The notes under the pieces were generated by a model. That model saw only the letters and a program-made list of their open reading frames with translations. It had not been told where the DNA came from and ran no database searches. Positions 1 to 42,514 of a DNA stretch of 42,514 bases are shown piece after piece. The stretch lies in sequence record OQ921331.1. The stretch is one strand, 5' to 3'. The translations under genes were made by a program, and so were the position numbers. This stretch comes from Escherichia phage vB_EcoP_PAS7. The number at the start of each line of letters is the position of its first letter. Position 1 is the first letter of the stretch.

Positions 1-600
1 ATGGCGGTAGTAAGAAAGCAGCGTAGAGTTGACGGTAAGAAGCAGAACTACTATTGGGATACTGAATTATGTATTGAGGTAGCAGCTCCTGTAAGGAAAA
101 AGCACTATAGCATAGCTAATCCTATGCAAGGCTTGATAGGTTACGCTGTGATGCACGATAGCGAGCTTAAACAAGGTATAACAGACGCGTTTGCTAACTT
201 TAACGGTAGTCAGATGCGTAACGGTTTAACTGGTATCAGTATACCTAAGTTGATTGAGTTAGCAGATACACAACCAGAGCTATATAGTACTGAGCATCCA
301 GAGAGTACTAACCATGCTGCGTATGATGCAGCGCTTACTATGCTTCTAGTATTAGTGCGTGAACGTATCCCTGAATGGGAAGAGGCGTACAGATATGATA
401 TGCATAATAGTGGGTTAAATATCGTTGATTTAATGTGTGAACAAGGCTATGACACTGATAACTATACCGGTGCTATAGCTAATAGTCTTAATCAGGTTTG
501 GAGTGAAGGTAAGCTCTTAGTAGGCACTGAGGCTAACAAGCATTGGCTTAAATCTCAGGGATTTTCTAAACTGCGTTCCCAGCGTAATAGATACATTTGA
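1..600 (+). CDS. hypothetical early protein, possibly 5'-truncated by the window edge; weak DEDD-exonuclease-like motifs
   Basis: ORF track, 199 aa. Contains WDTE and NHAAYDAALTMLL, resembling Exo I (DxE) and Exo III (HxAxxD) motifs of DnaQ-like exonucleases. Motif-level only. Confidence 0.35.
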   Translation: MAVVRKQRRVDGKKQNYYWDTELCIEVAAPVRKKHYSIANPMQGLIGYAVMHDSELKQGITDAFANFNGSQMRNGLTGISIPKLIELADTQPELYSTEHPESTNHAAYDAALTMLLVLVRERIPEWEEAYRYDMHNSGLNIVDLMCEQGYDTDNYTGAIANSLNQVWSEGKLLVGTEANKHWLKSQGFSKLRSQRNRYI

Positions 601-614
601 CTAGTGAGGACATT

Positions 615-791
615 ATGGATAAAGCTAATTGGCAAGGTTATAAAACTCATGCAGATATGTTTGAGTTTCACAATAGAATTAACAACTACGCTTATCAGAG
701 ACTTAAAGCAGAGCAGGAGCTAGCAGAGCTTAGGCTACTAGCTTATAAGGAAGGGAAGGTATTCAACAATGAAGATTGGAAGAGATTTTAA
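615..791 (+). CDS. hypothetical early protein
   Basis: ORF track 597..791 begins at TTG; the in-frame ATG at 615 has a GTGAGGA RBS about 6 nt upstream. Confidence 0.4.
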   Translation: MDKANWQGYKTHADMFEFHNRINNYAYQRLKAEQELAELRLLAYKEGKVFNNEDWKRF

Positions 792-810
792 AGAAATTTG
801 AAAATAGTTG

Positions 811-839
811 TTGACTTACCTGTTTTGTAGAGGTATAGT
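811..839. promoter_or_regulatory. sigma70-like early promoter P1 (TTGACT-17-TATAGT)
   Basis: -35 TTGACT at 811-816, 17-nt spacer, -10 TATAGT at 834-839; same architecture as P2-P4. Confidence 0.6.
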
Positions 840-874
840 TACATCACACCACAACGAGGTAGGAAATAAAGAAG

Positions 875-1045
875 ATGAACATTCAGAGCATGAACTTCCC
901 GGTAATTATTAAAGATGGTAAGTCAGTTATTACTTTTACTAGCAAGGAAGAAGGTACTTACGAAAGCGGTACAGCTTGCATGTCCAGCCTAGAAGATATG
1001 ATTGTGCGTGTACAGGTTGGTAAGGCTTCAATAGTAACCGAGTAA
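875..1045 (+). CDS. small hypothetical protein (56 aa)
   Basis: ATG at 875 downstream of P1, stop TAA at 1043-1045; below the ORF-track size cutoff, found by manual translation (MNIQSMNFPVIIKDGK...). Confidence 0.3.
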   Translation: MNIQSMNFPVIIKDGKSVITFTSKEEGTYESGTACMSSLEDMIVRVQVGKASIVTE

Positions 1046-1200
1046 CGGTAAGCGCAGGCACGGAGCAGAGCACTAGCCAGCAAGTTAGCGGGAACGATAA
1101 GCCGCTGCCCTCCTGAAGAATCGGGGTAGATAAATAGGTTCTGAGCGTAACGTAGCGTCCTCGGGTTATACAGAGGGAATTACATGAGAAGCTAAGAGAC
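1038..1200 (+). ncRNA. candidate structured RNA element, copy 1 of 3 (divergent copy)
   Basis: Shares ACCGAG, ACGATAAGC, GCCCTCCTGAAG and a hairpin (stem AGAATC 1117-1122 / GGTTCT 1137-1142, loop GGGGTAGATAAATA) with copies 2 and 3; the stem covaries between copies. Confidence 0.4.
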
Positions 1201-1272
1201 AAAGGCTTCGCTAAGATAAGTGCTCTTAGTTAAGCGTTGCATACCGCAGCGCAGACTTAAGAGGATTTAATT

Positions 1273-1374
1273 ATGGGACGTATATTTGGCACTACCTTTC
1301 TAATCGCCGCTACTATCTTTAACATTACACTGCCGTTTCTTGCTATCTATGGCTTAATCATGCTGTTCGCTTAA
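1273..1374 (+). CDS. small hydrophobic membrane peptide (33 aa)
   Basis: AAGAGGA RBS then ATG at 1273; translation MGRIFGTTFLIAATIFNITLPFLAIYGLIMLFA is a single predicted TM helix. Confidence 0.35.
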   Translation: MGRIFGTTFLIAATIFNITLPFLAIYGLIMLFA

Positions 1375-1384
1375 GGAGATTACT

Positions 1385-1624
1385 ATGACTAACTTCAAAA
1401 CTATGATTGCTGGTATCTTGGCAGCTGCTGCTGTTACCTTCTCTATTAAGGATGCTCAGGCTGTTCCTAACAGCATTGAACTCTGCAACTGGGGCAAATG
1501 GGCGTACGCTCAGAACATCACGCTACAGCAGCTAGTAGACACGTTAAACAGCGTTGAAGCTATGCCGATTGATGATAGAATGCAGGTAGTAGAGTGCTTT
1601 GTAGAGGAGATGTCTAAATCATGA
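1385..1624 (+). CDS. small secreted/periplasmic protein with N-terminal signal peptide
   Basis: AAGGAG RBS 7 nt upstream; N-terminus MTNFKTMIAGILAAAAVTFSIKDAQA resembles a Sec signal peptide with an AQA cleavage site. Confidence 0.5.
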   Translation: MTNFKTMIAGILAAAAVTFSIKDAQAVPNSIELCNWGKWAYAQNITLQQLVDTLNSVEAMPIDDRMQVVECFVEEMSKS

Positions 1625-1749
1625 ACGAATGGTATGAAGAGGCAATGCCGTGGCTTATCTGGGCCTTAGGCTTCCTGATTGTATATATGATTGCTAGTTA
1701 CGCTGACGACGCTAAGATTGATTCTAAAGAGGAAGATAAAGATGCTTGA
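1621..1749 (+). CDS. small membrane protein (42 aa)
   Basis: ATG at 1621 overlaps the upstream stop (ATGA); translation MNEWYEEAMPWLIWALGFLIVYMIASYADD... has one TM segment; stop TGA at 1747-1749. Confidence 0.3.
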   Translation: MNEWYEEAMPWLIWALGFLIVYMIASYADDAKIDSKEEDKDA

Positions 1750-1999
1750 TATTATTCCCAACAACAAAGCTGCTAATGACGATAGATTCCAAGAATGTGA
1801 TTTCGAGGAGTATCGTCAGTACGAGGCATTGAGTGTAACGAAGGGAATGGCTAAGCGCGTATGGTTACATAGATATTATGTAGGTAAGTTCGCACGTGAG
1901 GAGCACGTGCGAGTTTACAATACGCAAGAGGCTGCTAAGGCTCAGCAAGCGGTGCTAGGCGGTACTGTTACTGCCCTGCTTGAAACTGGCTTAATCTAA
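1742..1999 (+). CDS. hypothetical early protein
   Basis: ORF track 1691..1999; the in-frame ATG at 1742 has an AAAGAGGAAG RBS. Confidence 0.45.
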   Translation: MLDIIPNNKAANDDRFQECDFEEYRQYEALSVTKGMAKRVWLHRYYVGKFAREEHVRVYNTQEAAKAQQAVLGGTVTALLETGLI

Positions 2000-2014
2000 T
2001 TCAGGGCGCGCATT

Positions 2015-2770
2015 ATGTTTGATTTAACTACTACGAACACAGAACAGACCATGTCTAGTCTGGACTTCTTGAATAACATTATTAATCCGGCGCGTGTAGC
2101 AGCAGGGGAGAGGGAGGTTAGAAATAGGGATTTTATCAAACGCGTAGAAGACGAGTTGGACGATTTAACGGCGGGCGAAACTTTCGTTCGCTTCGGTAAT
2201 ACAGTAACTTATTACAATCTAACCTTAGAGCAGATGACTCTAATAGGTATGCGTGAATCTAAAGCTGTGCGTCGCTCAGTGTTAGAAACTCTGAAGAAGC
2301 TGCAACGTAAGGAGACTGACGAAGAGATTATGATGCGCGGATATATGCTGACTGTTAAGAAGTACGAGCAGTTGCAGCAAACGCTTATCATGAAGGACGC
2401 GGTCATTGAAGTACAAGAAGAGCAAATTCATAATCTACAGAACCTGTTTAATGAAGGTATGACTCCTTCGGCATTCGTTAAGCAACTGAATGGCTGTAAT
2501 GCTAATGCTGTGTCGTCCTATCTAGAGCAGCTAGGTTGGATTTATTCTCGTGAACGTAAAGGAGGTAAGGATTGGTTTGCTTATGCAAGCTCACGTGATA
2601 AATATCTGCGTCAATCAAGTTACTGCCCTAACCCTGCTTATCCTAACGTGCGTATTCATACGGTACAGTTAACTAAGCAAGGCGCTGTTAAGCTCTATGA
2701 GATGTACTTAGACAGTAAACTTCCTATGCGTAAAGTATGGGATGGTAAATTCACCCACGACGTACTGTAA
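2015..2770 (+). CDS. putative Rha/KilAC-type antirepressor-like regulatory protein
   Basis: 251 aa; the C-terminal stretch FVKQLNGCNANAVSSYLEQLGWIYSRERKGGKDWFAYAS resembles the KilA-C/ORF6C pattern and the N-terminus resembles Rha-like domains. Recalled-pattern match only. Confidence 0.3.
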   Translation: MFDLTTTNTEQTMSSLDFLNNIINPARVAAGEREVRNRDFIKRVEDELDDLTAGETFVRFGNTVTYYNLTLEQMTLIGMRESKAVRRSVLETLKKLQRKETDEEIMMRGYMLTVKKYEQLQQTLIMKDAVIEVQEEQIHNLQNLFNEGMTPSAFVKQLNGCNANAVSSYLEQLGWIYSRERKGGKDWFAYASSRDKYLRQSSYCPNPAYPNVRIHTVQLTKQGAVKLYEMYLDSKLPMRKVWDGKFTHDVL

Positions 2771-2780
2771 GGAGGTTGAG

Positions 2781-2948
2781 ATGCACAATATTTCTAACCC
2801 TGAAGAAATGAAGGATCTGGCACGTCACCTTCTCGAAGCGCTGGATTATAGTACGGCTACTTCTGATGATGGTATGGTATGGTTAGAGAACTTTGAAGTA
2901 GGTATCTTGAGGGACTACATTGAGTATTTAGAAAATAAATTAAAATAA
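2781..2948 (+). CDS. hypothetical small acidic protein
   Basis: ORF track 2742..2948; ATG at 2781 is preceded by an AAGGAGG RBS. Confidence 0.45.
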   Translation: MHNISNPEEMKDLARHLLEALDYSTATSDDGMVWLENFEVGILRDYIEYLENKLK

Positions 2949-2951
2949 GTG

Positions 2952-2980
2952 TTGACGGTATGAGATGAGCAGCGTATAGT
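2952..2980. promoter_or_regulatory. sigma70-like early promoter P2 (TTGACG-17-TATAGT)
   Basis: -35 at 2952-2957, 17-nt spacer, -10 TATAGT at 2975-2980. Confidence 0.6.
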
Positions 2981-2986
2981 TAATCT

Positions 2987-3110
2987 CATCAAGACGTTAC
3001 CGAGAAACGATAAGTCGGCGCCCTTCTGAATCTTCTGGGTGGATAAAACGAAGATGAGCGGTTCCTCCCGTCCACGGATAATTCAGTGGGTCTGAGATGA
3101 AAGTAGTTTT
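2987..3110 (+). ncRNA. candidate structured RNA element, copy 2 of 3
   Basis: Starts at the predicted P2 transcription start. Hairpin stem ATCTTC 3030-3035 / GAAGAT 3050-3055 with loop TGGGTGGATAAAAC; downstream block CGGTTCCTCCCGTCCACGGATAATTCAGTG nearly identical to copy 3. Confidence 0.5.
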
Positions 3111-3158
3111 ACAAAGCCTTCTGCGGAGGGCTTCAATAAAACCACTAAGGAGATAAAG

Positions 3159-3485
3159 ATGAACGCTAAGGCTCAAGCACGTCGTTTCGGTATTTCTGTA
3201 GAAGCAGCTAAAGAGATGGAACGTAACCGTACTGAACTGGTGCAGCTTGCTCAGAAGCCGGAAGGTACTGAAGCACGTAAGGCGCTTAAGAAGTTAATGA
3301 CTCATACTTACAAAGCACAGTCCATTCCCAGCAATGACTTCTCTGATAAAGTATCTCAGCGCGGCAGTAAAGTAGCGGAGTATAAAGAACGCGGCGAACG
3401 CACTTGCCGTCCTAGCAGTAAGACGGATATTAAAGTTAATAGTTACTTTGCATCTAAATCACGTACTCCTAAGGGGATTAAATAA
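3159..3485 (+). CDS. hypothetical early protein (basic)
   Basis: ORF track, 108 aa; AAGGAGATAAAG RBS. Confidence 0.5.
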   Translation: MNAKAQARRFGISVEAAKEMERNRTELVQLAQKPEGTEARKALKKLMTHTYKAQSIPSNDFSDKVSQRGSKVAEYKERGERTCRPSSKTDIKVNSYFASKSRTPKGIK

Positions 3486-3589
3486 TGGACCTTAATACGG
3501 CTTGGCAGATGGTAATGTGGCCTGTATGCGTCGTAATAGCAATCATCCTGATAATCGCGACTGAAGTAGAGAAGAGGAACAAGAAATGA
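3485..3589 (+). CDS. small membrane peptide (34 aa)
   Basis: ATG overlaps the upstream stop (TAATG); MDLNTAWQMVMWPVCVVIAIILIIATEVEKRNKK has one TM segment; stop TGA at 3587-3589. Confidence 0.3.
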   Translation: MDLNTAWQMVMWPVCVVIAIILIIATEVEKRNKK

Positions 3590-3759
3590 TTCAAGAGGAT
3601 GATTTTGATACTTGGTATAACATTCACGTAAGGCACCGTGCTCGTGAGGAAGCTACTAGGAGGAAACTAGCAGCGCTTAATCGCGGGCACTCTGAGAAGT
3701 ATGCTAAGAAGTTAGCTTCTGAAACTTACAACGAATACCTGACGAGGAACTTAAAATGA
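3586..3759 (+). CDS. small hypothetical protein (57 aa), paralog of 3756..3917
   Basis: ATGA overlap with neighbours; C-terminus KYAKKLASETYNEYLTRNLK parallels HAKKLAQGIYSEYLKRYTE in the next ORF. Confidence 0.35.
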   Translation: MIQEDDFDTWYNIHVRHRAREEATRRKLAALNRGHSEKYAKKLASETYNEYLTRNLK

Positions 3760-3917
3760 CTGAACGTGAGATGTGGTATGAAGAATATGTTAAAAAACTT
3801 GCCGCCCAAGCTGCCACTGCTGCTTATCTGGTAGAACTTAAGAAACACTCTGAAGCTCACGCTAAGAAATTAGCGCAGGGTATTTACAGCGAATACTTGA
3901 AGAGGTATACAGAATGA
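3756..3917 (+). CDS. small hypothetical protein (53 aa), paralog of 3586..3759
   Basis: ATGA-coupled; manual translation MTEREMWYEEYVKKLAAQAATAAYLVELKKHSEAHAKKLAQGIYSEYLKRYTE. Confidence 0.35.
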   Translation: MTEREMWYEEYVKKLAAQAATAAYLVELKKHSEAHAKKLAQGIYSEYLKRYTE

Positions 3918-4042
3918 CACAGCACCAGAAAGCACAGCAACTAGCTAAGAACTACTACACCTTCCTGATTAACAATGAATGTAACACCTGTTTCGCTTGG
4001 AATGCAGCTATGGCCCTTTTCAAACTGGAGATGCAGAAATGA
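3914..4042 (+). CDS. small hypothetical protein (42 aa)
   Basis: ATGA-coupled; MTQHQKAQQLAKNYYTFLINNECNTCFAWNAAMALFKLEMQK. Confidence 0.3.
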   Translation: MTQHQKAQQLAKNYYTFLINNECNTCFAWNAAMALFKLEMQK

Positions 4043-4215
4043 CTGACCTTAACCCTGAACTGATTGTAATGCGTAATGATGAAGTAACTGTACAGAACCT
4101 AGCTCGCGAGTACGATGCGCGGACTGAGCTGCATGAATACTACAAAGCTAAGGCTGACCGTGTAGGTCTAACATTAGAAGCTTATTGCAAACGCTTTGGC
4201 GTTAAACTTCACTAA
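4039..4215 (+). CDS. small hypothetical protein
   Basis: In frame with ORF track 3997..4215; ATG at 4039 overlaps the upstream stop. Confidence 0.4.
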   Translation: MTDLNPELIVMRNDEVTVQNLAREYDARTELHEYYKAKADRVGLTLEAYCKRFGVKLH

Positions 4216-4225
4216 AGAGACAGAT

Positions 4226-4555
4226 ATGTTGCCAGTAAACGAAGTAGTCGGGCAGTACTGGCGTATGCTTGAGACTCAAAGCAGCTTAGGCCGTAAGACA
4301 TTGCAAGATATACCGATAGAGCTGCGCAGGCTCTGCCCTTTGAAATGGTGTACTGATTGGCAGTATCGTGAAGGTATGCGCCTGCTGGTAGGTTATTACA
4401 GCTATGATAACGAGAGAGCTTCAGAAGTCCTTCAGCGCATAGATTTTAATGTAATAAGGGAGTTGCAGGAGAAAGGGTATGAAGGTGCTAAGCAAGCGTT
4501 TAAGGATGCTTGCTTAGACTATTATGAATGGCAAGTATCGTACAGAGGTATCTAA
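4226..4555 (+). CDS. hypothetical early protein
   Basis: ORF track 4196..4555; in-frame ATG at 4226 with an AAAGAGACAG RBS. Confidence 0.45.
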   Translation: MLPVNEVVGQYWRMLETQSSLGRKTLQDIPIELRRLCPLKWCTDWQYREGMRLLVGYYSYDNERASEVLQRIDFNVIRELQEKGYEGAKQAFKDACLDYYEWQVSYRGI

Positions 4556-4706
4556 TGAACTTCGTAGAACATAATTTAAAGATTTCACCCATCAAGACAG
4601 GTTATAGCAGTATCTACAGACTAGACCAGAAGCATGGGCCTGAAGATAGTCCTAATGCTAGTACAGTATTCCTAACAGATGATAACATTAAGGAGTTAAT
4701 CAACTC

Positions 4707-5480
4707 ATGGCTGATGAACTCTGGCTCAGGACGGCAAAGCGCTTGGCTGTTGGACAAACTGAACGCTTTAGGTGCTGCGGAAGAACAGCAGCAGCCGTAA
4801 TAAGAAACGAGACTGATAAATGGTCCTGCTCCTGCTATCGTTGCAAGAGCTATCACGTAGAACGTAAGCAGTATGCGCAATTAGCAGCACCTGAAGTACT
4901 GGGGCGCGAGTTACCCGCCCCTCAGGACCTGAAGCGCCTGCCTGAACTGGATGCAGGGCTTCAGCAGTTCCTTTACGGATTCTTAATATCAAAAGGTATC
5001 TGGCCTGACATGGCTGGAGATGTTTATTACTCAGAACAATACAAGAGGTTAGTATGGAAATTATCAACGGTCAGTTACATAGCGCGAGCATTGCACGAGT
5101 ATCAGCAACCGAAATGGGTCGTAATGGGGAAGCCGATGCAGTATGCAGCCGCGACGAATACGACGGGTTCATTGATAGTATTGACGGAGGATTACCTTTC
5201 GGCTTTCAAAGTTCAGCAAGTCACGGAGAGGTATTCATCTCTACAAGTTACGGCGGTAGCGTTGCTTGGGACAAGATTACCGCTGACTCTGAAGGCTGGG
5301 CTTATTAAGTTAGGTAAGCCTGTAGTGTGTATGCTTGACGATGATAAAGCTGGCTGGGATGGTACAGTCAGTGTAATAAAACAGCTTAAACCTTTCCTGC
5401 CAGTCTATGATAGGCATTTAGATGTAGACCCTAAAGCCGCTCATTGCGGTAAGATACTTGGAGCATTTGATGGACTTTAA
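4707..5480 (+). CDS. DNA primase (zinc ribbon plus TOPRIM)
   Basis: AAGGAG RBS; N-terminal Cys cluster RCCGR...CSCYRC; TOPRIM-like CMLDDDKAGWDG. A separate primase and helicase is typical of phiKMV-like phages. Confidence 0.7.
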   Translation: MADELWLRTAKRLAVGQTERFRCCGRTAAAVIRNETDKWSCSCYRCKSYHVERKQYAQLAAPEVLGRELPAPQDLKRLPELDAGLQQFLYGFLISKGIWPDMAGDVYYSEQYKRLVWKLSTVSYIARALHEYQQPKWVVMGKPMQYAAATNTTGSLIVLTEDYLSAFKVQQVTERYSSLQVTAVALLGTRLPLTLKAGLIKLGKPVVCMLDDDKAGWDGTVSVIKQLKPFLPVYDRHLDVDPKAAHCGKILGAFDGL

Positions 5481-6744
5481 TTTACTACGCGCTTTCTGTG
5501 AACGTAAGGTAATGGATAGGTTGTACGAACAGACGCCTAAGTCCTTGCTAGCACCTGATACGGTAGCGATGATTGGTTGGCTGCAACTGTACTTCGCAAC
5601 TTATCCTGACTCTAACGAAGTTAACTTTGAGATGATGAATACGCTCTTGGATATGCGAGGGACACATCTTCAGAAAGAGCAGCTGGATATTATGAAGCAT
5701 ATGCTTAAGACTATTCAGAACGTCCCTACTGAGCTTGTAGCAGGTACAGTTAAGACACTGAATGAGCTAGCTTACTCTGGCGAGATGGCTGCACTAGTGA
5801 GCAAGTATCAGGCAGGTGATGAAATAGATTTCGTACAGGAAGCTAAAGCACTTGAGCGTAAGTACTCTGGTGTAGTAGCTGCTAATGATTCATTACTTAA
5901 ATGGGAAGATGGAGGTGTAGATGATATTCTCGCGGCTACTGATGAGTCTGGTGGTCTTAAGCTTACTGTGTTCAGTGAGTTGGCTAGAAACATTCGCGGC
6001 TTGCGGGGTGGTGATTGTGTCGCTGTGGCTGCTCCTGTTGACGCTGGTAAAACTTCTCTCCTTGCTGCTGCAGTAGTTAGCTTAGCTGAGCAGATGCATG
6101 AGCAGAAGGAGATTTACGCGGAGCGTCCTATACTGTGGCTGGTAAATGAATCATTAGCCAAGCGCACTGTTCCTCGTATCTATCAGGCAGCTACTGGGCT
6201 GACTCTTCAGCAGATTGTAGAGCAGCATAAAGAAGGTAAGTTCGCTGATAAGTATCTGAAGAAGGTTGGGACGTGGGATAAGATTCGCGTTAAGGATGCG
6301 CACAGTATGAATCTGGGGCAGATTTCAACCTTACTGGAGGAAATGAAACCTGCTGTTCTAGTAGTAGATATGGTGAGTGGTATCAAGGGCGCGAATGCTG
6401 ACTCAGAACATCAGGCACTGGAGCGTACTTGGCAGGAACTGCGCATCTTAGGCTGTGAGCATGACTGTATTATCATTGGTAGTATGCAGCTATCGGCAGA
6501 AGGTTACGATATGCTCTATCCCCCACTGACTGCTATGAAGCAATCACGCATCGGAGTACAGGGTGCATTAGACCTTTGTATTATGATGGGAAGATTGAAT
6601 GTGAATGATAAGCCGGACATGGCTAACATTCGCGGAATCTCTACCCCAAAATCAAAATTAACTAAGTCCGGCTGTCAGAGCTATGTTCAATTTCAGGTTG
6701 AATTTGACGGAGGACGTTGTCAGTTTAAGGAGGGTACATTATGA
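5470..6744 (+). CDS. replicative DNA helicase (DnaB/T7 gp4-like)
   Basis: Walker A AAPVDAGKTSLL and Walker B-like LVVDMV; ORF track start 5458 is TTG, the ATG at 5470 has a GGAG RBS. Confidence 0.7.
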   Translation: MDFNLLRAFCERKVMDRLYEQTPKSLLAPDTVAMIGWLQLYFATYPDSNEVNFEMMNTLLDMRGTHLQKEQLDIMKHMLKTIQNVPTELVAGTVKTLNELAYSGEMAALVSKYQAGDEIDFVQEAKALERKYSGVVAANDSLLKWEDGGVDDILAATDESGGLKLTVFSELARNIRGLRGGDCVAVAAPVDAGKTSLLAAAVVSLAEQMHEQKEIYAERPILWLVNESLAKRTVPRIYQAATGLTLQQIVEQHKEGKFADKYLKKVGTWDKIRVKDAHSMNLGQISTLLEEMKPAVLVVDMVSGIKGANADSEHQALERTWQELRILGCEHDCIIIGSMQLSAEGYDMLYPPLTAMKQSRIGVQGALDLCIMMGRLNVNDKPDMANIRGISTPKSKLTKSGCQSYVQFQVEFDGGRCQFKEGTL

Positions 6745-7166
6745 GCGAATGTATAGAACATAACCAGAAGGGCAACAAAGCTGGTTACGGCAATGGTTAC
6801 TGGAACGGTGAACAGGTTATGCTTCACCGCTTAGCCTATTGCTTTAACAAGCAAATACCTGTAAGTGAAATTAAAGGTAGTGTAGTGATGCACACCTGTG
6901 ATAACCCTCGCTGCATTAACCCAACGCACTTACGCTTGGGTACTCAGGATGAAAACATGAAAGATATGCAAGGCAAGGGAAGGATGAGCCAGGGCAGTAA
7001 GCATTACATATCTAAACTTACTGAGGAGGATGTTAAGTACATACGTGAGAATTATATACCACGGCATCCAAAGTTTGGAGGTAAGGCGCTTGCTGCTAAG
7101 TTTGGTATAAATCCGGCATCCCTGTGTCAAATACGAAAAGGCCTACGCTGGAAATCCGTAAGCTAA
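6741..7166 (+). CDS. HNH endonuclease
   Basis: HNH-type motif HTCDNPRCINPTHLRLGTQDEN; AAGGAGGG RBS; sits between helicase and DNA polymerase. Confidence 0.65.
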   Translation: MSECIEHNQKGNKAGYGNGYWNGEQVMLHRLAYCFNKQIPVSEIKGSVVMHTCDNPRCINPTHLRLGTQDENMKDMQGKGRMSQGSKHYISKLTEEDVKYIRENYIPRHPKFGGKALAAKFGINPASLCQIRKGLRWKSVS

Positions 7167-7218
7167 TAGCTAAGCCGTCTTCTCAGGAGGGCGGCTTGTC
7201 GATTAACTGGGAGGAAGC

Positions 7219-7371
7219 ATGTTAAAGTCAGAAGACATTACAGAGCAGGACTACGAGGTTATCCGTGCGATAGCTAATAACCGTAAGCAGGTTAAACGCT
7301 ACACGCTGGATAGCAGTGAGATGATTGTACGAGCAGCACTTAACAGAGCACGGCGCGAGGGGTGGAAATGA
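7219..7371 (+). CDS. small hypothetical protein (50 aa)
   Basis: GGGAGGAAG RBS, ATG at 7219, stop TGA at 7369-7371 overlapping the DNA polymerase start. Confidence 0.35.
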   Translation: MLKSEDITEQDYEVIRAIANNRKQVKRYTLDSSEMIVRAALNRARREGWK

Positions 7372-8582
7372 GCAGCATACTGATTTGGGATATTGAAACG
7401 CAGAACGTACCTTACTATGGCGGGGTTGCTACACCTTACTGCCCAGATAACTACATTGTGGAATCAGGCTTCAGGATTGATAGAACTAATCCAGATGGTA
7501 CGGTGACGTGCAGTGATGTAGGTAGCGTGCGTTACGAGTCGCGGGAGGAGTTCATCTCAGCACCTAGTAGTCAGTGGTTGCCTATTCAGGACGATACTTG
7601 GTTAATGGTAATGCATAACGCCGCATATGAGATTAGCTGGGCGTTGACGTTTGCTAGGGAAGAGTTTGAAGCATTCCTGAAACGGGGAGGGCGCGTATTC
7701 GATACAATGCAAGGCGAGTACATTGCCTCAGACTTCCAAAACCTTTACCCATCATTAGATGAGACGGCTCCTAAGTACGGCGGCAGCCACAAGGTTGACG
7801 GCGTTAAACTGCTATGGCAGCAGGGCGTGTTAACAGCAGATATTGACCCTGTACTGCTGCATGAGTATCTAACAGGGCCAGAAGGTGATATCGTAAACAC
7901 AGCGTTATGCTTCTACGGGCAGTGTGCAGTGTTCGCTGAGCGTGGGCAGATGCCTATGGTCTGGGAAAGGATGGATAGTGTACTGGCCTTAGCCTACTGC
8001 GAGTTCAACGGTGTGTACGTAGACATGCCTACAGCCAGAGCTAACCAGAAGGAGCAGGAGGACGCTATAGCAGAGCTGAAGCAGACGCTGCAAGGCTTCT
8101 TACCTGAACTGCCTGAGGGATTTGAGTTCAACTGGAACAGCGGTTATCATATGAGTGCGTTGGTGTACGGCGGTACGGTTAAGTACAAGTGCAAGGTCCC
8201 GTATGACCCGCCAAAGTTTGTAAAGTTCGATGCCTACCTGGCCGATGTTAAGGGTACTCAGCAATACATAGATGTTAATGATTGGCAAGATAGCTGGACG
8301 TACAGCCGTGAAGTGTTTAAGTCTGGACGTAATAAAGGTCTGCCCAAAGTTTACAAGGTGGAAAGTTCAGAGCAGTCTATGAAGTGGGGTGAGCGCCTGT
8401 ATAAGTTCGAAGGGCTTGTGCACATCCAAGACCTACCAGCAGTATTGCAAGAGAAGTACGCAGAGCGCGGAGAGTTCCGAGGTGCTCAGACATTGGCAGA
8501 TGGTACACCTGTGTTCAGTACAGGGACTGATGCTATGAAAGAACTGGCTAACTATTTTATTGGGATGGAAGAGAATGAGTAA
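7368..8582 (+). CDS. DNA polymerase part I (3'-5' exonuclease domain and N-terminal polymerase region)
   Basis: Exo I motif IWDIETQN near the N-terminus; ends at TAA 8580-8582, overlapping the start of part II in another frame. Confidence 0.7.
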   Translation: MSSILIWDIETQNVPYYGGVATPYCPDNYIVESGFRIDRTNPDGTVTCSDVGSVRYESREEFISAPSSQWLPIQDDTWLMVMHNAAYEISWALTFAREEFEAFLKRGGRVFDTMQGEYIASDFQNLYPSLDETAPKYGGSHKVDGVKLLWQQGVLTADIDPVLLHEYLTGPEGDIVNTALCFYGQCAVFAERGQMPMVWERMDSVLALAYCEFNGVYVDMPTARANQKEQEDAIAELKQTLQGFLPELPEGFEFNWNSGYHMSALVYGGTVKYKCKVPYDPPKFVKFDAYLADVKGTQQYIDVNDWQDSWTYSREVFKSGRNKGLPKVYKVESSEQSMKWGERLYKFEGLVHIQDLPAVLQEKYAERGEFRGAQTLADGTPVFSTGTDAMKELANYFIGMEENE

Positions 8583-9729
8583 CAAGGCTTCGGAGTTCTT
8601 CAAGGCATACAGTGAGATGACCTTGCGTGAGAAAGATTTAGGCTTCTATGAGAAGAAGGAATTTAACAAGGACGGTAGCCTGCGTAAGACTACAGGTATG
8701 CTTCCGTATGTAATCCCTCAGAAGGAAGACGGCAGCGGCATCATTCATCACAGATTGAATCACTGCTCAACCACGACCGGACGACTATCAGCATCTAACC
8801 CGAATATGCAGCAGTTGCCGCGTGAATCTAAGGTTAAGCAGATTCTGCGTAGTCGTTACGGTGAGCAAGGTATGATTGCTCAGTGTGACTACTCAGCTAT
8901 GGAAGTTGTAATGGGCTGTGTAATAACAGGTGATAAGAAACTACTATCCTTGCTTGAAGCTGGTACAGATATGCACTGCTATCGTTTAGCATTCCAAGAG
9001 GGTATGCCTTATGAAGAAGTCTACGAGCTTTGCCATAACCCGGATGCACCTAACCATAAGGAATGGAAGAAGAAACGAACAGCAATCAAAACCTTCAGCT
9101 TCGCAGCGCAGTATGGAGCTTCCGCTAAAGGACTGGCGTTCGCCTCTGGTGCCAGCCTGAAGGACGCTGAGAAGTTCTTAGCTAACGAAGAAGCCCTGTT
9201 CCCTGAATCTATTAAGTACCGTGATGTAATTGCAGCAGAGGTAAATCGTACAGCACTGTTAGAGCCTATGCGCCGCGAGCAATCAGATGATGGTAGCTGG
9301 CGTATCTATCGGGAAGGCTATTTTACTGCTCCTTGTGGTACTCGTTACCGCTTCCGTCAGAAACCTGTATGGCGTGAAGGTAAGCAGGTCATGGACTTTA
9401 AACCTACAGAGATGGCTAACTATCCATTTCAAGGTTCAGGTTCTCTGCTTATGCTTATTGCGATGGGTATGATTCTGCGCGCAGGATTAGCTACGGATTG
9501 GGGTAACGGTAGTTGGTGCTTGTTAGCAACTGTACATGACTCCGTATATTGTGACTGTAAAGATGAGTCAACGGCGAGGGAAGTAGGTCAATTAATTAAG
9601 AAATGTATGGAAGGTGCAAGAGATAGAATGCTGCAACTTTGGCCTAACTTCGGAATACTACAGGACGTTAAATTCCCTGCCGAGTGTGGTATTGGTAAAT
9701 CATTTAAAGAGGAGCAGGTACTTGGCTAA
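8575..9729 (+). CDS. DNA polymerase part II (family A palm/fingers)
   Basis: Motif A CDYSAMEVV, motif B RTAIKTFSFAAQYGAS, motif C VHDSVYCD. ATG at 8575 is in the frame of ORF track 8560..9729. Confidence 0.7.
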   Translation: MSNKASEFFKAYSEMTLREKDLGFYEKKEFNKDGSLRKTTGMLPYVIPQKEDGSGIIHHRLNHCSTTTGRLSASNPNMQQLPRESKVKQILRSRYGEQGMIAQCDYSAMEVVMGCVITGDKKLLSLLEAGTDMHCYRLAFQEGMPYEEVYELCHNPDAPNHKEWKKKRTAIKTFSFAAQYGASAKGLAFASGASLKDAEKFLANEEALFPESIKYRDVIAAEVNRTALLEPMRREQSDDGSWRIYREGYFTAPCGTRYRFRQKPVWREGKQVMDFKPTEMANYPFQGSGSLLMLIAMGMILRAGLATDWGNGSWCLLATVHDSVYCDCKDESTAREVGQLIKKCMEGARDRMLQLWPNFGILQDVKFPAECGIGKSFKEEQVLG

Positions 9730-10225
9730 AGTTACTAAACCTATACCGGAAGGCATACGGGAATTTTGGAGATATGATTCTGAGAGTGGGAAATTAATAT
9801 GCATACAAAACATAAAGCGCACTAAGTACAGTGAAGGCATAGTTGCAGCTAGTCTTACAACTACAGGTAATTATCTAAAGCTGAATTTTAATAAGGTAAG
9901 CTACCTTCAGCATCGGGTAGCATGGTTCCTTTACTATAATGAACAACCTCCTGAAGTTATAGACCACAAGGACGGTAACGGCCTTAACAACGCTATAAAC
10001 AACCTGCGTGCTGCAGATGATGGTTGTAACATGATGGACATTACTGTAACTGCTAAATCCACTACAGGTATTAAAGGTGTCATGCCTGTACGGGGAGGTA
10101 AGCTGTTCCGTGCCGAAGTATGTGTAGATGGTAAGCGCTACCAGAAGCACAGCAAGGACGTAGCTTTCTTAGAGCAGTGGGTACAGGCTAAGCGTAAAGA
10201 ATTACACGGAGAGTTTTATAAATAG
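9722..10225 (+). CDS. HNH-AP2 homing endonuclease (paralog 1 of 3)
   Basis: HNH motif EVIDHKDGNGLNNAINNLRA followed by an AP2-like region; no in-frame ATG, likely TTG start at 9722 with an AAGAGGAG RBS; paralogous to 12767..13219 and 19681..20157. Confidence 0.6.
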   Translation: MAKVTKPIPEGIREFWRYDSESGKLICIQNIKRTKYSEGIVAASLTTTGNYLKLNFNKVSYLQHRVAWFLYYNEQPPEVIDHKDGNGLNNAINNLRAADDGCNMMDITVTAKSTTGIKGVMPVRGGKLFRAEVCVDGKRYQKHSKDVAFLEQWVQAKRKELHGEFYK

Positions 10226-10228
10226 CTG

Positions 10229-10257
10229 TTGACAAGCAGGGATGCTTTCCGTATAGT
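10229..10257. promoter_or_regulatory. sigma70-like promoter P3 (TTGACA-17-TATAGT)
   Basis: -35 at 10229-10234, 17-nt spacer, -10 at 10252-10257. Confidence 0.6.
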
Positions 10258-10344
10258 ACACACATCGACGAGGCAGGGAGCCAACCGGAAACGGTCAGTA
10301 GCGTCAGCAAGCATACGAAGAGCTGATAAGTATTAAGAAAGAGA

Positions 10345-10373
10345 TTGACAAGCAGTAACGAAGTAAGTAAGAT
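10345..10373. promoter_or_regulatory. sigma70-like promoter P4 (TTGACA-17-TAAGAT)
   Basis: -35 at 10345-10350, 17-nt spacer, -10 at 10368-10373; directly precedes element copy 3. Confidence 0.5.
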
Positions 10374-10379
10374 GTGCCA

Positions 10380-10510
10380 CATAGCAAGACGTTAACCGAG
10401 GACGATAAGCGGTTGCCCTTCTGAAGTCTCTGGGTAGATAAAACGAGACTGAACGGTTCCTCCCGTACACGGATAATTCAGTGTGATGCAGATGAGAGTC
10501 TAGGAGAAAT
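10380..10510 (+). ncRNA. candidate structured RNA element, copy 3 of 3
   Basis: AGACGTTAACCGAGGACGATAAGCGG...; hairpin stem AGTCTC 10425-10430 / GAGACT 10445-10450 with loop TGGGTAGATAAAAC; downstream block matches copy 2. Confidence 0.5.
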
Positions 10511-10589
10511 AAGACTCGCTAACTTAAGTAGGGTTAGTGATGCAGTCTTCAGAGATTGCAGCCTTAACTTTATTAATAGGAGGTAGTAG

Positions 10590-10778
10590 ATGAAAGTAAG
10601 AATCATCAATCACGATGCTTATGGTCCTTTCTTAACTGATACATGTAAGGAACTGTACGCAGTAGGTACAGTGCATGAAGTACAAGATTTCTTCCCTGAC
10701 ACGGGGGAGGTTATCTTAGGGTATGAAGATGAAGGATTTACCTTTGATCCATCAGAGTATGAAGTTGTGGAGGAGTAG
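10590..10778 (+). CDS. hypothetical small acidic protein
   Basis: ORF track, 62 aa; AGGAGG RBS; followed by a terminator. Confidence 0.5.
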   Translation: MKVRIINHDAYGPFLTDTCKELYAVGTVHEVQDFFPDTGEVILGYEDEGFTFDPSEYEVVEE

Positions 10779-10782
10779 GTGT

Positions 10783-10809
10783 AGCCCTGCGTAGGAAGGG
10801 CTTTATTAT
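10783..10809 (+). terminator. rho-independent terminator
   Basis: Stem AGCCCT 10783-10788 / AGGGCT 10797-10802, then TTATTAT. Confidence 0.5.
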
Positions 10810-10866
10810 AGCACGAATGCTGAGATTTGTACAGTAATAAATTAATTATTTACATAAGGGTTAAAT

Positions 10867-11612
10867 ATGAACTATTTAGATATCTGCGAGAAGTACAATG
10901 TAGGAAGCCTGCGCGACGCTAACCTGCGCGACGCTGACCTGTACGGCGCTAACCTGTACGGCGCTGACCTGCGCGACGCTAACCTGTACGGCGCTAACCT
11001 GTGCGGCGCTGACCTGCGCGACGCTAACCTGTACGGCGCTAACCTGTGCGGCGCTGACCTGCGCGGCGCTAACCTGCGCGGCGCTAACCTGCGCGGCGCT
11101 AACCTGTACGGCGCTAACCTGCGCGGCGCTAACCTGCGCCTAACCTGCGCGGCGCTAACCTGTACGGCGCTAACCTGCGCGGCGCTAACCTGCGCGGCGC
11201 TAACCTGTGCGGCGCTAACCTGTGCGGCGCTAACCTGCGCGGCGCTAACCTGCGCGGCGCTAACCTGTACGGCGCTAACCTGCGCGACGCTAACCTGCGC
11301 GACGCTGACCTGTGCGGCGCTGACCTGCGCGACGCTGACCTGTGCGGCGCTAACCTGCGCGGCGCTGACCTGCATGGGACTGACTTGATTGTAATTTATG
11401 GGGAACAGTACTTTATTAGCCTATACAAGGGAACAGTACGCGCAGGTTGTCAGTCGCATACGATAGCGGAGTGGCGAAGTTTTAGTAAGGAAGAAGTAAT
11501 TGCTATGGACGGGCGTAATTCTCTTAAATACTACCCACGTCTTTTAGACATCATTGATTTTTACTGTGGTAAGGGCGAGCGTCCTGATTGGGTAATGAAA
11601 ATAAACAAGTAA
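10867..11612 (+). pseudogene. pentapeptide-repeat protein, frame disrupted at about 11139-11141 by a 4-nt indel in the tandem-repeat region
   Basis: Frame 1 reads A(D/N)LXX pentapeptide repeats ([15 protein letters not shown]...) up to 11139. The repeat unit AACCTGCGCGGCGCT is shortened to AACCTGCGCCT at 11131-11141; the repeat frame continues in another frame to the stop at 11612, with a non-repeat C-terminal domain (ORF track 11385..11612). Confidence 0.55.
10921..11370. repeat. tandem 15-bp repeat array (about 30 units, consensus AACCTGCGCGGCGCT)
   Basis: Direct reading: 15-nt units with variants GAC/AAC, TAC/TGC/CGC and GGC/GAC; one truncated unit near 11131-11141. Confidence 0.9.
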
Positions 11613-11696
11613 ATAAACTATTGACTTCTTCCAGTAAGTATGAAACTTGCTGGATAGAAGTATCACTATAAGATAACACTACAAGGATTAAACAAT

Positions 11697-12683
11697 ATGC
11701 CGCGCATCAATGCCATTAAACTCTTCACTAAAGAACAGCACCAAGAAATTCTGAGCAAGTATAAATCAAACGCTGAGGCAGCAGCAGCATACAACGCAGC
11801 ATCTGGTTTAGATGAACCTGTGGCTTATCGTCAGCTTGTTAAGTACTGGCGCAGAATCTACGAAGCAGCTAATGGCAGTAAAGCGAAAGCTAATAAAGGG
11901 CTGGTTGAAGCGCGTAAGCTAATACAACCTTCCCCTACAGATGATATCGGTAATACTGATGTTCCTGACATGTGTCGCCGTATTCTTGTCATTGGTGACC
12001 TGCACGCTCCTTACACCCACCCTGATGCCCTCGATTTCCTTCGTTCTGTCCGAGACAGTTACGGTCCTGACATGGTTGTTCAGGTAGGTGACGAGACTGA
12101 CGGGCACGCTATTAGCTTCCATGACTCTGACCCGGACTTGGATAGCGCAGGTGTTGAACTTGAGAAAGCTAAGCAGTATCTAGCTAAGGTGCATGACCTG
12201 TTCCCTAACCTGCTGGTGTGCGACTCGAACCACGGTAGCTTGGTGTACCGCCGCGCTAAAGCGCATGGCCTGCCAGTACAGTTCATTAAAAAGTACCGCG
12301 ATATCCTGTTCCCAGAACACGGTGCTAAGAAGTGGAGCTGGTCAGACGCTTGGGTATTGAATACTCCGACCGGACCAGTACGCTTCCAACATCAAGTATC
12401 TGGTGACCTTATGCTGAACGCTTCGCATGAACGCACCAGCATGGTAATCGGTCACCACCATGCGTTATACGATATTAAGTATGCAGCAAGCAGCACGGCA
12501 TTGTACTTCGGTGCGCATGCAGGTTGCTTGATTGACCACAAAGCTATGGCCTTTGCTTACGGTAAGCTGACTCGTAATAAGCCTATCCTCGGTGTAATGA
12601 CTATTACCGAAGGATGTCCTAGTCTGATTCCTATGCTACTGGATGCGGAAGGACGTTGGGTTAATCGTAAGAAGAAACGCTAA
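11697..12683 (+). CDS. calcineurin-like metallophosphoesterase
   Basis: Metallophosphatase motifs VIGDLH, GDETDGH and DSNHGS. Confidence 0.6.
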   Translation: MPRINAIKLFTKEQHQEILSKYKSNAEAAAAYNAASGLDEPVAYRQLVKYWRRIYEAANGSKAKANKGLVEARKLIQPSPTDDIGNTDVPDMCRRILVIGDLHAPYTHPDALDFLRSVRDSYGPDMVVQVGDETDGHAISFHDSDPDLDSAGVELEKAKQYLAKVHDLFPNLLVCDSNHGSLVYRRAKAHGLPVQFIKKYRDILFPEHGAKKWSWSDAWVLNTPTGPVRFQHQVSGDLMLNASHERTSMVIGHHHALYDIKYAASSTALYFGAHAGCLIDHKAMAFAYGKLTRNKPILGVMTITEGCPSLIPMLLDAEGRWVNRKKKR

Positions 12684-12766
12684 GCCTACATAAGCAGCTT
12701 AAAAATGCATTACCAGCACGAGCGGGGAACACCTCGCCGTGTAATCAAACTACTTAAGGAAACGTA

Positions 12767-13219
12767 ATGACTGAAGAGTTAATACGCGAATACCTTGCGC
12801 TAGACCCTTCTAGTCCTACTAATCTGAAGTGGATTAAGACTTCTGGCAGCCGGGTTAAGTTAGGGTCTGTGCAAGGTTATCTAAACTCGCATGGTTATGT
12901 TAAGGTTAAACTCAAAGGAAAGGCGCTGTCGCTGCATCGCGCAGTGTTCTTATTACATTATGGATACCTTCCATATGAGGTAGATCATGTAAATAGGGAT
13001 AAGACTGATAACAGACCTGATAATCTTAGAGCAGCAACTAGAAGCTCTAACTGCCATAATAAGAACTGCACGGGATTTAACTTTGATAAGAAGTCACAGA
13101 AGTTTAGAGTCCGTGTGCAAGTAACTACCACTAAGCGAATTACTGTAGGCTGGTATGATAGTCCATTTGAGGCTAGGGCAGCTTACTTAACGTTCAAAAC
13201 AGCTAACAATCTAATCTAA
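12767..13219 (+). CDS. HNH-AP2 homing endonuclease (paralog 2 of 3)
   Basis: EYLALDPSSPTNLKWIK N-terminus, HNH motif VDHVNRDKTDNRPDNLRA, AP2-like C-terminus; close paralog of 19681..20157. Confidence 0.65.
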   Translation: MTEELIREYLALDPSSPTNLKWIKTSGSRVKLGSVQGYLNSHGYVKVKLKGKALSLHRAVFLLHYGYLPYEVDHVNRDKTDNRPDNLRAATRSSNCHNKNCTGFNFDKKSQKFRVRVQVTTTKRITVGWYDSPFEARAAYLTFKTANNLI

Positions 13220-13230
13220 GGAACTACATT

Positions 13231-14034
13231 ATGACTATTAACTTATCCTCTCTGAACTCCCTTGTTAACTCTACTGTAGAAGCTCAAGGTATTGACCAGT
13301 CTGTTACCCAGAGCGGAGGTAATTTTGCAGACGTGTTACTTCCGCGTGGAAGCTACTATGGTCGTTTCATGGAGTACATCGAGCTGGGTAAAAAGATTCC
13401 TATGCACATGGGTAAACCTACTGGTAAGCCTGCTGTAATGAACGTGCGTTTAGGCTTCATCGTCTACACCCCAGACGGCAGCATTAAGCGTATCAACCCG
13501 TTCCCGATGGCTATCAGCAGCTTCGAGAAGGCTAAATTCAAGCAAGTGTTCGATAAGATGAACTACGACGGCACTCTGAAGCACATGGCCCAGCGTTTGG
13601 GTCAGGCGTTCATGTTCGAAGTTGAGCAGTACACTTCTAAGACTGGCAAGACTTCTAACACTATCGACTTCCTGAGTCTGCGCCAGCTGCCTAAGTTTGA
13701 CCCGAATACTGGCGCACCGATTGAACTGCCTGCACTGGATGAATCCGGTCTGCGTCTGTTCCTGTTCGACAACCCGACCAAAGAAACTTGGGATAGTCTG
13801 CACATTGAGAAGAACAACTTCATTCAGGAAGATATCCTGCAAGCTGTGAACTTTGAAGGCTCTGCATTGCAGCAGATGCTTATGGGCGGTGTTCCTGATA
13901 TGGCAGCAATGGCTGCGCCAGCTGCTGCTCCTGCAGCACCTGTAGCTCTGACTGCTCCGGCTGCACCTGCTGCCCCCATGACAGCTCCAGTGGCCCCGGC
14001 TATGCCAGCAGCACCAGTTGCACCAGCTATCTAA
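13231..14034 (+). CDS. hypothetical protein with Ala/Pro-rich C-terminal tail
   Basis: 267 aa; C-terminal 40 aa are AP-rich low complexity (AAPAAAPAAPVALTAPAAPAAPMTAPVAPAMPAAPVAPAI). Function not assignable from sequence. Confidence 0.5.
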   Translation: MTINLSSLNSLVNSTVEAQGIDQSVTQSGGNFADVLLPRGSYYGRFMEYIELGKKIPMHMGKPTGKPAVMNVRLGFIVYTPDGSIKRINPFPMAISSFEKAKFKQVFDKMNYDGTLKHMAQRLGQAFMFEVEQYTSKTGKTSNTIDFLSLRQLPKFDPNTGAPIELPALDESGLRLFLFDNPTKETWDSLHIEKNNFIQEDILQAVNFEGSALQQMLMGGVPDMAAMAAPAAAPAAPVALTAPAAPAAPMTAPVAPAMPAAPVAPAI

Positions 14035-14046
14035 TAAACTCGACCA

Positions 14047-14068
14047 ACGCCCCGCAAGGGGCTTTTAA
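14047..14068 (+). terminator. rho-independent terminator (GNRA-loop hairpin plus T run)
   Basis: GCCCC-GCAA-GGGGC at 14049-14062 followed by TTTT. Confidence 0.5.
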
Positions 14069-14081
14069 TAAGGATTAAGAA

Positions 14082-14465
14082 ATGACTGTAGAAATTGCAC
14101 AGACTAAAGAAGTACTGAAGACCTTCCAAGAAGTAGCAAGCGCAGTAGCTAGCTTTATCGTATCTCTGGATTCAGATGAAGCGGTATCGGTGCAGCCTAT
14201 TAAGAAAGCTATCGTAAAGCTGGCTGAGCAGTACGGCGCAGACTTCGGCATCGTAGAGAAAGAGATGCGAGAGAACAACGATATTGCAGCTAAGTCTGAA
14301 GAGTTACTAGATGACCCGCTGGTTTACGTACGCATTGCTGGTACATTAAACTCACATGTAGGTAATCTTGCAGCAGTAATCTACGACGTAGAGCAATCTG
14401 CAATGGGCATTGAAGTTATGGGCAACCTGCTCGGTACGGTTCTGATTCTGGAAGAGGCATACTAA
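14082..14465 (+). CDS. hypothetical protein
   Basis: ORF track, 127 aa; RBS-like AAGGATTAAGAA upstream. Confidence 0.5.
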   Translation: MTVEIAQTKEVLKTFQEVASAVASFIVSLDSDEAVSVQPIKKAIVKLAEQYGADFGIVEKEMRENNDIAAKSEELLDDPLVYVRIAGTLNSHVGNLAAVIYDVEQSAMGIEVMGNLLGTVLILEEAY

Positions 14466-14466
14466 T

Positions 14467-15387
14467 ATGATGATTGGCGGCGTTAATCTAGATACTCTGG
14501 CGGTTCAACTAGAGACGCCGCCAGTCTCTGATAAGGTACTGCTGTTAGATGCAGACCAGCATATATACAAAGCCGCTAGTACTGTTAAGCGGCTTGATAC
14601 TGCAATACGTAGGTTTTACCAGTCAGTACTAGAGGAGAAATTCTATGTTAACACTAAAGAAGTTCGGGCCTACATTACGCCTTCTAATAACTTTAAGTGC
14701 GGACGTTTCCTACTACCGACCGTTAAGCCCTATCAACAACAACGTTCAACTAGAGAAGAGCTACCTCTCAAGGCCCCACTTAAAGAACATCTTATCGCTA
14801 ATCCGCATGAATACGCAGCGCAAGGTATAGAAATTGTATTCGATTACTTAGCTGAAGCGGATGACCGTATCATAGAAGACAGCATTGAGTTCGGAGAGCG
14901 AGGTGTAGTTAGCAGCTTCGATAAAGATATGAATCTGTGCAGAGGTCCTAAGTGGAATCCCGAGCTGGGCACTATCGACACTATTGATAACGAGTACGGT
15001 TGGATAGATTACAATAAGGATAAAGGTAAGATTGTAGGACATGGCACAGCATTTTTCTGGGCGCAGATGCTAATGGGTGATACTGCTGACAACGTCAAAG
15101 GTATTCAAACTTTAAACGGTAAATCTTGCGGTCCGGCTAAGGCTTACGAGTTCTTAAAGGACTTCACAGATTCGACCAACTCAGCTAGGGCAGTAGTCCT
15201 AGCTTACGCTGAAATTAACCAGAACTTCCTAGCCGAGGCTGAATGCCTATGGCTGCACAGAAACAAAGATGATTCAGCATTCAAGTACATACACCCTTTG
15301 TTAGACGACGAGCTTCAGAAGTGGTGCGAGTCTCTACATTCCTACAACGAGGATTACAAAGCATGGCGACTTTCAACGCAGCAGTAG
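14467..15387 (+). CDS. 5'-3' exonuclease (FEN/T7 gp6-like)
   Basis: H3TH-like motif GDTADNVKGIQTLNGKSCGPAKA; position between replication genes and endonuclease. Confidence 0.65.
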   Translation: MMIGGVNLDTLAVQLETPPVSDKVLLLDADQHIYKAASTVKRLDTAIRRFYQSVLEEKFYVNTKEVRAYITPSNNFKCGRFLLPTVKPYQQQRSTREELPLKAPLKEHLIANPHEYAAQGIEIVFDYLAEADDRIIEDSIEFGERGVVSSFDKDMNLCRGPKWNPELGTIDTIDNEYGWIDYNKDKGKIVGHGTAFFWAQMLMGDTADNVKGIQTLNGKSCGPAKAYEFLKDFTDSTNSARAVVLAYAEINQNFLAEAECLWLHRNKDDSAFKYIHPLLDDELQKWCESLHSYNEDYKAWRLSTQQ

Positions 15388-15557
15388 AAGCAATCGTGGA
15401 ACTGTACTTCAAAGAAGAGTTCGCAGAGATGGAAGCTAAGCTGTCTGACTTGTACGATGTAAGTCCTGAGTTGTACAGACAAGCGCAGGTTAAGCTAGAA
15501 GATTTGATTGCAGAGCAACATTGCTTAGATGAAGGTGAGGAGCTTGATTTATGGTAA
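15363..15557 (+). CDS. hypothetical small acidic protein
   Basis: In frame with ORF track 15321..15557; ATG at 15363. Confidence 0.35.
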   Translation: MATFNAAVEAIVELYFKEEFAEMEAKLSDLYDVSPELYRQAQVKLEDLIAEQHCLDEGEELDLW

Positions 15558-15976
15558 TGCGTAAGGTTACACGTGCACAGTTAAGAAGCATCACTATGAA
15601 ACTGGCTAAGGAGCAGGGAGGTAACTGCCTGCTCTGCGGCGAGCCTTTGGACTTCTCAATTAAAGGGGCTAAAGGTGATAGCGTTGTTTGTGACCATGAC
15701 CATATTACTGGACGTATTCGTGGGGCATTGCACAGGTCGTGCAATGGGGGTGAGGGGAAAGTGGCGTCCGCTTGCGGTAGGTGGATTGTTGGTAGTATGG
15801 GTAGCAGTGCTGCTATCGCCAATGCTCTGCGCAATATGGCTGACTACTTAGAGCGTGAACCTACTGACTTCATTTATCCTACGCACAAAACAGAAGAAGA
15901 GAAGCGCCTAGCAGCTAACGCTAAGGCACGTAAGGCTAGGGCAACCCGTAAGGCAGCACAGGAGATTAAGAAATGA
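15551..15976 (+). CDS. endonuclease VII-like Holliday junction resolvase
   Basis: Motif CLLCGEPLD...VCDHDHITGRIRGALHRSCN matches the T4 endonuclease VII family pattern. Confidence 0.65.
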   Translation: MVMRKVTRAQLRSITMKLAKEQGGNCLLCGEPLDFSIKGAKGDSVVCDHDHITGRIRGALHRSCNGGEGKVASACGRWIVGSMGSSAAIANALRNMADYLEREPTDFIYPTHKTEEEKRLAANAKARKARATRKAAQEIKK

Positions 15977-16413
15977 GTGATGAATTAGAGATAGGTCGTG
16001 AGTATACTTGGGGATCTGGGGCATGTACATATGTTCGTGATGAGTATGGGATTTGGTGTTTAAGAGACAAGGGTCATAGGCTCAGTAAGGACAGGGCAGC
16101 AGAGCATATTAAATATGCTACCAGTTACAGTAAGTTCCGCTATTTGAATGATGGGAAAGCTGCGGGTCGTCTTAATGTTGACGACGTACGCAAACCTTCA
16201 CATTACCAAGTATTCCCGGACGTAGAGAGTATTGAGATTATCGCACGTAGCATGACGCAAGCAGAGTTCAAAGGCTTCTGCCTCGGTAATGTTCTGAAGT
16301 ACCGACTGCGTGCAGGTAAGAAGTCTGAACTTGCTACAATGGAGAAGGACCTGAAGAAGGCCGACTTTTATAAAGAACTGTTCGAACAGCATAAGGGTAA
16401 ATGCTATGAGTAA
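15973..16413 (+). CDS. DUF3310-like phage protein
   Basis: C-terminal pattern HYQVFP...GNVLKYRLRAGKK...DLKKADFY resembles the DUF3310 signature (recalled). Confidence 0.4.
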   Translation: MSDELEIGREYTWGSGACTYVRDEYGIWCLRDKGHRLSKDRAAEHIKYATSYSKFRYLNDGKAAGRLNVDDVRKPSHYQVFPDVESIEIIARSMTQAEFKGFCLGNVLKYRLRAGKKSELATMEKDLKKADFYKELFEQHKGKCYE

Positions 16414-16576
16414 GAAGATTATCGCAGTGATTGAACTTCAGACTGAAGATTTAGATTTAGCTGAGGAGTTCATGCAGAATCTGTTTCAAGCAGGTGCAGA
16501 TTACGGTCACGTCCGTAAAGATTATGATTTCTACCTGATGGAAGGCGACAACGAGTTCGTAGAGGTATTACATTGA
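16406..16576 (+). CDS. small hypothetical acidic protein (56 aa)
   Basis: ATG at 16406, stop TGA at 16574-16576; found by manual translation. Confidence 0.3.
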   Translation: MSKKIIAVIELQTEDLDLAEEFMQNLFQAGADYGHVRKDYDFYLMEGDNEFVEVLH

Positions 16577-16698
16577 TGTGCAGTGAATGGTGTATGGCAC
16601 GCTGGACTGAAGCAATTGAAGCAGGTAACGAAGCAGCAGCTAAAGACTATCAAGAACTTTACGTGCTCTGGAAAGAGCGCGAAGATAAAGCTAAGTAA
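16576..16698 (+). CDS. small hypothetical protein (40 aa)
   Basis: ATG overlaps the upstream stop; MCSEWCMARWTEAIEAGNEAAAKDYQELYVLWKEREDKAK. Confidence 0.25.
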   Translation: MCSEWCMARWTEAIEAGNEAAAKDYQELYVLWKEREDKAK

Positions 16699-16745
16699 AC
16701 AAATTATTAACCTCAGATACGCCAAGACTAGCGAGAGGGCATCAA

Positions 16746-19196
16746 ATGAAACACGAATCATTAGAACAGAAAGTAGAACGTCAGGTACAGCTAGAGAAGG
16801 ATTACCGTACACGTAGCCTGAATAAGTCACGTGAGCTTGTACAGAAAGCTATGCAAGCTGGTAATCTTTCAAGCCTGCCTAAGGTATCTCGTATGATTGC
16901 AGCTGCTTACGACACCGTAGCAGCAGGCATTGACGAGATGAAGGCAGAGAAAACAGCAGGCGTAGGCGGCAAGTACCGCAGCGTTATACGTCTGGTTCCT
17001 ACGGATGTACTGACCGTGATGACTTTAACTAAGTGTTTCGATGCCCTCTTTGTATCTGAAGGCGGCAGCTCTCGCGTGAGTGCTGGTACTCTGCTGGCTA
17101 ATATTGGTCGTCAGGTACAGGCAGAAGTCCTAAGCATTCAGCTTGAGACTGTAGCACCTGCATACATGAACCGAGTGTTCGAGTACTTGAAAGAACGTAA
17201 TACTACCAGCCCTTCCCACATCATGAAGACACTGCGCGCTTCAGCTGAGAATGTGCACTTAGGGCATGAGCCGTGGAGCAACTCTCAATGTGTAGCGGTA
17301 GGTAAGCTCCTGCTTCAACCAGCTTGGGAGACGGGCCTGTTCCAGTGGGATAAGGCTACCGATGCCACCCGCATGTCCTACCTTGCACCTGCACCTGAAT
17401 TAGCCGAGCACTTGCAAGAACTGGTAGAAGATGCAGATACAGTAGATATCAAGCCGCCTATGCTGGTTAAGCCTAACCGCCACGATACACTGTTCTCCGG
17501 CGGTTACCTGCTCCCTTCTACCTGTAAGCGTGGTACTTATCACAACCGCCAGATTACTCGCAGCATGAAGCGCGATGTGTCTGACGCATTCAAGGAAGCG
17601 ACTGAACTTAAGTCTGCTCTGAATAAGTCTCAAGAAGTTCCTTACGTAATTAACAAGCAGATTCTTAACCTGATTAATGAGGCGCGTCGTACTGGAGTAA
17701 CTGCCGGTATGCCCAGCGCTTTCCCTGCTCCTAAACCTGAATGGTATCTGGACGGTGTACCTAAAGAAGAGTACACAGAGCGTCAGATGGATGACTTCCA
17801 AACTTGGAAGATGAACATGCGCAACTGGTACATCAATGAGCGTGCAAGGGTAAGTAAGCTGCGTTCCTTGATTTCACTGGTTCAGATTTGCGAAGAGTTT
17901 AAAGATGAAGAAGAGCTGTACTTCCCAACCTGCGTTGACTGGCGCTACCGTCTGTACTTCAAATCAAGCCTGCATCCTCAAGGTTCTGACATGCAAAAAG
18001 CTCTGCTGTCCTTCGGTCGGGCAAAGCCTCTGGGAGAGCGGGGTCTGTTTTGGCTCAAGGTACACGTCGCTACCTGCTATGGTTATGATAAGGCCTTATT
18101 CGAAAAGCGTGCAGCTTGGACTGATGCTAATATCGAGCAGATTCGACTTGTCGCATCAAGTCCGTTTAATGCAGAGGCTTTTAAAAGTGCCGACAGTCCG
18201 TGGTGTTTTCTGGCTGCCTGCATCGACCTCGTTGCTGCTCTTGACTCTGAAAGCCCAGAGCTTTACGAATCGCGGCTTCCGGTGGCTATGGATGCAACCA
18301 ACTCTGGCAGCCAGCACTTCTCAGCTCTACTGCGTGACCCAGTAGGCGGTAAACTTACTAACCTGTTCTGGGAAGGTAACGAAGAGAAAGCGGATATGTA
18401 CATGGACGTTAAGCAGCGTACTGATGCTAAGGTCATCATGGACTTGGACAATCCTGAGTTCGTAGTACAGGCTCAGTTCTGGCGTGAGAACGAGATTACT
18501 CGTAGCATGACCAAGCGCCCTTGCATGACACACGTATACTCTGCAACTGTTCGCTCGTGCTCTGAGTACATCCTCCAGTCTGCGCAGGAGGAAGGCTACG
18601 AAGGCACTGAGGAGTACAGCCTGTTCAAGCTGGCAGGTTACCTGAGTGGACGTATGAAGGCGGCGGTAGAGGACGCTAACCCAGCGGCTACAGCAGCAAT
18701 GAAGTACCTGCAATCCCTGTGCTATAAAGTTCCGGCAGCCAATCACCTGCAATGGAAGACTCCGCTAGGTGGTCTGGTTATTAATCGTTACACTGAGTCT
18801 GAAGAGACTACAGTCAAGGTTAAGAGCATGAACTTATCGCACCTGCTTATCTATAACCGTAACTACGATGTAAACAACAAGCGTAAGGCTAAGTCAGGTA
18901 TCTCCCCTAACTGGATTCACAGCTTAGATGCCACGCACTTGATGATGACTATTAATGCGTTCGAAGGTGATATCATGCCTATTCACGATTCAGTAGCTAC
19001 ACATGCTTGTGATGTAGATGTAATGCAGAAGGCAGTACGCGAGCAGTTCGTGCGCCTGTACACTGAGCACGATGTACTGCAAGAGATTACTGACGCAGCC
19101 GTAGAATGCGGCGCTGACTTGGAAGGTTTAGAAATGCCTGTTAAAGGTAATCTTAATATCCAATTAGTGAAGGAATCCCCGTTCTTCTTCTGCTGA
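16746..19196 (+). CDS. single-subunit DNA-dependent RNA polymerase (T7 RNAP family)
   Basis: 816 aa; DATNSGSQHFSALLRD matches the T7 RNAP catalytic motif DGSCSGIQHFSAMLRD; NWIHSLDATHLMM matches motif C. Placement before the structural genes is typical of phiKMV-like phages. Confidence 0.9.
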   Translation: MKHESLEQKVERQVQLEKDYRTRSLNKSRELVQKAMQAGNLSSLPKVSRMIAAAYDTVAAGIDEMKAEKTAGVGGKYRSVIRLVPTDVLTVMTLTKCFDALFVSEGGSSRVSAGTLLANIGRQVQAEVLSIQLETVAPAYMNRVFEYLKERNTTSPSHIMKTLRASAENVHLGHEPWSNSQCVAVGKLLLQPAWETGLFQWDKATDATRMSYLAPAPELAEHLQELVEDADTVDIKPPMLVKPNRHDTLFSGGYLLPSTCKRGTYHNRQITRSMKRDVSDAFKEATELKSALNKSQEVPYVINKQILNLINEARRTGVTAGMPSAFPAPKPEWYLDGVPKEEYTERQMDDFQTWKMNMRNWYINERARVSKLRSLISLVQICEEFKDEEELYFPTCVDWRYRLYFKSSLHPQGSDMQKALLSFGRAKPLGERGLFWLKVHVATCYGYDKALFEKRAAWTDANIEQIRLVASSPFNAEAFKSADSPWCFLAACIDLVAALDSESPELYESRLPVAMDATNSGSQHFSALLRDPVGGKLTNLFWEGNEEKADMYMDVKQRTDAKVIMDLDNPEFVVQAQFWRENEITRSMTKRPCMTHVYSATVRSCSEYILQSAQEEGYEGTEEYSLFKLAGYLSGRMKAAVEDANPAATAAMKYLQSLCYKVPAANHLQWKTPLGGLVINRYTESEETTVKVKSMNLSHLLIYNRNYDVNNKRKAKSGISPNWIHSLDATHLMMTINAFEGDIMPIHDSVATHACDVDVMQKAVREQFVRLYTEHDVLQEITDAAVECGADLEGLEMPVKGNLNIQLVKESPFFFC

Positions 19197-19255
19197 ACAT
19201 TAATTAAACAGTCATGCCCTCAGAGGTATGACTATAAGATACAGGGGTAGCAACC

Positions 19256-19684
19256 ATGAGCAATACATTAAACACAGCACAATACACAACACATCTCTAC
19301 AATTGGAACAACTCTTCTGATTACATAATCAGCATTGTTAAACAATTGCATGTATGGGGTATTGGTATCCAGTTAGGAATGGATGAGGAAGAGCATTTCC
19401 AGAAGGTTGTGCAAGAGATACAAGGACACAGTGTATTAGCAGTATTCAGCGGTGATGAGCTAATCGGAGGCGTAAGTATTATTCCTCAGTTATTAGAGAA
19501 TAGTCATTATACAGGTAAGAGTATGGCTACAGGATTTATGGTAGTCGAGCCTTATCACCCTAAAGCAGTTGCTACGCTCTACAGGAATTTAAAACGAATC
19601 GTTCGGGAGAACGGTGCAGACTGGCTTATATTCACACGTGCAGTATCTGACGTGGATTACTTACAGAAGGGGATTAAGCTTTGA
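19256..19684 (+). CDS. hypothetical protein
   Basis: ORF track, 142 aa. Confidence 0.45.
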   Translation: MSNTLNTAQYTTHLYNWNNSSDYIISIVKQLHVWGIGIQLGMDEEEHFQKVVQEIQGHSVLAVFSGDELIGGVSIIPQLLENSHYTGKSMATGFMVVEPYHPKAVATLYRNLKRIVRENGADWLIFTRAVSDVDYLQKGIKL

Positions 19685-20157
19685 AAGGTATTGAAGAATA
19701 CATAGCTTTAGACCCAAGTAGCCCTACGTATCTTAGCTGGATTAAGGCACCTCTTAGAGGACGTGTTAAAGTCGGCGAGCCGGCATTAATTTCCTTAAGC
19801 AAGACTAATTACTATCGTGGGAAGTTTCAGCAAAAGAACCTGCTTGCGCATCGCGTGGTGTACTACCTCGCTACTGGAATTGAACCTCCAGCAATGCTAG
19901 ACCATACAGACGGTAACAGGCAGAACAACAACCCAGATAACTTAAGGGCAGTAACTGCTCGAGAGAACAATCACAATAGGCATGCATGTAAAGGCTACCA
20001 CTGGCGAAGTAACAGAAATCACTGGTGCGCTCAGATACATGTAGATGGGAAGGAGATATACCTAGGCTCCTTTCAAACTGAAGCGGAAGCTAGGGCAGCT
20101 TATCTAGAAGGTAAGCGGATATACCACCCAAGTGCACCGGTACATTTACTTAACTAA
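19681..20157 (+). CDS. HNH-AP2 homing endonuclease (paralog 3 of 3)
   Basis: TTG start overlapping the upstream stop, AAGGGG RBS; EYIALDPSSPTYLSWIK, HNH motif LDHTDGNRQNNNPDNLRA, AP2-like C-terminus. Confidence 0.6.
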   Translation: MKGIEEYIALDPSSPTYLSWIKAPLRGRVKVGEPALISLSKTNYYRGKFQQKNLLAHRVVYYLATGIEPPAMLDHTDGNRQNNNPDNLRAVTARENNHNRHACKGYHWRSNRNHWCAQIHVDGKEIYLGSFQTEAEARAAYLEGKRIYHPSAPVHLLN

Positions 20158-20226
20158 CATAGCGCCTTCGGGCGGGAGGGTAGCATCATCGGCGGGATTA
20201 AGAAAGCATTATCATCAGTTACAGAT

Positions 20227-20448
20227 TTGGTTGGATTGACTGATACAGCGGCGCTGGAAGCACAGCAGAAGGCGGCGCGTGAACAACAGGAAGCACTGCA
20301 AGCGCAGGCAGCTCTGGATAACGATCAGTCTGGAGAAAATCTCACGCAGGTTGAATCTGGTGGTGCAGCTAATGCATCCGGTGCATCTATTACAGCAGAC
20401 CAGCGCAAGCGCCGTCAGGGTGCAGCATCAACTGCCTTAGGTATCTAA
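20227..20448 (+). CDS. hypothetical protein (start uncertain)
   Basis: ORF track starts at TTG; the frame is open back to the HNH stop at 20157 with no ATG. Confidence 0.3.
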   Translation: MVGLTDTAALEAQQKAAREQQEALQAQAALDNDQSGENLTQVESGGAANASGASITADQRKRRQGAASTALGI

Positions 20449-20449
20449 T

Positions 20450-22006
20450 ATGCAGAAGCGTCTATCCGAACTGTTTGTTAAATTAAAGGACCCTTCAGTT
20501 CTAGACGCTAGTGAACAGTTCGCTAACTGGACTCTTCCTAACGTCTTTACTAAGGATATCTCCGGTAACGATGGTAGACGCACTTCACTTCAACGCGATT
20601 ACCAAAGTACTGGGGCACTACTAATTAACTCAGCTGCAACTAAGATTGCAAACGCCTTGTTTCCACAAGGTAGTCCATTCTTTAGATTTGCAGATTCAGA
20701 AGAGCTTGCTAGTGTAATAAGCGAGCTTGGTATTCAAGGTACTGTATTCTCAGCTCAGGCAGAGATGGAGGACACAGCATCAAGTCTAGTATTTACTCGT
20801 GGCGGCTACGCAGCTAAGCTACGTGCCACTAAGCTCCTGCTTGTAACTGGTAATGCCTTAGAGTACTTCGATGACAGCACAGGACGTAGCTACATCTACA
20901 GTGTACGTGATTACGTAACTAAGCGAGATGGTGCAGGTAATGTCTTAATGACAGTTCTGCGTGAGCGTATCAGCGTAGCAGACATCCCAGACGATATCAG
21001 AAGTGCACACTTTGCACAGAAAGATACTTACGATGATGTCGCGCTCTATACTGGTATCATGCGTGAGAACCGAGAGACGGGTGCTGTATATAAAGTTTAT
21101 CAAGAAGTAGAAACCTTCCCTGTTGGCGAGGCTAGTTACTACCCTGAGAACGAATGCCCTTATATTGTGTTAGCATGGAACCTAGTTAACGGTGAGCATT
21201 ACGGACGTGGCCTTGTTGAAGACTATGCCGGAGACTTTGCACGATTATCAGTTCTGAGTAAGAGCCTGACCTTGTATGAGGTTGAAGCTGCTCGCGTAGT
21301 GAATATGGTATCCTCTGCCTCTGGTGTAGATATCGACTCATTACAGGATGCTGAGACAGGTGAGTTCGTACAGACTAACCAGCCTGCTGGTTCTCAGTCT
21401 GGGGTATGGGCACACGAAGGTGGTAATGCTCAGAAGATTAACTCACTACAGCAAGAGATTCAGTTGCTGGAGCAGAAGCTGGCACGTGCATTCATGTACG
21501 GAGGCAATACTCGTCAAGGCGAGCGTGTAACGGCTTATGAGATTCGTCAGAATGCTCAGGAAGCTCAGGCTGCTCTAGGCGATGCTTACTCTACACTTGC
21601 AGATAATTGGCTTCGTAGACTCGCGTACTTGTACGTTCTGAATAAATACCCTGAGATTAAACCTCAGCTTGACCTCGGCATTATGTCATTAGACGTAACC
21701 GTAGGTACTGCTTCCTTATATAAGGCTGCACAAGCAGACCGTTTACTTGAGGCAGTTCAGAGCCTGCAATTAATTGTACCAGTCCTACAGCAGAGTACTG
21801 CACGTACTAACGTAGATGCGTTGATTGATACCGTACTAGATAGCTTCGGCGTACAGTCTAATAAGTTCTTCTATACAGAGGAAGAGCTACAGGCTATGCA
21901 GCAGCAGCAACAAGCACAGCAGCAGCAGGACGTTCAGGCACAGCAGTCATTACTGCAAGCTCAGGACCCTACTATCGCTGGTGAGCAATTAGGTTTAATT
22001 CCATAA
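20450..22006 (+). CDS. head-to-tail connector (portal) protein
   Basis: 518 aa, first large gene of the structural block, poly-Q C-terminus; size and position match T7 gp8-like portals. Confidence 0.65.
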   Translation: MQKRLSELFVKLKDPSVLDASEQFANWTLPNVFTKDISGNDGRRTSLQRDYQSTGALLINSAATKIANALFPQGSPFFRFADSEELASVISELGIQGTVFSAQAEMEDTASSLVFTRGGYAAKLRATKLLLVTGNALEYFDDSTGRSYIYSVRDYVTKRDGAGNVLMTVLRERISVADIPDDIRSAHFAQKDTYDDVALYTGIMRENRETGAVYKVYQEVETFPVGEASYYPENECPYIVLAWNLVNGEHYGRGLVEDYAGDFARLSVLSKSLTLYEVEAARVVNMVSSASGVDIDSLQDAETGEFVQTNQPAGSQSGVWAHEGGNAQKINSLQQEIQLLEQKLARAFMYGGNTRQGERVTAYEIRQNAQEAQAALGDAYSTLADNWLRRLAYLYVLNKYPEIKPQLDLGIMSLDVTVGTASLYKAAQADRLLEAVQSLQLIVPVLQQSTARTNVDALIDTVLDSFGVQSNKFFYTEEELQAMQQQQQAQQQQDVQAQQSLLQAQDPTIAGEQLGLIP

Positions 22007-22015
22007 GAGGTTATA

Positions 22016-22834
22016 ATGTCAGAAGCAATTCAAGATGTATCTAGCGCCGTTCCAGAAACTACTGTTATTGAGAACGTTGGCGGTCCTAAGATTCCTGGGC
22101 CTCAAGGTGGCGTCAAAGCTCCGAACATGCAAGGAGTAGCACAGCCACAGGAACAAGAAGTTCCAGCAGCGTTAGATATTCAGGCACTGGCGCAGTCACT
22201 TAACAAATCAGAGACTGTTACTACTGAAGAGAAAGAACTTGCAGAGACAGGCAACCCGGCAATTGATGCTGGTATCGCCATGCTTAAACAGGTAGCTAAA
22301 CTGAATGACGCAGATATGGTCCGTGCCATTGGTAAGGCAGTTGAGCGTGGTGATGCTACTCTAATTGATACGGCATTTATTAAGGAACGCTTCGGCGAAC
22401 ATGCTGCATATGCAGAGCTATTAGCTAAGGCTTATCTGGATGACCAAGTAGGTCAAGCTCAGAAAGCAGTTAACTCGGCATATGAAGCAGCAGGTGGCAA
22501 GGAGAAGTGGGAAGCAGCTGCGCAGGTATTTAATGCAAAGGCCCCTCAGCATCTTCGTAACGCGGCACGTGCTTTAGCAGACTCTGGAGATATTCAGGGC
22601 GCCTCTAAGCTCGTACTGGAAACATGTCAATCAATGGGAATGATTGCTCAGGTTAACCCTATGCTGAAAGGCGGTGCGGGTACAGCTGGTGCACTTACTG
22701 CCCAAGCGTTCTCTGAAGAGTACGCTAAACTCCGTAAAGAGGTCGGCAACCGTAGCCTAGAATCTAGTGCTTTCAACGGTCGCTACCAAGAGCTTCTTGC
22801 TCGTCGTGCTGCTGGTAAACGCGCTGGCATTTAA
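22016..22834 (+). CDS. capsid assembly scaffolding protein
   Basis: 272 aa, Ala/Glu-rich, between portal and major capsid protein. Confidence 0.55.
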   Translation: MSEAIQDVSSAVPETTVIENVGGPKIPGPQGGVKAPNMQGVAQPQEQEVPAALDIQALAQSLNKSETVTTEEKELAETGNPAIDAGIAMLKQVAKLNDADMVRAIGKAVERGDATLIDTAFIKERFGEHAAYAELLAKAYLDDQVGQAQKAVNSAYEAAGGKEKWEAAAQVFNAKAPQHLRNAARALADSGDIQGASKLVLETCQSMGMIAQVNPMLKGGAGTAGALTAQAFSEEYAKLRKEVGNRSLESSAFNGRYQELLARRAAGKRAGI

Positions 22835-22852
22835 TGTAATAAGAGGTATTTA

Positions 22853-23044
22853 ATGAGTACAGTAGTTGAGGTAGTTTATAAGGACGGAACTTCAGAGGTT
22901 CTTGAAGGTTATACCGAGGTAAATGGAGGTAACACCGGGGCATTTCTGTTAGTTAGTGCTTACCCTGAGTCACCTTCCCTTCCTAGAATTTACTTTAGCC
23001 CAGAAGCAATTAAATGCGTTAAGAAGTACACTCAAGTAGATTAA
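22853..23044 (+). CDS. hypothetical small protein
   Basis: ORF track, 63 aa. Confidence 0.4.
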   Translation: MSTVVEVVYKDGTSEVLEGYTEVNGGNTGAFLLVSAYPESPSLPRIYFSPEAIKCVKKYTQVD

Positions 23045-23103
23045 AACTTGAATTTGCATCAGTAATAAACTCTATCTTTTAACTTTAATAGGAAATACAT
23101 AAC

Positions 23104-24096
23104 ATGGCTGATACTGCATACACTGGCAACTCTACTCGTCCACATTGGGGCGGCGCGTCCTCCGACGTTGATATTCATCTGGAAGTTTACCAGAATGAAG
23201 TAGATTCCCGCTTCGAATACCAAGCACTGTTCTTGGGCCTGTCTTCTCAGCGCTCTACTGCTGACCGCTCTAACACCTACCGTATTGACCGCCTGAACAC
23301 TTCTAGCGTTAAGGGCCGTCAGTCTGGTGTAGCTCTGGACCCGACCCCAGTACGTAACGATAAGATGATTATCGTAGTTGATACCGTACTGTACATCCGT
23401 AACCCGATTGACTATCAGGATGACTGGACTGCTCCAGACTTCCTTACCGAGATGGGTCAGAACAACGGTTACGAGTTCGCTGAGACCTTCGACCAAGCGC
23501 ACCTCATTCAGCTGATTAAGGGCCGTTCTTGGACTGCTCCAGAACATCTGAAGCCTGCATTCTCTGATGGTATCGAAATCGCTGCTACTCTGTCACTTGA
23601 CCCTGCCGATCAGGACCGTATGGAACTGGACGCTATGCGCATTAATGAGGCGCACAAGAAAGGTGTTGATGAGCTGATTAAGCGTAAGGTTCCGCTGGGT
23701 GATATGGTTACTCTGGTATCTACTGAGATTTACTCTAAGCTGCTGGAACATCCTAAGCTGTTCAACCGTGACTTCGGTGACTCCAACCTTGACGGCTTCA
23801 AGCAGCGTCGTGCTGTAGTTATGAATGGTATTCCGGTTGTCGAAGCTGTAGAGTTCCCAGAAGCCGGCGCGCATCCGCTGGGCAGTGCTTACACTGTTAC
23901 TGCTGATGATGCTGCTTGCCGTATGGTAACCTTCAGCAAGTCTAAGACTCTGGTAACTGTAGAAGCTAAGCCGTTCACCGCCCGTATTTGGGACGATGAG
24001 CTGAACTTCGCTAACGTGCTGGACTGCTACGCAATGTACACCGTCGGTAACCGCCGCCCGGATACTGCCGCTGTAGTCAAATTCACTTACGCTTAA
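23104..24096 (+). CDS. major capsid protein
   Basis: 330 aa; highly biased codon usage; followed by a strong terminator; position after scaffold. Confidence 0.7.
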   Translation: MADTAYTGNSTRPHWGGASSDVDIHLEVYQNEVDSRFEYQALFLGLSSQRSTADRSNTYRIDRLNTSSVKGRQSGVALDPTPVRNDKMIIVVDTVLYIRNPIDYQDDWTAPDFLTEMGQNNGYEFAETFDQAHLIQLIKGRSWTAPEHLKPAFSDGIEIAATLSLDPADQDRMELDAMRINEAHKKGVDELIKRKVPLGDMVTLVSTEIYSKLLEHPKLFNRDFGDSNLDGFKQRRAVVMNGIPVVEAVEFPEAGAHPLGSAYTVTADDAACRMVTFSKSKTLVTVEAKPFTARIWDDELNFANVLDCYAMYTVGNRRPDTAAVVKFTYA

Positions 24097-24105
24097 GGAT
24101 AGGTA

Positions 24106-24306
24106 ATGGCCTTACTGGCAAGCATTGGTGCAAAGCCCATGACTAAACGTTATGAAGCTAAGCGTGCGCTTAAGCAAGTGGAAGTCGAGCTTAAACGAGT
24201 ATCTCCAGAAGCTACTGCTGAAGAGGTAATCGAAGTAGTTGTAAGCGTACTTAAATCTAAGCTCGGTGTAGCTGAGCCAAAGAAGAAAGCTAAGAAAGCT
24301 GAATAA
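24106..24306 (+). CDS. hypothetical small protein with Lys-rich C-terminus
   Basis: ORF track, 66 aa, immediately upstream of the terminator. Confidence 0.4.
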   Translation: MALLASIGAKPMTKRYEAKRALKQVEVELKRVSPEATAEEVIEVVVSVLKSKLGVAEPKKKAKKAE

Positions 24307-24310
24307 CACT

Positions 24311-24350
24311 GAGCCCCGTATCCTTAATTGGGTGCGGGGCTTTTGTCGTT
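24311..24350 (+). terminator. rho-independent terminator downstream of the capsid gene (T-phi analogue)
   Basis: Stem GCCCCG 24313-24318 / CGGGGC 24335-24340 followed by TTTTGTCGTTT. Confidence 0.6.
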
Positions 24351-24407
24351 TCTAGACCCTTATCTTTTAAGTTCTAATCCCAGAGCTTAAAATATAGGAG
24401 ACTAATC

Positions 24408-24962
24408 ATGCGTCTTATCGATGCAGTGAACGTAACATTAGAAGCTCTGGGTGAATCTAGAGCTGTAGACTTGAACAGTAGCAATCCCTCAGTAGGCTTA
24501 GCTAAAGCAGCTATCGAGCGTACTCGACGTGGGGTGCTCAGTACCGGTCACTGGTTTAACGTGATTGAACGTGAAGTAGTACCAGCTCAGACAGGTCGTA
24601 TCAGTATCCCGTGGAAGCAACTGGCTATCTATGGTATTGACGGTAAGAAGTATTCCGAGCGTGATGGTATTCTCTACGACTTAGTAGAGCAGACTAATAG
24701 ATTCGAACAGCCTGTTAAGCTGCGTGTAGTACTGGACTTTGACTTCGAGGATTTACCAGAGCACGCTGCATTATGGATTGCGTATGAATCCGCAGCTCAG
24801 GTATACTCTAACGACTTAGGTGCAGATGCTACCTATCAGATTCTAACTCAACAGGCGCGTGAGTACGAAGCGCTTACCCTGCGTGAGCATTTACGCAATC
24901 AGCGGTACAGTACTGCGCGTACTCGTAACTCAGGCCGCATTCGTTATGGCTTCCGTATCTAG
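24408..24962 (+). CDS. tail tubular protein A
   Basis: 184 aa; position and size as T7 gp11; AGGAG RBS. Confidence 0.6.
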   Translation: MRLIDAVNVTLEALGESRAVDLNSSNPSVGLAKAAIERTRRGVLSTGHWFNVIEREVVPAQTGRISIPWKQLAIYGIDGKKYSERDGILYDLVEQTNRFEQPVKLRVVLDFDFEDLPEHAALWIAYESAAQVYSNDLGADATYQILTQQAREYEALTLREHLRNQRYSTARTRNSGRIRYGFRI

Positions 24963-24970
24963 AGGTACTC

Positions 24971-27304
24971 ATGGCTACAAGACCTAGCTCTAACGCATTA
25001 GAAGGTACTATCCCTAGCTTACTGCAAGGGGTCTCTCAGCAGATTCCACGTGAGCGTAAGCCCGGTCAGTTAGGTTCTCAAGTGAACATGCTATCTGACC
25101 CCGTTACCGGTATCCGTCGAAGACCTGCTGCTAAGCTGCTTCAGGACGCTACAGGTATTCCAGCGCCATTAACAGGTAAGCTATTTACTGCTTACGTAGA
25201 GCGTGGTACTGACGGCAGACATCTACTGATTGACACTACTAACGGTAACTGGTGGCTTCTGGCTAAGAATACCGGCAGCATAGTTAACCGTGGTAATAGT
25301 CCGTATCTGATTGCTAGTATAGGCGCGGTATCCATTCAGACTGCCAGTGTAGGTGGGTTAACTTACATCCTTAATACCGAGCAGAGGCCTGTTACTAACA
25401 TTAATAATGGCAATAAACAGAACCCCGCTAACACAGGCTTTGCCAGAGTACTGACAGGTGGCTTTAATAAACAGTGGACTCTTAATGTATACGCTAATGG
25501 AACTGTTTACACCAGCAGCTTCTATCAGAGTCAGGATGATATAGCAGGTTCCACTGCTGCTGCTATAGCTGGTAAGTGGCGTGATGGGTTACAATCTCAG
25601 ATGCCAGCAAACTCAGTGTTTGTGCAGGGTAGTTCTATATTCGTTAGAGGTACGAACGTATCTGTAGAGACTGATGCAGGTACTGCATATGCACTTACTT
25701 CTGGACAGTCTCGGGTAAATCAGGAAACTGACCTACCAGCAGTACTACCAGCAACAGCAGACGGTGCACTATGCGCAGTAGGTCAAGCAGGGGCAGATAG
25801 TACTTGGTATCAGTACGATTACTCTAAACGTAGCTGGATTGAGACTGGTGCTTATAATAGCATAAGCAGCGTTACTAACGTACCTTTAGAATTGGCAGTA
25901 GATGATAATATTATCGAACGCCCTTTCGAAGGTAGGCTCTCAGGAGATGACGAAACTAACGCAGACCCTTACTTCATTACCAACGGTTACTTCACAGGTA
26001 TTGCGGCATTTCAAGGGCGGCTAGTACTACTGTCTGGTGCAGGTATTACATTCTCAGCGTCAGGCCTGTATCAGCGCTACTATCGAAGCACAGTAACCTC
26101 ACTGTTGGATACTGACCGTATAGATATTGCGGCAGCATCTGCGCAGGACTCTGTGTTCCGCACAGCCTTACAGTTCAACCGAGATTTAACTATCTTTGGT
26201 GACAGTATGCAGGCAGTAGTACCGGGCGGTGGTGCGTTAACCCCTACAAACGCAAGCGTAACATTAACGTCAGAGTTCTCGAGTGACAGTCGGGTTGTGC
26301 CAATTGTCGCAGGTCAGACTATCCTCTACCCGAACCGTAGGAACGAAGGTTATGCAGGAGTGCTTGAGTTCTTGCCAAGTCCTTACACTGCCAGTCAGTA
26401 CACTACGCAGGATGCTACTGCGCACCTGCCCCGTTATATACCGGGCCGTATCATGAAGATGGTACTTAGCTCCGTAACTAACATAGGATTTATTCAGTAC
26501 AGCGGTGAGCGTAACGCACTGCTTGTGCACGAGTATCTCTGGACGGGTGATGGCAAGGCGCAGGCTGCTTGGCATAAGTGGACGTTCAAACAAGAAGTAC
26601 TGAGCGTGCATAGTCAATCAGAAGTAATGTACTTGTTTACACGTAACCCTAGCTCAGGTGAAGTACAGGTCCAGACTATTGACCCCCGCGAAGGGTTTGT
26701 AGCTGATGGCTTGTACGAAGTTCCATACCTAGATGCGCGTACCTTAATGAGCGTACAAGGCGGTCAGTTCACAGTTCCAGCGCATTTACGCGGCTCTGAT
26801 TACATGCAAGACCTTGCGTTAGCATATCCAGAGACTAGTGGATTAGCAGGTGATAATGTTGGCATTCTATCCTATGACGGAGATACAGGTAAGGTAGTAA
26901 GAGGTGTTCCAGATGGTAACTATTATATAGGCTTCCGTATTCCGAGCAGCTTTACTATTACCCCGCCTATGATAAAGGACGCTAACGATAACTTGGTAGG
27001 TTCTGGGCATGTACGCCTGTTGCGTCTAGATGCAGCTGCGCGTAAGTCCGGTGTATTCTATGTAGAGGTCAAGGACACTGCCAGAGGTGTAGATAATGAT
27101 AATCTATACTCAGGGCTGTTACTGAACTCACGAGAACTTGCGCCTGACCTAGCTCCTAGATTTGAACTAGGTAACGTTATAATCCCTTGCAGGACTAACT
27201 CCGATACTACTGAGGTTACTTTCAGTACTCGAGATACGTTAGAAATGAACATACTGGATATCTCGTATATCCTTAAATACAGTCCACGTCGTAGACGTAT
27301 ATAA
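24971..27304 (+). CDS. tail tubular protein B
   Basis: 777 aa; position and size as T7 gp12. Confidence 0.6.
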   Translation: MATRPSSNALEGTIPSLLQGVSQQIPRERKPGQLGSQVNMLSDPVTGIRRRPAAKLLQDATGIPAPLTGKLFTAYVERGTDGRHLLIDTTNGNWWLLAKNTGSIVNRGNSPYLIASIGAVSIQTASVGGLTYILNTEQRPVTNINNGNKQNPANTGFARVLTGGFNKQWTLNVYANGTVYTSSFYQSQDDIAGSTAAAIAGKWRDGLQSQMPANSVFVQGSSIFVRGTNVSVETDAGTAYALTSGQSRVNQETDLPAVLPATADGALCAVGQAGADSTWYQYDYSKRSWIETGAYNSISSVTNVPLELAVDDNIIERPFEGRLSGDDETNADPYFITNGYFTGIAAFQGRLVLLSGAGITFSASGLYQRYYRSTVTSLLDTDRIDIAAASAQDSVFRTALQFNRDLTIFGDSMQAVVPGGGALTPTNASVTLTSEFSSDSRVVPIVAGQTILYPNRRNEGYAGVLEFLPSPYTASQYTTQDATAHLPRYIPGRIMKMVLSSVTNIGFIQYSGERNALLVHEYLWTGDGKAQAAWHKWTFKQEVLSVHSQSEVMYLFTRNPSSGEVQVQTIDPREGFVADGLYEVPYLDARTLMSVQGGQFTVPAHLRGSDYMQDLALAYPETSGLAGDNVGILSYDGDTGKVVRGVPDGNYYIGFRIPSSFTITPPMIKDANDNLVGSGHVRLLRLDAAARKSGVFYVEVKDTARGVDNDNLYSGLLLNSRELAPDLAPRFELGNVIIPCRTNSDTTEVTFSTRDTLEMNILDISYILKYSPRRRRI

Positions 27305-27318
27305 CAAGGAGGCTGCCT

Positions 27319-27885
27319 ATGTGGCAGTACGTAGCAGCACAAGCCGCCGCTTCGCTGTTCCAGATTGGCGGCCAAATTGAAGCGCAGGTTGAGCAGTCTA
27401 AAGCGGTACAGGCTCAGCTGGCTAAAGGCATAAGCCAATTAAACTTACAGCGCAGTCAGTCAAGACGGCAGACTAGCGCTGCCTTATTCAACGTTCAACA
27501 AGGTAAGCAGCAAGCACTGTCTCAGGTAGGCCTACAGGCCGCAGCCTCGGATACTGTAGGTGCAAGCGTCAGGGACGCAGTTGCTACAGTTAACGTACAA
27601 ACAGACCGTCAGGATACTGCGGTACGTGCTCAGCAGCTGGCACAGGAGCAAGGCTTCTTCCAGCAGGCAGAGGTACTTATTCAGAATGCTAGGGCTAATA
27701 CTCCTCAGCAGTCAGGTCAAGATATTGTATTCAACGCTGCACTGTCTATTGCAGGTAAGGCAGCAGGCTCCGCAGCAGCAGACGGGGTACTTGGGGATAG
27801 TGATATTCTAGGCTCCTTAGGGGAGTTCGGGCAATCTCTTAGTGGTACATACCAATCGTGGAAAAGTTATTTAGGTGGTGAGTAA
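27319..27885 (+). CDS. internal virion protein A
   Basis: 188 aa, Gln/Ala-rich, first of three core proteins after the tail tube genes. Confidence 0.5.
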   Translation: MWQYVAAQAAASLFQIGGQIEAQVEQSKAVQAQLAKGISQLNLQRSQSRRQTSAALFNVQQGKQQALSQVGLQAAASDTVGASVRDAVATVNVQTDRQDTAVRAQQLAQEQGFFQQAEVLIQNARANTPQQSGQDIVFNAALSIAGKAAGSAAADGVLGDSDILGSLGEFGQSLSGTYQSWKSYLGGE

Positions 27886-30575
27886 TGCCGATTAATCCGC
27901 AGCGTCAGGGGCTTAACTTAAGTCCTGTACAATTACAAGCTACACAGCAGAACTTTCAAACAGGTATTGGTGCAGCAGCTGTAGATGAATCAGGTCAGGC
28001 GCGTAGTGCTGCTATCAGTAAGTTCCTTAGTGATGCTGTAGGCGGCTTCCAAGAACAGGCTCAAGTATACGGTGCTAAGGCAGCGGTACAAGGTGCTCTA
28101 GATGCTCAGAATGCTGTTAATACAGCAGCCGAGAAGGATGAGCGTGTAAAACAGCAGAACTTCCTATTACGTGACTCCTACGAGTCTGGGTATGTATCTG
28201 CCGCAGTAAGTCGTGAGCTAACTGATTGGCGTACATCTGCACTGCAACGCGCACAGGAAGCAGCGGCTAATGGCCTATCTGACGATGAGTTCAGATTGCA
28301 GGAGCAGGAGAGTACTGCTAAGTTCTCAGACCAACTAAGCAAGTGGCTTCCTTCACTGGATAAGCAGGCTGCTATAGCTACGCTTGAACAGGTACGTACA
28401 TCCAGTGCAGCGAACTTCACAGCATTTCAAGAGAACCGTGCTAAGGTTGCACGCGCTAAAGCTGATACTACTCTGGACCAGAACCTGACAGCCTCGGGGC
28501 AAGAGTTCTTTACTCGTGTACAGGAAGGTAACGTTGCAGCGGCTGACTTAGCTATCGTCTCTGGTATGGGTGCTGTACTTGGCGCTAATCATCTGGATAA
28601 GGATGACAAGATTGCTAAGGTTAAGGACTACCTTGTTAGCGTAGCTCAGAACACAGATGACCCTTTGGTTATCGACCGCCTTCAGAAGATTGCTACTGAG
28701 CAGCTAGGCATTAACTCCGTAGACGTTAACAAGGCACTGCTGTCTGAGTTTAAACGCGCTGGTAATCAGATGGAAGCATCTGTGCGCTTTAATATCGCTG
28801 ACCAGCTAGAGTCCCTTAAAGGTGCATCTCCTGAGCAGCAGGAAGCTACATTAGCCCGCATTCGTTCAGATGTACAACGTTACGGACAACTGGGCGTATT
28901 AGGTGCAGGTACTCAGCTCGACATCTGGGCTAGTGCTAGTAAGGTACGTGATGAGGCTGCTGATAAGTATGCGTTCCAAGTAGCGCTTGATACTAAGCAA
29001 CCGTCAGCAGTACTAGCAGGCATGTACGGGGGGGATGTAGACAAGGCCCGTAAGGCTATTGAAAATAACTTCCCAGATGACCCTACAGGTAACGCTAACT
29101 TGTTACAGTATGGTAAGACTGCTAAAGATGCATTCATCGTACAGCGTGCGCATGAACGTACTTCTAAGTTAATGGCAGATACCTTAGCCTCTCTGGACAG
29201 TCTAGGTGAGGACGGCACTGTATCAGCAGCTAACAACGCAGCTATTGCGTCTTGGGTGCAGTTCTACCAATCCGGCGGTGACTTAGACCGCGTAAGTCTT
29301 AGCTCTGCTGTCCCTGAAGAGTACCGTGGTATTATCCAACGTGCTGCTGCTCAAGGTCAGTCTAACGCCAGTAATATCATTCTGGATGATGTACGTCGCC
29401 TTGCACGCAATAAGGCTAGCGGTCGTTACGATAACCTCCCAGCTAATCCCCCTGAAGCTGCTATTGATGCAGAGTCTACAGCTAACTGGTTCAGCTTCGG
29501 CGATACTGCTGATGCTCAACGTACAGAAGGCCGTGTAGCATTGCAGGAAGAATACAAAGCGCTTTACCGCTCTAACCCTGAGCTGCTTGTTGGTAAATCC
29601 CCGGAGGATATTAACACGCTTCTTAAGGGGAATATCCAATCTCGTAAGATTGAGGTAGAAGTAGCAGGTAAGCCACGTCACGTATATCTTCCGGCAGGTA
29701 CTAAGATTCAGGACTTCATGGGTTCTTACCGAGGTGACGCTGAGCAGTTCCGTACTGCGTTAAGCCAGCAGATTCAGGTTAGCGTAGATGCCGTAGCAGA
29801 CCCTTCTAAGGTAGACCGTGTAATCGTCCAAGCTGGTACAGCTGGTGCTCAGGCTCAGAATCTTACAGCTACTGTTATTACTACCGATGGTATCATGCAG
29901 AACATTAGCATTGATAACGAGCAGGTACAGCAGCTAGCACAGCAAGGTTATAATGAAGCCTTAGCAGGCGGTATCAAGATTGGCGAACAGGCTATAGGCT
30001 CACGTCCTGCTACCTTCTGGGATGCAGACAACGGTAGGACTATTAGCTTGAACGTTAACGGTAAGAACAGCGTAGGACTTCCTCCTGCTGTGTATTCTGA
30101 TATCATTGCTACTACTGCCCAGTTCGAAGGATTCCGCGCTACTAAAGCTAAGGGTTCTGTGGGCTTCGGTCTGCATGATAACTCTGGACTCCCTGTACCT
30201 GATAAGCTGACTCCTGAGCAAGGTGTAGAGTTATTGAAAGGTGCTATGGAGAAGCAGTACATTCCAGCAGTGCAGAAGCAGCTGAAAGGGATTACTCAAG
30301 ACCCTAGCGCTTTGAAAGTACTGGTTGACTTGAACTATCATGGCGGTAACGGCAGCTCTATGCCTGTAGCAGATGTTCTGCGTAAGCTCAAGGATGCTAA
30401 TAAGTCTCCTGTAGGTTATGCTAATAATAACGCTGATAGCTTTGATACTCAGGCTGTAGTAGGGTTGAACGTACTGAAACAACAGCCAGCTTATAAACAG
30501 GCTCAGGCTAGTCGTAAGAAGTACCTAGAGACTAACTACTGGCAAGCAGTGCAAGCAGTCCGTTTAGGTCAGTAA
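27885..30575 (+). CDS. internal virion protein B with C-terminal lysozyme-like domain
   Basis: 896 aa; C-terminal region (about nt 30100-30520) QFEGFRATKAKGSVGFGLH...LTPEQGVELLKGAM...ALKVLVDLNYHGG parallels the P22/T4 lysozyme pattern EG...TIGVGH...ELLK...ALxSLxFNxG; the canonical Asp is not obvious. Confidence 0.6.
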   Translation: MPINPQRQGLNLSPVQLQATQQNFQTGIGAAAVDESGQARSAAISKFLSDAVGGFQEQAQVYGAKAAVQGALDAQNAVNTAAEKDERVKQQNFLLRDSYESGYVSAAVSRELTDWRTSALQRAQEAAANGLSDDEFRLQEQESTAKFSDQLSKWLPSLDKQAAIATLEQVRTSSAANFTAFQENRAKVARAKADTTLDQNLTASGQEFFTRVQEGNVAAADLAIVSGMGAVLGANHLDKDDKIAKVKDYLVSVAQNTDDPLVIDRLQKIATEQLGINSVDVNKALLSEFKRAGNQMEASVRFNIADQLESLKGASPEQQEATLARIRSDVQRYGQLGVLGAGTQLDIWASASKVRDEAADKYAFQVALDTKQPSAVLAGMYGGDVDKARKAIENNFPDDPTGNANLLQYGKTAKDAFIVQRAHERTSKLMADTLASLDSLGEDGTVSAANNAAIASWVQFYQSGGDLDRVSLSSAVPEEYRGIIQRAAAQGQSNASNIILDDVRRLARNKASGRYDNLPANPPEAAIDAESTANWFSFGDTADAQRTEGRVALQEEYKALYRSNPELLVGKSPEDINTLLKGNIQSRKIEVEVAGKPRHVYLPAGTKIQDFMGSYRGDAEQFRTALSQQIQVSVDAVADPSKVDRVIVQAGTAGAQAQNLTATVITTDGIMQNISIDNEQVQQLAQQGYNEALAGGIKIGEQAIGSRPATFWDADNGRTISLNVNGKNSVGLPPAVYSDIIATTAQFEGFRATKAKGSVGFGLHDNSGLPVPDKLTPEQGVELLKGAMEKQYIPAVQKQLKGITQDPSALKVLVDLNYHGGNGSSMPVADVLRKLKDANKSPVGYANNNADSFDTQAVVGLNVLKQQPAYKQAQASRKKYLETNYWQAVQAVRLGQ

Positions 30576-30595
30576 TGTAAATATTTATAAAGGGT

Positions 30596-30624
30596 TTGAC
30601 GAATCATGAAATCCGTGATATAAT
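30596..30624. promoter_or_regulatory. sigma70-consensus promoter (TTGACG-17-TATAAT) inside an 8-bp inverted repeat
   Basis: -35 at 30596-30601, -10 TATAAT at 30619-30624; flanked by AAGGGTTT (30590-30597) and AAACCCTT (30626-30633); a 7-bp hairpin GGGGTAC/GTACCCC follows at 30642-30663. Confidence 0.4.
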
Positions 30625-30715
30625 AAAACCCTTCCAGCGCCGGGGTACACTATCAAGTACCCCAGCTCTATTCTTTATCTATTCCCTTTATCAAAAAACC
30701 TTTAAGGATTATGAA

Positions 30716-33700
30716 ATGGCTCAGTTCCTGAATCAAGAAGCTAACCCCGCAATAAAGGATTCTGCTAAAGGTGATACCCTAGTAGAAGTACAGCAACCTC
30801 AAGAGACTGTCCGTTGGAATGATGCTACTGACTTAGGTGCATCTGCACTTGAACGTGCATCTTTAACAGCACAAGCTAAGACTCCAGCTGTAACAGCAGG
30901 CGAGTCCTTCATGGCTGGTGTAGGTAACTCTATTGTTGCTGCTTCATTACGTAAAGCATTCTCCCCTGACTTCCCTACTGACACATCCTTTAAACCTATT
31001 GAGATGCTTCAGAAGGATAATCGTACTCGTATCTATACTCCTAATCAGGAAGAGATTGAGTACTTACAAGGTTCAGTATCATTAGAAGACTATAACTACC
31101 GCATTGAGCAGATGCTTGAACAGCGTGAGCGTGATCAGACAGCAGGGGCTAACCTTATCTCTGGTATTGCAGGCTCCGTTATCGGTGATGCTCCTACACT
31201 GCTAGCTCCGTTTGCAGCTGCTGGCGTAGCAGGCCGTGCAGGTCTAGCGGTCCGTTCAGCTATCCGTGCAGCAGACGTAGGTTCAGCTTACTATGCACAG
31301 GACCAGCTGGGACAGTCCGAAGGTATTACCGCATTAGTAGCAGCAGTATCAGGTGTAGACCAGCTGTTCGATATTCGTAAGGCAGTTAACGCAAGACGCG
31401 CTGTTCAACGTACTGTCGCAGGTGCAACGGAAGACGTAGCCGATACTGCAGCTAACAACGCTGTAGATGCAAGTACTGGTACTACTCGTGGCAGTACTCG
31501 TACAGAAATGCAGTTCGATGAAGCTGCTCCTACTAAGCGCACAGCTCCAGACTCGGATGCCTTTACTACTAAGATTGATTCCTTAGAATCTACCCCGCTT
31601 AAGAAACCTATTCGTATCCTGAAAGGTCAGCAGGCTCGTGTAAGTGTACGCGCAAGTGACGTTACTAAGAACCTGTTAGCACGCGATGTACTGGACGAAG
31701 GCCAGAAGGCATTGCTGCGCTCGCTGGACGGTATTATCGATGATGTACCTGTACACCTCGTAGGTGACACTAACATCTCTAGCCGTTATAATCTGGCTAA
31801 CAATGCAGTTACCCTGCGTGCCTCTAAGAAAGGTCCCCGTACTTGGAACACCTACGGAGATGCTATTAATGGTCTGGATTCTAATACTGCTAAAATTGCT
31901 GTGCATGAGCTTATACACGCTGCTACTGTACGCGCTATTCAGTCAGGTACTCCAGAGGCATTGGAAGCTACCGCTAACCTTACTCGTATTCGCGAGCAGC
32001 TTCTTACTAGCCCTAATCTTAATGCGCGTATGCGTTACAGTCTGAGCAGTAACGAAGAGTTGCTTGCAGGTCTTGCAGATGATAAAGGTCTGGTTAATCT
32101 TCTGCGTAATACTGAAGTAGAAGGTGCTAGCGCTATTCGTCGTATTGCCCAAACTATCCTTAAAGCATTAGGTGCTAAGGTAGAAGGTAATGCCCTAAAC
32201 GCTGTGCTTGATTCCTATGACGCACTTCTAGATGTAGCTGCTAAAGAACGTGGTGTTACTCGCTATAAATCTCAGGCGTTCTCTGAGTATGGTGAGTTCG
32301 CCGATACAGCTAATGGCGCAGTTAAGCAGCTGGATACCTTTAAGAAGACGTTCGCCCGTAGCTTCAGCCTGTACGATAACATTGCCGAGGGTTCTAAAGA
32401 ACTAGCAGACTTGTTAGTATCTGACGGTGCAGCAGTAGGTGCTCGTCGCCCTTCAGTAGCTGATTATAAGCGTAACCTTCAGTTAGAACTGGACGGTGCT
32501 GCTTCTGTGGTTGAGAAGGCTATTGTCGACTCACTGCGCGCAGATGGTATTGGTTTACTGGATGCGTTCTTGCAACGTAACAAGTTCAAAGCTGCCCGTC
32601 GTGAGCGTGAGTCTAAACTTGCACAGTACCTTGACCAAGCATACTCAGCGGAGACAGCAGGTCGCGAGATTCCTACCCCTCCGCAGGATATCGCCCCATT
32701 AGTTAAGGCTTACGTAGATTCTGAGTGGGCTACTAAATGGTATGACCATCTCCAGAAGTCTGGACTGGTTGAGGTGGATTCTCAGATTAAGCGCAGTCCT
32801 TACTACTTCCCACGCTCGTACAGCTACGACGCTATTCGTCAGCAGATTAATACTGGTGCTCGTCAGGCTTCTGACTACCGTGACCTGTTCCGTCAAGCCC
32901 TGCGTGATATCTATCCCGATATGACAGCTGAGGTTGCTGGTCGTGTAGCTCGTGAGATGTTCGAAAGCATCTATAACGGGAAGTCTAAACAGACCGGTCC
33001 AGCATGGCGTAGTATTCTGGGGGGTGTAGGCAACGAAGTTATCGTTGATGCAATGCGTGCAGCAGGCGTAGCAGACGACCAGATTCGTAACTTCCTTACT
33101 ACTAACGTAGCACGTGAAGCGACTCAGACGTCTCGGGTTAAGAACCTGCGTACCCGTAACCGCTTTGACTTGCAGAAGGAATATGTAGTTAACGGTCAGG
33201 CTATGCGCATGGCTGACATTCTGGATACCGACGTGGCTAAGCAGATGCAAGGTTATACTAACCGCGTATCAGGCCGTGTAGCATTTGCATACGCAGGTGT
33301 AACTGACCTGAATGCACTGGAAGGTATGATTAACGCAGCTAAGTCTACAGTACGCGATCCAGACCGTTATCAGAAGCATGTAGACGATACTATCGACTTC
33401 ATGGTAGGTGCACCTGTTCAAGGTTCAGAAGTACCGGAGATATTCCGTGCAGCTGGCAACCTTGCTAACGCCACTGTACTTAAGAACTCCGGTTTGTATC
33501 AGTTGGCAGATACTGCGCTAGCTATGAAAGAGTTTGGGATGGCCCGAGTACTTCGCAGCATGAAGAAAGAGAAGTGGTGGAAGGAAGCTACAGCGGTCGC
33601 TAAAGATGCTAGTCAATCCGCCCGTCTTGATTCTATCCTGCGCGGCAGTATTCAGAAGGAACTTCGGTTCCGTTGGTTGAACTCTTATGCTGATGACAAC

Positions 33701-34486
33701 TTAGACCTTACCCGTAGTTCTCGCTGGTTCAACATTACGCAGAACATCGGTCAGGCTGCACGTCACGTAAACGGTATGGGTCTGGTGCATCGTCTTCAGA
33801 CTAACGTTAACGCAGGTATCGTAATGGACGAGCTTAAGCTCATGCTGAACGGCGATGCAGAAGCTACTAAGCGTTTACAGCGTTGGGGTCTTGACCCTGA
33901 ACTTGCTAAGCGTATGCAAGCTGCTGCTAGTCCTGATGTAGATGCTTTACTGCCAGATGACTTACAGCTTCAGCTAGAGATTATTGGTACTCGTCTAATG
34001 GATCATGTTATCCAGCAGATTCGTGTAGGTGAGACTTCTCACTTTGCACAGTTCAGTCCAGTAGGTCGCGTAGTAGTTGGTTACGGTAGCTTTGCTGTAG
34101 CTGGTACTAACAAGATTCTACGTCGTGAGTACCGTGATAACGGCTGGATTGGCTTAGCACACCTTGCTGCGTATCAGTTCCCTTTGATGTACCTTATTAC
34201 TCAAGCACGTTTATCTGCTGATGGTAGGAAGGAATCAGAAGGTAAGATTATTGCAGAGGCTGTTAAAGCTATGAGCATCCTAGGCGGGTTCAGCTTCGTA
34301 ACTGGTATCTTCGACGATCAAACCCCTAAACATAGCCTGACCGCTACTGGTTATGCTATGAACATCTTAGGCCTGATTCAGAAGGTAGCGGCAGGTGAAG
34401 CAGGCCTTAAAGACGTGTCCCGCAGCCTCCCGCTGTTGCAGGAGTTCATGCCGACCCGTGCAATCATTAATAACTTTGGAGATTAA
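30716..34486 (+). CDS. internal virion protein C (largest core/ejection protein)
   Basis: ORF track 30596..34486 starts at the TTG of the -35 box; the in-frame ATG at 30716 has an AAGGATT RBS; about 1256 aa. Confidence 0.6.
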   Translation: MAQFLNQEANPAIKDSAKGDTLVEVQQPQETVRWNDATDLGASALERASLTAQAKTPAVTAGESFMAGVGNSIVAASLRKAFSPDFPTDTSFKPIEMLQKDNRTRIYTPNQEEIEYLQGSVSLEDYNYRIEQMLEQRERDQTAGANLISGIAGSVIGDAPTLLAPFAAAGVAGRAGLAVRSAIRAADVGSAYYAQDQLGQSEGITALVAAVSGVDQLFDIRKAVNARRAVQRTVAGATEDVADTAANNAVDASTGTTRGSTRTEMQFDEAAPTKRTAPDSDAFTTKIDSLESTPLKKPIRILKGQQARVSVRASDVTKNLLARDVLDEGQKALLRSLDGIIDDVPVHLVGDTNISSRYNLANNAVTLRASKKGPRTWNTYGDAINGLDSNTAKIAVHELIHAATVRAIQSGTPEALEATANLTRIREQLLTSPNLNARMRYSLSSNEELLAGLADDKGLVNLLRNTEVEGASAIRRIAQTILKALGAKVEGNALNAVLDSYDALLDVAAKERGVTRYKSQAFSEYGEFADTANGAVKQLDTFKKTFARSFSLYDNIAEGSKELADLLVSDGAAVGARRPSVADYKRNLQLELDGAASVVEKAIVDSLRADGIGLLDAFLQRNKFKAARRERESKLAQYLDQAYSAETAGREIPTPPQDIAPLVKAYVDSEWATKWYDHLQKSGLVEVDSQIKRSPYYFPRSYSYDAIRQQINTGARQASDYRDLFRQALRDIYPDMTAEVAGRVAREMFESIYNGKSKQTGPAWRSILGGVGNEVIVDAMRAAGVADDQIRNFLTTNVAREATQTSRVKNLRTRNRFDLQKEYVVNGQAMRMADILDTDVAKQMQGYTNRVSGRVAFAYAGVTDLNALEGMINAAKSTVRDPDRYQKHVDDTIDFMVGAPVQGSEVPEIFRAAGNLANATVLKNSGLYQLADTALAMKEFGMARVLRSMKKEKWWKEATAVAKDASQSARLDSILRGSIQKELRFRWLNSYADDNLDLTRSSRWFNITQNIGQAARHVNGMGLVHRLQTNVNAGIVMDELKLMLNGDAEATKRLQRWGLDPELAKRMQAAASPDVDALLPDDLQLQLEIIGTRLMDHVIQQIRVGETSHFAQFSPVGRVVVGYGSFAVAGTNKILRREYRDNGWIGLAHLAAYQFPLMYLITQARLSADGRKESEGKIIAEAVKAMSILGGFSFVTGIFDDQTPKHSLTATGYAMNILGLIQKVAAGEAGLKDVSRSLPLLQEFMPTRAIINNFGD

Positions 34487-34488
34487 GA

Positions 34489-35697
34489 ATGGCTTACAGC
34501 TGGCAAGAACAACGCTTGCCAGCGGGAAGTCAGACCGTACCTGTAGAGATTCAGTACCTTGACCGCTCGTACATTCATTTGTACATCAACGAGGTTGAGG
34601 TTACTGACTTTACATGGGGTAGTGATACGCTTATCCGGTTTGACCAAACGCTGGCAGAAGAGTCTACTGTACTACTAGTTCGCCGCACCCCGCGCGAATA
34701 CCTGTACCTTATGTTCTCTGAGGGCGCTGCCTTTATTAAAGAGAACTTGGATACACAGAATCGTCAGTTCCTGCATTTAGCTCAGGAGCTTGTAGAAGGC
34801 CGTTCTGTTGACGGTTTCTTCGGTAACATTGATATGAACGGCTATCGGATTGTTAACCTGCGCGCAGGCGAGCAACCGGGGGATGCTGTTAATAAGGGCC
34901 AGTTGGATGCTGAAGCTTTGAGAATATCTGCGTTAGAGAACACATTCGTCTCTCAGACTAATTCTTATCCGTGGTATACTACTGCCACAGAACCTACAGA
35001 TATACTTACACCTCCGCTAGTCTTTAATAAAGCATCTGTGTATATTAATGGAGTATGTCAGACCCCAGGCTACAGTTATGAAGTAGTAGCTAATACTATT
35101 ATGCTGGCTGACCCTATTCCGGCAGGTACACACGTATTTGCACGTTTAGGTGAGGATGTTACGGACCTAGTACCTGACTATGCTACAGGCAGCCAACTAC
35201 AGGCAGTAGCCCAACGTACTACGCTAGTAGAAGAAGATATGCAGACTGTGCAAGCATCTATGAATAGTTTGCAATCTGACGTTACTTCTTTAGACACCTC
35301 TAAGGCGGCTAAAGGTGATGCAGGGCTTGCTCAGTTAGGAGCTACGGCTGTAGGGTCTGCTGTATTTAAAGCAGCTTCACAGGTAGATGCTAGAGCTGCT
35401 ATCGGCGCTAATAGCTCACTAAGCCAACAGGCCCAGCAGACTTTTAGAGATGCAGCCACTGGTTTTACTATTAAGATGGGAGTACTCCCAGCTTCGCTGA
35501 CTTCCCCTTACACGGTAACATTTGATATTCCGTTTACTGCCTTATTTCAAGTGCAGCTTACAGGCGGCCCTACTACTGGGGAAAGTGCTACAGGTAACGC
35601 GCAGGTTAGTGCACTAGCAGCATCCTCGTTTACCTGTAAAGCAGCAGCAGTAGCAGAGCTACAAGGCTGCTATTGGGTAGCGTATGGTACCAGTTAA
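34489..35697 (+). CDS. tail fiber/adaptor protein with T7 gp17-like N-terminal domain
   Basis: GYRIVNLRAGEQPGDAVNKGQLDAEA parallels T7 gp17 GRRIVNLANAVDDRDAVPFGQLKTM. Confidence 0.65.
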   Translation: MAYSWQEQRLPAGSQTVPVEIQYLDRSYIHLYINEVEVTDFTWGSDTLIRFDQTLAEESTVLLVRRTPREYLYLMFSEGAAFIKENLDTQNRQFLHLAQELVEGRSVDGFFGNIDMNGYRIVNLRAGEQPGDAVNKGQLDAEALRISALENTFVSQTNSYPWYTTATEPTDILTPPLVFNKASVYINGVCQTPGYSYEVVANTIMLADPIPAGTHVFARLGEDVTDLVPDYATGSQLQAVAQRTTLVEEDMQTVQASMNSLQSDVTSLDTSKAAKGDAGLAQLGATAVGSAVFKAASQVDARAAIGANSSLSQQAQQTFRDAATGFTIKMGVLPASLTSPYTVTFDIPFTALFQVQLTGGPTTGESATGNAQVSALAASSFTCKAAAVAELQGCYWVAYGTS

Positions 35698-35706
35698 GGA
35701 GTAATT

Positions 35707-36006
35707 ATGGCTAAGGCGGCTACAAAGAGTCGCCTCGCTGAACTGCATAAGATGTTCACCGAGGCACTCATTTCAGAATTACAGCAGGCTAAGGATGAAG
35801 AGCTTCCTATGCCTGCGGCAGATAAATCAGTTATCGCTAACTTCCTAAAGGCTAATAACATTACAGCCGATGCAGACTCTACAGAGATGCAAGAGCTACG
35901 TGATGAGTTCCAAGATGAGTTGGCAGAGAAACGTAAAGCACGGGCACAGGAACTGTTAGCGAAAGCTGGTGCAGACCCCGAAGACCCATTAGCAGGCATC
36001 TTATAA
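35707..36006 (+). CDS. terminase small subunit
   Basis: 99 aa, acidic helical protein immediately upstream of the large terminase. Confidence 0.5.
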   Translation: MAKAATKSRLAELHKMFTEALISELQQAKDEELPMPAADKSVIANFLKANNITADADSTEMQELRDEFQDELAEKRKARAQELLAKAGADPEDPLAGIL

Positions 36007-36021
36007 TAAAGGAAAGAAGCG

Positions 36022-37845
36022 GTGATTAGTCCTACTACATTAAACCGATTGAAACTAATATCTCAACGCACTACTGTAATGAACGACAATCCCCGCGGCA
36101 TTCCCAAGGACCAGCGCGAGGAAGTTGCGCTAATGATGGCTGTCACTCTAAAGGACTTCCGAGAGTTCGCATACTTAGGTATGAAGTTCCTCGGCTTTGA
36201 CCTTACGGAGATGCAGCGCGATATAGCTGACTTCATGCAGCACGGTCCGCGTAAGCGCATGGTGGCCGCACAGCGTGGCGAGGCTAAGTCTACACTCGCA
36301 GCTCTCTATGCAGTCTGGCGCCTGATTCAGGACCAGAGCACGCGTATTCTTATTGTATCCGGTGGTGAGAAGCAGGCATCTGAAGTAGCTACGCTTGTTA
36401 TCCGTATGATTGAAACGTGGCCTTTACTGTGCTACCTCAAGGCTGATAGTACTCGCGGTGACCGTACCTCTTATGAGGGTTACGATGTTCACTGCGACCT
36501 GAAGCCTTTGGATAAATCTGCCAGCATCGCGTGCGTAGGTATTACCGCACAGCTTCAGGGTAAGCGTGCTGACCTGCTAATCCCAGATGATATTGAGACT
36601 ACTAAGAACGGCTTAACGCAGACTATGCGTGAGCAGTTGCTTAGCATCTCTAAAGACTTTGCAGCAATCTGTACGCACGGTGATACCTTGTATCTTGGCA
36701 CGCCTCAGACTAAGGACAGTATCTACAAGACGCTTACGGGTCGTGGCTTCGAGGTTCGTGTATGGCCCGGTCGTATCCCTAATCAGGAGATGCGCGAGCG
36801 TTACGGAGAAACCCTAGCCCCGTATATTCAAACCCTCATCGACGCAGGGTACAAAGAGACAGGCTTCGGGTTAGATGGTACGTTAGGTGAATGCACCGAT
36901 AAAGGACGCTATAACGAGGAAGCCTTGATTGAGAAGGAACTGGACTTCGGCCCAGAAGGGTTCCAATTACAGTATATGCTCGACACAACCATGTCCGATG
37001 CACTGCGTACCAAGATTAAACTCAGTGACGCTTTGATTTACACTGGCTCGCATGATGCAGCGCCTGACCGACTGAACTACATGGCTGATAAGCGCTATCT
37101 CTACGGAGAGGAACATGAGGGTATTCGAGGTCAGCAGTTGTATGTGCCGAGTCACGTAGGTGAGCACATGCTCAACTATAAGCACAAGCTGCTGGTACTT
37201 GACCCTGCTGGTAACGGTGGTGATGAAGTATCCTTTGCAGCTGGTGGTGCAGTCAGCTCTTACATCCATCTCTTTAGTGTAGGTGGTTTGCAAGGCGGGC
37301 TTAGCACAGAGAACGTAGATACCTTAATTGACCTAGCGGTCGAGATGGGTATTACTGATATCTTCGTCGAGCGTAACATGGGTCACGGCACGGTAGAATC
37401 TTTGATTATAAACCGTCTACGTGAACGTAGTATGCCCGGCATTGGTGTCAGGGGCGGTTATAACACGTCTCAGAAAGAGAAACGTATCATTGATACTATC
37501 TCCCCTGTTACGCGTCGTCACCGCTTTGTAGTGCACGCTAGGGCGCTGGAAGACGATATCAAGTACTGTATGCAGTACAGTCGTGATAAGCGCTGGCTTT
37601 ACAGTGCGTTCCAGCAGTTATCCGGTATTACTTATGACCGTGGTAGCCTGGCGAAGGATGACCGGGCAGACGCTATTAGTATGCTCGTAGCTGAACTGAA
37701 CTCGCACCTCGTAGAGGATGAGAAGCAGGCAGCAGAGAAGGACCAGCTTAAGAAGGCGTTAGACTTTATGGATAACCCTATGGGCTGGAAGAAGTCAATG
37801 GTACAGAAGCGCAAGCGCGGTGCAAGCGCACGTATCGGTTATTAA
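36022..37845 (+). CDS. terminase large subunit
   Basis: 607 aa; position and size as T7 gp19; starts at GTG 36022, alternative ATG at 36079. Confidence 0.65.
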   Translation: MISPTTLNRLKLISQRTTVMNDNPRGIPKDQREEVALMMAVTLKDFREFAYLGMKFLGFDLTEMQRDIADFMQHGPRKRMVAAQRGEAKSTLAALYAVWRLIQDQSTRILIVSGGEKQASEVATLVIRMIETWPLLCYLKADSTRGDRTSYEGYDVHCDLKPLDKSASIACVGITAQLQGKRADLLIPDDIETTKNGLTQTMREQLLSISKDFAAICTHGDTLYLGTPQTKDSIYKTLTGRGFEVRVWPGRIPNQEMRERYGETLAPYIQTLIDAGYKETGFGLDGTLGECTDKGRYNEEALIEKELDFGPEGFQLQYMLDTTMSDALRTKIKLSDALIYTGSHDAAPDRLNYMADKRYLYGEEHEGIRGQQLYVPSHVGEHMLNYKHKLLVLDPAGNGGDEVSFAAGGAVSSYIHLFSVGGLQGGLSTENVDTLIDLAVEMGITDIFVERNMGHGTVESLIINRLRERSMPGIGVRGGYNTSQKEKRIIDTISPVTRRHRFVVHARALEDDIKYCMQYSRDKRWLYSAFQQLSGITYDRGSLAKDDRADAISMLVAELNSHLVEDEKQAAEKDQLKKALDFMDNPMGWKKSMVQKRKRGASARIGY

Positions 37846-37862
37846 CTATAGGAGAAGCACAC

Positions 37863-38045
37863 ATGGCAATTGCAGCAGCAACTTTGGCACAGAAGACTGA
37901 ACTTCAACGTCAACTGAATATTCTGGCTAAGGACATTTACCAGATTCTTACCCAGCCTTTGGATGCAGTGTCAGTAGGCCCGACCTTTGATGCTAAGATT
38001 CCGGCACTAGAAGCAGCTATCGCAGCTGTTAAAGCAGCAGCATAA
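37863..38045 (+). CDS. hypothetical small protein
   Basis: ORF track, 60 aa; GGAGAAG RBS. Confidence 0.4.
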   Translation: MAIAAATLAQKTELQRQLNILAKDIYQILTQPLDAVSVGPTFDAKIPALEAAIAAVKAAA

Positions 38046-38443
38046 TGATTCGTGCAGCCGCTGGGTTAGTACTCGTTACGGCGCTTACAGGATGCTCAGC
38101 GGCTTCTGCACTATCAGGATTAGTCGGCACTAAGCCAGACCTGACAGTGCAGGCTGGGGCTGAGAATACTAAGCAGACCGTAGGTTTGAACAGTAGATCC
38201 GACTCCAGCACGGATACAACAATCAAAGATTCCAATGTAGGTACTCTAGACACTTCTACAAAGAAGCAGTCAGTTACTACTGGAACTATCAATACAGAGC
38301 GTGTACAGGTTGTTAATAATGACAGTACAAGCATTATACTAGCAGGGTTGGCGGGTGCAGCGGTTCCAATCGCAATCCTCATCATTATCCTGCTTTTCCG
38401 CAAGCTCGGAAGGAAGGGTGACGTAGATGAGTCTACCAATTAG
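38045..38443 (+). CDS. unimolecular spanin (u-spanin)-like lysis protein
   Basis: N-terminal lipoprotein signal with lipobox LTGC (MIRAAAGLVLVTALTGCSAAS), Ser/Thr-rich middle, C-terminal TM helix IILAGLAGAAVPIAILIIILLF; same architecture as T1 gp11. Confidence 0.55.
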   Translation: MIRAAAGLVLVTALTGCSAASALSGLVGTKPDLTVQAGAENTKQTVGLNSRSDSSTDTTIKDSNVGTLDTSTKKQSVTTGTINTERVQVVNNDSTSIILAGLAGAAVPIAILIIILLFRKLGRKGDVDESTN

Positions 38444-38675
38444 CGGGGATACAATCACCCGCGTAGGAGCGCAGGCAGCGGCCGCCACTATGGGTGGTGG
38501 ATGGGTGGCTGATATCATGTCTTGGCAATGGGGCACTATCTCTTTTATTGTAGGTACTGTAGTAGCGGTACTAACGTTTCTTTGGAATGCCTACTATAAA
38601 CGCAAGGAGTACTTGCTGAAAGAGAAAGCATTACAGAAAGGCTTAGAGTACTACGAGTTCAAGAATAAACCATAA
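38427..38675 (+). CDS. holin (pinholin-like, two predicted TM segments)
   Basis: 82 aa; weakly hydrophobic first segment and TM GTISFIVGTVVAVLTFLW, then a charged C-terminus; adjacent to spanin and SAR endolysin. Confidence 0.45.
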   Translation: MSLPISGDTITRVGAQAAAATMGGGWVADIMSWQWGTISFIVGTVVAVLTFLWNAYYKRKEYLLKEKALQKGLEYYEFKNKP

Positions 38676-38685
38676 GGGTTATATT

Positions 38686-38931
38686 ATGACTAGGTACGGA
38701 GCAGGTGCACACACTTTTCGATTTGGGAGTGGTGCACGGGACAGGATTGTAGTACCAGATGCAGGTACTACTGTAACGGTAGAGTACTGGTCTGGTACAG
38801 AGTGGGTTATGGACGTAGATTCACCAATTGACTCTCCAGCTACACTTTATACGCGGCTTGTACGTGTCCGCTTAACTGCGGATGGCGGCTTCTCCTTTGA
38901 TGTAGTGGAGGCTATTGATGAGTCTAATTAA
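38686..38931 (+). CDS. hypothetical protein
   Basis: ORF track, 81 aa; overlaps the start of the collagen-like gene. Confidence 0.4.
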
Positions 38932-40018
38932 TCAGCGCCGTCGTATCTCTAAGGGTGGCAATACCGGCGGTGGTGGCGGTACTGGGCCACAAGGACCTGT
39001 AGGGGAGCAAGGCCCTGTAGGGCCTATGGGTCCGGCAGGTGCAGATGGCCCAGTAGGTCCAGTAGGTCCAGTCGGTCCACAAGGTCCTCAAGGCCCAGCT
39101 GGGCCTCAGGGTCCGCAAGGTCTGCAAGGTCCTGAAGGTGTTCAAGGAGCTAAGGGAGATAAGGGCGATACTGGTCCAGCGGGGCCAGCGGGTCTCAACT
39201 TCCGTGCTGCTTGGGTTCCGGGCTTGACCTATGCTTTACAGGATTCAGTAGCCTACAATGGTAGTACTTGGTTTGCTAATTCGGCTATTGAGGCAGACGT
39301 AACGCCCGGTACTGATCCTCGTTGGGTGCTGCTTGCTATGCAGGGTACTAAGGGGGATACCGGACCTACAGGTCCACAGGGGCCTCGCGGAGTGCAAGGC
39401 GTGCCCGGAGACGTAGGCCCTCAGGGTCCGCAGGGTATAGCAGGCCCGCAGGGTATTCGCGGTCCTCAAGGTGATACCGGCGAGCAAGGTCCCGCAGGGC
39501 CACAGGGCGCTAGAGGTATACAGGGAGTTAAAGGCGATAAAGGCGACAAGGGTGATAAAGGGGATACAGGCGCTACTGGACCCCAAGGACCCGCAGGTCA
39601 AAATAATACCAATAATCCAGTATATACTACACAACTTGCAGTATCTACTAGCTATTCGGCAATAGCTATTCCTAATAACCCCGGAGTATCCTTAACGGTT
39701 AGACGTGTCAGCAATAATATTGAGTATTCATTTACTGGTAACTCCATTGCGGGTAGGTACTTCGACGTAGAATTAGTTAACTTCCCCTCAGCGGACGTAG
39801 TCAAAAGGTATCAATCTAACCATACAATAGCAGGTACTAGCCGCTATGTAGTAGGCGACCCCGCAGGCTACACTGGTACAGGATACAAGAAGATTCAAAT
39901 TACTGCAAGGGATTGGGGAGATAAGAATATTATTATCATAGACCTGTTCCACCTACAACGAGCTGGGGATGCTAACTTCAACATCGCCATTAGGATTGAG
40001 ACCTTTAAACTTCCTTAA
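38918..40018 (+). CDS. collagen-like (Gly-X-Y repeat) protein with C-terminal globular domain, possible fiber or receptor-binding protein
   Basis: Two G-X-Y blocks ([23 protein letters not shown]... and [19 protein letters not shown]...[13 protein letters not shown]); ATG at 38918 with a GGAGG RBS. Confidence 0.6.
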
Positions 40019-40029
40019 GTTGAGGCACT

Positions 40030-40569
40030 ATGCTATCGAATAAAATCAAGGCAGCGCTGGCAGGGTCTTCCCTGCTGGGCGCGAGCCTATTCGCAGTAAT
40101 TGAAAGCAACGAAGGCTTATCCCTCACTGCTTACAAAGATTCCGCAGGCGTACCTACCATCTGCTATGGCGAGACTAAAGGCGTTAAAATGGGCCAAAAG
40201 GCTACGCTGTCGCAGTGTCAGGCCATGCTGATACAGTCAGCAGGGGAACACGCTAAGGCTCTTGACGGGCTTCCTATGCATCTTACGGACGTACAGCTTC
40301 TGGGAGCCATAGACCTAACCTATAACATTGGGGTATCAGGTTTCAAGAACAGCACCGTGAAGCGCAAGCTAATGCAAGGGGATAATAAAGGTGCTGCTCA
40401 GGCCGTACTAGCGTGGCGCTACATCACTGTTAAGGGTAAGAAGTACGATTGCTCAGTTAAGGCCAACAAGGTCTGCTACGGCCTCTGGAAGCGCCGTGTT
40501 TGGGAATCCCAAGCTATTGGCAATGAATTTAAATCAATGCAGGCAGCAGTAGCTGCTATGCCTAAATAA
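40030..40569 (+). CDS. signal-arrest-release (SAR) endolysin, T4-lysozyme-like muramidase
   Basis: N-terminal SAR-like segment IKAALAGSSLLGASLFAVI; catalytic-region pattern ESNEGLSLTAYKDSAGVPTICYGET matches the Glu-Asp-Thr arrangement of GH24 lysozymes. Confidence 0.65.
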   Translation: MLSNKIKAALAGSSLLGASLFAVIESNEGLSLTAYKDSAGVPTICYGETKGVKMGQKATLSQCQAMLIQSAGEHAKALDGLPMHLTDVQLLGAIDLTYNIGVSGFKNSTVKRKLMQGDNKGAAQAVLAWRYITVKGKKYDCSVKANKVCYGLWKRRVWESQAIGNEFKSMQAAVAAMPK

Positions 40570-40578
40570 GGAAACAGC

Positions 40579-42021
40579 ATGTCACTTGTAAGTCTAGTAC
40601 GCGACACTACTCAAGATATCAAGCACAAGGCAGATATTCTTCTTGATTATCTGGACCGCCAGGAGCAAGGCTTAGGTCAGGTTCAGGAGTTTGTAGAATC
40701 CTCCACTATTCTGAATATCCCTTCTTTGCGTAGCTTACTACCTTCCTCCGAGGGTCAGGTGGTGCAAGTACTAAGTAGTTACAGCACCGCCGCTACACAA
40801 CTCCATTTAGGTGGTGGGCAGTTCCAAGCTGTTAATAACCTGCAAGCAGAGCCAGACGATGGCGGTATTGTAGTGCACAGTACGCATCCTACGCTGGTAT
40901 GGAAACGCATTAACTTCACTGCTTATGATATGCAGTTCTGGGGTGTAGTAGCTGATGCAAGTACTGATAACGCAGCAGCCATTACCCGCGCTACTCAGTA
41001 CGCCCGGCGTAACCGAATTGTACTGGAAGCCCCCGCAGGCAGTATTCATACCAGTGAAATGGTCCCCCTGTACGATAACATGGGTATACGTGGGCATGGT
41101 CGCGCCGAGAATACAGTATTCTACAAGACCACTAACAACGGGTTCAACTACACCAAGAACGGGGTAACTGTCCTTACTGTAGATGCGTTGGCTGGGTTTG
41201 TGCCTAAAGAGTGGGACCTCGCTGATTACGAGATAAAGAGTTTCTGTGTGCATGCACAGCTTATTGGCTGTATGTTCCGCAGACTTGGCCTCAGTGCTGA
41301 GAACGTAGCCACAACTCGCCCACAGTACGGCCTGCATATCGGCAAGGCAGCTACAGCGGTCGTGCGTCAGTGTACATTCGAAGGTGGTTACATTGGCATT
41401 AAGGGCTATAACGTATTCAGTAGCGTCTTCGAGAGTGTAGCAGCGGTGCAGTTCAATGGCTATGGCTATGCTGGTGTAAGTATCAGCGACTACCGTAACA
41501 GCACTTTATACAACTCAGGTACATCACTGGACATGCGTATCGTGCAGGTACGTGGATACCAGTTCGGCTTTGAACTGGACCGCCTGCAGTACAGTACCCT
41601 TATCGATTGTACAGCAGAAGAAATCGTCCCTATGGCTGGGGAAACCACAAGCTACGCCTTCAGTATGTACGACCCGTTCTGTATCACAATGCTGAACTGT
41701 GCTACCGAGTTCGTTAAGGGTGGACAGATTCGTGTACTAGGTTTCGCTAACCCTAGCTTCCGACCGCAGCTTAAAGTTACCGGATTCATTGCTATAGACC
41801 AGCAGAACCCGGCTGCGCTTACTCCCATCTACCTTGTCGACAACGGGGGTACTACAGGTATGAACGTTGTTATAGAGGCATCTGAACTATCCAGAAACAC
41901 TGCTCTGAGCAATAACGGGCAGCCGAGTGTACAAGGTGCAGGAGCTAAGGTAATCCTGATTGGATGCTCTGGAGAGGACTGGGTAGCTTCTGGTAGTGGG
42001 GTATTCACTAGACTCGCTTAA
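40579..42021 (+). CDS. tail spike protein, putative capsule/polysaccharide depolymerase (pectate-lyase-like beta-helix)
   Basis: 480 aa; GVVADASTDNAAAITRATQYARRNRIVLEAPAGSIHTSEM resembles the Pectate_lyase_3 N-terminal signature; no T7 gp17-type anchor domain; last gene of the genome. Confidence 0.5.
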   Translation: MSLVSLVRDTTQDIKHKADILLDYLDRQEQGLGQVQEFVESSTILNIPSLRSLLPSSEGQVVQVLSSYSTAATQLHLGGGQFQAVNNLQAEPDDGGIVVHSTHPTLVWKRINFTAYDMQFWGVVADASTDNAAAITRATQYARRNRIVLEAPAGSIHTSEMVPLYDNMGIRGHGRAENTVFYKTTNNGFNYTKNGVTVLTVDALAGFVPKEWDLADYEIKSFCVHAQLIGCMFRRLGLSAENVATTRPQYGLHIGKAATAVVRQCTFEGGYIGIKGYNVFSSVFESVAAVQFNGYGYAGVSISDYRNSTLYNSGTSLDMRIVQVRGYQFGFELDRLQYSTLIDCTAEEIVPMAGETTSYAFSMYDPFCITMLNCATEFVKGGQIRVLGFANPSFRPQLKVTGFIAIDQQNPAALTPIYLVDNGGTTGMNVVIEASELSRNTALSNNGQPSVQGAGAKVILIGCSGEDWVASGSGVFTRLA

Positions 42022-42514
42022 GCTCAGTACTGGCATTATACAAGGCATTACAGGGAATTACAGGGTGCGTGTGTAAACATGCACCTTGGATTTATTATAC
42101 TTACGCGAGGCCCTCCCTCACCCGACCAACGCCCTCTTCCCCCCATAGGGTGGTCTGCTGGGACGTTTCTAGGTCAATAGGGGTGCCGTAGTGCCTATCG
42201 CAGCGGTGTACAGGCCTGTATCTGGGCCTATGCAGCGGTAGTAATGTGGCAGTAACGGCAGTAACAGGGCAAGCTCTGGTGCTCTGTGCTTCTCTTTGTA
42301 GGGGCGCAGGAGAGCTGGCGCTTGCCTATTTTGTTCTTCCTATAGTACGCCTGTGCTCTCCCTTGTTCTCTCCTTGATGTGTCACTGCGCTAGCTCTGCT
42401 TAGCAATGGCTTGCTTCTTTTGTTCTACTGTGCTAGGCTTGGTTTTAATGCAGTGCGCTCTTTAATAATCAGGTAGGTCATATACTATTAATACATTTGC
42501 TTGGTGAGGACACT
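42022..42514. other. non-coding right-end region, candidate genome terminus or packaging region
   Basis: No ORF of 60 aa or more; C-rich tract CCCTCCCTCACCCGACCAACGCCCTCTTCCCCCC; short direct repeats GCAGTAAC. Confidence 0.4.
42064..42095 (+). terminator. putative terminator hairpin after the tail spike gene
   Basis: GGTGCGTG...CATGCACC imperfect stem followed by TTGGATTTATTAT. Confidence 0.35.

Follow-up and report, generated by a model that had tools for sequence, protein, structure and literature searches.

Repeated structured leader RNAs in the early region of a T7-like Escherichia coli phage suggest an RNA–protein switch on host RNA polymerase transcripts

In phage lambda, it is well established that the nut site of the RNA lies promoter-proximally in each early operon and has a boxA sequence (CGCUCUUA or UGCUCUUUAACA) and, after it, boxB, a 15-nt hairpin with a GNRA-like pentaloop. 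Its partner N is a small, basic and largely disordered protein whose gene comes first after an early promoter and the protein's own site, and the N-terminal part of the protein pairs with the RNA type in an allele-specific manner while the rest is conserved. The early region of T7 is organized differently, with tandem host promoters A1–A3, RNase III sites and coupled small early genes; a T7-type RNase III site is a coaxial duplex about 20 bp in length that is interrupted by an internal loop, for which helices of 4–8 bp are too short. We know of no T7-like podovirus with its own RNA polymerase (RNAP) that uses an N/nut-like system. In HK022, the put RNA (~70–74 nt, two stems) acts on host RNAP without a phage protein; putL closely follows PL, and putR is found ~270 nt beyond the start at PR (PMC9378689).

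We analysed a 42,514-nt stretch of DNA from Escherichia phage vB_EcoP_PAS7 (OQ921331.1), called the window below. A single-subunit RNAP and a phiKMV/KP34-type gene order place the phage in the Slopekvirinae (Autographivirales), the taxonomy being that of record PQ847473. Escherichia phages ECO104 4-5-2 and vB_EcoP_P64441 have RNAPs that share 85% identity with that of the window, and Drulisvirus RNAPs share ~61%. The best explanation of positions 811–4800 is that they form the phage's early region; the phage is T7-like, infects E. coli and has a phiKMV-type layout. As in T7, strong sigma70 promoters, partly in tandem, precede structured non-coding RNA and a large number of early genes that are small and overlap. 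Unlike in T7, the RNA element recurs at 10.4 kb amid replication genes, and the phage RNAP gene, which sits mid-genome (16746–19196), lies downstream of all its copies.

About 400 nt within 811–4800 are non-coding (1046–1272 and 2981–3158), and both segments hold a repeated structured RNA. The ~115-nt repeat has three copies, all behind promoters, in leaders that we call A (in 1046–1272), B (in 2981–3158) and C (10381–10589). These leaders, previously undescribed, suggest a new RNA–protein switch on host RNAP transcripts. They are ~170–230 nt long and share one order of parts: a four-helix module of ~119 nt (M1), a mini-ORF of the form AUG-AGA-NNN-stop, and then either a three-hairpin module (M2) or a 19-codon uORF (Table 1). 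The folded leaders and ORF 3159–3485, their candidate partner, are the most distinctive content of the region; the first-pass annotation overlooked them and counted the ORF as merely one more small ORF.

Table 1. Predicted promoters, leader modules and open reading frames of the early region and of the leader C locus.
Feature	Position	Strand	Details
P1, predicted sigma70-type promoter	811–839	+	TTGACT-17-TATAGT
56-aa ORF between P1 and leader A	875–1045	+	insertion apparently specific to this phage
Leader A M1, type I four-helix RNA	1076–1193	+	repeat family D2; covariance-model match 125.5 bits; covariation
Leader A mini-ORF, putative	1184–1195	+	AUG AGA AGC UAA; M1/M2 junction
Leader A M2, three-hairpin module that runs to the SD of ORF 1273	1184–1264	+	covariance model R3, 88.4 bits; covariation
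First small-ORF chain	1273–2948	+	1273–1374 (TM), 1385–1624 (signal-peptide-like), 1621–1749 (TM), 1742–1999, 2015–2770 (Ant/pRha-like), 2781–2948
P2, predicted sigma70-type promoter	2952–2980	+	TTGACG-17-TATAGT; predicted start A2988
Leader B M1, type I	2988–3106	+	covariance-model match 130.2 bits; covariation
Leader B 19-codon uORF, putative, in place of M2	3097–3156	+	MKVVLQSLLRRASIKPLRR, then stop; read from sequence
ORF 3159–3485, 108-aa basic protein, candidate trans-acting partner of M1	3159–3485	+	pI 10.2, 25 K+R
Second coupled small-ORF chain	3485–4800	+	3485–3589 (TM), 3586–3759 and 3756–3917 (tandem paralogues), 3914–4042, 4039–4215 (DUF7267), 4226–4555, 4555–4800
P3	10229–10257	+	TTGACA-17-TATAGT
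P4	10345–10373	+	TTGACA-17-TAAGAT; predicted start A10381
Leader C M1, type I	10383–10501	+	covariance-model match 135.3 bits
Leader C mini-ORF, putative (10492–10503), with M2 and SD	10492–10589	+	AUG AGA GUC UAG; M2 covariance model; sequence
62-aa acidic protein, first gene after leader C	10590–10778	+	phrog_6862, unknown-function family
Candidate terminator, hairpin and U-rich tail	10783–10811	+	AGCCCUGCGUAGGAAGGGCU UUAUUAU; between first gene and rest of operon toward phage RNAP gene

The folds are supported by covariation. Across the 22 distinct copies of type I M1, the paired share of cells is 96.1%, against 32–39% in slid controls, and compensatory change is seen in 13 of 22 pairs. The corresponding figures are 99.2% and 9 of 18 for type II M1, and 99.3% and 13 of 19 for M2 (38 distinct copies), with slid controls over all modules at 23–45%. 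Hand-made alignments, which were not fitted to a model, gave the same picture. The loops and junctions of M1 are invariant and purine-rich. The supported helices are 4–8 bp long and separated by junctions, and we rejected an RNase III processing site on their length. No Rfam family matched anywhere in the window at its gathering score, and the sole match at E ≤ 10 in 780–3200 was PrfA (E = 7; 21.7 bits vs a gathering score of 88), which is noise. The leader has no similarity to E. coli sequences.

Each leader follows a promoter that can be predicted as sigma70-type from its −35 and −10 hexamers, 16–18 bp spacer and syntenic conservation. Four near-identical host-type promoters had been annotated in 811–4800. 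P1 and P2 do lie there, but P3 and P4 are ~5.5 kb outside, and only the hexamers and their spacing are common to the four, so that near-identity does not hold. The pattern TTGAC-N18-TAnnnT is found five times in the window where chance would give 1.5 (a count of five is attained by 2 of 100 shuffles), and a consensus scan of positions 1–6000 ranked P1 and P2 at the top, with 10/12 matches each; the total of promoter-like sites in that segment was not above chance (12 found vs 11 expected). It is chiefly conservation that argues for real promoters, because 45 of 51 leader M1 copies in the relatives have TTGAC-N16–19-TAnnnT within 70 nt upstream. Promoters at conserved syntenic sites and frames kept in relatives bear out the broader claim of a host-RNAP early region with tightly coupled small genes.

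The start at P2 was placed by a conserved ‘cA’ 7–8 nt past the −10 element, and M1 begins 2–3 nt after the predicted start site. P3 and P4 are 116 bp apart; the segment of the P3 transcript at 10258–10344 (87 nt) is conserved and includes an ACCG-GAAA-CGGU hairpin. In all other type I genomes leader A comes immediately after the promoter, and the P1 sequence itself lies directly 5′ of leader A in L001, L002, L017–L019, L028 and L029. The window's copy A, behind ORF 875–1045, is the only type I leader copy without an adjacent promoter; we found no credible homologue of this ORF in the relatives.

Between M1 and M2, the AUG of the mini-ORF is kept in 39 of 40 distinct leaders and its three sense codons in 36, with UAA, UAG and UGA all in use as stop. 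The SD-like GAGGG/GGGAG of the mini-ORF is also the 3′ strand of helix H4, and its third codon doubles as the 5′ strand of helix M2a, where it covaries with the pairing strand. A conserved ORF of two to three sense codons (AUG AGA NNN stop) on a heavily transcribed early leader recalls the lambda bar minigenes. The present mini-ORF differs in being known from sequence, in having its third codon within M2a and in that 4 of 40 leader copies lack the three-codon form. The uORF of leader B stops 2 nt before the ATG at 3159, and its frame is kept in L001 and L002, in the latter despite a 9-nt insertion.

Among 17 sets of related genomes, which form a narrow clade with a modest number of independent evolutionary events, eight have only type I M1, nine only type II and none is mixed, with up to three copies each. 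The flanking genes, however, are mosaic between the types. On the shared P3/P4 background at leader C, all four combinations of M1 and M2 types are found, and the window's leader C has flanks nearly identical to those of type II genomes around an M1 that is itself type I. Within-type identity about equals between-type identity for 20 of 21 testable genes (late genes partly sampled). Because of these recombinants and these 20 genes, the coherence of types within genomes is not simple ancestry.

The exception among the 21 genes is ORF 3159–3485, the first gene behind P2 and leader B, which alone separates by M1 type. Its nearest neighbour is of the same type in 15 of 15 cases, and identity is 85% within types vs 67% between them; forms of 108 aa are all in type I genomes and forms of 137–139 aa all in type II genomes. 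Since the gene adjoins leader B, agreement with that copy is trivial linkage, and only agreement with copies A and C is informative. The 30 homologues fall into three N-terminal classes, the third of which (P0030) adjoins a third M1 variant; the N-terminus varies by class and the C-terminus is conserved. In the AlphaFold2 prediction the first 47 aa are helical and the rest is disordered. Judged by co-variation across the genomes, the protein allele appears to pair specifically with the RNA allele.

Several of these features resemble N/nut. The RNA site is promoter-proximal in each early operon, and ORF 3159–3485, which encodes a small, basic, largely disordered protein, comes first after such a promoter and leader; L030 is an exception, in that the leader there follows the protein gene. 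Its N-terminal part appears to pair with the RNA type while the rest is conserved, as in N, although here this is seen as co-variation. The parts themselves differ: a ~119-nt four-helix M1 stands where lambda has a 15-nt hairpin, and the phage is a T7-like podovirus with its own RNAP. The helices and loops of M1 differ from boxB, and we found no conserved boxA; a boxA-like TGCTCTTA is rare, being limited to 2 of 38 distinct M2 copies, and falls within a base-paired strand. ORF 3159–3485 showed no homology to the N family (hhalign probability against lambda N, 0.3%) and had no Pfam match at E ≤ 1 and no PDB match as single sequence or profile.

From the RNA structures, the promoter linkage, the modular types and the protein co-variation we infer, tentatively and at somewhat below even confidence, an RNA–protein pair analogous to N/nut on host-RNAP early transcripts, most likely serving antitermination. 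That M1 and ORF 3159–3485 form a previously unknown system of processive antitermination in T7-like phages, unrelated to N/nut in its parts, is a possibility we hold a little more cautiously still. Host RNAP would start at P1, P2 and P3/P4 (10.2–10.4 kb), and each early transcript would carry a folded leader at or near its 5′ end. M1 would be the recognition site for the ORF 3159–3485 protein, whose variable N-terminus would set which M1 type is bound and whose conserved C-terminal ~85 residues could act on a constant host target. The complex may then stay with the elongating polymerase and cause read-through of internal stops such as the hairpin at 10783–10811, which would allow expression of the long early and middle operons and, with them, of the phage RNAP gene. 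If so, host RNAP would be reprogrammed at each early promoter to transcribe through to the phage RNAP gene, and cross-activation between related phages would be prevented by exchangeable types of specificity, namely I, II and one or more further ones. A need for read-through is suggested by this terminator-like hairpin, which is conserved after the first gene behind leader C, upstream of the phage RNAP gene; 11 of 13 relatives, from both types, have it in the corresponding place. The hairpin is weak and overlaps an antisense promoter-like site, and a strict scan of the host-transcribed region gave only one strong intrinsic terminator candidate, at 14049–14062, a second site at which read-through may be needed.

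The same co-variation would fit a protein that binds every early leader at M1 and governs how the early mRNAs are translated or how stable they are. It could be a switch for early-gene shut-off or activation, for example, and would remodel the mini-ORF, M2 and ribosome-binding region instead of acting on RNAP. The mini-ORF directly after M1, with its SD-like sequence in H4, points this way, as do the run of M2 (or of the uORF) into the ribosome-binding site and the weak evidence for terminators that need bypass. We nevertheless regard such an operator as rather unlikely: M1 is separated from the ribosome-binding sites downstream by 90–120 nt, and the M2 between them recombines separately; the element accompanies promoters and start sites, not particular genes, and the genes downstream differ; and copy A persists behind an inserted ORF, as expected of an element acting at the level of the transcript. 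As an observation against antitermination, M2, the mini-ORF and the uORF all adjoin the ribosome-binding site, which fits a translational role equally well. The N/nut-like reading also has to be set against direct binding of nascent M1 to host RNAP that suppresses pausing or termination without a protein, the match with ORF 3159–3485 being linkage. M1 does resemble putL and putR in lying at +1 of early promoters or ~240 nt downstream, as a structured RNA at the very start of early host-RNAP transcripts or a few hundred nt into them, with at least two related copies per genome. Its invariant loops and junctions also speak for this reading. However, put is shorter and has two stems, and a put consensus was rejected, as covariance model R1 matches nothing in the HK022 PL–PR region and the putL and putR sequences are unrelated. 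Two or three very different M1 5′ halves would have to fit one invariant polymerase surface, and nothing would explain why each genome, in a mosaic set, strictly keeps to one type. Leaders that come in types matched to a phage protein differ from put in this respect, and the co-variation, as read from the genomes, argues against M1 acting alone on the RNAP beta′ zinc-binding domain. We consider this improbable.

Passive roles were weighed as well. The leaders could merely stabilize early mRNAs and boost translation, through purine-rich, G>C composition, Rho-proof structure, an epsilon-like enhancer and a strong SD, with the types as neutral lineage variants. The leaders are indeed purine-rich with G>C, an epsilon-like UUAACUUUA lies upstream of the SD in leader C (10564–10572), and M2 ends in a conserved AGAAUUAAGAGG ribosome-binding region. 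Yet invariant unpaired nucleotides and strong covariation indicate a specific fold rather than generic structure, and the first ~10 nt of the leader are unpaired in the consensus structure, as they would not be in a 5′-terminal protective hairpin. Neutral variants would not be expected to stay of one type at three loci when recombination takes place on either side of M1, and a passive scaffold seems to us a doubtful explanation with a small chance of being right. Finally, the leader might be cut from the mRNA and act in trans, perhaps titrating a nuclease, a defence sensor or an RNA-binding protein of the host, with the three copies as dosage. Several copies behind the strongest promoters and GAUAA-type motifs recurring in several loops would suit a decoy, but we identified no processing signal in the leaders, their lack of similarity to E. 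coli sequences and Rfam families offers no support, and if the target belonged to the host, the match between phage-specific types and a phage protein would be left without an explanation. This we regard as very unlikely.

The coupled micro-ORFs behind the leaders are best explained as ordinary accessory early-gene cargo. All those listed in the first-pass annotation are present, each with an SD-like sequence, and stops and starts overlap as described (ATGA at 1621, 3586, 3756, 3914 and 4039; TAATG at 3485 and 4555). That annotation had named loss of the reading frames in related phages as grounds for discarding its proposal; most small frames are kept in relatives, those of the first chain in a subset, a mosaic, accessory pattern. 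In that annotation the small genes are putative host-takeover or anti-defence factors; PHROGs and Pfam returned families of unknown function only, except for the Ant/pRha-like and DUF7267 genes. The three peptides annotated as single-TM (1273–1374, 1621–1749 and 3485–3589) are hydrophobic, with maximal Kyte–Doolittle scores over 19 residues of 2.08, 1.85 and 2.56, and ORF 1385–1624, annotated as a signal-peptide protein, has a hydrophobic stretch at its N-terminus that ends in AQA. The tandem pair 3586–3759 and 3756–3917 are paralogues with 45% identity (E = 5e-8).

Every gene of this ~42.5-kb podophage genome lies on the + strand. Its RNAP is 85% identical to that of Escherichia phage ECO104 4-5-2 and 85% identical to that of vB_EcoP_P64441 (Autoscriptoviridae, Slopekvirinae), and shares ~61% identity with Klebsiella Drulisvirus RNAPs. 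The first-pass annotation had described the early region as four near-identical promoters within 811-4800 followed by a chain of micro-ORFs. P1 and P2 lie inside that range, but P3 and P4 fall outside it; hexamers and spacing are common to all four, but the spacer sequence differs. The TTGAC-N18-TAnnnT pattern occurs at 5 sites in the window against 1.5 expected. All of the listed micro-ORFs are present, each with a Shine-Dalgarno-like sequence, and the overlapping stop/start signals were found (ATGA at 1621, 3586, 3756, 3914 and 4039; TAATG at 3485 and 4555). The three membrane peptides are hydrophobic (Kyte-Doolittle 1.85-2.56 in a 19-residue window), and the tandem paralogues are 45% identical (E = 5e-8). 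Reading frames are conserved in relatives for most ORFs, but 875-1045, 1273-1374 and 3485-3589 had weak or no matches. Family searches of the early ORFs returned only PHROGs of unknown function, besides an Ant/pRha-like protein (2015-2770) and a DUF7267 protein (4039-4215). Both the promoters and the chain of micro-ORFs are genuine, yet ordinary for an early region. What this description overlooked is the non-coding sequence at 1046-1272 and 2981-3158.

By repeat finding and alignment, these two stretches and 10381-10589 are three copies (leaders A, B and C, respectively) of one element. Copies B and C start 2-3 nt after the predicted P2 and P4 start sites, and copy A lies 3' of the 56-aa ORF 875-1045. 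That ORF has no credible homologue among the relatives, and it looks like an insertion because the P1 sequence directly abuts copy A in those genomes. The stretch 1046-1075 aligns with the promoter regions of copies B and C, its hexamers lost, and looks like what the insertion left of a promoter. A TTGAC-N16-19-TAnnnT promoter lies within 70 nt upstream of M1, the ~119-nt four-helix module of the leader, in 45/51 copies (among type I copies, only window copy A lacks an adjacent promoter), and the genes downstream of copies A, B and C differ from one another. This combination indicates that the element belongs to host-RNAP transcription units rather than to one particular gene. The segment between the tandem P3 and P4 (10258-10344) shows high conservation in genomes of both M1 types and contains an ACCG-GAAA-CGGU hairpin with a GNRA loop; a leaderless promoter found in relatives (TTGACTTACTGGTCAAGTGAAGATATAGT) is absent from the window.

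Positions of promoters and selected genes and reading frames in the window
Feature	Position	Strand	Remark
P1	811-839	+	TTGAC-N18-TAnnnT match
ORF, 56 aa	875-1045	+	between P1 and leader A
P2	2952-2980	+	TTGAC-N18-TAnnnT match
Putative 19-codon uORF	3097-3156	+	takes the place of M2 in copy B
P3	10229-10257	+	TTGAC-N18-TAnnnT match
P4	10345-10373	+	TTGAC-N18-TAnnnT match
Single-subunit RNAP gene	16746-19196	+	mid-genome
Fifth promoter-pattern site	30596-30624	+	perfect TTGACG-17-TATAAT

The leader element is a structured RNA with a specific fold at the 5' end of host-RNAP transcripts. RNAalifold on the three window copies gave four helices with compensatory changes, and we built covariance models and then gathered relatives for covariation tests. 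In M1, 22 distinct type I copies showed 96.1% of cells paired, with 13/22 pairs compensatory, including all six pairs of helix H2 (slid controls, 32-39%), and 22 distinct type II copies showed 99.2%, with 9/18 pairs compensatory (slid controls, 23-45%). For M2, the module of three hairpins that follows M1, the values were 99.3% of cells across 38 distinct copies and 13/19 compensatory pairs (slid controls, 32-43%). The outcome was unchanged with MAFFT alignments made independently of any model. Conservation is also strong at unpaired positions, for example GCCCUnCUGAA and the GGGUnGAUA loop of type I and, for type II, GGCAnCUGAAGG and GAUaaccAAGAC. A GCCC:GGG pseudoknot may form; all three of its pairs are invariant and hence give no covariation signal either way. 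We discarded a closing helix from the 5' end to GAUGAG, which by eye was inconsistent among copies. We rejected a DNA-level role for the DnaA-box-like GGTGGATAA of the H2 loop because the helices that flank it covary as RNA.

The relatives comprised 30 homologues of ORF 3159-3485, the small basic protein gene behind P2 and leader B, from a protein search, and 14 further contigs from look-ups; pattern scans of viral contigs and one metagenome gave only a handful of loci; the useful relatives came through protein look-ups. As far as sampled, the leader family occurs only in a small clade of Slopekvirinae-like phages of E. coli and wastewater. The two M1 types, which are exchangeable, follow a common plan (CUGAAG, a hairpin whose loop includes GAUA, two short 3' hairpins, then AUGAG) with very different 5' halves, and matches to their covariance models did not overlap in any genome. 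Eight genome sets carry type I only, nine carry type II only and none is mixed, with at most three copies each. A third M1 variant, joining a type I 3' half to a new 5' half, occurs on the contig that encodes P0030, one of the ORF 3159-3485 homologues. A more distant relative (L030, 637-845) has its promoter-leader cassette downstream, not upstream, of its homologue of this gene; the cassette carries a shortened M2 besides the third M1 variant, and a different ~95-nt hairpin leader lies 5' of the gene.

In 20 of the 21 genes with enough homologues, in a test where late genes were incompletely sampled, identity within types is about that between types and nearest neighbours often belong to the other type (83.3% within vs 84.5% between for the C-terminal part of DNA polymerase; 85.8% vs 85.7% for the helicase). 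Because these genes show no separation by type, simple shared ancestry does not account for the coherence of type within genomes. Concerted evolution by gene conversion also seems unlikely, given that the sequence of a copy such as A looks closer to its orthologues in other genomes than to the other two copies in its own. All genomes share the P3/P4 region around leader C. By M1 of this leader, the window pairs with L005 and L006 pairs with L003; by M2, the window pairs with L006 and L003 pairs with L005. Judged from these discordant groupings in four related genomes, M1 and M2 recombine independently.

The sole gene of the 21 that separates by M1 type is ORF 3159-3485. Its nearest neighbours share its type in 15/15 cases, with 85.3% identity within types vs 67.0% between; the gene adjoins leader B, and the informative agreement is that with copies A and C only, 2-7 kb off across mosaic DNA. 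The C-terminal ~85 residues are conserved in all forms (...KPEGTEARK...IPSND...ERGERTCRPSSK...NSYF.SKS.TPKG), and the N-terminus falls into classes: MNAKAQARRFGISVE... (108 aa) in type I genomes only, MKATRSNWKEAKGLV... (137-139 aa) in type II genomes only, and a third in P0030 (112 aa), whose contig bears the third M1 variant. These comparisons indicate that one small basic protein is co-selected with every leader copy in a genome. The protein (pI 10.2) belongs to the 'hypothetical' family phrog_9286, and AlphaFold2 predicts three N-terminal helices (pLDDT 80-87) with the remainder disordered. An N-terminal arginine-rich motif, MNAKAQARRF, was considered and dropped: it has only two Arg and is missing from the 139-aa class.

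We found no description of these leaders in the literature, no Rfam match at gathering score across the whole window (at E ≤ 10, 780-3200 gave only a PrfA noise match) and nothing similar in 5,426 E. coli genomes that would point to an E. coli origin. The regulatory logic resembles that of lambda N/nut, but the leaders do not belong to that family: they have no hairpin like boxB, a boxA-like UGCUCUUA of window copy A occurs in only 2/38 copies, where it is base-paired, and HMM, PDB and hhalign searches for lambda N homology of the protein were all negative. Its most conserved motif, Y-x-ERGERTCRPSSK (3384-3440, residues ~76-94), bears a loose likeness to the lambda N C-terminal YSKPGERGITCSGRQK; this 'GER..TC' likeness was not significant in a profile comparison and serves as a lead only. 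HK022 put RNAs share the position and copy number of the leaders (PMC9378689), but need no phage protein. A model search and reading of putL and putR revealed no common sequence or structure. T7-type RNase III sites would require longer helices than those of the leaders. The left-end leader of Drulisvirus VLC1, similar by eye, matched neither the type I M1 nor the M2 model, and VLC1 lacks a multi-copy leader; Vibrio phage M9 likewise gave no match with these two models.

How might such a system act? We tentatively favor antitermination, while putting it somewhat below an even chance: the N-terminus of the ORF 3159-3485 protein would bind M1, and the complex would act on the transcribing host polymerase. 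We lean this way because the element accompanies start sites, because the gene order mirrors PL-nutL-N, and because host RNAP must cross 6-7-kb operons to reach the phage RNAP gene. On this path, a terminator-like hairpin (10783-10811) is conserved in 11/13 relatives. A second, strong intrinsic-terminator-like site (14049-14070) consists of a GCCCC-GCAA-GGGGC hairpin (14049-14062) followed by UUUUAAU, in a 47-nt gap before ORF 14082 and 5' of the genes for exonuclease, endonuclease and phage RNAP; another relative, L021, has the site too, with a weaker U-tract. A put-like RNA acting independently of protein is improbable, and we consider a passive 5' UTR scaffold just as doubtful; a decoy RNA working in trans is more improbable still.

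The main rival, unlikely but to be taken seriously, is a translational or stability operator that would work through M2, the uORF and a mini-ORF. This putative mini-ORF, AUG-AGA/AGC-NNN-stop, lies at the M1/M2 junction. Its AUG is kept in 39/40 distinct leaders and its three sense codons in 36/40, with UAA, UAG and UGA all used as stops. The putative uORF stops 2 nt upstream of the ORF 3159-3485 ATG, and its frame is intact in P64441 despite a 9-nt insertion.

To our knowledge, early transcription in Autographivirales is usually described as strong host promoters alone, and we know of dedicated elongation control of host RNAP mainly from lambdoid phages. The promoter-leader-protein system is new as a family and, if the antitermination mechanism is true, would be a novel form of host RNA polymerase control by nascent RNA. 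A compact, well-defined RNA fold matched to a 108-aa protein offers a new and directly testable case in which nascent RNA would direct bacterial RNAP, or of control over early mRNA fate, with natural type swaps as ready-made specificity controls. The leaders add an RNA family missing from Rfam and a candidate function for phrog_9286, their parts could become orthogonal promoter-leader-protein modules for synthetic biology, and they illustrate that gaps between early phage micro-ORFs can harbor the most informative elements.

Elsewhere in the window, a 22-nt element, CGTGnTATAATAAAnCCCTTCC, occurs twice (10794-10815, - strand; 30614-30635, + strand), with none expected by chance. The + copy sits within the fifth promoter-pattern site, between two internal-virion-protein genes; the - copy, in antisense orientation, overlaps the terminator-like hairpin 3' of ORF 10590-10778. 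Both are kept in relatives, and the antisense copy in L005 and L006 has a full TTGACA -35 hexamer. The element could serve as a host promoter, either late or antisense, or as terminator and promoter in one. The UUAACUUUA at 10564-10572, 5' of the SD of ORF 10590-10778, has the sequence of the 'epsilon' translational enhancer of T7 gene 10. DNA polymerase is split into two overlapping ORFs (7362-8582 and 8560-9729), a split also seen in the P64441 annotation, and an HNH-type ORF (6741-7166) lies nearby. The ~490 nt of non-coding sequence at 42022-42514, immediately ahead of ORF 1-600, is probably a genome end or terminal-repeat region. A pentapeptide-repeat protein gene (10867-11388) is made up of ~26 tandem 15-nt DNA repeats, and a related gene is annotated in P64441.

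Follow-up and report, generated by a model that had tools for sequence, protein, structure and literature searches.

The genome of Escherichia phage vB_EcoP_PAS7, a lytic podovirus that infects E. coli O103 and belongs to the new genus Cepavirus of the Slopekvirinae (PMC11522302), carries near its left end a gene whose product looks like an antirepressor. What might a protein of this kind do in a phage that appears to have no lysogeny to control? The first-pass annotation of the window (the whole stretch of DNA that was analyzed, 42,514 bp) had likened the N-terminus of the product to Rha and its C-terminus to the KilA-C/ORF6C family, and had favored a role as a host-directed regulator or growth inhibitor over a role as a component of a lysogeny switch. 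As described below, the protein belongs, as a diverged member, to a known antirepressor-like family that is notorious for shuffling, which is in itself an ordinary finding. The explanation that we favor, with a probability of roughly 50%, is that it is a mosaic Rha/KilAC-family protein, produced early and acting as a dimer, that would serve host takeover rather than a switch between lysis and lysogeny. The product of the ORF at 2015-2770 is identical to the GenBank entry "putative DNA-binding protein" of PAS7, and its parts can be laid out as follows.

2015..2770, + strand: complete ORF with an ATG start, 251 aa plus stop codon, as given in the ORF list; an accessory and probably early gene, the product of which is Rha-like / coiled-coil / KilAC-like

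2015..2047, + strand: N-terminal leader MFDLTTTNTEQ, aa 1-11, predicted to be disordered (pLDDT <50 for aa 1-8)

2048..2305, + strand: N module, aa 12-97, a diverged Rha-type winged-helix-like domain with the motifs MSSLDFLNNIINPAR ... GMRESKAVRRSVL (from hhalign, PHROG, and AlphaFold2)

2318..2446, + strand: single uninterrupted helix of 43 residues, aa 102-144, a probable coiled-coil linker (from the AlphaFold2 model)

2450..2710, + strand: C module, aa 146-232, a diverged KilAC/ANT-type domain consisting of a helix-turn-helix, then a sheet of four strands, and then a helix (from hhalign, PHROG, and AlphaFold2)

2720..2761, + strand: C-terminal tail motif LPMRKVWDGKFTHD, aa 236-249 (from the subfamily alignment)

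The ORF is a real and functional gene under purifying selection, since the differences between its C half and that of its closest relative are mostly synonymous (dS 0.38, dN 0.033, dN/dS 0.087), and the encoded protein has 269 database homologs at E<=1e-3. The gene is located in the left-end early block and precedes the primase, helicase, and DNA polymerase genes; the gene for the phage RNA polymerase follows ~14 kb downstream. Based upon this position, it is probably expressed early. A sigma-70 promoter scan of positions 1-5000 returned 11 matches versus 10.1 expected from shuffling, and neither promoters nor terminators were above chance there. It should be noted that the next ORF downstream, as listed (2742-2948), shares 29 nt with the 3' end of the gene. 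A shorter and non-overlapping form of that ORF beginning at 2781 is more likely, because the colinear genome of a related phage (L002) has a 55-aa gene that corresponds to this start.

The genome had previously been described as apparently strictly lytic, with no integrase or repressor, and this held for all of the ORFs that were scanned, in agreement with the publication of PAS7 as a lytic phage (PMC11522302). The Pfam scan covered the ORFs of positions 1-20448, minus the helicase, DNA polymerase, and RNA polymerase ORFs, together with ten late-region ORFs, and among these there was no match to an integrase, a recombinase, or a CI-/Cro-type domain. The families that were seen in 1-20448 were primase-region, HNH, pentapeptide, phosphoesterase, endonuclease VII, and DUF families. 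All of the substantial ORFs of PAS7 lie on the + strand. The nearest annotated genome in the phage collection, that of vB_EcoP_P64441 (Autographivirales/Slopekvirinae; ~80% nucleotide identity to PAS7), has a T7-like layout, and none of its 53 features is annotated as an integrase or a repressor. The larger late ORFs of PAS7 were assigned by order and length, in which they match the structural and packaging genes annotated in P64441. The sole late-region ORF with no P64441 counterpart is 38915-40018, a 367-aa ORF between the holin and endolysin genes, for which the identity of an integrase could be ruled out, as it encodes a collagen-repeat protein (triple-helix repeats that match Pfam Collagen at E 8e-23); the annotation of P64441 shows no ORF at that place. 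A PADLOC search for defense systems gave no match for the ORF at 2015-2770 or its four neighboring ORFs, and Rfam gave no match over the whole 42,514-bp window.

The classical antirepressors, such as P22 Ant and P1 Ant1/2, resemble the PAS7 protein in their annotation label and in the PHROG names that it attracts (phrog_63 and phrog_130, both "anti-repressor Ant"). However, classical antirepressors inactivate a cognate repressor, whereas no cognate CI/C2-type repressor or immunity region for a P22 Ant-type function was found in the scanned ORFs of PAS7 or is annotated in P64441. The PHROG match itself is extensive, with phrog_63 aligned over aa 6-249 (E 5.3e-25) and further "anti-repressor" profiles (phrog_8235, phrog_1726, and phrog_130) matching the two halves, although PHROG names, like GenBank names, are annotation labels and not experiments. 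A Pfam scan of the 251-aa protein returned no match to Rha, ANT/KilAC (PF03374), ORF6C, or KilA-N (PF04383), with the first three absent even at E<=10. The protein therefore misses the gathering threshold of the Rha family (PF09669, Phage_pRha; 29.9 bits), and, beyond coiled-coil noise, the sole feature reported was a weak helix-turn-helix match, to GcrA-N, at aa 134-184. NCBIfam yielded nothing relevant, and both single-sequence and profile searches of the PDB yielded no match. Thus, the lack of any significant Rha or KilA-C profile match, which the first-pass annotation had named as the outcome that would speak against its reading, is what Pfam reports for the protein alone, whereas the profile-profile comparisons described next recover both families.

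For the N module, we compared its profile by hhalign with a Rha profile assembled from 124 Pfam-annotated Rha domains. The match had a probability of 92.7% (E 4.3e-7) over 78 columns, with the whole domain in register, and it was 80% (1.4e-5) in the reverse direction; the probability did not exceed 0.4% in any of 20 column-shuffled controls. An earlier comparison with a small Rha profile of six sequences had given probabilities of only 5% and then 18%. The N module is a homolog of Rha at the profile level, albeit a diverged one, and the proposed resemblance of the N-terminus to Rha was borne out at the superfamily level. The N module also matches phrog_8235 (3e-8), phrog_63 (6e-7), and phrog_1726 (5e-6), in each case at profile positions that are also matched by three Rha-headed proteins, namely the Pfam-verified P0004 and P0009 and the product of the P64441 gene. 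PHROGs are built by remote-homology clustering, so these matches are supportive, but not independent. Compared with Pfam Phage_pRha (phage phi80 Rha, "Rha family transcriptional regulators"), the N module occupies the same position as the Pfam-verified Rha domains of orthologous mosaic genes, but it differs in having no Pfam match, an insertion of ~11 residues (FLNNIINPARV) after the start of the first helix, an invariant GMRESKAVR motif of its own, and a separate family of ~665 clusters. The leader that precedes it is not confined to proteins with this N module, as the MFDLTT(T) start is also present on the Rha-headed P0004, P0009, P0011, and P0026 and on the P64441 gene, i.e., on relatives with a different N module.

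The extent of the N-module family was determined by searching 1.84 billion proteins with an HMM of the module, which returned 665 cluster representatives (50% identity) at E<=1e-3. We scanned a set of 110 proteins with Pfam, consisting of the window protein and 109 full-length representatives of the family, and found Rha matches at E<=0.01 in nine and ANT matches in 44. When the ten likeliest family members were rescanned singly, four had a Rha match in register with the module, all of them below threshold (the best at 28.6 bits versus 29.9). Named members of this MSSLDFLNNIINPAR...GMRESKAVRRSVL head family come from Proteus, Xenorhabdus, Aeromonas, Pectobacterium, Photobacterium, and other Gammaproteobacteria, and ~40% of the full-length members scanned pair the head with Pfam ANT/KilAC. 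With ~665 clusters, the family lacks a Pfam model, and one could be added.

The C module was treated in a similar manner. Its hhalign comparison with canonical KilAC, represented by 19 C-terminal KilAC-type sequences (three of which were scanned with Pfam and matched ANT at 1e-20 to 1e-31), gave a probability of 96% (E 2.7e-9) over 82 columns, covering aa 146-231. The PAS7 protein misses the Pfam ANT gathering threshold of 25.3 bits, and P0007, a relative with 88% identity, reaches only 15.4 bits. Full-length homologs at 41-47% identity (P0012, P0017, and P0023) barely pass at 27-29 bits, and homologs that share only the N module match ANT strongly, at 1e-20 to 1e-31. When searched by itself, the C part matches phrog_63 (8e-11) and phrog_130 (3e-7), and these matches cover the profile region to which a canonical KilAC protein also aligns. 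It is also positioned as expected for KilAC, behind a variable DNA-binding head, as judged from the AlphaFold2 model and from relatives with Rha-like, Rha, and KilA-N heads. The C half is therefore a diverged KilAC domain. ORF6C (PF10552) was absent from the protein itself (E<=10), from the 16 Pfam families (E<=0.01) detected in the 109 representatives, and from 20 relatives scanned singly. Accordingly, the KilA-C part of the earlier comparison stood, while its ORF6C part was not supported.

Beyond the end of the hhalign KilAC match lies the tail motif, which is conserved as LPM[KR]KxWDGxFTxD in P0002-P0023 and is absent from the canonical KilAC proteins P0071, P0105, and P0106. It is present in two of the 109 N-module family members. 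We regard this motif, specific to the KilAC subfamily of PAS7, as a candidate partner-binding peptide.

Structure prediction gave a similar division of the protein. The AlphaFold2 model, built from a 76-sequence alignment, has a pLDDT of 82.8. In this model, the head (aa 12-97) follows the order beta-alpha-alpha-beta-beta-beta-alpha-alpha, while the C domain (aa 151-232) is composed of two short helices, four strands, and one helix. A further AlphaFold2 model, of the N module, has the same order of elements and a pLDDT of 89. The long helix between them is probably a dimerization element, as suggested by what is a monomer model. Confidence falls along the C-terminal tail from a pLDDT of 85 to 57 and then 31. 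No solved structure resembling the head or the C domain was found by PDB sequence, profile, or Foldseek searches; in the Foldseek search against the PDB, there were no significant matches and only weak ones to winged-helix proteins. A BFVD fold search with the head mainly recovered close homologs in other phages, the remainder being weak matches to a "Regulatory protein", Bro-N, and "antirepressor" entries, a result that is supportive, though not decisive.

Inspection of related phage genomes of ~43 kb revealed, at this position in the early region, a gene that shares the architecture but is assembled from different parts.

PAS7: the head is a Rha-like module; the C part is a diverged KilAC with tail

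L002: the head is a Pfam Rha; the C part is a PAS7-type C module, 95% aa identity

L003 / L004: the head is a 75-aa KilA-N ORF, which is followed by a 189-aa ORF; the C part is a PAS7-type C module, 78% aa identity

P64441: the head is of the Rha type; the C part is a canonical-type KilAC

To either side of the locus, PAS7 and L002 are 90-96% identical at the DNA level. The homology disappears between 1716 and 2393 and is back from 2394, which is codon 127 and falls inside the linker helix. Because homology resumes at this codon, the recombination breakpoint of the head exchange is placed within the gene, at ~2394. In L003, a 44-kb phage contig, the KilA-N ORF (75 aa) and the linker + KilAC-like ORF (189 aa) are located 60 nt apart at 2976-3832 (equivalent to 5714-6570 of L004), which could mean that one gene has been split or frameshifted, or that there are genuinely two genes. 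The P64441 protein XXQ42876.1 ("DNA binding protein", 221 aa) shares with the PAS7 protein its locus, its first six residues (MFDLTT), and the head-linker-KilAC architecture, but past these first residues the two have no detectable pairwise similarity, and a tblastn search of the P64441 genome with the three PAS7 modules returned nothing. The XXQ42876.1 head resembles Pfam-verified Rha heads and has the same PHROG matches, while its C half resembles canonical KilAC and matches phrog_130. The early region of Koutsourovirus phiKDA1 has no homolog of the gene, and for this reason the gene is considered accessory. Nevertheless, a gene of this architecture has been kept at the locus in every Cepavirus-like genome examined, despite the swapping of its head. 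We regard the locus as a clean natural example of heads being swapped on a constant KilAC module, with the breakpoint mapped.

Homologs of the protein occur in temperate as well as virulent phages. In the lambdoid Hafnia phage yong2, the homolog is located directly after cI/CII, chromosomal homologs were found in Aeromonas, Providencia, and Xenorhabdus, and the IMG/VR matches are mostly on contigs of 35-44 kb. An Acinetobacter Obolenskvirus phage, which we take to be virulent, has a homolog annotated as "putative antirepressor", and the homologs recovered by the BFVD search of the head include those of IME253 and Sf12, both of which are T1-like virulent phages. Descriptions of Rha, Bro-N, or KilA-N heads being shuffled with KilAC go back to the early 2000s, and virulent phages are known to carry such genes. 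Since homologs are known in other virulent phages, a Rha/KilAC-type gene in a lytic genome is not unusual, and the oddity that had been implied for the PAS7 gene was overstated. This has some practical relevance, because "antirepressor" labels serve as temperate markers in the screening of phages for therapy and biocontrol. Here, such a gene occurs in a lytic phage whose scanned ORFs revealed neither an integrase nor a repressor, and PAS7-like phages should therefore not be rejected on the strength of this label by itself.

Published studies of KilAC proteins offer the closest guide to function. In AriS of the Listeria phage phi10403S (LMRG_02920), the KilAC domain inhibits the SOS response, probably through RecA, while the N domain, which alternates among AntA/B, Bro-N, and pRha, down-regulates genes of its own phage (PMC9043618). 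The KilA-C domain of phi11 Gp07 causes an irreversible block of E. coli division with filamentation (PMC5944126), and P1 KilA either kills the host or blocks its division (PMC8201110). Because KilAC domains inhibit SOS or division in all three of these proteins, a host-directed role is plausible for the PAS7 protein by analogy, and because no cognate repressor was found among the scanned ORFs, a host-directed regulator or growth inhibitor seems more likely than a lysogeny-switch part. AriS and the PAS7 protein have a common architecture, and both have been annotated "anti-repressor" without being classical repressor binders. However, AriS-like regulators belong to temperate Firmicutes prophages and their KilAC was described from Pfam, whereas the PAS7 protein misses Pfam ANT, has an extra conserved tail, and is encoded by a lytic T7-like phage. 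P1 KilA and phi11 Gp07 likewise combine a DNA-binding head with a KilA-C-type domain at the C-terminus, and their published inhibition of host growth or division, in KilA-C, would match what the first-pass annotation had proposed. P1 KilA has a further link to this locus in that the PAS7 relatives L003 and L004 carry a KilA-N ORF before a PAS7-type C module. The two differ from PAS7 in that they come from temperate phages and have a KilA-N or Bro-N head, while the PAS7 head is Rha-like. Since the PAS7 protein misses the Pfam gathering thresholds of both families, the transfer of function from the canonical KilAC proteins of Firmicutes prophages and P1 would be a long extrapolation.

With this in mind, the mechanism that we favor would begin with synthesis of the protein early in infection, from transcripts made by the host RNA polymerase. 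The protein would then dimerize via its long helix, its Rha-type head would bind DNA, and its KilAC domain and tail would bind a host protein. The outcome would be a contribution to host takeover, such as a damped RecA/SOS response or blocked cell division, with no control over a lysis-lysogeny switch. Given its weak GcrA-like helix-turn-helix signal, the C domain might also provide a second surface for binding DNA, instead of one for binding protein.

Several other roles were weighed against host takeover. The protein might act as an antirepressor directed at CI-type repressors that belong to resident prophages of the E. coli host, either inducing these prophages or neutralizing repressor-dependent immunity and exclusion, from which a lytic phage would gain. 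Lambdoid prophages are typically numerous in STEC hosts such as O103, and such a role would be consistent with the "anti-repressor Ant" annotation of the best PHROG matches, with the occurrence of full-length homologs in classical immunity regions of temperate phages and prophages (yong2 after cI/CII; the Aeromonas, Providencia, and Xenorhabdus chromosomes), and with most IMG/VR homologs being found on 35-44 kb contigs. We nevertheless consider it unlikely, as the PHROG and GenBank names are labels instead of experiments, the best-characterized KilAC proteins act upon SOS/RecA or division and not by repressor binding, and the free swapping of heads with the C module kept is not something that a repressor-specific binder would obviously need. 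A role in regulating the PAS7 program itself seems similarly doubtful. In this case, the head would bind sites on PAS7 DNA, for example repeated intergenic elements near early promoters, and either shut off or time early transcription, with KilAC serving as an oligomerization module or a second DNA-binding module. The helix-turn-helix character of both domains (a winged-helix-like head and the weak GcrA-N match in the C domain) and the down-regulation of its own phage's genes by the N domain of AriS (PMC9043618) both argue for this possibility, as do three intergenic elements of ~115 nt, one of which has a sigma-70-like promoter match directly upstream and one of which lies just downstream of the gene's operon. 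Against it, the gene is missing in Koutsourovirus phiKDA1, a phage with an otherwise similar genome layout, and its head is replaced by a non-orthologous Rha or KilA-N in near-identical relatives, which is hard to square with an essential and sequence-specific core role; in addition, no binding site was identified.

The mosaic and accessory nature of the gene and its divergence below the Pfam thresholds could also be taken to indicate a functionless passenger, i.e., a remnant acquired from a temperate phage by recombination that has no role in lytic growth. This is highly improbable. It is contradicted by the strong purifying selection (dN/dS 0.087), and the ORF is intact, its architecture has been retained at the locus in every Cepavirus-like genome examined, and its AlphaFold2 model is confident. 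Returning to host takeover, we would tentatively raise the possibility that the KilAC subfamily with the LPM[KR]KxWDGxFTHD tail is a portable effector that binds host factors and that was captured by a strictly lytic T7-like coliphage clade from temperate phages of Gammaproteobacteria. Head swaps (Rha-like, Rha, or KilA-N) at a recombination hot spot with its junction in the linker helix would have re-targeted this effector, and the tail would act as a short linear motif that docks on a host protein, for example RecA or a factor involved in division or transcription. If this is true, it would represent an uncharacterized host-takeover factor of the Autographivirales. It would be reasonable to include the C module and its conserved tail in a screen for toxicity or host partners in E. 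coli. The practical value of these findings is modest, and they hold no surprise for the specialist.

A few other features of the window are worth mentioning. The intergenic element of ~115 nt occurs in three copies (1077-1191, 2990-3104, and 10385-10499) that have 62-78% identity to the reference copy and many invariant columns. A sigma-70-like match, TTGACG-17-TATAGT (2952-2980), is located directly upstream of the second copy, and TTGACA is found upstream of the third. The element has no Rfam match, and its RNA folding z-scores of -1.3 to +1.1 on both strands give no sign of structure. Copies are also present in P64441, and the element could be a leader or a regulatory site. The pentapeptide-repeat gene (10867-11612) consists of near-perfect 15-nt tandem repeats, among which one unit near 11136 has only 11 nt; past this unit, the repeats shift to another frame, which takes them into the next ORF (11385-11612). 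As this one unit is 11 nt long and the repeat pattern changes frame after it, a 4-nt deletion has split the gene. This deletion could be either a real frameshift or slippage event or an assembly error in the repeat. There are also four HNH-type homing-endonuclease ORFs dispersed in the replication region (6741-7166, 9614-10225, 12767-13219, and 19681-20157), and the DNA polymerase is split over two overlapping ORFs (7362-8582 and 8560-9729), an arrangement that is also seen in P64441.

Follow-up and report, generated by a model that had tools for sequence, protein, structure and literature searches.

A pseudoknotted leader RNA module downstream of early sigma70 promoters in Escherichia phage vB_EcoP_PAS7 and related podoviruses

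Introduction

What kind of element recurs beside the early promoters of Escherichia phage vB_EcoP_PAS7, and what might it do there? The stretch of DNA analysed here (OQ921331.1, 42,514 nucleotides, hereafter the window) is the 42.5-kb podovirus genome of this phage, whose closest annotated relative is Escherichia phage vB_EcoP_P64441 (Autographivirales, Slopekvirinae). The genomes of P64441 and of the window-clade phages with three copies of the element are ~78% identical. The original prediction for this locus, made from the nucleotide sequence, was that three copies of a promoter-proximal, cis-acting leader RNA with a covarying 6-bp stem and a 14-nt loop are under selection for RNA structure, and that they may represent an undescribed RNA family. 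Here, we examined the copies within the window, their homologs in other phages, and the functions that their structure and placement would allow.

Results and discussion

Three copies of the module in the early region

The number of copies was as predicted. A repeat search of the window returned one dispersed family with three members (1077-1191, 2990-3104 and 10385-10499), and two covariance models, R1 (the first) and R2 (the second, built on 38 distinct cores), matched exactly three sites in the window and no others. The core pattern ACGATAAG-N5-GCCCTYCTGAA occurs three times in the window, with 0.01 occurrences expected by chance. All three copies are on the sense strand and each is downstream of a near-consensus sigma70 promoter.

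The promoters themselves were found as described: P1 (TTGACT-17-TATAGT, 811-839, plus strand) is of the host sigma70 type with 10 of 12 consensus positions, and both P2 (TTGACG-17-TATAGT, 2952-2980, plus strand) and P4 (TTGACA-17-TAAGAT, 10345-10373, plus strand) are near-consensus. P4 stands in tandem with P3 (TTGACA-17-TATAGT, 10229-10257, plus strand), a layout homologous to the tandem promoters found at the left end in Koutsourovirus and Drulisvirus. P1 to P4 are the four best sigma70-like sites within the first 24 kb. The phage RNA polymerase (RNAP) gene lies far from the left end (16746-19196). Two terminator-like hairpins are found downstream of copy 3, an arrangement that would suit a role in processivity: a weak one (10783-10802, plus strand) 3' of the first gene after copy 3, and one resembling an intrinsic terminator (GCCCCGCAAGGGGC followed by TTTT, 14049-14062, plus strand) between copy 3 and the phage RNAP gene, the latter not conserved in P64441.

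That the element sits directly downstream of its promoter is true of copies 2 and 3, which begin ~10 nt after the -10 hexamer, but not of copy 1, which begins ~260 nt after the P1 -10 with a 56-codon ORF (875-1045, plus strand) inserted in between. This ORF has no tblastn match in any relative, and in P64441 and L004 the P1-orthologous promoter directly abuts copy 1. The ORF terminates in a degenerate partial duplicate of stem-loop A (AACCGAGTAACGGTAAGCG, about 1036-1058, plus strand), which resembles AACCGAGGACGATAAGCGG of copy 3 and is probably a scar of the insertion. The ACCGAG at 1038, previously assigned to copy 1, belongs to this duplicate; copies 2 and 3 do share the motif, as the 5' strand of a covarying stem A.

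From 5' to 3', the core consists of a conserved single-stranded AGCAAGACGUUA, hairpin A, an H-type pseudoknot, hairpins C and D, and an GAUGAGAG tail. Copy 1 (type 1; 1077-1190, plus strand; 123.8 bits with R1 and 66.7 bits with R2) pairs 1087-1091 with 1102-1106 in stem A, 1107-1110 with 1124-1127 in the pseudoknot helix S1, and 1117-1122 with 1137-1142 in stem B; L1 occupies 1111-1116 and the A-rich L3 1128-1136, followed by hairpin C (1145-1158), hairpin D (1159-1176) and the tail to 1190. Its 3' extension (1186-1272, plus strand) contains hairpins E, F and G and then the SD AAGAGG before the ATG at 1273. In copy 2 (type 2; 2990-3103, plus strand; 143.5 bits with R1 and 65.7 bits with R2) the corresponding elements are stem A 3000-3003/3015-3018, S1 3020-3023/3037-3040, L1 3024-3029, stem B 3030-3035/3050-3055, L3 3041-3049, C 3058-3071, D 3072-3089 and the tail to 3103. 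A 7-bp hairpin with a UGCG loop and no U-tract (3115-3132, plus strand) lies between this copy and the SD of the ORF at 3159-3485, and is conserved in P64441 and L004. Copy 3 (type 3; 10385-10498, plus strand; 153 bits with R1 and 71.3 bits with R2) has stem A at 10394-10398/10410-10414, S1 at 10415-10418/10432-10435, L1 at 10419-10424, stem B at 10425-10430/10445-10450, L3 at 10436-10444, C at 10453-10466, D at 10467-10484 and the tail to 10498. The 3' part of its leader (10495-10589, plus strand; weak nhmmer match at 10491-10565) carries diverged E/F/G-like hairpins up to an SD and the ATG at 10590.

The sequence elements named beforehand are all present, including the stems AGTCTC/GAGACT, ATCTTC/GAAGAT and AGAATC/GGTTCT (with one G-U) and the string CGGTTCCTCCCGTmCACGGATAATTCAGTG shared by copies 2 and 3. 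The 14-nt loops also exist in the sequence, but not as simple loops: each comprises L2, the 3' strand of S1 and L3, so that in our comparative reading it represents one half of an H-type pseudoknot together with an A-rich third loop. The proposed extent was too short, as a conserved 5' AGCAAGACGTTA, four hairpins and the pseudoknot also belong to the element, and in copies 1 and 3 three more hairpins reach the ribosome-binding site.

Covariation of the hairpins

Nine window-type copies were available for comparison, three from the window, three from syntenic positions in P64441 and three from two IMG/VR contigs. They fall into three orthologous types, which indicates that the triplication predates the split of these phages and that each copy has been maintained. 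In a structure-aware alignment, their four hairpins were 97.2% paired, compared to 28-42% in slid controls, with changes on both sides in 13 of 20 pairs. Stem B was 100% paired with all 6 pairs covarying, and 4 of the 5 pairs of stem A covaried. A MAFFT alignment of the nine copies was also used for covariation beside the structure-aware one.

Adding homologs strengthened the covariation. Across 38 distinct cores from at least six lineages, 91.6% of positions in the helices were paired vs 35-48% in slid controls, compensatory changes occurred at 19 of 22 pairs, and stem B was 99.6% paired; one MAFFT alignment (A4), which was out of register for the pseudoknot, was excluded from the pair counts. 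RNAalifold independently recovered stem B and hairpins C and D. Folding of single copies gave no energy signal (z 0 to +1.6), and the structural evidence for the leader module, as drawn from these alignments, is comparative, not thermodynamic. G-U pairs are abundant (for example, 31 at one pair of the 38-core alignment) and would be A-C mismatches on the other strand, which places the structure on the sense strand. Selection on RNA structure, as originally claimed, is thus borne out by the pairing in both alignments, and we consider it nearly certain that the module is a selected RNA structure and a new family.

The conserved loop is part of a pseudoknot

In the window type, the pseudoknot is composed of S1 (GCCC/GGGU), a 6-nt L1 (UYCUGA), the 6-bp stem B, an L2 of 0-1 nt and an A-rich L3 of 9 nt (AGAUAAAAC). 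The GCCC just 5' of stem B and the GGGU that starts loop B are invariant within the window clade, so that their pairing can be assessed only between genera. Between genera, the two segments differ yet remain complementary. S1 is formed by GGGGC/GCCCC in the Drulisvirus type (SFN6B, Minorna and IMG/VR contigs), GGGGAC/GUCCCC in IMG/VR contigs L148 and L160, CGGGGC/GCCCCG in IMG/VR contig L144 (also L133, L163 and L166), GGGGAG/CUCCCC in Peggy and PP16, GGGCAU/GUGCCC in CB5 and IMG/VR contigs L140, L141 and L147, UGGCGC/GCGCCA in IMG/VR contig L139, UGGCAG/CUGCCA in IMG/VR contig L169, GGUCC/GGACC in phiKDA1 and L128, and GGGUC/GGCCC in Entb_48. One S1 position is A-U in Pec, G-U in KKP and G-C in L125.

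The geometry stays constant across genera, with an L1 of 5-6 nt (GCUGAG or UYCUGA), an L2 of 0-2 nt and an A-rich L3 of 7-11 nt (URAAAGAAU or AGAUAAAAC). A rule-based search with shuffled controls recovered the pseudoknot helix in every lineage, where 10-395 of 5000 shuffles did as well (each case beats 92-99.8% of shuffles). In the 38-sequence alignment, S1 was 89% paired vs 45-61% when slid, with compensatory changes in 5 of 6 pairs and a covariation score of 0.75 that compares to 0.08-0.27 in slid controls and was reached by none of 500 shuffles. The loop lengths allow S1 and stem B to form simultaneously; instead of this joint fold, the two may act as a mutually exclusive switch.

The module is widespread in enterobacterial podoviruses

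The covariance-model search of related phages yielded homologs in several genera. R1 gave weak matches in Koutsourovirus phages, located after the tandem promoters homologous to P3/P4 of the window. Both R1 and the nhmmer profiles were too narrow and missed the copies of Drulisvirus, Peggy and Buco; the same module was found in Drulisvirus (SFN6B, Minorna) and in Cronobacter phage Peggy by reading downstream of consensus promoters, and pattern scans of IMG/VR added ~30 further distinct versions. With R2, there was one match each in Minorna, SFN6B, Peggy, KKP 3828, SDFMU_Pec, phiKDA1, Entb_48, EhYP and Buco (72.8 bits for Buco, which was outside the training set of R2), one each in the Corkvirinae phages PP16 and CB5 (80-82 bits), three each in the window and P64441, and none in HK022. 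A metagenome scan with a 16-base core pattern returned 96 loci, all of them chance matches according to the covariance model.

BLAST with one Drulisvirus copy matched a single place in each of at least 196 phage records of GenBank. Sorted by organism name, these are Klebsiella (162), Pectobacterium (14), Escherichia (10), Shigella (4), Erwinia (2) and others; the module is unannotated in most of them and labelled as a hypothetical protein in a few. All 41 module instances examined for orientation are on the coding strand, and in 38 of them a TTGAC-N16-18-TAnnnT promoter is present 33-270 nt upstream, which supports the earlier view of a promoter-proximal, cis-acting leader RNA. On this sequence survey, the family is common to KP34-like and KMV-like enterobacterial podoviruses (Slopekvirinae and Corkvirinae). 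Ordinary genomes have a single copy, to which copy 3 of the window is orthologous, after the left-end tandem early promoters. By the same comparison, the three copies are a clade-specific local expansion, one per sigma70 promoter region.

The proposal of an undescribed leader RNA family agrees with the searches against known families. Neither the window copies nor two full-length leaders matched any family in Rfam 15, at gathering thresholds or even at E<=10, and the best covariance-model scores were at chance level, with E values of 3 or more. Nor did the searchable literature yield any account of this leader. ARAGORN detected no tRNA- or tmRNA-like fold in the module. No similar sequence was found by blastn in 5,426 complete E. 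coli genomes, and among the genomes of 100,044 species (GTDB) the D-hairpin pattern matched only three unrelated genomes, which scored 12-17 bits vs 60-84 for true copies. Judged by these searches, the leader module is absent from bacteria.

Extension and replacement of the module

The module is combined with different flanking structures. Copies 1 and 3 and the Koutsourovirus leaders extend into hairpins E, F and G, which end at the SD and of which E and G covary. Copy 2 has its single 7-bp hairpin in place of E-F-G, the SFN6B leader has a long hairpin of ~14+ bp between module and SD, and the longer leaders of other genera include an extra conserved 5' domain. A stem that would close the module by pairing the AGCAAG region at its 5' end with the GAUGAG tail at its 3' end was considered and rejected, being formable only in type 2 copies.

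In phages ECO104 4-5-2 and S.Kent 1-2-1 and IMG/VR contig L124, whose RNAP is ~85% identical, the A-to-D module is replaced. Other covarying hairpins, without the pseudoknot, occupy the same three promoter-proximal sites, and the replacement leaders retain CUGAAG, GAACG, AUGAG and the E-F-G extension. All three copies have changed together in the L105 lineage. PhiM1 retains a diverged copy of the pseudoknot together with hairpin C, while its D region is different.

A possible role in host polymerase processivity

What could such a leader do? We propose that the structured 5' leader RNA, transcribed by the host sigma70 RNA polymerase, would fold on leaving the enzyme and act in cis on its own elongation complex or transcript. 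Host transcription would thereby be made processive, that is, resistant to Rho-dependent and/or intrinsic termination, and the host enzyme could cross the long early/middle gene block up to the phage RNAP gene. In phiKDA1, the only intergenic near-consensus sigma70 promoters, together with the leader, precede ~18 kb of early/middle genes, the last of which is the phage RNAP gene.

Cis action through a conserved host partner is suggested because there is one module per sigma70 promoter region with separately maintained paralogs, because the module heads up to ~18 kb of host-transcribed genes ending with the phage RNAP, and because its distances to the 5' end and the start codon vary. The module lies 33-260 nt from the transcription start and at least 42 nt from the start codon, separated from the latter by different hairpins; such variable distances speak against a cap at the 5' end, and against an operator that covers the ribosome-binding site. 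Early genes are not shared from one genus to another, yet phages infecting six host genera have kept L1, L3 and loop D. Together with the lack of a co-occurring early protein, this points to a host partner. Against processivity, the downstream intrinsic terminators are few, weak and not conserved, and the complete replacement of the module in close relatives is more readily understood with a phage or defence factor that can change as the partner than with the host RNAP, which is invariant. Promoter proximity suits several other cis functions equally well. The module probably acts on host transcription, and that it does so as an antitermination-like element we infer. We give roughly one chance in three (~0.35) to a cis-acting, put-like antitermination modifier of host RNAP processivity. 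Somewhat more doubtful is the wider proposal that it would form a second, structurally unrelated class of protein-independent antiterminator RNA that carries the host RNAP ~18 kb to the phage RNAP gene.

The closest functional parallel is provided by phage HK022. Its put RNAs, one just downstream of PL and the other ~270 nt beyond PR, act in cis independently of any phage protein; each is ~70 nt long, with two long irregular stem-loops in a V shape and a base triplex in stem I (PMC9378689). Like put, the module occurs on the sense strand downstream of sigma70 early promoters with one paralog per promoter (at all 3 promoter regions of the window, and in 38 of the 41 known instances), and would act in cis with no dedicated phage protein apparent and a compact fold with likely base triples. 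Moreover, copy 1 lies ~260 nt downstream of its promoter, as putR does at ~270 nt, the other put copy being promoter-proximal. In place of the two long irregular stems of put, the module has a pseudoknot helix of 4-6 bp, a stem of 6 bp and short hairpins; the two RNAs resemble each other neither in sequence nor by covariance model, and HK022 is lambdoid whereas PAS7 is a virulent podovirus with its own RNAP. The HK022 put RNAs bind the zinc-binding domain of RNAP beta' and suppress termination and pausing, and the role of the module is predicted by analogy. Within positions 20000-34000 of HK022, where the put sites presumably fall on the HK022 map (they are unannotated in the record), neither R1 nor R2 had a match. 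A mismatch with put had been anticipated, as had one with the T7 RNase III sites discussed below.

The nut sites of lambda (boxA/boxB with N) and rrn boxA are likewise promoter-proximal RNA signals in early transcripts, present in at least two copies ahead of long operons. Compared with the boxA and boxB consensus sequences, the module differs from nut: the window leaders showed no hairpin like boxB, with its 5-bp stem and GNRA-like pentaloop, the one boxA-like string is paired within hairpin F, and no N-like family was found.

Alternative functions

Several other roles for an early leader RNA need to be weighed against a processivity modifier. A host RNase (RNase E, RNase P, or RNase III on flanking hairpins) could recognise the module or be blocked by it, which would set the 5' end and half-life of early mRNAs as the T7 early RNase III sites do. 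Every early transcript made by the host polymerase carries the module in its 5' leader, the evidence favours a host partner, and the extra hairpins between module and SD (E-F-G, the ~14+ bp hairpin of SFN6B, and 3115-3132) could be cleavage or protection sites. T7 sites are also structured elements in early transcripts made by host RNAP, in a phage of the T7 supergroup, but they are long (about 20 bp) irregular duplexes, whereas the module consists of a pseudoknot with conserved loops and helices of 4-7 bp, too short for RNase III and with no ~20-bp hairpin among them. Since there is also no tRNA-like fold, L1, L3 and the D-loop are near-invariant across genera beyond the needs of a protective hairpin, and a position 33 to 260 nt from the 5' end excludes a 5'-terminal cap, we regard a processing or stability element as unlikely. 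An operator, at which a phage middle/late protein or a host RNA-binding protein would bind the conserved loops and tune or shut off early transcripts, is less probable again. Paralogs within one genome share the same loops, as expected for a single trans factor, the three copies of the L105 lineage changed together, and pseudoknots in 5' leaders are recognised by proteins in T4 gene 32, E. coli rpsO (S15) and the alpha operon (S4). These known operators overlap or abut the ribosome-binding site of one autoregulated gene; the module, in contrast, precedes unrelated genes and whole early operons at least 42 nt upstream of the SD with variable structures in between, which makes direct occlusion of the ribosome site unlikely. 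Furthermore, no early protein tracks the module, and there is no RNA-binding or N-like family among the neighbouring ORFs.

The pseudoknot could also serve as an anti-defence decoy, imitating a ToxI/TenpI-like type III antitoxin RNA or some other RNA of the host; produced immediately and in quantity by the strongest early promoters, it would neutralise an abortive-infection endoribonuclease, and triplication would raise the dose. TenpI of Klebsiella and E. coli is an H-type pseudoknot with two stems and an adenosine stretch against stem 1 (PMC12283969), and phage TE escapes ToxIN through pseudo-ToxI, an RNA mimic of the antitoxin (PMC5377504), a precedent for mimics borne and amplified by phages. 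Compared by description, S1-L1-B-L3 shares this layout at a similar size (~37 nt) with an A-rich loop beside stem 1, and wholesale replacement of the module in close relatives would fit an arms race. The shared layout makes the decoy idea worth testing. Type III antitoxins, however, are tandem repeats (1.9-5.6 units) that run from promoter to terminator upstream of a toxin gene (PMC3401426). The module occurs singly and never in tandem, hairpins C and D always accompany it, and no toxin gene or terminator lies next to it; it matches no Rfam family, and no similar sequence emerged from the blastn search of the E. coli genomes or the GTDB search of the 100,044 species. In addition, PhiM1 bears a diverged pseudoknot, yet ToxIN and TenpIN both abort it, and its only escape is by way of a protein gene (PMC5377504), and one conserved copy in ~200 phages of many hosts misfits sporadic defence systems. 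Weakened by the lack of tandem repeats and of a similar host sequence, and by PhiM1, a decoy seems about as improbable as an operator, if not slightly more so. A riboswitch-like sensor, in which the pseudoknot would bind a small molecule or ion reporting host physiology and gate early transcription, is quite improbable. The core is conserved and aptamer-like, and an H-type pseudoknot that is compact, with joining loops that do not vary and an L3 rich in A, located in a 5' leader, is reminiscent of several pseudoknot riboswitch classes, but no Rfam riboswitch matches, no alternative terminator/antiterminator pairing, U-tract or SD-pairing partner follows the module, unrelated gene sets, rather than genes for a single metabolic task, lie downstream at the three sites and in many genera, and close relatives manage with a different module. 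Hardly credible, finally, is a signal at the DNA level (a protein site or single-stranded DNA origin) or a small coding sequence. The repeats do adjoin promoters, the module is covered by an annotated hypothetical protein in a few GenBank records, and the minus-strand ORFs 939-1202 and 2997-3176 overlap the element. Yet covariation of four helices and the pseudoknot, frequent G-U pairs, and indels and stem swaps that break any reading frame argue against both a coding sequence and a double-stranded DNA site, and the orientation always matches transcription.

Significance of the leader family

Phages of the KP34 type rank among the Klebsiella phages most often isolated and used in therapy. The leader lies in the first 100-300 nt of their early transcripts, the stretch with which host polymerases always begin, and in ~200 genomes it is either unannotated or mis-annotated as protein. 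The covariance model allows its correct annotation and defines a compact part for synthetic biology. What appears new here is the covarying pseudoknot, the ~200 homologs in two subfamilies and the recognition of the three copies as a clade expansion, in a family that appears undescribed. If the module does modify the host polymerase, lambdoid phages would no longer be the only ones with an RNA-only antiterminator, the fold would be new, and the expression of a polymerase gene far from the only host promoters would be explained. As a decoy or processing signal, too, the module would represent a new and widespread phage RNA, one whose structure is defined and open to clear tests by mutation.

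Candidate motifs and partner proteins

Short motifs and neighbouring genes were also inspected for known antitermination components. A basic 108-aa protein encoded after copy 2 (N-terminus MNAKAQARRFG) was considered as an N-like partner in a nut-type system and rejected, as it matches only a PHROG of unknown function and is missing from most module-bearing genera. Searches of the neighbouring early ORFs against Pfam and PHROGs gave no N-like or RNA-binding family. The boxA-like string in the extension of copy 1 (TGCTCTTAGTTAA) is base-paired, as the 3' strand of hairpin F, and shows no conservation of a boxA. An ops-like CGGTAG in loop D varies at position 7 (A/T/C) and does not occur in the window type, and GATAAT, which in loop D of copies 2 and 3 recalls the -10-like pause element of putL, is not maintained in the remaining types. 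A comparison by presence and absence gave no phage protein that tracks the module; the only conserved protein absent from the variant-leader genomes is a metallophosphoesterase, which was lost in a larger deletion.

Leader modules in related phages

At the same promoter-proximal sites, close relatives, whose RNA polymerase is about 85% identical, have another leader module, likewise in three copies. This variant has covarying hairpins and a GAUAAC loop, lacks the pseudoknot and retains the E-F-G extension, the three hairpins that run from the module up to the Shine-Dalgarno sequence. Its copies lie at 5640-5835, 39085-39290 and 40940-41125 in ECO104 4-5-2 (L105), and at about 3090-3330 and 5030-5267 in the IMG/VR contig L124. 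The copies all seem to have been exchanged as a set.

In several GenBank records, 'hypothetical protein' CDSs are drawn over the leader module, among them gp03 of CB5 (1080-1382 of that genome); these are probably mis-annotated structured RNA. A strong intrinsic terminator was also observed in phiKDA1 (1815-1850 of its genome; GGGGAAGCAC...GTGCTTCCC followed by TTTTT). It lies directly 5' of the tandem promoters and leader, insulating the unit that the leader heads from the two genes at the left end.

In the window, a 56-codon ORF is inserted between the sigma70-type promoter P1 and leader copy 1 (875-1058 region), and no homologs of it were found in any relative. At its 3' end stem-loop A, the first hairpin of the module, is partly duplicated in degenerate form, and this duplicate looks like a recombination scar.

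Genes downstream of leader copy 3

Just 3' of leader copy 3 lies a 173-aa ORF (10867-11388) that coincides with a 15-nt periodic tandem repeat of 26 registers (10818-11463). Its ortholog in vB_EcoP_P64441, the nearest annotated relative, is annotated as a pentapeptide-repeat protein, one of two such genes there. The ORF is missing in L105 and L106 (S.Kent 1-2-1), as is any counterpart of 10851-13207. This interval includes a metallophosphoesterase gene (11697-12683) that is kept in all pseudoknot-bearing genera examined, with 71-89% amino acid identity. L105 and L106 have neither the metallophosphoesterase gene nor the pseudoknot module; the absence of the gene there is probably a coincidental deletion.

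Replication genes, tail-fibre region and genome end

The DNA polymerase is encoded by two overlapping ORFs (7362-8582 and 8560-9729), annotated likewise in vB_EcoP_P64441, whereas phiKDA1 has one 2.4-kb gene; either a split gene or a programmed frameshift may explain the arrangement. Several paralogous HNH/AP2-type endonuclease ORFs (9614-10225, 12767-13219 and 19681-20157) have stretches of repeated DNA in common (repeat families D10, D12 and D15) and look like homing endonucleases dispersed across the replication module.

Further to the right, an ORF at 38915-40018 contains 9-nt periodic repeats encoding Gly-X-Y-like units (GGTCCAGTA and similar; repeat families D3 and D5), which suggests a collagen-like stretch in a tail-fibre region. 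The first base of the window is exactly the start of an ATG, and the right end (42021-42514, ~490 nt) is non-coding and partly pyrimidine-rich. The window appears to be a rotated or permuted genome, with the physical end region at its right end.

Follow-up and report, generated by a model that had tools for sequence, protein, structure and literature searches.

The window analyzed, the whole 42,514-nucleotide stretch from Escherichia phage vB_EcoP_PAS7 (OQ921331.1), contains a DNA polymerase gene in two pieces; these and the other features of this locus lie on the + strand. ORF analysis of the window showed that part I extends over 7368-8582 (ATG start, 404 aa, with an in-frame GTG at 7362 as a possible alternative start) and part II over 8575-9729 (ATG start, 384 aa), in a frame shifted by +1 from that of part I. 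The two polymerase domains are thus encoded in PAS7 by two ORFs in different frames rather than on a single polypeptide. The frames overlap by 8 nt at 8575..8582 (ATGAGTAA), so that the start codon of part II is embedded in the final codons and TAA stop of part I (GAG AAT GAG TAA / ATG AGT AAC). Part II is preceded by a weak Shine-Dalgarno sequence (GGAAGAG). A free-standing endonuclease gene is found on either side. The upstream gene (6741..7166) encodes an HNH / His-Me-finger endonuclease (Pfam PF05551 and PF13392; phrog_6254, E 7e-29), overlaps the helicase gene by 4 nt (ATGA), and is variable among relatives and missing from two of them (L088 and L089). The downstream HNH gene (9722..10225; PF13392; phrog_99, E 1e-40) starts with a TTG at 9722, not an ATG, and overlaps the stop codon of part II (TTGGCTAA). 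The coordinates, frames and overlap of the polymerase ORFs and the existence of both HNH genes, identified by Pfam and PHROG, are all as given in the original prediction. Elsewhere in PAS7, a pentapeptide-repeat gene looks frameshifted within its tandem array at 10908-11373.

Identity of the fragments and position of the break

Part II matched the DNA_pol_A family of Pfam (PF00476) with an E value of 3e-31 over residues 52-378 (109 bits versus the cutoff of 34.3), and the PDB sequence matches were to the Taq, Klenow and Bst polymerases. Part II was found to hold CDYSAMEVV (8884-8910) as motif A of the form DYSxxE, RTAIKTFSFAAQYG (9076-9117) as motif B of the form RxxxKxxxFxxxYG and TVHDSV (9529-9546) as motif C of the form HDE/S, which together with the DNA_pol_A domain identifies a family A polymerase. 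The deduced sequence of part II starts with a 3-aa head (MSN) and thumb helix I (KASEFFKAYSEMTLREKDL, 8584-8640), followed by the palm and fingers. Part I, 100% identical to the PAS7 'DNA-directed DNA polymerase', was assigned by PHROG, alignment and fold; it matched the DNA polymerase families phrog_9556 (E 8e-114) and phrog_17. The Pfam search with part I gave no match, including to any exonuclease model, and a PDB sequence search with part I alone also gave none. An Exo I-type motif, WDIETQN (7386..7406; D8 and E10), occupies invariant columns in an alignment of 24 sequences, and further exonuclease-type positions are found in HNAAYEISW (7614-7640; invariant N84/E88) and YLTGPEGD (7866-7889; invariant Y167/D174). 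Set against the DEDD-type pattern of Exo I DxE, Exo II NxxxF/YD and Exo III YxxxD, the DxE, the N84...E88 pair (E replacing D) and the Y167...D174 pair are invariant. The N-terminus of part I is predicted to be a 3'-5' exonuclease-type domain by motif and fold, without a Pfam match. After it come the initial portion of the polymerase domain and the first half of the thumb, which includes a long beta-hairpin insertion. Both motif assignments of the original prediction, family A motifs A, B and C in part II and an exonuclease motif in part I, were thereby located, the former with the support of PF00476 and the latter, as the DxE of WDIETQN, by motif and fold only.

The fold was judged on an AF2 model (pLDDT 82.6) of a naturally fused relative, P0040, that is 75-80% identical. 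Foldseek matched this model to T7 gp5, phiVC8 DpoZ, G20c Pol I and Bst at a probability of 1.0, and the model has the overall exonuclease plus thumb/palm/fingers fold; its truncated, multi-domain nature keeps the TM-scores low (0.3-0.4). No other DNA polymerase domain was found in a Pfam screen of the nine other large ORFs of PAS7, a phage that forms plaques (PMC11522302).

Alignment to T7 gp5, proposed with the original prediction, placed the break in the thumb at approximately residues 373-377 of gp5; hhalign in local mode anchored only residues 444-502 to T7 404-458, and the last ~40 residues to the break were aligned by motifs. In Pol I, the break corresponds to the helix that ends with the KLxSTY motif. 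In the P0040 model the junction is the loop 377-381 between helices 364-376 and 382-400, and the break is predicted to fall in this helix-loop-helix of the thumb. The last polymerase-derived helix of part I (TDAMKELAN, 8526..8552), delimited from the same model (364-376), the hhalign anchor and motifs, is homologous to DDEVLEGV of T7 gp5 and STSEEVLEELA of Pol I. It is followed by a clade-specific C-terminal tail (YFIGMEENE, 8553..8579), defined by cluster endings and the alignment of junction DNA, in which YFI is nearly invariant and which is not present in fused homologs. The last two codons of the tail are constrained because the ATG of part II overlaps them.

Conservation of the junction and the state of relatives

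The loci of relatives were gathered with an alignment query, a single-protein query having returned one locus only. One polymerase ORF was found in ~65 IMG/VR loci, and in 1020 of 1054 cultured phages a single place accounts for at least 80% of the query; nearly all cultured-phage records among the matches listed align in a single piece, and nearly all representatives at 50% identity are 750-830 aa in length. The gene is contiguous in relatives, as in other genes in pieces, and the fused gene is, on these comparisons, ancestral. The polymerase is also a single ORF in phiKMV (gp19), phiKDA1, Buco and the KP34-like Klebsiella phages among the matches listed, in contrast to the split polymerases that the original prediction attributed to some phiKMV/KP34-like phages; phiKMV was rejected as a precedent since its polymerase is a single CDS. 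Relatives of PAS7 are interrupted at two other sites, both uninterrupted in PAS7. Site B, between SNP and NM in TGRLSASNPNMQQLP (8794..8808), holds a group I intron with an HNH ORF (Rfam RF00028, L002 3356-4042), with the tblastn break at aa 480/481 in L002, L054 and L084. Site C, between SFA and AQ in motif B (9097..9111), holds a group I intron that may or may not contain an HNH ORF (RF00028, L011 6712-6920 at 70.6 bits and L004 7093-7694 at 31 bits), with tblastn breaks at aa 581/582. Breaks annotated in relatives between SNP and N(L/M)Q and between SFA and AQYG are group I introns and not true splits.

The PAS7 split is conserved in at least eight independent assemblies from different samples. 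Alignment of junction DNA revealed that ATGNNTAA is identical in six independently assembled genomes, the pattern being kept in the window, L001, L005, L087, L088, L089 and L002. The 10-aa tail [NHD]YFIxxExxx ends part I in 54 protein clusters (90% identity) that form one monophyletic clade in the tree. Values of dN/dS were 0.05-0.10 in both halves (dS 0.7-2.6) and all catalytic motifs are intact, indicating at the level of codon substitutions that both halves are under strong purifying selection. Homologs thus share both the split and the overlap, which, by the criterion of the original prediction itself, makes the arrangement a normal feature of the clade rather than an anomaly of PAS7. Two relatives, L002 and L091, contain an ORF of 65/66 aa between the halves with 8-nt overlaps on both sides, and the halves must therefore be translated separately there. 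The fragments are selected and carry their own translation signals, as seen in the dN/dS values, the ATG/stop overlap and these two loci. The small ORF is flanked by direct repeats, ATGA(C/G)TAAGTT, of 9 nt (imperfect) in L002 and 11 nt (exact) in L091; its product had no Pfam or PHROG family and formed two clusters only among 5.8 billion proteins. One relative, P0040/L003, is fused across the site, keeps the tail and is 4 nt shorter. Since P0040 is nested deep within the split clade, it represents a secondary fusion and not an ancestral relic, and the existence of a fused nested relative indicates that the split is not obligatory.

A third site of interruption, site A, coincides with the PAS7 break. 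Three other lineages (L004, L085 and L086) carry orthologous free-standing HNH_3 genes (69-76% identity) that split the polymerase at the homologous residue, exactly after ...DAMxx[LI]A[AK]. These genes overlap both polymerase pieces, and part II takes its Shine-Dalgarno sequence and start codon from their 3' end; they show no intron signal. In the tree, P0063 and P0072, which bear the homing endonuclease gene (HEG), have the fused sisters P0055 and P0068, and the third HEG-bearing lineage, P0070, branches beside the last pair. A sliding-window analysis of co-conversion gave a modest signal, identity being 70-83% in the HEG versus 50-70% in its flanks. The two HNH genes flanking the PAS7 polymerase were considered as the responsible endonuclease and rejected, being ~27% identical to the site-A HEGs and absent from some relatives with the same split; the downstream gene shares a broad PHROG with the site-A endonuclease at an identity of only ~27%.

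Explanations for the split

The conserved ATGNNTAA overlap, purifying selection on both halves and the relatives with a gene between them fit the translationally coupled two-subunit polymerase that was among the options of the original prediction, and argue that the PAS7 polymerase is probably a genuine two-subunit family A enzyme. From phage viability and selection we infer that the fragments assemble into an active enzyme. A programmed +1 frameshift or transcriptional slippage within 8539-8582, which would produce a single chain of ~90 kDa, is highly improbable. Although 12 codons of open +1 frame precede the part II ATG and the nucleotides TATTTTATTGGGAT are unusually conserved, a search for the frameshift signal envisaged originally revealed no slippery heptamer, no prfB-like CUU UGA context and no stable downstream RNA structure (z = +0.29), the longest homopolymer is T4, the codons at the stop vary (GAG, GGC, GAC, GAT), and fusion would need two shifts in L002 and L091 where a whole ORF lies between the halves. 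A fused product is not required, given the intervening gene in two relatives, the variable codons at the stop and the lack of RNA structure or intron; in genomes with the 8-nt overlap, a frameshifted fusion product may still be made at a low level. An indel from sequencing or assembly, or a decaying pseudogene, is scarcely credible: a one-base indel would give such a picture in one genome, and the pentapeptide-repeat gene elsewhere in PAS7 does look frameshifted, but the junction occurs in at least eight independent assemblies and 54 protein clusters, dN/dS is 0.05-0.10, and this plaque-forming phage has no other polymerase domain in the Pfam screen of its large ORFs. Conservation excludes the sequencing error or accidental frameshift that had been entertained. 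Joining of the two ORFs by a group I intron or a (split) intein has a negligible probability even with group I introns at two other sites of the gene in relatives, since the 8-nt overlap leaves no intervening sequence and the tails are of 10 and 3 aa. Pfam and PHROG detected polymerase only, with no extra in-frame domains and no Hint/intein domain in frame or at the fragment ends, and Rfam found nothing at the junction at the gathering threshold or in 8300-8900 at E<=1.

The two-subunit enzyme leaves two routes by which the split could have arisen. Insertion of a HEG at this residue and its later loss is the most likely origin, a reading we favor by a modest degree from the coincidence, to the residue in a protein of 788 aa, between the PAS7 break and the orthologous HEG insertion point. 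The heads of both types of part II begin at one homologous position and are weakly alike (MSKLAS.FF versus MSLAQFF). The break in PAS7 is an 8-nt overlap with no HEG in it, no remnant of an endonuclease was detectable at the junction, and the out-of-frame tails found in genomes with a HEG (W[LS]xST...) bear no relation to the tail of PAS7 (NYFIGMEENE); the argument for a HEG therefore consists of positional coincidence and the weak resemblance of the part II N-termini. Of the lost intein or endonuclease whose footprint was originally suspected, the endonuclease gained support from the orthologous HNH genes at the same residue in three lineages, and of the intein no sign was found. It is possible, though we consider it rather unlikely, that a two-subunit enzyme arose without a homing endonuclease, by a frameshift or nonsense mutation in a pre-existing insertion in the thumb loop or by insertion of the small 65-aa ORF, in which case the endonuclease of the other lineages merely prefers the same permissive or conserved site. 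The lack of a HEG remnant and the dissimilar tails agree with this route, as do the fusion in P0040/L003, which is shorter by 4 nt and has the tail retained, and the repeat-flanked small ORF, which indicates that insertion and deletion at the junction occur without a HEG. Against it are the nested position of P0040 expected of a secondary fusion, the identity of the break with the HEG insertion residue in three other lineages, and the shared start position and similar heads of the two types of part II.

According to the two-subunit model with a HEG origin, the arrangement would have a single origin, at the root of the PAS7 clade (proposed Cepavirus): a free-standing HNH HEG would have inserted at this residue of a fused ancestral gene and then been lost, leaving the stop, the start and the tails. 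The junction would now be an ordinary gene boundary that in some relatives took up another small gene. The sole DNA polymerase of PAS7, of family A and similar to T7 gp5, would be made as two polypeptides: part I would run from the exonuclease domain through the beginning of the polymerase domain to the middle of the thumb, and part II would supply the second thumb helix, palm and fingers. Ribosomes ending part I would restart on part II at ATGAGTAA and thereby produce similar amounts of the halves, which would reassemble non-covalently. On the model of the naturally fused relative, a cut in the loop of the helix-loop-helix would still allow the two helices to pack together; more speculatively, and by analogy with NrdA of Aeh1, the hydrophobic YFIG... 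tail may aid docking.

Whether the split is a maintained adaptation and not a neutral scar, conferring HEG immunity, a docking module of tail and head and a landing pad at the junction, is doubtful. If it is, the rebuilt junction would destroy the site-A recognition site and protect from cleavage and marker exclusion by co-infecting HEG phages, the YFI tail and part II head would be a docking module for a two-chain thumb in the manner of the mobE-derived tails of Aeh1 NrdA, and small genes (the 65-aa ORF of ECO104 and L091) would be expressed stoichiometrically with the replisome. The clade is a natural set of variants at one thumb loop of a T7-like replicative polymerase, in which the gene is fused, split with an endonuclease, split without one, split around a small inserted gene, or fused again secondarily. 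With these variants it can be tested directly how a thumb broken in two is tolerated by a family A polymerase, whether tails derived from mobile elements serve as assembly modules, and whether a phage that loses the HEG but stays split becomes immune to homing. In annotations of Cepavirus-like phages, the two CDSs named 'DNA-directed DNA polymerase' are to be read as subunits of one enzyme and not as an error or pseudogene.

Comparison with known systems

T7 gp5 has the same fold as the PAS7 polymerase and a thumb that tolerates large structural change. The thioredoxin-binding domain of gp5 comprises residues 262-338 in the thumb; the PAS7 break is ~35-40 residues C-terminal to this domain, and T7 gp5 is a single chain. 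The large thumb insertion of PAS7-type enzymes, a beta-hairpin, is located after the NSxxxxxxL motif and not before. Intron-bearing polymerases of T7-like phages belong to the same gene family and involve the same class of mobile element as sites B and C in relatives of PAS7, but the introns are spliced out to give an intact protein, whereas the intron-free break in PAS7 gives two proteins. Bonocora and Shub in 2004 are reported to have described, for PhiI/W31, such an intron, of group I and with its own HNH ORF, in the T7-like DNA polymerase gene. In phage Pf-WMP3, I-PfoP3I is encoded by the HNH ORF of a group I intron in the T7-like polymerase gene (PMC3428280).

Family A polymerases in more than one ORF, as in PAS7, have been annotated in LUZ24-like phages as 'DNA polymerase part II' (PMC3890496) and as a split DNA polymerase in an uncultured lineage of T7-like cyanophages (bioRxiv 10.1101/325100). 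Unlike in PAS7, other genes lie between the pieces in LUZ24 and the break is at another place, gp34 having a TGR motif at residue ~250 and gp36 comprising the last ~90 aa only. The LUZ24 'part II' was rejected as the same split, the fragmentation being different and without meaningful similarity at the break.

The closest parallels are nrdA/mobE of Aeh1 and the gp43A/B split of T4-like phages. In Aeh1, a ribonucleotide reductase gene is split by a free-standing HNH endonuclease gene in the order nrdA-a / mobE / nrdA-b (Friedrich 2007; Crona et al. 2011, PMC3045599), and the tails of this HEG-split protein are essential (PMC3045599). In both Aeh1 and PAS7 the break affects an essential replication-related gene that relatives keep in one ORF, and it falls where a free-standing HNH homing endonuclease gene inserts; new C- and N-terminal tails appear at the break, and reassembly without splicing is expected. 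PAS7 differs in having no endonuclease at the break now, having lost it or never had it, the HEG-bearing state being found only in L004, L085 and L086, and in the enzyme, a family A DNA polymerase rather than a ribonucleotide reductase. The T4-related Aeromonas phages 25 and 44RR encode a split PolB-type gp43 as 43A/43B (Petrov et al. 2010, in PMC2988022), and the same source gives the two products as co-purifying and active. As in PAS7, a replicative polymerase is encoded by two genes, a HEG (seg) is present at the break in one phage and not in its relative, and the question arises whether the gene was split by the HEG or had already been split when the HEG came in. The gp43 enzyme belongs to family B and is broken at another point, and 44RR has an untranslated intercistronic spacer where PAS7, with its family A enzyme, has the 8-nt stop/start overlap. 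Overall, the PAS7 split is real and conserved, but it is of a kind already known from other phages.

Organization of the polymerase genes

In the complete genome of Escherichia phage vB_EcoP_PAS7 (42,514 bp; GenBank OQ921331.1), for which the genus Cepavirus within Slopekvirinae has been proposed, ORF analysis identified two overlapping polymerase ORFs in different frames, part I (7368-8582; 404 aa) and part II (from the ATG at 8575 to 9729, frame +1; 384 aa), in agreement with the coordinates, frames and overlap of the original prediction. The overlap between the two genes is ATGAGTAA. The annotated 'DNA-directed DNA polymerase' of PAS7 is 100% identical to part I, and the paper describing the phage makes no mention of the polymerase and HNH genes. 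Part II gave a clear Pfam match to DNA_pol_A with motifs A, B and C present. Part I had no Pfam match; it matched PHROG polymerase families, and alignment of homologs revealed the invariant DxE, N..E and Y..D positions. Screening of nine other large PAS7 ORFs against Pfam detected no further DNA polymerase domain. The HNH endonuclease genes predicted on either side of the polymerase were both confirmed with Pfam and PHROG, with the correction that the start codon of the downstream gene is TTG rather than ATG. Throughout this gene block, adjoining genes as a rule overlap at their stop and start codons: ATGA joins the helicase and HNH genes (6741-6744) and a small ORF and part I (7368-7371), and TTGGCTAA joins part II and the downstream HNH gene (9722-9729). 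The junction between part I and part II therefore looks like any other boundary in the operon.

A pentapeptide-repeat gene of the same genome (10867-11612) contains an apparent frameshift inside a tandem array at 10908-11373 (31 copies of 15 nt). Within the ORF at 10867-11388, ANLRG... repeats switch to LTCAA... repeats, the same DNA read in a different frame, and the conserved C-terminal domain forms a separate ORF (11385-11612); the counterpart in the related phage vB_EcoP_P64441 is a single 193-aa protein. This frameshift differs from the polymerase split in that repeat slippage or an assembly error could explain it. Near the right genome end, a 367-aa ORF (38915-40018) matched collagen triple-helix repeats strongly (PF01391, E 8e-23).

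Conservation of the split and fused relatives

The annotated relative vB_EcoP_P64441 contains the same pair of polymerase CDSs, overlapping by 8 nt, and the junction DNA ...TATTTTATTGGGATNGAANANATGNNTAA... with its stop/start overlap is kept in six independent assemblies (the window and loci L001, L005, L087, L088 and L089). When part I homologs were clustered at 90% identity, 54 clusters shared the 10-residue end [NHD]YFIxxExxx (the YF tail), 65 read continuously across site A, the residue at which the PAS7 break falls, 3 had another tail (W..ST..), and 1 was continuous yet kept the YF tail. The 54 YF-tailed sequences formed one clade in a neighbour-joining tree, within which dN/dS was 0.05-0.08 for part I and 0.08-0.10 for part II at dS of 0.7-2.6. 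Both halves are under strong purifying selection in the clade, and the low ratios at such dS values indicate that the split has outlasted extensive divergence. Sequencing error, considered in the original prediction, is contradicted by the same overlap in six assemblies and the tail common to 54 clusters; the split polymerase is a conserved clade feature.

Concatenated part I and part II protein was searched against 84 loci by tblastn, and approximately 65 IMG/VR relatives (44-60% identity) were found to contain a single uninterrupted polymerase ORF. A homolog was present in 1054 records of cultured phages; 1020 of these covered at least 80% of the query in one place, and nearly all of the cultured-phage matches listed were in a single piece, including phiKDA1, Buco and many KP34-like Klebsiella phages. 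phiKMV gp19 is also a single CDS; the split polymerases mentioned in the original prediction for some phiKMV/KP34-like phages were not borne out. In a library of 50%-identity representatives nearly all relatives were 750-830 aa, and the only break at site A was that of the PAS7 clade. The fused polymerase is the ancestral state.

The shorter homologous proteins in these searches end at two other places, both in conserved polymerase motifs: between SNP and N(L/M)Q (site B) and between SFA and AQYG in motif B (site C). In gene predictions the exons there appear as individual 'polymerase' proteins, ~470-477 aa or ~551-580 aa long. True protein splits at these sites were rejected in favour of group I introns (Rfam RF00028), found in the relatives' loci L002 (3356-4042; 51 bits), L011 (6712-6920; 70.6 bits) and L004 (7093-7694; 31 bits), some with an HNH ORF and some ORF-less. 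These introns account for most truncated-looking homologs in databases. The PAS7 polymerase is uninterrupted at both sites.

By eye, the alignment of homologs P0051, P0054 and P0056 showed N-terminal regions of ~200 residues resembling the fused KP34-like lineages and a PAS7-like C-terminal half and tail, a mosaic that suggests recombination inside this gene; such exchange is to be expected close to homing sites. Over the polymerase region, the BLAST identity, coverage and bit score of three records labelled 'Listeria phage' or 'Salmonella phage' (OR847098.1, OR848392.1 and OR850875.1) do not differ from those of the contig of E. coli phage ECO104 4-5-2, the record of which is flagged UNVERIFIED_ORG; the host labels are probably unreliable as a result of one phage having been carried from sample to sample.

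Separate translation and position of the break

In ECO104 4-5-2 (L002, 2946-3146) and a second metagenomic genome (L091, 4001-4198), an ORF for a 65/66-aa acidic protein (MMSKFQDIEY...KEYHD) lies between part I and part II with 8-nt stop/start overlaps at each side, flanked by direct repeats ATGA(C/G)TAAGTT (9 nt, imperfect, in L002; 11 nt, exact, in L091). The product belonged to no Pfam or PHROG family and was found in only two clusters among 5.8 billion proteins. With this ORF interposed, the halves have to be translated separately in these genomes; a fused product is not required. A ribosomal frameshift signal, which the original prediction suggested looking for, was not found at the PAS7 junction, which has no slippery sequence, no stable RNA structure (z = +0.29) and no RNA family match even at E<=1, and the stop-adjacent codons of part I differ among relatives in the junction alignment. 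The overlap of the ORFs, with no more than 10 and 3 additional residues at their ends, excludes an intron or intein.

The break was located with an AlphaFold model (555 aa, pLDDT 82.6) of P0040, a clade member that is naturally fused but still has the tail; the model matched T7 gp5, DpoZ and Bst Pol I. In the model, TDAMKELADYFIS forms a helix (364-376), MGKDD a loop (377-381) and HASGFFKAYNELTLRQKDL a second helix (382-400) that ends on the Pol I KLxSTY motif in the profile alignment. Part II residue 40 was anchored to T7 gp5 K404 with hhalign, and motif alignment identified GTPVFSTGTDAMKELA as the counterpart of T7 GAPVVDDEVLEGV and Pol I GAPSTSEEVLEELA. The alignments and model place the cut at approximately T7 gp5 residues 373-377, ~35-40 residues past the thioredoxin-binding domain (262-338) and directly ahead of thumb helix I. 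A cut at this place puts each of two antiparallel thumb helices on its own chain; contact between them could plausibly let the halves reassemble non-covalently. The model also contains a very long two-stranded beta-hairpin (residues 269-324, strands of ~22-25 residues), a thumb insertion after the NSxxxxxxLVYGG motif (part I residues ~270-345; window ~8175-8400) with a 23-aa indel among relatives that distinguishes 404-aa and 381-aa forms of part I. By analogy with the T7 thioredoxin-binding domain, at a different thumb position, the hairpin might serve in processivity or in the binding of a partner.

Origin of the split and known parallels

In L004, L085 and L086, loci from different samples and lineages, an HNH_3 gene (153-155 aa) lies between part I and part II. 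The encoded endonucleases are orthologous (69-76% identity) and only ~27% identical to the PAS7 downstream HNH protein. The endonuclease ORF starts within the codons after ...DAMxx[LI]A[AK], with the consequence that part I acquires an out-of-frame tail of WLTSTSST, WLESTSST or WSEST, and the translation signals of part II come from the 3' end of the endonuclease gene, which provides a Shine-Dalgarno sequence (GGAGGTG in both L004 and L085) together with a start codon, GTG or ATG, yielding MSLAQFF... and MQNSAQFF.... No intron signal was detected around these genes, indicating that the endonuclease is free-standing and the protein really split. The endonuclease-bearing P0063 and P0072 have fused sisters (P0055 and P0068) in the tree, and the third such sequence, P0070, branches beside the P0072/P0068 pair, a scattered distribution of the kind that a mobile element would produce. 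PAS7 part I leaves the fused homologs at the same residue as this insertion (between ...KELA and N), and part II starts three residues ahead of KASEFF (RQGFEF in the fused counterpart); alignment with fused homologs showed no polymerase sequence missing at the break.

The analysis shows that two genes encode the PAS7 polymerase, that their stop/start overlap is conserved, that selection acts on both, and that another gene can separate them. This arrangement more likely than not arose by insertion of a homing endonuclease gene at site A followed by its loss. Three points favour that origin: the break coincides to the residue with the insertion site, the ancestor was fused, and the locus is generally burdened with endonuclease genes and introns. 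The alternative, a split caused by a frameshift or other insertion with no endonuclease involved, is less likely but draws support from the PAS7 junction, which retains no endonuclease remnant, and from the tail, which is unrelated to endonuclease-derived tails. P0040 (Logan SRR10873863), fused and 4 nt shorter at the junction (…DYFISMGKDD-H-ASGFF…, L003 1146-1265), is nested in the split clade beside a genome carrying the small ORF and looks like a natural, secondary re-fusion of the halves or an assembly indel. At motif B, an HNH ORF interrupts the L003 contig.

Termination-reinitiation coupling would provide balanced synthesis of the halves, which could assemble via contacts of the thumb helices and at the exo/palm interface. 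Docking may be helped by the YFI tail, a role with a precedent in Aeh1 NrdA, which requires its tails derived from mobE for activity (PMC3045599). Aeh1 nrdA/mobE is one of the two closest parallels to the PAS7 split, the other being PolB gp43A/B, which is split in Aeromonas phages 25 and 44RR, the former with and the latter without a seg homing endonuclease gene; gp43A and gp43B co-purify and are active (PMC2988022). Among family A polymerases, annotated splits occur in LUZ24-like phages (PMC3890496) and a cyanophage lineage (bioRxiv 10.1101/325100). The LUZ24 fragmentation differs from that of PAS7. The PAS7-type split characterizes a clade in which annotation already lists two polymerase CDSs. 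It provides a T7-like enzyme of family A that is divided within the thumb, and its natural variants form a good series.

Follow-up and report, generated by a model that had tools for sequence, protein, structure and literature searches.

We propose, with a probability of roughly 80%, that four HNH genes lying among the replication and transcription genes of Escherichia phage vB_EcoP_PAS7 (Cepavirus, Slopekvirinae) are free-standing homing endonuclease genes. The window analysed is the complete 42,514-bp phage genome, in which the four ORFs listed in a preliminary description were all found on the plus strand. These genes and the neighbours on which the argument turns are:

6741–7166, plus strand: HNH4, a 141-aa zinc-loop HNH endonuclease gene at the helicase/DNA polymerase part I junction
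9722–10225, plus strand: HNH1, a 167-aa HNH-AP2 endonuclease gene immediately 3' of DNA polymerase part II
12767–13219, plus strand: HNH2, a 150-aa HNH-AP2 endonuclease gene at the junction of the phosphoesterase gene and orf13231
15551–15976: endonuclease VII, a fifth His-Me nuclease and a conserved core gene
16746–19196: RNAP, upstream of orf19256
19256–19684: orf19256, a 142-aa ORF between RNAP and HNH3
19665–19680, plus strand: the last codons of orf19256, which contain a Shine-Dalgarno-like sequence for HNH3
19681–20157, plus strand: HNH3, a 158-aa HNH-AP2 endonuclease gene at the 3' end of orf19256, with orf20227 and the portal gene downstream

A search of all six-frame ORFs of the genome with the family HMM recovered only these four HNH genes. 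In GenBank, two of the four are labelled only as "hypothetical protein", and the paper describing PAS7 does not mention the four genes.

All four proteins exceed the gathering score of Pfam HNH_3 (PF13392; 24.8 bits), HNH1 with 32.9 bits, HNH2 with 56.6, HNH3 with 52.2 and HNH4 with 28.5, in agreement with the HNH fold initially assigned to them. The earlier observation that the ORF at 6741–7166 encodes a different HNH protein also holds: HNH4 additionally matches zf-His_Me_endon (31.0 bits; cutoff 27), shows an H...N...H...N pattern with a Cys-containing zinc loop, and has phrog_6254 as its best PHROGs match (E 7e-29), whereas HNH1, HNH2 and HNH3 best match phrog_99 (E 1e-40 to 6e-45). A phmmer search of PDB sequences with HNH4 returned no match; in sequence, HNH4 is a zinc-loop HNH protein with a C-terminal tail unlike that of the other three.

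The AP2-like module proposed for HNH1, HNH2 and HNH3 was recovered when profiles were searched against the PDB and when structures were compared, but falls below the threshold of the Pfam AP2 model (PF00847; 33.3 bits), which HNH3 alone matches, with 16.5 bits, and which gives no match to HNH1 or HNH2 at E <= 0.1. The profiles and AlphaFold models of these three proteins resemble I-HmuI in the sheet at the N-terminus and in the HNH motif, and their C-terminus resembles plant AP2/ERF domains; the HNH-AP2 family profile matches the AP2 domains of WRI1 (E 2e-6) and TEM1 (E 0.005). The predicted folds are confident (pLDDT 89–93 for the models of these three) and include both a beta-beta-alpha-metal fold like that of a solved HNH endonuclease and a three-stranded sheet packed on a helix that is superposable on solved AP2 domains. 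HNH1, HNH2 and HNH3 each consist of an I-HmuI-like N-terminal beta-sheet, an HNH (beta-beta-alpha-metal) motif and a C-terminal AP2 DNA-binding domain. D74, H75, N87 and N96 are invariant in the alignment of the HNH3 family and align with D74-H75...N87...N96 of I-HmuI; the HNH1 family retains the same catalytic residues as D81, H82, N94 and N103.

At each of the four junctions, some relatives carry the insert and others have an empty site, in a comparison set that is small (nine relatives, as genomes or contigs, several of them partial). The HNH4 site is filled in P64441, by an orthologue 81% identical in amino-acid sequence, and empty in S.Kent 1-2-1, L013 and L015; the HNH1 site is filled in S.Kent, L013 and L015 and empty in P64441 and L005. 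The HNH2 site is filled only in L014 (orthologue at the same junction, 76% aa and 80% nt identity) and the HNH3 site only in L012; both are empty in P64441, S.Kent, L005, L006, L013 and L015, so that these two junctions are empty in every annotated relative examined and filled only in two metagenomic contigs. For each gene an orthologue stands at the same junction in at least one diverged relative, at 69–81% aa identity. Junction alignments show that the inserts are barely longer than the ORF, as against 8–95 bp at the empty sites, with the flanking genes intact: S.Kent has 95 bp in place of PAS7 6726–7342 at the HNH4 site, and L005 has 8 bp in place of PAS7 12740–13198 at the HNH2 site. Precise insertions missing from some close relatives are the pattern expected of selfish homing endonuclease genes, and the selfish, free-standing reading of the preliminary description is supported by this polymorphism at every junction. 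The two outcomes that it had named as contrary to that reading, absence of an HNH/AP2 fold and absence of polymorphism among relatives, were both examined, and it was the fold and the polymorphism that were found.

Site fidelity extends beyond the close relatives. As far afield as Klebsiella and Pectobacterium phages (53–54% aa identity), the HNH1 lineage adjoins the DNA polymerase gene, and the HNH4 lineage is located upstream of the polymerase in Klebsiella phages. Relatives carry further HNH-occupied sites in this module, ahead of the exonuclease gene, ahead of endonuclease VII and within a polymerase group I intron; the S.Kent polymerase gene contains such an intron-borne HNH, whereas the PAS7 polymerase allele is intron-less. 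PAS7 has 4 of at least 7 variable sites filled. Immediately upstream of HNH3, filled sites read AAG GGG ATT and empty sites AAA GGT ATC, three synonymous differences seen by eye in an alignment of two HNH3-positive and four HNH3-negative genomes, which are too few for a target-site call; automatic marking was near-empty, as the alignment breaks at the junction. These changes may have travelled with the endonuclease gene, or may shield its carrier from cleavage.

The four genes lie between ORFs and have their own starts and stops; they are neither intron- nor intein-borne, and an Rfam scan found no introns or other RNA families within 6500–20600. Each is read through from the gene upstream, three by overlapping starts and HNH2 by way of the ribosome-binding site of the downstream gene. 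As originally noted, two TTG starts overlap upstream stops, that of HNH1 by 8 nt with the stop of DNA polymerase part II and that of HNH3 with the stop of orf19256 as TTGA; the ATG start of HNH4 overlaps the helicase stop as ATGA. HNH2 starts 83 nt past the phosphoesterase stop and is translated from the ancestral ribosome-binding site of orf13231, which is re-created across the HNH2 stop codon, so that the site is duplicated. No promoter was found directly upstream of any HNH gene, and the strong sigma-70-like sites lie after HNH1. The positions given earlier are correct for HNH1, after DNA polymerase part II, and for HNH2, after the phosphoesterase gene, but not for HNH3, which does not directly follow RNAP. 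A packaging-associated role, as for an HNH gene beside terminase, was ruled out by position, since all four genes lie in the replication/transcription module.

The orthologue pairs have dN of 0.14–0.22 and dS above 1 or saturated. The dN/dS values are rough, since synonymous sites are saturated and dS was not computable for HNH3 and HNH4, and the usable result is that dN lies far below dS; the HNH genes are under purifying selection. They could be inactive relics of past invasions that are drifting to loss, as the amino-acid sequences evolve about twice as fast as those of their neighbours (dN 0.14–0.22 vs. 0.05–0.13) and near-identical copies in unrelated contexts were not found; however, none of the four reading frames is truncated, the D-H...N...N catalytic residues are intact, and the low dN relative to dS and the confident predicted folds likewise speak against decay, and we regard this explanation as very improbable. 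No very recent transfer is visible, because the orthologue pairs are all only 69–81% identical at the protein level, and the genes could be old residents that are no longer moving.

Long residence also bears on a second alternative, in which the genes have been domesticated, are of use to the phage as nucleases or DNA-binding regulators and are no longer mobile; their products might act against the DNA of competing phages or of the host, or control transcription through their AP2 domains. Purifying selection and translational coupling to essential genes fit this alternative, as does the divergence of the orthologue pairs, which is about as great as that of their flanks or greater and suggests long residence, and co-option of homing endonuclease DNA-binding domains has been described (PMC10448857). 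However, for each gene there are several close relatives that do without it and whose empty site is intact, any two relatives differ in their sets of HNH genes, and all catalytic residues are retained, which would be needless for a pure regulator. We therefore consider domestication unlikely and favor homing endonuclease genes.

The preliminary description called HNH1, HNH2 and HNH3 paralogous and cited the peptides EYLALDPSSPTNLKWIK and EYIALDPSSPTYLSWIK, both of which are present. Common family membership stands: HNH2 and HNH3 are 40% identical over 143 aa (E 2e-27), HNH1 and HNH3 34% over 89 aa, and HNH1 and HNH2 30% over 94 aa, whereas HNH4 has no BLAST-detectable similarity to HNH3. Origin by duplication inside the PAS7 genome, followed by ectopic recombination to new junctions, would account for the one architecture and for the N-terminal motif ALDPSSPT common to HNH2 and HNH3, but the pairwise identities are low, and nucleotide similarity among the three genes is not significant by blastn (best 51 nt at 75% identity), which also rules out recent duplication or gene conversion between paralogues. 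HNH1 and HNH3 are clearly more closely related to genes of other phages than to those inside PAS7; for HNH2 this is true only of its orthologue, its other external relatives being about as distant as HNH3. Moreover, the orthologues of the three genes, each at its own junction, are found in different relatives, none of which has the remaining two genes, and the measured distances do not support such an origin. In-genome duplication is thus scarcely credible. Because the nearest kin of each gene lies outside PAS7, the three are separate lineages rather than recent in-genome duplicates, and the term paralogous holds only as membership of one family.

As free-standing homing endonuclease genes, the four would spread in cells infected jointly by PAS7 and an empty-site relative: the enzyme would bind a long, asymmetric target within the conserved neighbouring gene or close to it and then nick or cut this target, and recombinational repair from the PAS7 copy would transfer the endonuclease gene together with flanking markers. 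A more tentative suggestion, which we think possible but rather doubtful, is that endonuclease genes mark, and perhaps create, the borders of modules exchanged among Cepavirus-like phages. From the HNH4 site to the HNH1 site, the polymerase block of PAS7 is 86–94% identical to that of S.Kent 1-2-1 and the genes flanking it are only 70–84% identical, whereas other relatives show no such rise.

The PAS7 genes resemble several known systems and differ from each. I-HmuI (PDB 1U3E) is an HNH endonuclease encoded in a group I intron of the DNA polymerase gene of Bacillus phage SPO1, whereas no intron was found at the PAS7 genes, which are free-standing; the C-terminus of I-HmuI consists of helical and helix-turn-helix DNA-binding modules, in place of which three of the PAS7 genes encode an AP2 domain. 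The HNH-AP2 homing endonuclease family is described from cyanobacteria, ciliates and phages (Magnani et al. 2004, as summarized in PMC10448857), and it includes the "IPA-HNH" genes of Vibrio phage ICP1 (PMC10448857). Like the PAS7 proteins, members of the family, ICP1 IPA-HNH included, carry the HNH at the N-terminus and the AP2 domain at the C-terminus, and as in PAS7 their genes lie beside essential genes and at sequence-exchange boundaries (PMC10448857). The IPA-HNH domains of ICP1 have diverged too far to be matched by Pfam HNH_3 (PMC10448857), whereas all PAS7 genes pass this model; the PAS7 lineage is known from sequence. The same protein family, at 42–54% aa identity, occurs in Pectobacterium phage CB5 and other Phimunavirus, in Klebsiella KP34-like Drulisvirus and in Enterobacter phage phiKDA1, whose genomes of about 42–45 kb each hold several HNH copies (five in CB5). 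There, too, occupancy varies among the primase, helicase, polymerase and endonuclease VII genes, but the occupied junctions and the lineages differ from those of PAS7. The free-standing homing endonuclease genes of phage T4 (Seg and Mob) are, like the PAS7 genes, intergenic, placed beside conserved genes, sporadic among relatives and expressed within neighbouring transcription units. Seg proteins are GIY-YIG enzymes, unlike the PAS7 HNH proteins, and we know of no sequence relationship between the T4 and PAS7 genes past the HNH motif. In Mob proteins, the HNH is paired with a zinc finger, not with AP2 (PMC10448857).

HNH-AP2 homing endonucleases, the clustering of homing endonuclease genes by essential genes (PMC10448857) and podophage genomes with multiple HNH genes have already been described, and PAS7, ordinary for its group, adds little that is new in this respect. 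The practical value lies in annotation and in phage-cocktail design: if the HNH genes are active, recombination and marker inheritance could be biased in mixes of PAS7 with related phages, and marker exclusion may result. In addition, the presence/absence matrix supplies defined empty-site alleles for cleavage assays, and PAS7, with four filled sites and an intron-less polymerase, could be a tractable small-podophage system for endonuclease-driven co-conversion and marker exclusion.

An ORF check recovered the four HNH genes as the preliminary description had placed them:

6741-7166, plus strand: HNH4, zinc-loop HNH gene before DNA polymerase part I
9722-10225, plus strand: HNH1, HNH-AP2 endonuclease gene after DNA polymerase part II
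12767-13219, plus strand: HNH2, HNH-AP2 endonuclease gene
19681-20157, plus strand: HNH3, HNH-AP2 endonuclease gene

All four exceed the gathering threshold of the Pfam HNH_3 model, and HNH4 additionally passes the Pfam zinc-loop His-Me model; a family HMM run against every six-frame ORF of the PAS7 genome found no fifth copy. The best PHROGs family is phrog_99 for HNH1, HNH2 and HNH3 and phrog_6254 for HNH4, which has no BLAST similarity to HNH3 and is a different HNH, as first described. The BLAST alignment of HNH2 with HNH3 (40% identity) is full-length, and HNH1 aligns with these two over the N-terminal and HNH parts only (30-34%). The HNH3-family profile matches I-HmuI (1U3E) over the N-terminal two thirds (E 1.4e-12) and, over the last 50 residues, AP2 domains of the plant proteins WRI1 (E 2e-6) and TEM1 (E 0.005); as the Pfam AP2 model stays below threshold for HNH1-HNH3, their assignment to AP2 is based on profiles and fold. 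D74, H75, N87 and N96, reportedly the general base and metal ligands in the I-HmuI structure, are invariant in the HNH3 family alignment and line up with the same residues of I-HmuI; the D-H...N...N catalytic-position residues are also kept in the HNH1 family. A further His-Me nuclease of PAS7, endonuclease VII (15551-15976), is a core gene, kept in all relatives with sequence there. GenBank labels HNH1 “HNH endonuclease motif protein” and HNH2 and HNH3 “hypothetical protein”; the words HNH, homing and endonuclease are absent from the PAS7 paper, which places PAS7 in the subfamily Slopekvirinae (KP34-like podophages) as type phage of the genus Cepavirus.

The comparison of relatives proposed in the preliminary description revealed presence/absence polymorphism at all four junctions. 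Our close set comprised Escherichia phage P64441 (L001), Salmonella phage S.Kent 1-2-1 (L002/L004; near-twin, ECO104 4-5-2), the IMG/VR contigs L005 and L006, and the assembly contigs L012, L013, L014 and L015; phiKDA1 (L003) is more distant.

Occupancy of HNH sites, read from blastn maps and gene lists
HNH4, helicase/polymerase: filled in PAS7, P64441 (81% aa); empty in S.Kent, L013, L015
HNH1, after polymerase part II: filled in PAS7, S.Kent (69% aa), L013 (72%), L015; empty in P64441, L005
HNH2, phosphoesterase/orf13231: filled in PAS7, L014 (76% aa); empty in P64441, S.Kent, L005, L006, L013, L015
HNH3, orf19256/orf20227: filled in PAS7, L012 (73% aa); empty in P64441, S.Kent, L005, L006, L013, L015
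Extra HNH before exonuclease gene: P64441 (L001 10887-11408), phiKDA1 (AP2 present); PAS7 empty at 14465/14467
Extra HNH_3 gene before endonuclease VII: L015 15652-16095; PAS7 empty
Extra HNH inside polymerase gene: S.Kent; PAS7 empty
Extra HNH between scaffold and capsid genes: phiKDA1; PAS7 empty

The replication/transcription module has at least seven variable sites; four are filled in PAS7 and at most two in each close relative examined. In L013, an unrelated 68-aa ORF (19351-19557) occupies the HNH3 junction. Gene content also differs elsewhere: a DNA methyltransferase gene lies upstream of RNAP in P64441 and phiKDA1 and is missing from PAS7, and nothing in S.Kent 1-2-1 matches the PAS7 phosphoesterase gene (11697-12683) at the nucleotide level, a 394-aa ORF (L004 23241-24425) holding the corresponding position.

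The insertions are precise. Homology with empty-site genomes ends at the TTG start of HNH3 (19681) and returns at its last two codons (AAC TAA), which are the ancestral orf19256 end in P64441; just upstream, both HNH3-positive genomes carry synonymous AAG GGG ATT for the AAA GGT ATC of empty genomes, which improves the Shine-Dalgarno sequence for HNH3. HNH2 lies between the ancestral orf13231 ribosome-binding site, which now serves HNH2, and a site re-created across the HNH2 stop codon, an arrangement identical in the L014 orthologue. HNH1 takes the place of a 24-bp spacer from the polymerase stop to a sigma-70-like promoter, and the HNH4 start overlaps the helicase stop. No promoter-like site lies directly upstream of any of the four genes, and transcription together with the neighbouring genes is therefore probable.

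Directly downstream of HNH1, sequence matching found two strong sigma-70-like promoters, accompanied by repeated TTGACAAGCAG motifs, in a 360-bp non-coding stretch conserved in L005:

within 10229-10373: TTGACA-17-TATAGT, 11/12 matches
within 10229-10373: TTGACA-17-TAAGAT, 10/12 matches

Beyond them, 10867-11388 holds a GC-rich pentapeptide-repeat ORF made of tandem DNA repeats, and the other strand carries a long mirror ORF; P64441 is annotated with pentapeptide-repeat proteins at the equivalent position and one other. A conserved GC hairpin (GCCTTCGGGC, 20158-20190) follows HNH3 and is found in P64441, L012 and L013, not in S.Kent or L005. In the small gene before portal (20185-20448), coding conservation reaches upstream of the listed TTG start (20227) to ATC ATC GGC GGG, preceded by GGAGGG; as S.Kent and L005 have ATG GGC GGG there, PAS7, P64441, L012 and L013 may use a non-canonical ATC start or make a shorter protein.

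HNH1-HNH3 had been called paralogous, but duplication within PAS7 is very unlikely: they share no meaningful nucleotide similarity, and distance ranking separates their lineages. The nearest neighbour of each PAS7 HNH gene is its own-site orthologue; next nearest to HNH1 and HNH3 are proteins of other phages, and HNH2 is about equally distant from all others, HNH3 included. The closest non-syntenic HNH3 relatives (Pectobacterium and Klebsiella podophages) show 47-50% identity, against 40% to HNH2; in Klebsiella phage KpV48 and many Pectobacterium phages, members of the HNH1 lineage (53-54%) adjoin the polymerase gene, and the HNH4 lineage lies upstream of that gene in Klebsiella phages (44-46%). 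Between orthologues, dN reaches 0.14-0.22, roughly double the value for flanking genes, with dS above 1 or saturated; dN/dS ratios are therefore rough, and the values indicate that the HNH proteins are maintained.

The best-supported reading is that the four are free-standing homing endonuclease genes, and the selfish interpretation first offered is supported. The target of each enzyme would be a long site within or next to the conserved neighbour gene of a co-infecting relative without the insert. The enzyme would nick or cut this site; repair templated by the PAS7 copy would then transfer the HNH gene with flanking markers. From homology with I-HmuI, a strand-specific nick by the HNH_3 enzymes is plausible. 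Between the HNH4 and HNH1 sites, the polymerase block of PAS7 is 86-94% identical to that of S.Kent, compared with 70-84% upstream, a rise not seen in other relatives; this single case is no proof, and agrees with the published idea of nuclease genes at boundaries of exchange (PMC10448857).

In S.Kent 1-2-1, a group I intron (L004 20199-20885; Rfam RF00028, 51 bits, E 3e-11) encoding a 180-aa HNH_3 ORF splits DNA polymerase part II in the conserved ...SASNPN/MQQLPR... motif. PAS7 has the intron-less allele (8801/8802) with flanks identical to S.Kent at 48/60 and 55/60 bases, and hence may be a target of the S.Kent intron endonuclease. The family-A polymerase (7362-9729) consists of two overlapping genes (stop/start ATGAGTAA, 8576-8582) split near residue 393 of the single-chain phiKDA1 polymerase. 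P64441, S.Kent, L013 and L015 have the same split; it holds neither intron nor endonuclease and may be the scar of an old insertion.

HNH-AP2 homing endonucleases go back to Magnani et al. 2004 (cited by PMC10448857), and by tblastn about 1,800-2,500 phage records contain this family, many with multiple copies per genome. Related podophages likewise carry several HNH genes (five in CB5) with occupancy varying among replication genes. As both the family and multi-HNH podophages are already described, the PAS7 genes belong to a known kind, and their value lies in annotation and in their use as an experimental system.

What the first reader, a model, noticed from the sequence alone, without database searches (positions are those of the whole stretch)
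10867..11612. Early pentapeptide-repeat gene built from about 30 tandem 15-bp units and broken by a 4-nt indel
The ORF encodes textbook A(D/N)LXX pentapeptide repeats from perfectly tandem 15-nt units. Pentapeptide-repeat proteins form right-handed quadrilateral beta-helices, and some (Qnr, MfpA) act as DNA mimics. In a phage early region, next to host promoters, that makes a DNA-mimic anti-defence or topoisomerase-targeting role plausible, analogous in logic to T7 Ocr; this is inference. At 11131-11141 one unit is shortened by 4 nt, so the ORF track frame exits into LTCAAL... while the repeat frame continues to a distinct C-terminal domain ending at 11612. This is either an assembly or sequencing slip, a genuinely inactivated gene, or a slippage-prone contingency locus.
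Basis: partly seen in the sequence, partly recalled or inferred. Interest (0 to 1): 0.75.

Follow-up and report, generated by a model that had tools for sequence, protein, structure and literature searches.

The report
Phage pentapeptide-repeat anti-defence gene, frame broken
This is the coliphage PAS7 copy of a widespread phage gene for a beta-helix protein that, in a Vibrio phage relative, counters a bacterial suicide defence; the break in its reading frame is an exact 56-base duplication that most likely arose during genome assembly, not in the phage.

Summary
Window 10908-11373 contains 31 tandem 15-nt units that encode A(N/D)L(R/Y/C)(G/D). The frame is lost at 11139/11140, and a second frame continues to a conserved 75-aa C-terminal domain ending at 11612.

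The window is Escherichia phage vB_EcoP_PAS7 (Slopekvirinae). The gene belongs to a known phage family: P22-like orf232 ("PipB3"), epsilon34 gp42 and Vibrio phage 24 gp60. Syntenic orthologues in the closest relatives are intact. Gp60 is 55% identical. In a preprint, deleting it sensitised the phage to the RexAB-like abortive-infection system Sucellos, and escape mutations map to it. An anti-defence role is therefore supported by homology.

The DNA-mimic and gyrase idea is not supported. The protein is close to neutral, with net charge about -1 to +3, and it scores far below the Qnr and MfpA family cut-offs.

The "4-nt indel" is equally an exact 56-nt head-to-tail duplication (11084-11139 = 11140-11195) with no flanking microhomology. 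The array is 69% GC, the genome was assembled from Nextera 2x150 reads, and the record has been re-oriented. The same array needed Sanger correction in phage 24 and breaks many Salmonella assemblies. My estimates are about 65% assembly artefact, about 30% recent real mutation, and about 5% programmed or contingency switching.

Verdict: a new member of a known kind, of modest interest.

The parts
10783..10802 (+). Terminator-like hairpin (AGCCCT...AGGGCT followed by a T-run) directly upstream of the gene
   Evidence: Consensus scan. Epsilon34 has an annotated weak terminator at the same relative position before gp42.
10856..10860 (+). Shine-Dalgarno-like AAGGG, 6 nt before the ATG at 10867
   Evidence: Read directly from the sequence.
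10867..11139 (+). In-frame 5' part of the gene: N-terminal cap [14 protein letters not shown] plus the first 15 pentapeptide units
   Evidence: The N-terminus is conserved in the orthologues of phage P64441 (MNYQEICEKYKLG) and metagenome phage L003 (MNYLNICKQYNVE). Pfam PF00805 E = 1.2e-29.
10908..11373 (+). Array of 31.3 tandem 15-nt units, consensus GCTAACCTGCGCGGC = ANLRG, 69% GC
   Evidence: TRF. Unit table. All 33 departures from the consensus are transitions at nt 4, 10, 11 and 14. GC content.
11084..11139 (+). First copy of the exact 56-nt tandem duplication that breaks the 15-nt register
   Evidence: 56/56 identical to 11140-11195. The match ends exactly at the copy boundaries, so there is no flanking microhomology.
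11140..11195 (+). Second copy of the 56-nt duplication. The junction 12-mer CTGCGCCTAACC starts at 11134 and is unique in the genome.
   Evidence: Deleting this copy restores a 229-aa ORF.
11140..11388 (+). Out-of-frame tail of the 173-aa ORF as deposited (LTCAA repeats, stop TGA at 11386-11388)
   Evidence: It has no family hit of its own.
11133..11384 (+). Frame-0 continuation of the pentapeptide array (16 units). It contains no ATG, GTG or TTG start codon.
   Evidence: Pfam PF00805 E = 2.8e-31. AlphaFold2 pLDDT 90-96.
11385..11612 (+). Conserved 75-aa C-terminal alpha/beta domain, annotated in GenBank as a separate hypothetical protein. Its TTG start overlaps the TGA stop of the upstream ORF.
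   Evidence: P0001. phrog_37032 E = 2e-32. Family-invariant residues are present (Y9, G21, C22, W30; M41, D42 and G43 nearly so). AlphaFold2 pLDDT 88. No PDB relative.

Best explanation
Window 10867-11612 is a single gene of phage vB_EcoP_PAS7. It encodes a short N-terminal cap, a right-handed pentapeptide beta-helix of about 28-32 repeats, and a conserved 75-aa C-terminal alpha/beta domain.

The gene belongs to a phage accessory-gene family that includes P22-like orf232 ("PipB3"), epsilon34 gp42 and Vibrio phage 24 gp60. One member of this family has been shown genetically to counteract a RexAB-like abortive-infection system.

Inferred mechanism: the conserved C-terminal domain provides the constant function, either binding a partner or mediating oligomerisation. 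The beta-helix provides a rigid surface whose three outward-facing positions (N/D, R/Y/C/S, G/D) and whose length change rapidly, through gain, loss and exchange of 15-nt units. This re-tunes recognition of a host defence component.

The frame break in the deposited sequence is an exact 56-nt head-to-tail duplication that is out of register with the 15-nt period. It is most likely an untrimmed overlap or mis-join produced when a short-read contig was closed and re-oriented. The real phage would then carry an intact gene.
For: Family membership is shown. The syntenic orthologue in phage P64441 is intact (193 aa, 20 repeats), as is the one in metagenome phage L003 (127 aa). The C-terminal domain is 53-80% identical to those of P22-like, Edwardsiella, Vibrio and Providencia phage proteins. 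BLASTP against phage 24 gp60 gives 55% identity over 136 aa, E = 2e-41.

Function comes from the literature. Deleting 24_60 strongly sensitised phage 24 to Sucellos, and all 6 escapers carried Y112R plus N110N/N115D in 24_60. The pattern N-x-Y-x-x-N occurs in gp60 only inside an ANLYG-AN repeat. I infer from this that the adaptive changes are at outward-facing repeat positions.

Hypervariability is shown. There are 0-33 units (median 16) in the 73 of 87 related loci whose array is not cut by a contig edge. Synonymous sites are homogenised within each lineage but differ between lineages: GCC..GGT in Salmonella phages, GCT..GGC in the PAS7 clade, GCA..CTA in Vibrio phages. Phages L and ST64T are more than 99.9% identical yet differ by one 15-bp unit. 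In Salmonella Pullorum prophages, 7-27 units were reported.

Evidence for an artefact is circumstantial:
- The duplication is exact and has no microhomology.
- Both possible repairs give a full-length ORF with all invariant residues.
- The genome came from Nextera XT 2x150 reads assembled with MIRA.
- The record starts at an ATG and has no terminal repeats, so it was re-oriented.
- The array is 69% GC against 47% for the genome.
- The 24_60 array "was difficult to assemble" from Nextera reads and had to be corrected by Sanger sequencing.
- At least 14 IMG/VR loci and hundreds of Salmonella "partial" proteins end inside the array at contig edges.
Against: No reads are available, so the artefact cannot be demonstrated. 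As assembled, every 75-mer of the array is unique and the longest internal exact repeat is 63 nt. In principle, 150-nt reads could therefore support the deposited sequence.

An in-register 60-nt duplication followed by a real 4-nt deletion would give the same sequence. An in-register 45-nt duplication does exist elsewhere in the array.

The anti-defence function rests on one homologue in a different host, on one preprint, and on genetic evidence only. The molecular target and the role of the C-terminal domain are unknown. It is also unknown whether PAS7 hosts carry a RexAB/Sucellos-like system.
Confidence: 0.55

Rival explanations
1. The break is real. A recent mutation, either a 56-nt out-of-register duplication or a 4-nt deletion, inactivated a dispensable accessory gene in the PAS7 stock or in its natural lineage. 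The locus is a young pseudogene.
For: The deposited array is internally resolvable by 150-nt reads, since every 75-mer is unique. Accessory genes of this family are absent from many related phages: only 55 of 50,697 phage records have the domain. Repeat arrays are mutation hot spots. The absence of further decay fits a very recent event.
Against: Slippage in this array is expected to stay in register, and the junction has no microhomology. Every syntenic orthologue examined is intact. Only 1 of 87 other loci is out of frame, and that one looks like consensus error. There is direct precedent for mis-assembly of this array from the same library type.
Confidence: 0.3
2. The split is functional. 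It could be a programmed ribosomal frameshift or phase-variable contingency switch. Alternatively it could yield two products: a 173-aa protein with a truncated helix, and a free 75-aa C-terminal domain made by termination-reinitiation at the overlapping TTGA (11385-11388).
For: The TTG start at 11385 overlaps the TGA stop at 11386-11388, with a weak GGGA 5 nt upstream. Stand-alone C-terminal-domain proteins of 70-75 aa exist in public data (P0152, P0210). Unit number is polymorphic.
Against: There is no slippery heptamer and no homopolymer run in the ORF. A 15-nt unit is divisible by 3, so unit slippage cannot switch the frame. Out-of-frame copies are very rare. The TTGA overlap is not conserved in orthologues. 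The LTCAA tail matches no family. The stand-alone proteins may themselves be fragments from short contigs.
Confidence: 0.05
3. Alternative mechanism, whatever the cause of the break: the protein is a DNA mimic in the manner of MfpA/Qnr or Ocr. It would bind gyrase or topoisomerase IV, or restriction enzymes.
For: It has the same fold as MfpA, Qnr, AlbG and EfsQnr (Foldseek hits). With 28-32 repeats, the helix is about the length of MfpA's. In a T4-like Providencia phage the homologue lies about 1.5 kb from a topoisomerase gene, and in ST64T it lies next to ral.
Against: Net charge is +2.6 at pI 8.3 for the 249-aa repair. The helix alone carries about -1 in the 229-aa repair. Central coils carry +2 to +3 each. 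Homologues range only from -2 to -5, whereas known DNA mimics are strongly acidic (established knowledge). NCBIfam scores are far below cut-offs: Qnr 61 against 240, MfpA 69 against 360. The array is uninterrupted, so there are no Qnr-type loops. The C-terminal domain is unrelated to the short dimerisation helix of MfpA or Qnr. The only experimental target known for the family is an abortive-infection system.
Confidence: 0.1

Closest known systems
Vibrio phage 24 gp60 (24_60; SBVc24_0060, AIA08749.1), a genetic inhibitor of the RexAB-like Sucellos (SclAB) abortive-infection system (bioRxiv 10.1101/2024.07.02.601686)
   Same: It has the same architecture: a cap, an A(N/D)L(R/Y)G array built from tandem 15-nt units, and the same C-terminal domain. 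Identity is 55% over 136 aa, E = 2e-41. It is also an accessory gene among early and DNA-metabolism genes, and its array is also hard to assemble from Nextera reads.
   Different: The host is Vibrio and the phage type differs. Its N-terminal cap is longer (MNINDVLTQHSLFISSMGTDG), and the PAS7 cap is shorter. The PAS7 copy is out of frame as deposited. Activity against Sucellos or any E. coli system has not been tested for PAS7.
P22-like phage orf232 (phages L, ST64T, ST104 orf19, epsilon34 gp42), named "PipB3" in the S. Pullorum prophage phiSPU1
   Same: Same family, with 62-67% identity in the C-terminal region. It shows the same hypervariable unit number: a 15-bp difference between phages L and ST64T, and 7-27 units among Pullorum strains. 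It is expressed from an early operon.
   Different: These are temperate phages, and the gene sits in the PL operon just after N or ral. Synonymous codons in the unit differ (GCC..GGT). The N-terminal cap differs. The T3SS-effector reading implied by the PipB3 name is an untested annotation: the PipB score is 115 bits against a cut-off of 274.
Qnr, MfpA, AlbG and McbG topoisomerase-interacting pentapeptide repeat proteins
   Same: All share the right-handed quadrilateral beta-helix built from A(D/N)LXX repeats, and the helix length is comparable.
   Different: The PAS7 protein falls below all family cut-offs. It has no loop insertions, is not acidic, and has a different and much larger C-terminal domain. 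There is no evidence that it interacts with gyrase.
Ocr and ArdA DNA-mimic anti-restriction proteins
   Same: Only the general logic is shared: a small early phage or plasmid protein that disarms a host defence.
   Different: The fold is unrelated, there is no sequence similarity (no Pfam hit), and the charge character is opposite.

Membership tests
Phage pentapeptide-repeat plus C-terminal-domain family (orf232 / gp60 / phrog_37032) | Conserved C-terminal domain of about 75 aa, with the motif Y..I...V.AGCQ.H...[29 protein letters not shown] | tested here: met
   phrog_37032 E = 2e-32. Family-invariant residues are present in alignments A1-A3 (Y9, G21, C22, W30; M41, D42 and G43 nearly so). 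Identity to family members is 53-80%.
Phage pentapeptide-repeat plus C-terminal-domain family (orf232 / gp60 / phrog_37032) | An uninterrupted A(N/D)LXX array encoded by near-identical tandem 15-nt units, placed directly N-terminal to that domain | tested here: met
   Unit-to-unit nucleotide identity is 0.83-0.85, as in other members. The only departure is the register break at 11139/11140.
Phage pentapeptide-repeat plus C-terminal-domain family (orf232 / gp60 / phrog_37032) | A single continuous ORF | tested here: not met
   In the deposited sequence the frame is broken. It is restored by removing 56 nt or adding 4 nt. Whether the phage itself is broken cannot be tested here.
Phage pentapeptide-repeat plus C-terminal-domain family (orf232 / gp60 / phrog_37032) | Counteracts a RexAB-like (Sucellos) abortive-infection system | not testable with these tools
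   Shown genetically only for phage 24 gp60.
Qnr / MfpA family | Score above the NCBIfam equivalog cut-off | tested here: not met
   Qnr 61.2 bits against 240. MfpA 68.8 bits against 360.
Qnr / MfpA family | Pentapeptide right-handed beta-helix fold | tested here: met
   PF00805 E = 1e-30. AlphaFold2 model and Foldseek hits to NP275, MfpA and QnrB1.
Qnr / MfpA family | Electronegative, DNA-like surface (and, in Qnr, loops A and B) | tested here: not met
   Net charge +2.6 at pI 8.3, with central coils at +2 to +3. The array has no insertions. Sequence-level charge is only a proxy for surface potential.
Qnr / MfpA family | Binds or protects DNA gyrase | not testable with these tools
   No data available.
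Phase-variable contingency locus (simple-sequence-repeat switch) | Gain or loss of a repeat unit changes the reading frame or promoter spacing | tested here: not met
   The unit is 15 nt, divisible by 3. The break does not involve a whole unit.
Phase-variable contingency locus (simple-sequence-repeat switch) | ON and OFF frames are both common among close relatives | tested here: not met
   Only 1 of 87 related loci is out of frame (L024), and that copy has three scattered 1-2-nt deletions typical of consensus error.
Programmed -1 ribosomal frameshift | A slippery X XXY YYZ heptamer in the zero frame at the shift site | tested here: not met
   None found between 10867 and 11388, and no homopolymer run of 5 or more in the repeat.
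PipB / PipB2 type III effectors (suggested by the name PipB3) | Score above the NCBIfam cut-off | tested here: not met
   PipB 115.5 bits against 274. PipB2 100.9 bits against 354. The matches are confined to the repeats.

The most novel reading that the evidence does not exclude
The 15-nt array may act as a self-templating diversification cassette for an anti-abortive-infection protein. Units differ only at the four nucleotides that set the three outward-facing residues, and they are gained, lost and exchanged by intra-array recombination. A phage could then re-tune the helix surface in a single step. The phage 24 escapers, which carry three linked changes within six codons, look like such a unit replacement. 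In this reading the PAS7 break is real, and it leaves a truncated helix plus a separately translated C-terminal domain. That would point to modular use of the two halves, consistent with stand-alone C-terminal-domain proteins and with fusions of the domain to other beta-solenoids.
Probability: 0.12. Interest if true: 0.65.

Novelty: new member of a known kind. Interest (0 to 1): 0.3.

Why it matters
For PAS7 itself, the practical point is that the GenBank record (OQ921331) probably carries a 56-bp assembly error that splits one gene into two "hypothetical proteins". The same array is a systematic trap in short-read phage and prophage assemblies.

More broadly, this places a virulent phiKMV-like coliphage in a family whose Vibrio member disarms a RexAB-like suicide system. 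How phages evade RexAB-type exclusion is a long-standing question. The family offers a tractable entry point, with a conserved domain of unknown fold joined to a beta-helix whose surface and length evolve unusually fast. None of this is unique to the PAS7 copy.

Tried and rejected
- **Close relatives of the locus.** I looked for near-identical PAS7 sequences to compare the array. An exact 34-mer scan of IMG/VR found none. Megablast of the locus against phages gave only 75% matches, in the neighbouring phosphoesterase gene.
- **Spurious profile hits.** WD40 and FG-GAP proteins in the phmmer list (P0170, P0275) are repeat artefacts and I discarded them.
- **Programmed frameshift.** No signals were found.
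- **CefA resemblance.** The match to the "Cys-every-fifth" RiPP peptide CefA (NF038108) falls at residues 43-74, within the in-frame pentapeptide repeats. It stays below the 30-bit cut-off both in the repaired protein (25.3 bits) and in the 173-aa ORF (16.7 bits). The LTCAA tail has no hit of its own.
- **Structured RNA.** Rfam found nothing in the whole window.
- **Minus-strand ORF.** ORF 10872-11375 is only the mirror image of the repeat.
- **A failed junction screen.** A regex search for similar out-of-register junctions in other loci returned only in-frame C-A-D-L codons. It was uninformative.
- **Corrected 24_60 sequence.** The supplementary tables of the integron preprint do not contain it.
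- **Literature.** Searches for phage pentapeptide proteins as DNA mimics or gyrase inhibitors found only annotation-level statements.

Full report
**1. What is in the sequence**

Window 10908-11373 is an array of 31.3 head-to-tail 15-nt units (TRF score 659, 87% matches). The ORF that starts at ATG 10867 has an AAGGG Shine-Dalgarno-like site 6 nt upstream. It encodes [14 protein letters not shown] followed by 15 units of A(N/D)L(R/Y/C)(G/D). At 11139/11140 one unit is 11 nt long. After that point the ORF reads LTCAA repeats to a TGA at 11386-11388. Frame 0 is open from 11133, carries 16 more perfect pentapeptides, and runs into a 75-aa non-repeat domain ending at 11612. Pfam PF00805 hits both halves at about E = 1e-30. 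An AlphaFold2 model of the frame-0 ORF has one strand per five residues at pLDDT 90-96, and it superposes on the NP275 pentapeptide protein at 0.4 A rmsd. The only numerical slip is that the 4-nt repair gives 249 aa, not 248.

**2. What genome and what gene**

The 75-aa ORF is an exact match to a hypothetical protein of Escherichia phage vB_EcoP_PAS7 on a 42,514-bp contig, which is the length of the window. PAS7 is a lytic podophage of the Slopekvirinae. It was sequenced with Nextera XT and MiSeq 2x150 and assembled with MIRA (PMC11522302).

The gene lies in the DNA-metabolism cluster. Upstream are the two DNA-polymerase ORFs, an HNH endonuclease and a 62-aa ORF. Downstream are a metallophosphoesterase, another HNH endonuclease and eventually the phage RNA polymerase at 16746-19196. 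Two strong sigma-70-like promoters lie at 10229 and 10345, and a terminator-like hairpin lies at 10783-10802, directly before the gene. "Early/middle, probably transcribed by host RNA polymerase" is fair. "Early region" is imprecise.

The nearest sequenced relative is Escherichia phage vB_EcoP_P64441, at about 78% nucleotide identity. It has the same gene order and an intact 193-aa orthologue with 20 repeats. A related 42.5-kb metagenome phage has an intact 127-aa orthologue.

**3. The family**

tblastn and profile searches show the same architecture (cap, pentapeptide array, this C-terminal domain) in many phages:
- P22-like phages: ST64T orf-232, phage L, ST104 orf19 and epsilon34 gp42. These lie in the PL operon next to N, ral and gene 17.
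- Edwardsiella, Vibrio and a T4-like Providencia phage.
- Large numbers of Salmonella, Cronobacter and Yersinia prophages.

At 50% clustering there are 154 representative clusters. The C-terminal domain also follows other beta-solenoids (YdcK/LbH-like, and a CKGNLD repeat) and occurs alone in 70-75-aa proteins. It is strongly conserved; Y9, G21, C22, W30 and D42 are invariant even among the most divergent members aligned. It folds confidently as a four-stranded meander plus helices (pLDDT 88). It has no relative among solved structures and no model in Pfam, NCBIfam or PADLOC. In BFVD it matches only the C-termini of other phage pentapeptide proteins.

**4. How the array evolves**

In the 73 of 87 related loci whose array is not cut by a contig edge, my scan counted from 0 to 33 pentapeptide units, with a median of 16. 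Within an array, the synonymous positions are identical in nearly every unit. Between lineages they differ: GCC-RAC-CTG-YRC-GRT in Salmonella-type phages, GCT...GGC in the PAS7 clade, and GCA...CTA in Vibrio phages. This is the signature of concerted evolution.

In PAS7, all 33 departures from the unit consensus are transitions at nt 4, 10, 11 and 14. These change only residues i-1, i+1 and i+2. By the established geometry of the pentapeptide fold, those residues face outward.

Published comparisons agree. Phages L and ST64T are more than 99.9% identical yet differ by one 15-bp unit. The S. Pullorum prophage copy, named "PipB3", has 7-27 units among strains.

**5. Function**

A preprint on Vibrio cholerae integron cassettes (10.1101/2024.07.02.601686) reports the following for gene 24_60 of Vibrio phage 24, "a pentapeptide repeats containing-protein":
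- It is mutated (Y112R with N110N/N115D) in all six escapers of the RexAB-like abortive-infection system Sucellos.
- Deleting it makes the phage highly sensitive to Sucellos.
- The authors postulate that it is an anti-defence protein.

24_60 is SBVc24_0060, one of my tblastn hits. It is 55% identical to the repaired PAS7 protein over 136 aa, including the whole C-terminal domain (E = 2e-41). The pattern N-x-Y-x-x-N occurs in gp60 only inside an ANLYG-AN repeat. I therefore infer that the adaptive changes lie at outward-facing repeat positions. Three linked changes within six codons also look like replacement of a unit, not independent point mutations.

Taken together, the best-supported mechanism is that the conserved C-terminal domain supplies a constant function and the rapidly changing beta-helix surface supplies specificity in a conflict with a host defence. 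Only the genetics in phage 24 are shown. The division of labour and its transfer to PAS7 are inference.

**6. DNA mimic or gyrase?**

The fold is that of MfpA and Qnr, but the resemblance ends there:
- NCBIfam scores are far below cut-offs: Qnr 61 against 240, MfpA 69 against 360.
- The array has no loop insertions.
- The repaired protein has pI 8.3 and net charge +2.6. Central coils carry +2 to +3 and only the end coils are acidic.
- Homologues range only from about -2 to -5.

Known DNA mimics are strongly acidic (established knowledge). I rate this mechanism at about 0.1.

**7. The frame break**

The 4-nt "deletion" is equally an exact head-to-tail duplication of 56 nt. Positions 11084-11139 equal 11140-11195 at 56 of 56 bases, and the match stops exactly at the copy boundaries, so there is no flanking microhomology. 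Removing one copy gives a perfectly in-register array of 28 units and an intact 229-aa ORF. Inserting GGCG gives 32 units and 249 aa. Both repairs retain every invariant C-terminal residue. The event is therefore either very recent or not real.

Several lines favour an artefact:
- An untrimmed overlap at a contig join produces exactly this kind of perfect duplication of arbitrary length.
- The record starts at the ATG of an ORF and has no terminal repeats, so the assembly was circularised and re-opened.
- The array is 69% GC in a 47% GC genome.
- The phage 24 authors, using the same library chemistry, state that this repeat "was difficult to assemble". They had to correct their reference by PCR and Sanger sequencing. 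The deposited gp60 has only 8 units, while their residue numbering requires many more.
- At least 14 IMG/VR loci begin inside the array at a contig edge, and hundreds of Salmonella proteins of this family are "partial".
- The only other out-of-frame copy among 87 loci (L024) has three scattered 1-2-nt deletions typical of consensus error.

Some points argue against an artefact. As deposited, every 75-mer of the array is unique, so 150-nt reads could support it. An in-register 60-nt duplication followed by a true 4-nt deletion cannot be excluded, and an in-register 45-nt duplication is present elsewhere in the array.

My estimates are about 65% artefact and about 30% real recent inactivation. 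Programmed frameshifting or contingency switching gets about 5%. There is no slippery heptamer or homopolymer, and a 15-nt unit cannot toggle the frame.

**8. Verdict**

The gene is a new member of a known, still mechanistically uncharacterised, phage anti-defence family. Its apparent disruption is most likely an assembly error, which one read-mapping check or one PCR would settle. Interest is modest for this locus. The family itself deserves experimental attention for its conserved domain of unknown fold and its self-homogenising, surface-variable beta-helix.

Noticed in passing
window 10229-10257 and 10345-10373: Two near-consensus sigma-70-type promoters (TTGACA-17-TATAGT at 11/12 matches, TTGACA-17-TAAGAT at 10/12) lie in tandem in a 360-bp gap after the HNH endonuclease gene, in the middle of the DNA-metabolism cluster. 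They may drive the 62-aa ORF at 10590-10778 and the pentapeptide gene.
   Followed up: partly
window 10783-10802; L088 2265-2288: A terminator-like hairpin lies immediately upstream of the pentapeptide gene in PAS7. Epsilon34 has an annotated weak terminator in the same position before gp42. The parallel could be coincidence, or it could reflect gated expression shared across the family.
   Followed up: no
window 1-600 and 42395-42514: The record begins exactly at the ATG of a 199-aa ORF and has no terminal repeat, although phiKMV-like phages normally have direct terminal repeats. The deposited genome is therefore a re-opened circularised assembly, and the true ends are unknown.
   Followed up: partly
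L024 4106-4165 (IMGVR_UViG_2909216862_000002): This Salmonella prophage copy of the gene has three small deletions (-2, -1, -1 nt) within 45 nt in the middle of its array. They shift the frame by a net 4 nt and look like consensus errors in an isolate genome.
   Followed up: partly
L086 2351-2773 (Vibrio phage 24, KJ572844.2): The deposited 24_60 gene has 8 repeat units (140 aa). The published escaper residues N110, Y112 and N115 fit only a repeat unit, which implies that the true gene has about 14 more units. The GenBank array is probably collapsed.
   Followed up: partly
P0030, P0007, P0008 and other proteins: Hundreds of Salmonella, Cronobacter and Yersinia proteins of this family are annotated "partial" and start inside the repeat (one cluster has 434 member sequences). 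Short-read assemblies routinely break at this array. Very short full-length forms with 2-4 repeats may be collapsed assemblies.
   Followed up: partly
P0152, P0210, P0201, P0249, P0256: The C-terminal domain also occurs alone (70-75 aa) and downstream of non-pentapeptide beta-solenoids (YdcK/LbH-like, and a CKGNLD repeat). It appears to be a mobile module that prefers solenoid partners.
   Followed up: partly
L002 2608-3306 (ST64T orf-232): The annotated start of orf-232 overlaps ral and adds 48 non-conserved residues. Comparison with the many prophage homologues places the real start at MNSADLSKILEEHK, giving 184 aa.
   Followed up: partly
window 7362-8582, 8560-9729, 9614-10225, 12767-13219: The DNA polymerase is encoded as two overlapping ORFs, as in phage P64441. 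Two HNH endonuclease genes flank the pentapeptide/phosphoesterase segment, and the first one overlaps the polymerase 3' end if its GTG start is used.
   Followed up: no
window 10963-11052: Inside the array there is a perfect in-register 45-nt (3-unit) tandem duplication, [15 protein letters not shown] twice, with an exact run of 62 nt at offset 45. It shows that multi-unit duplications happen naturally here.
   Followed up: partly
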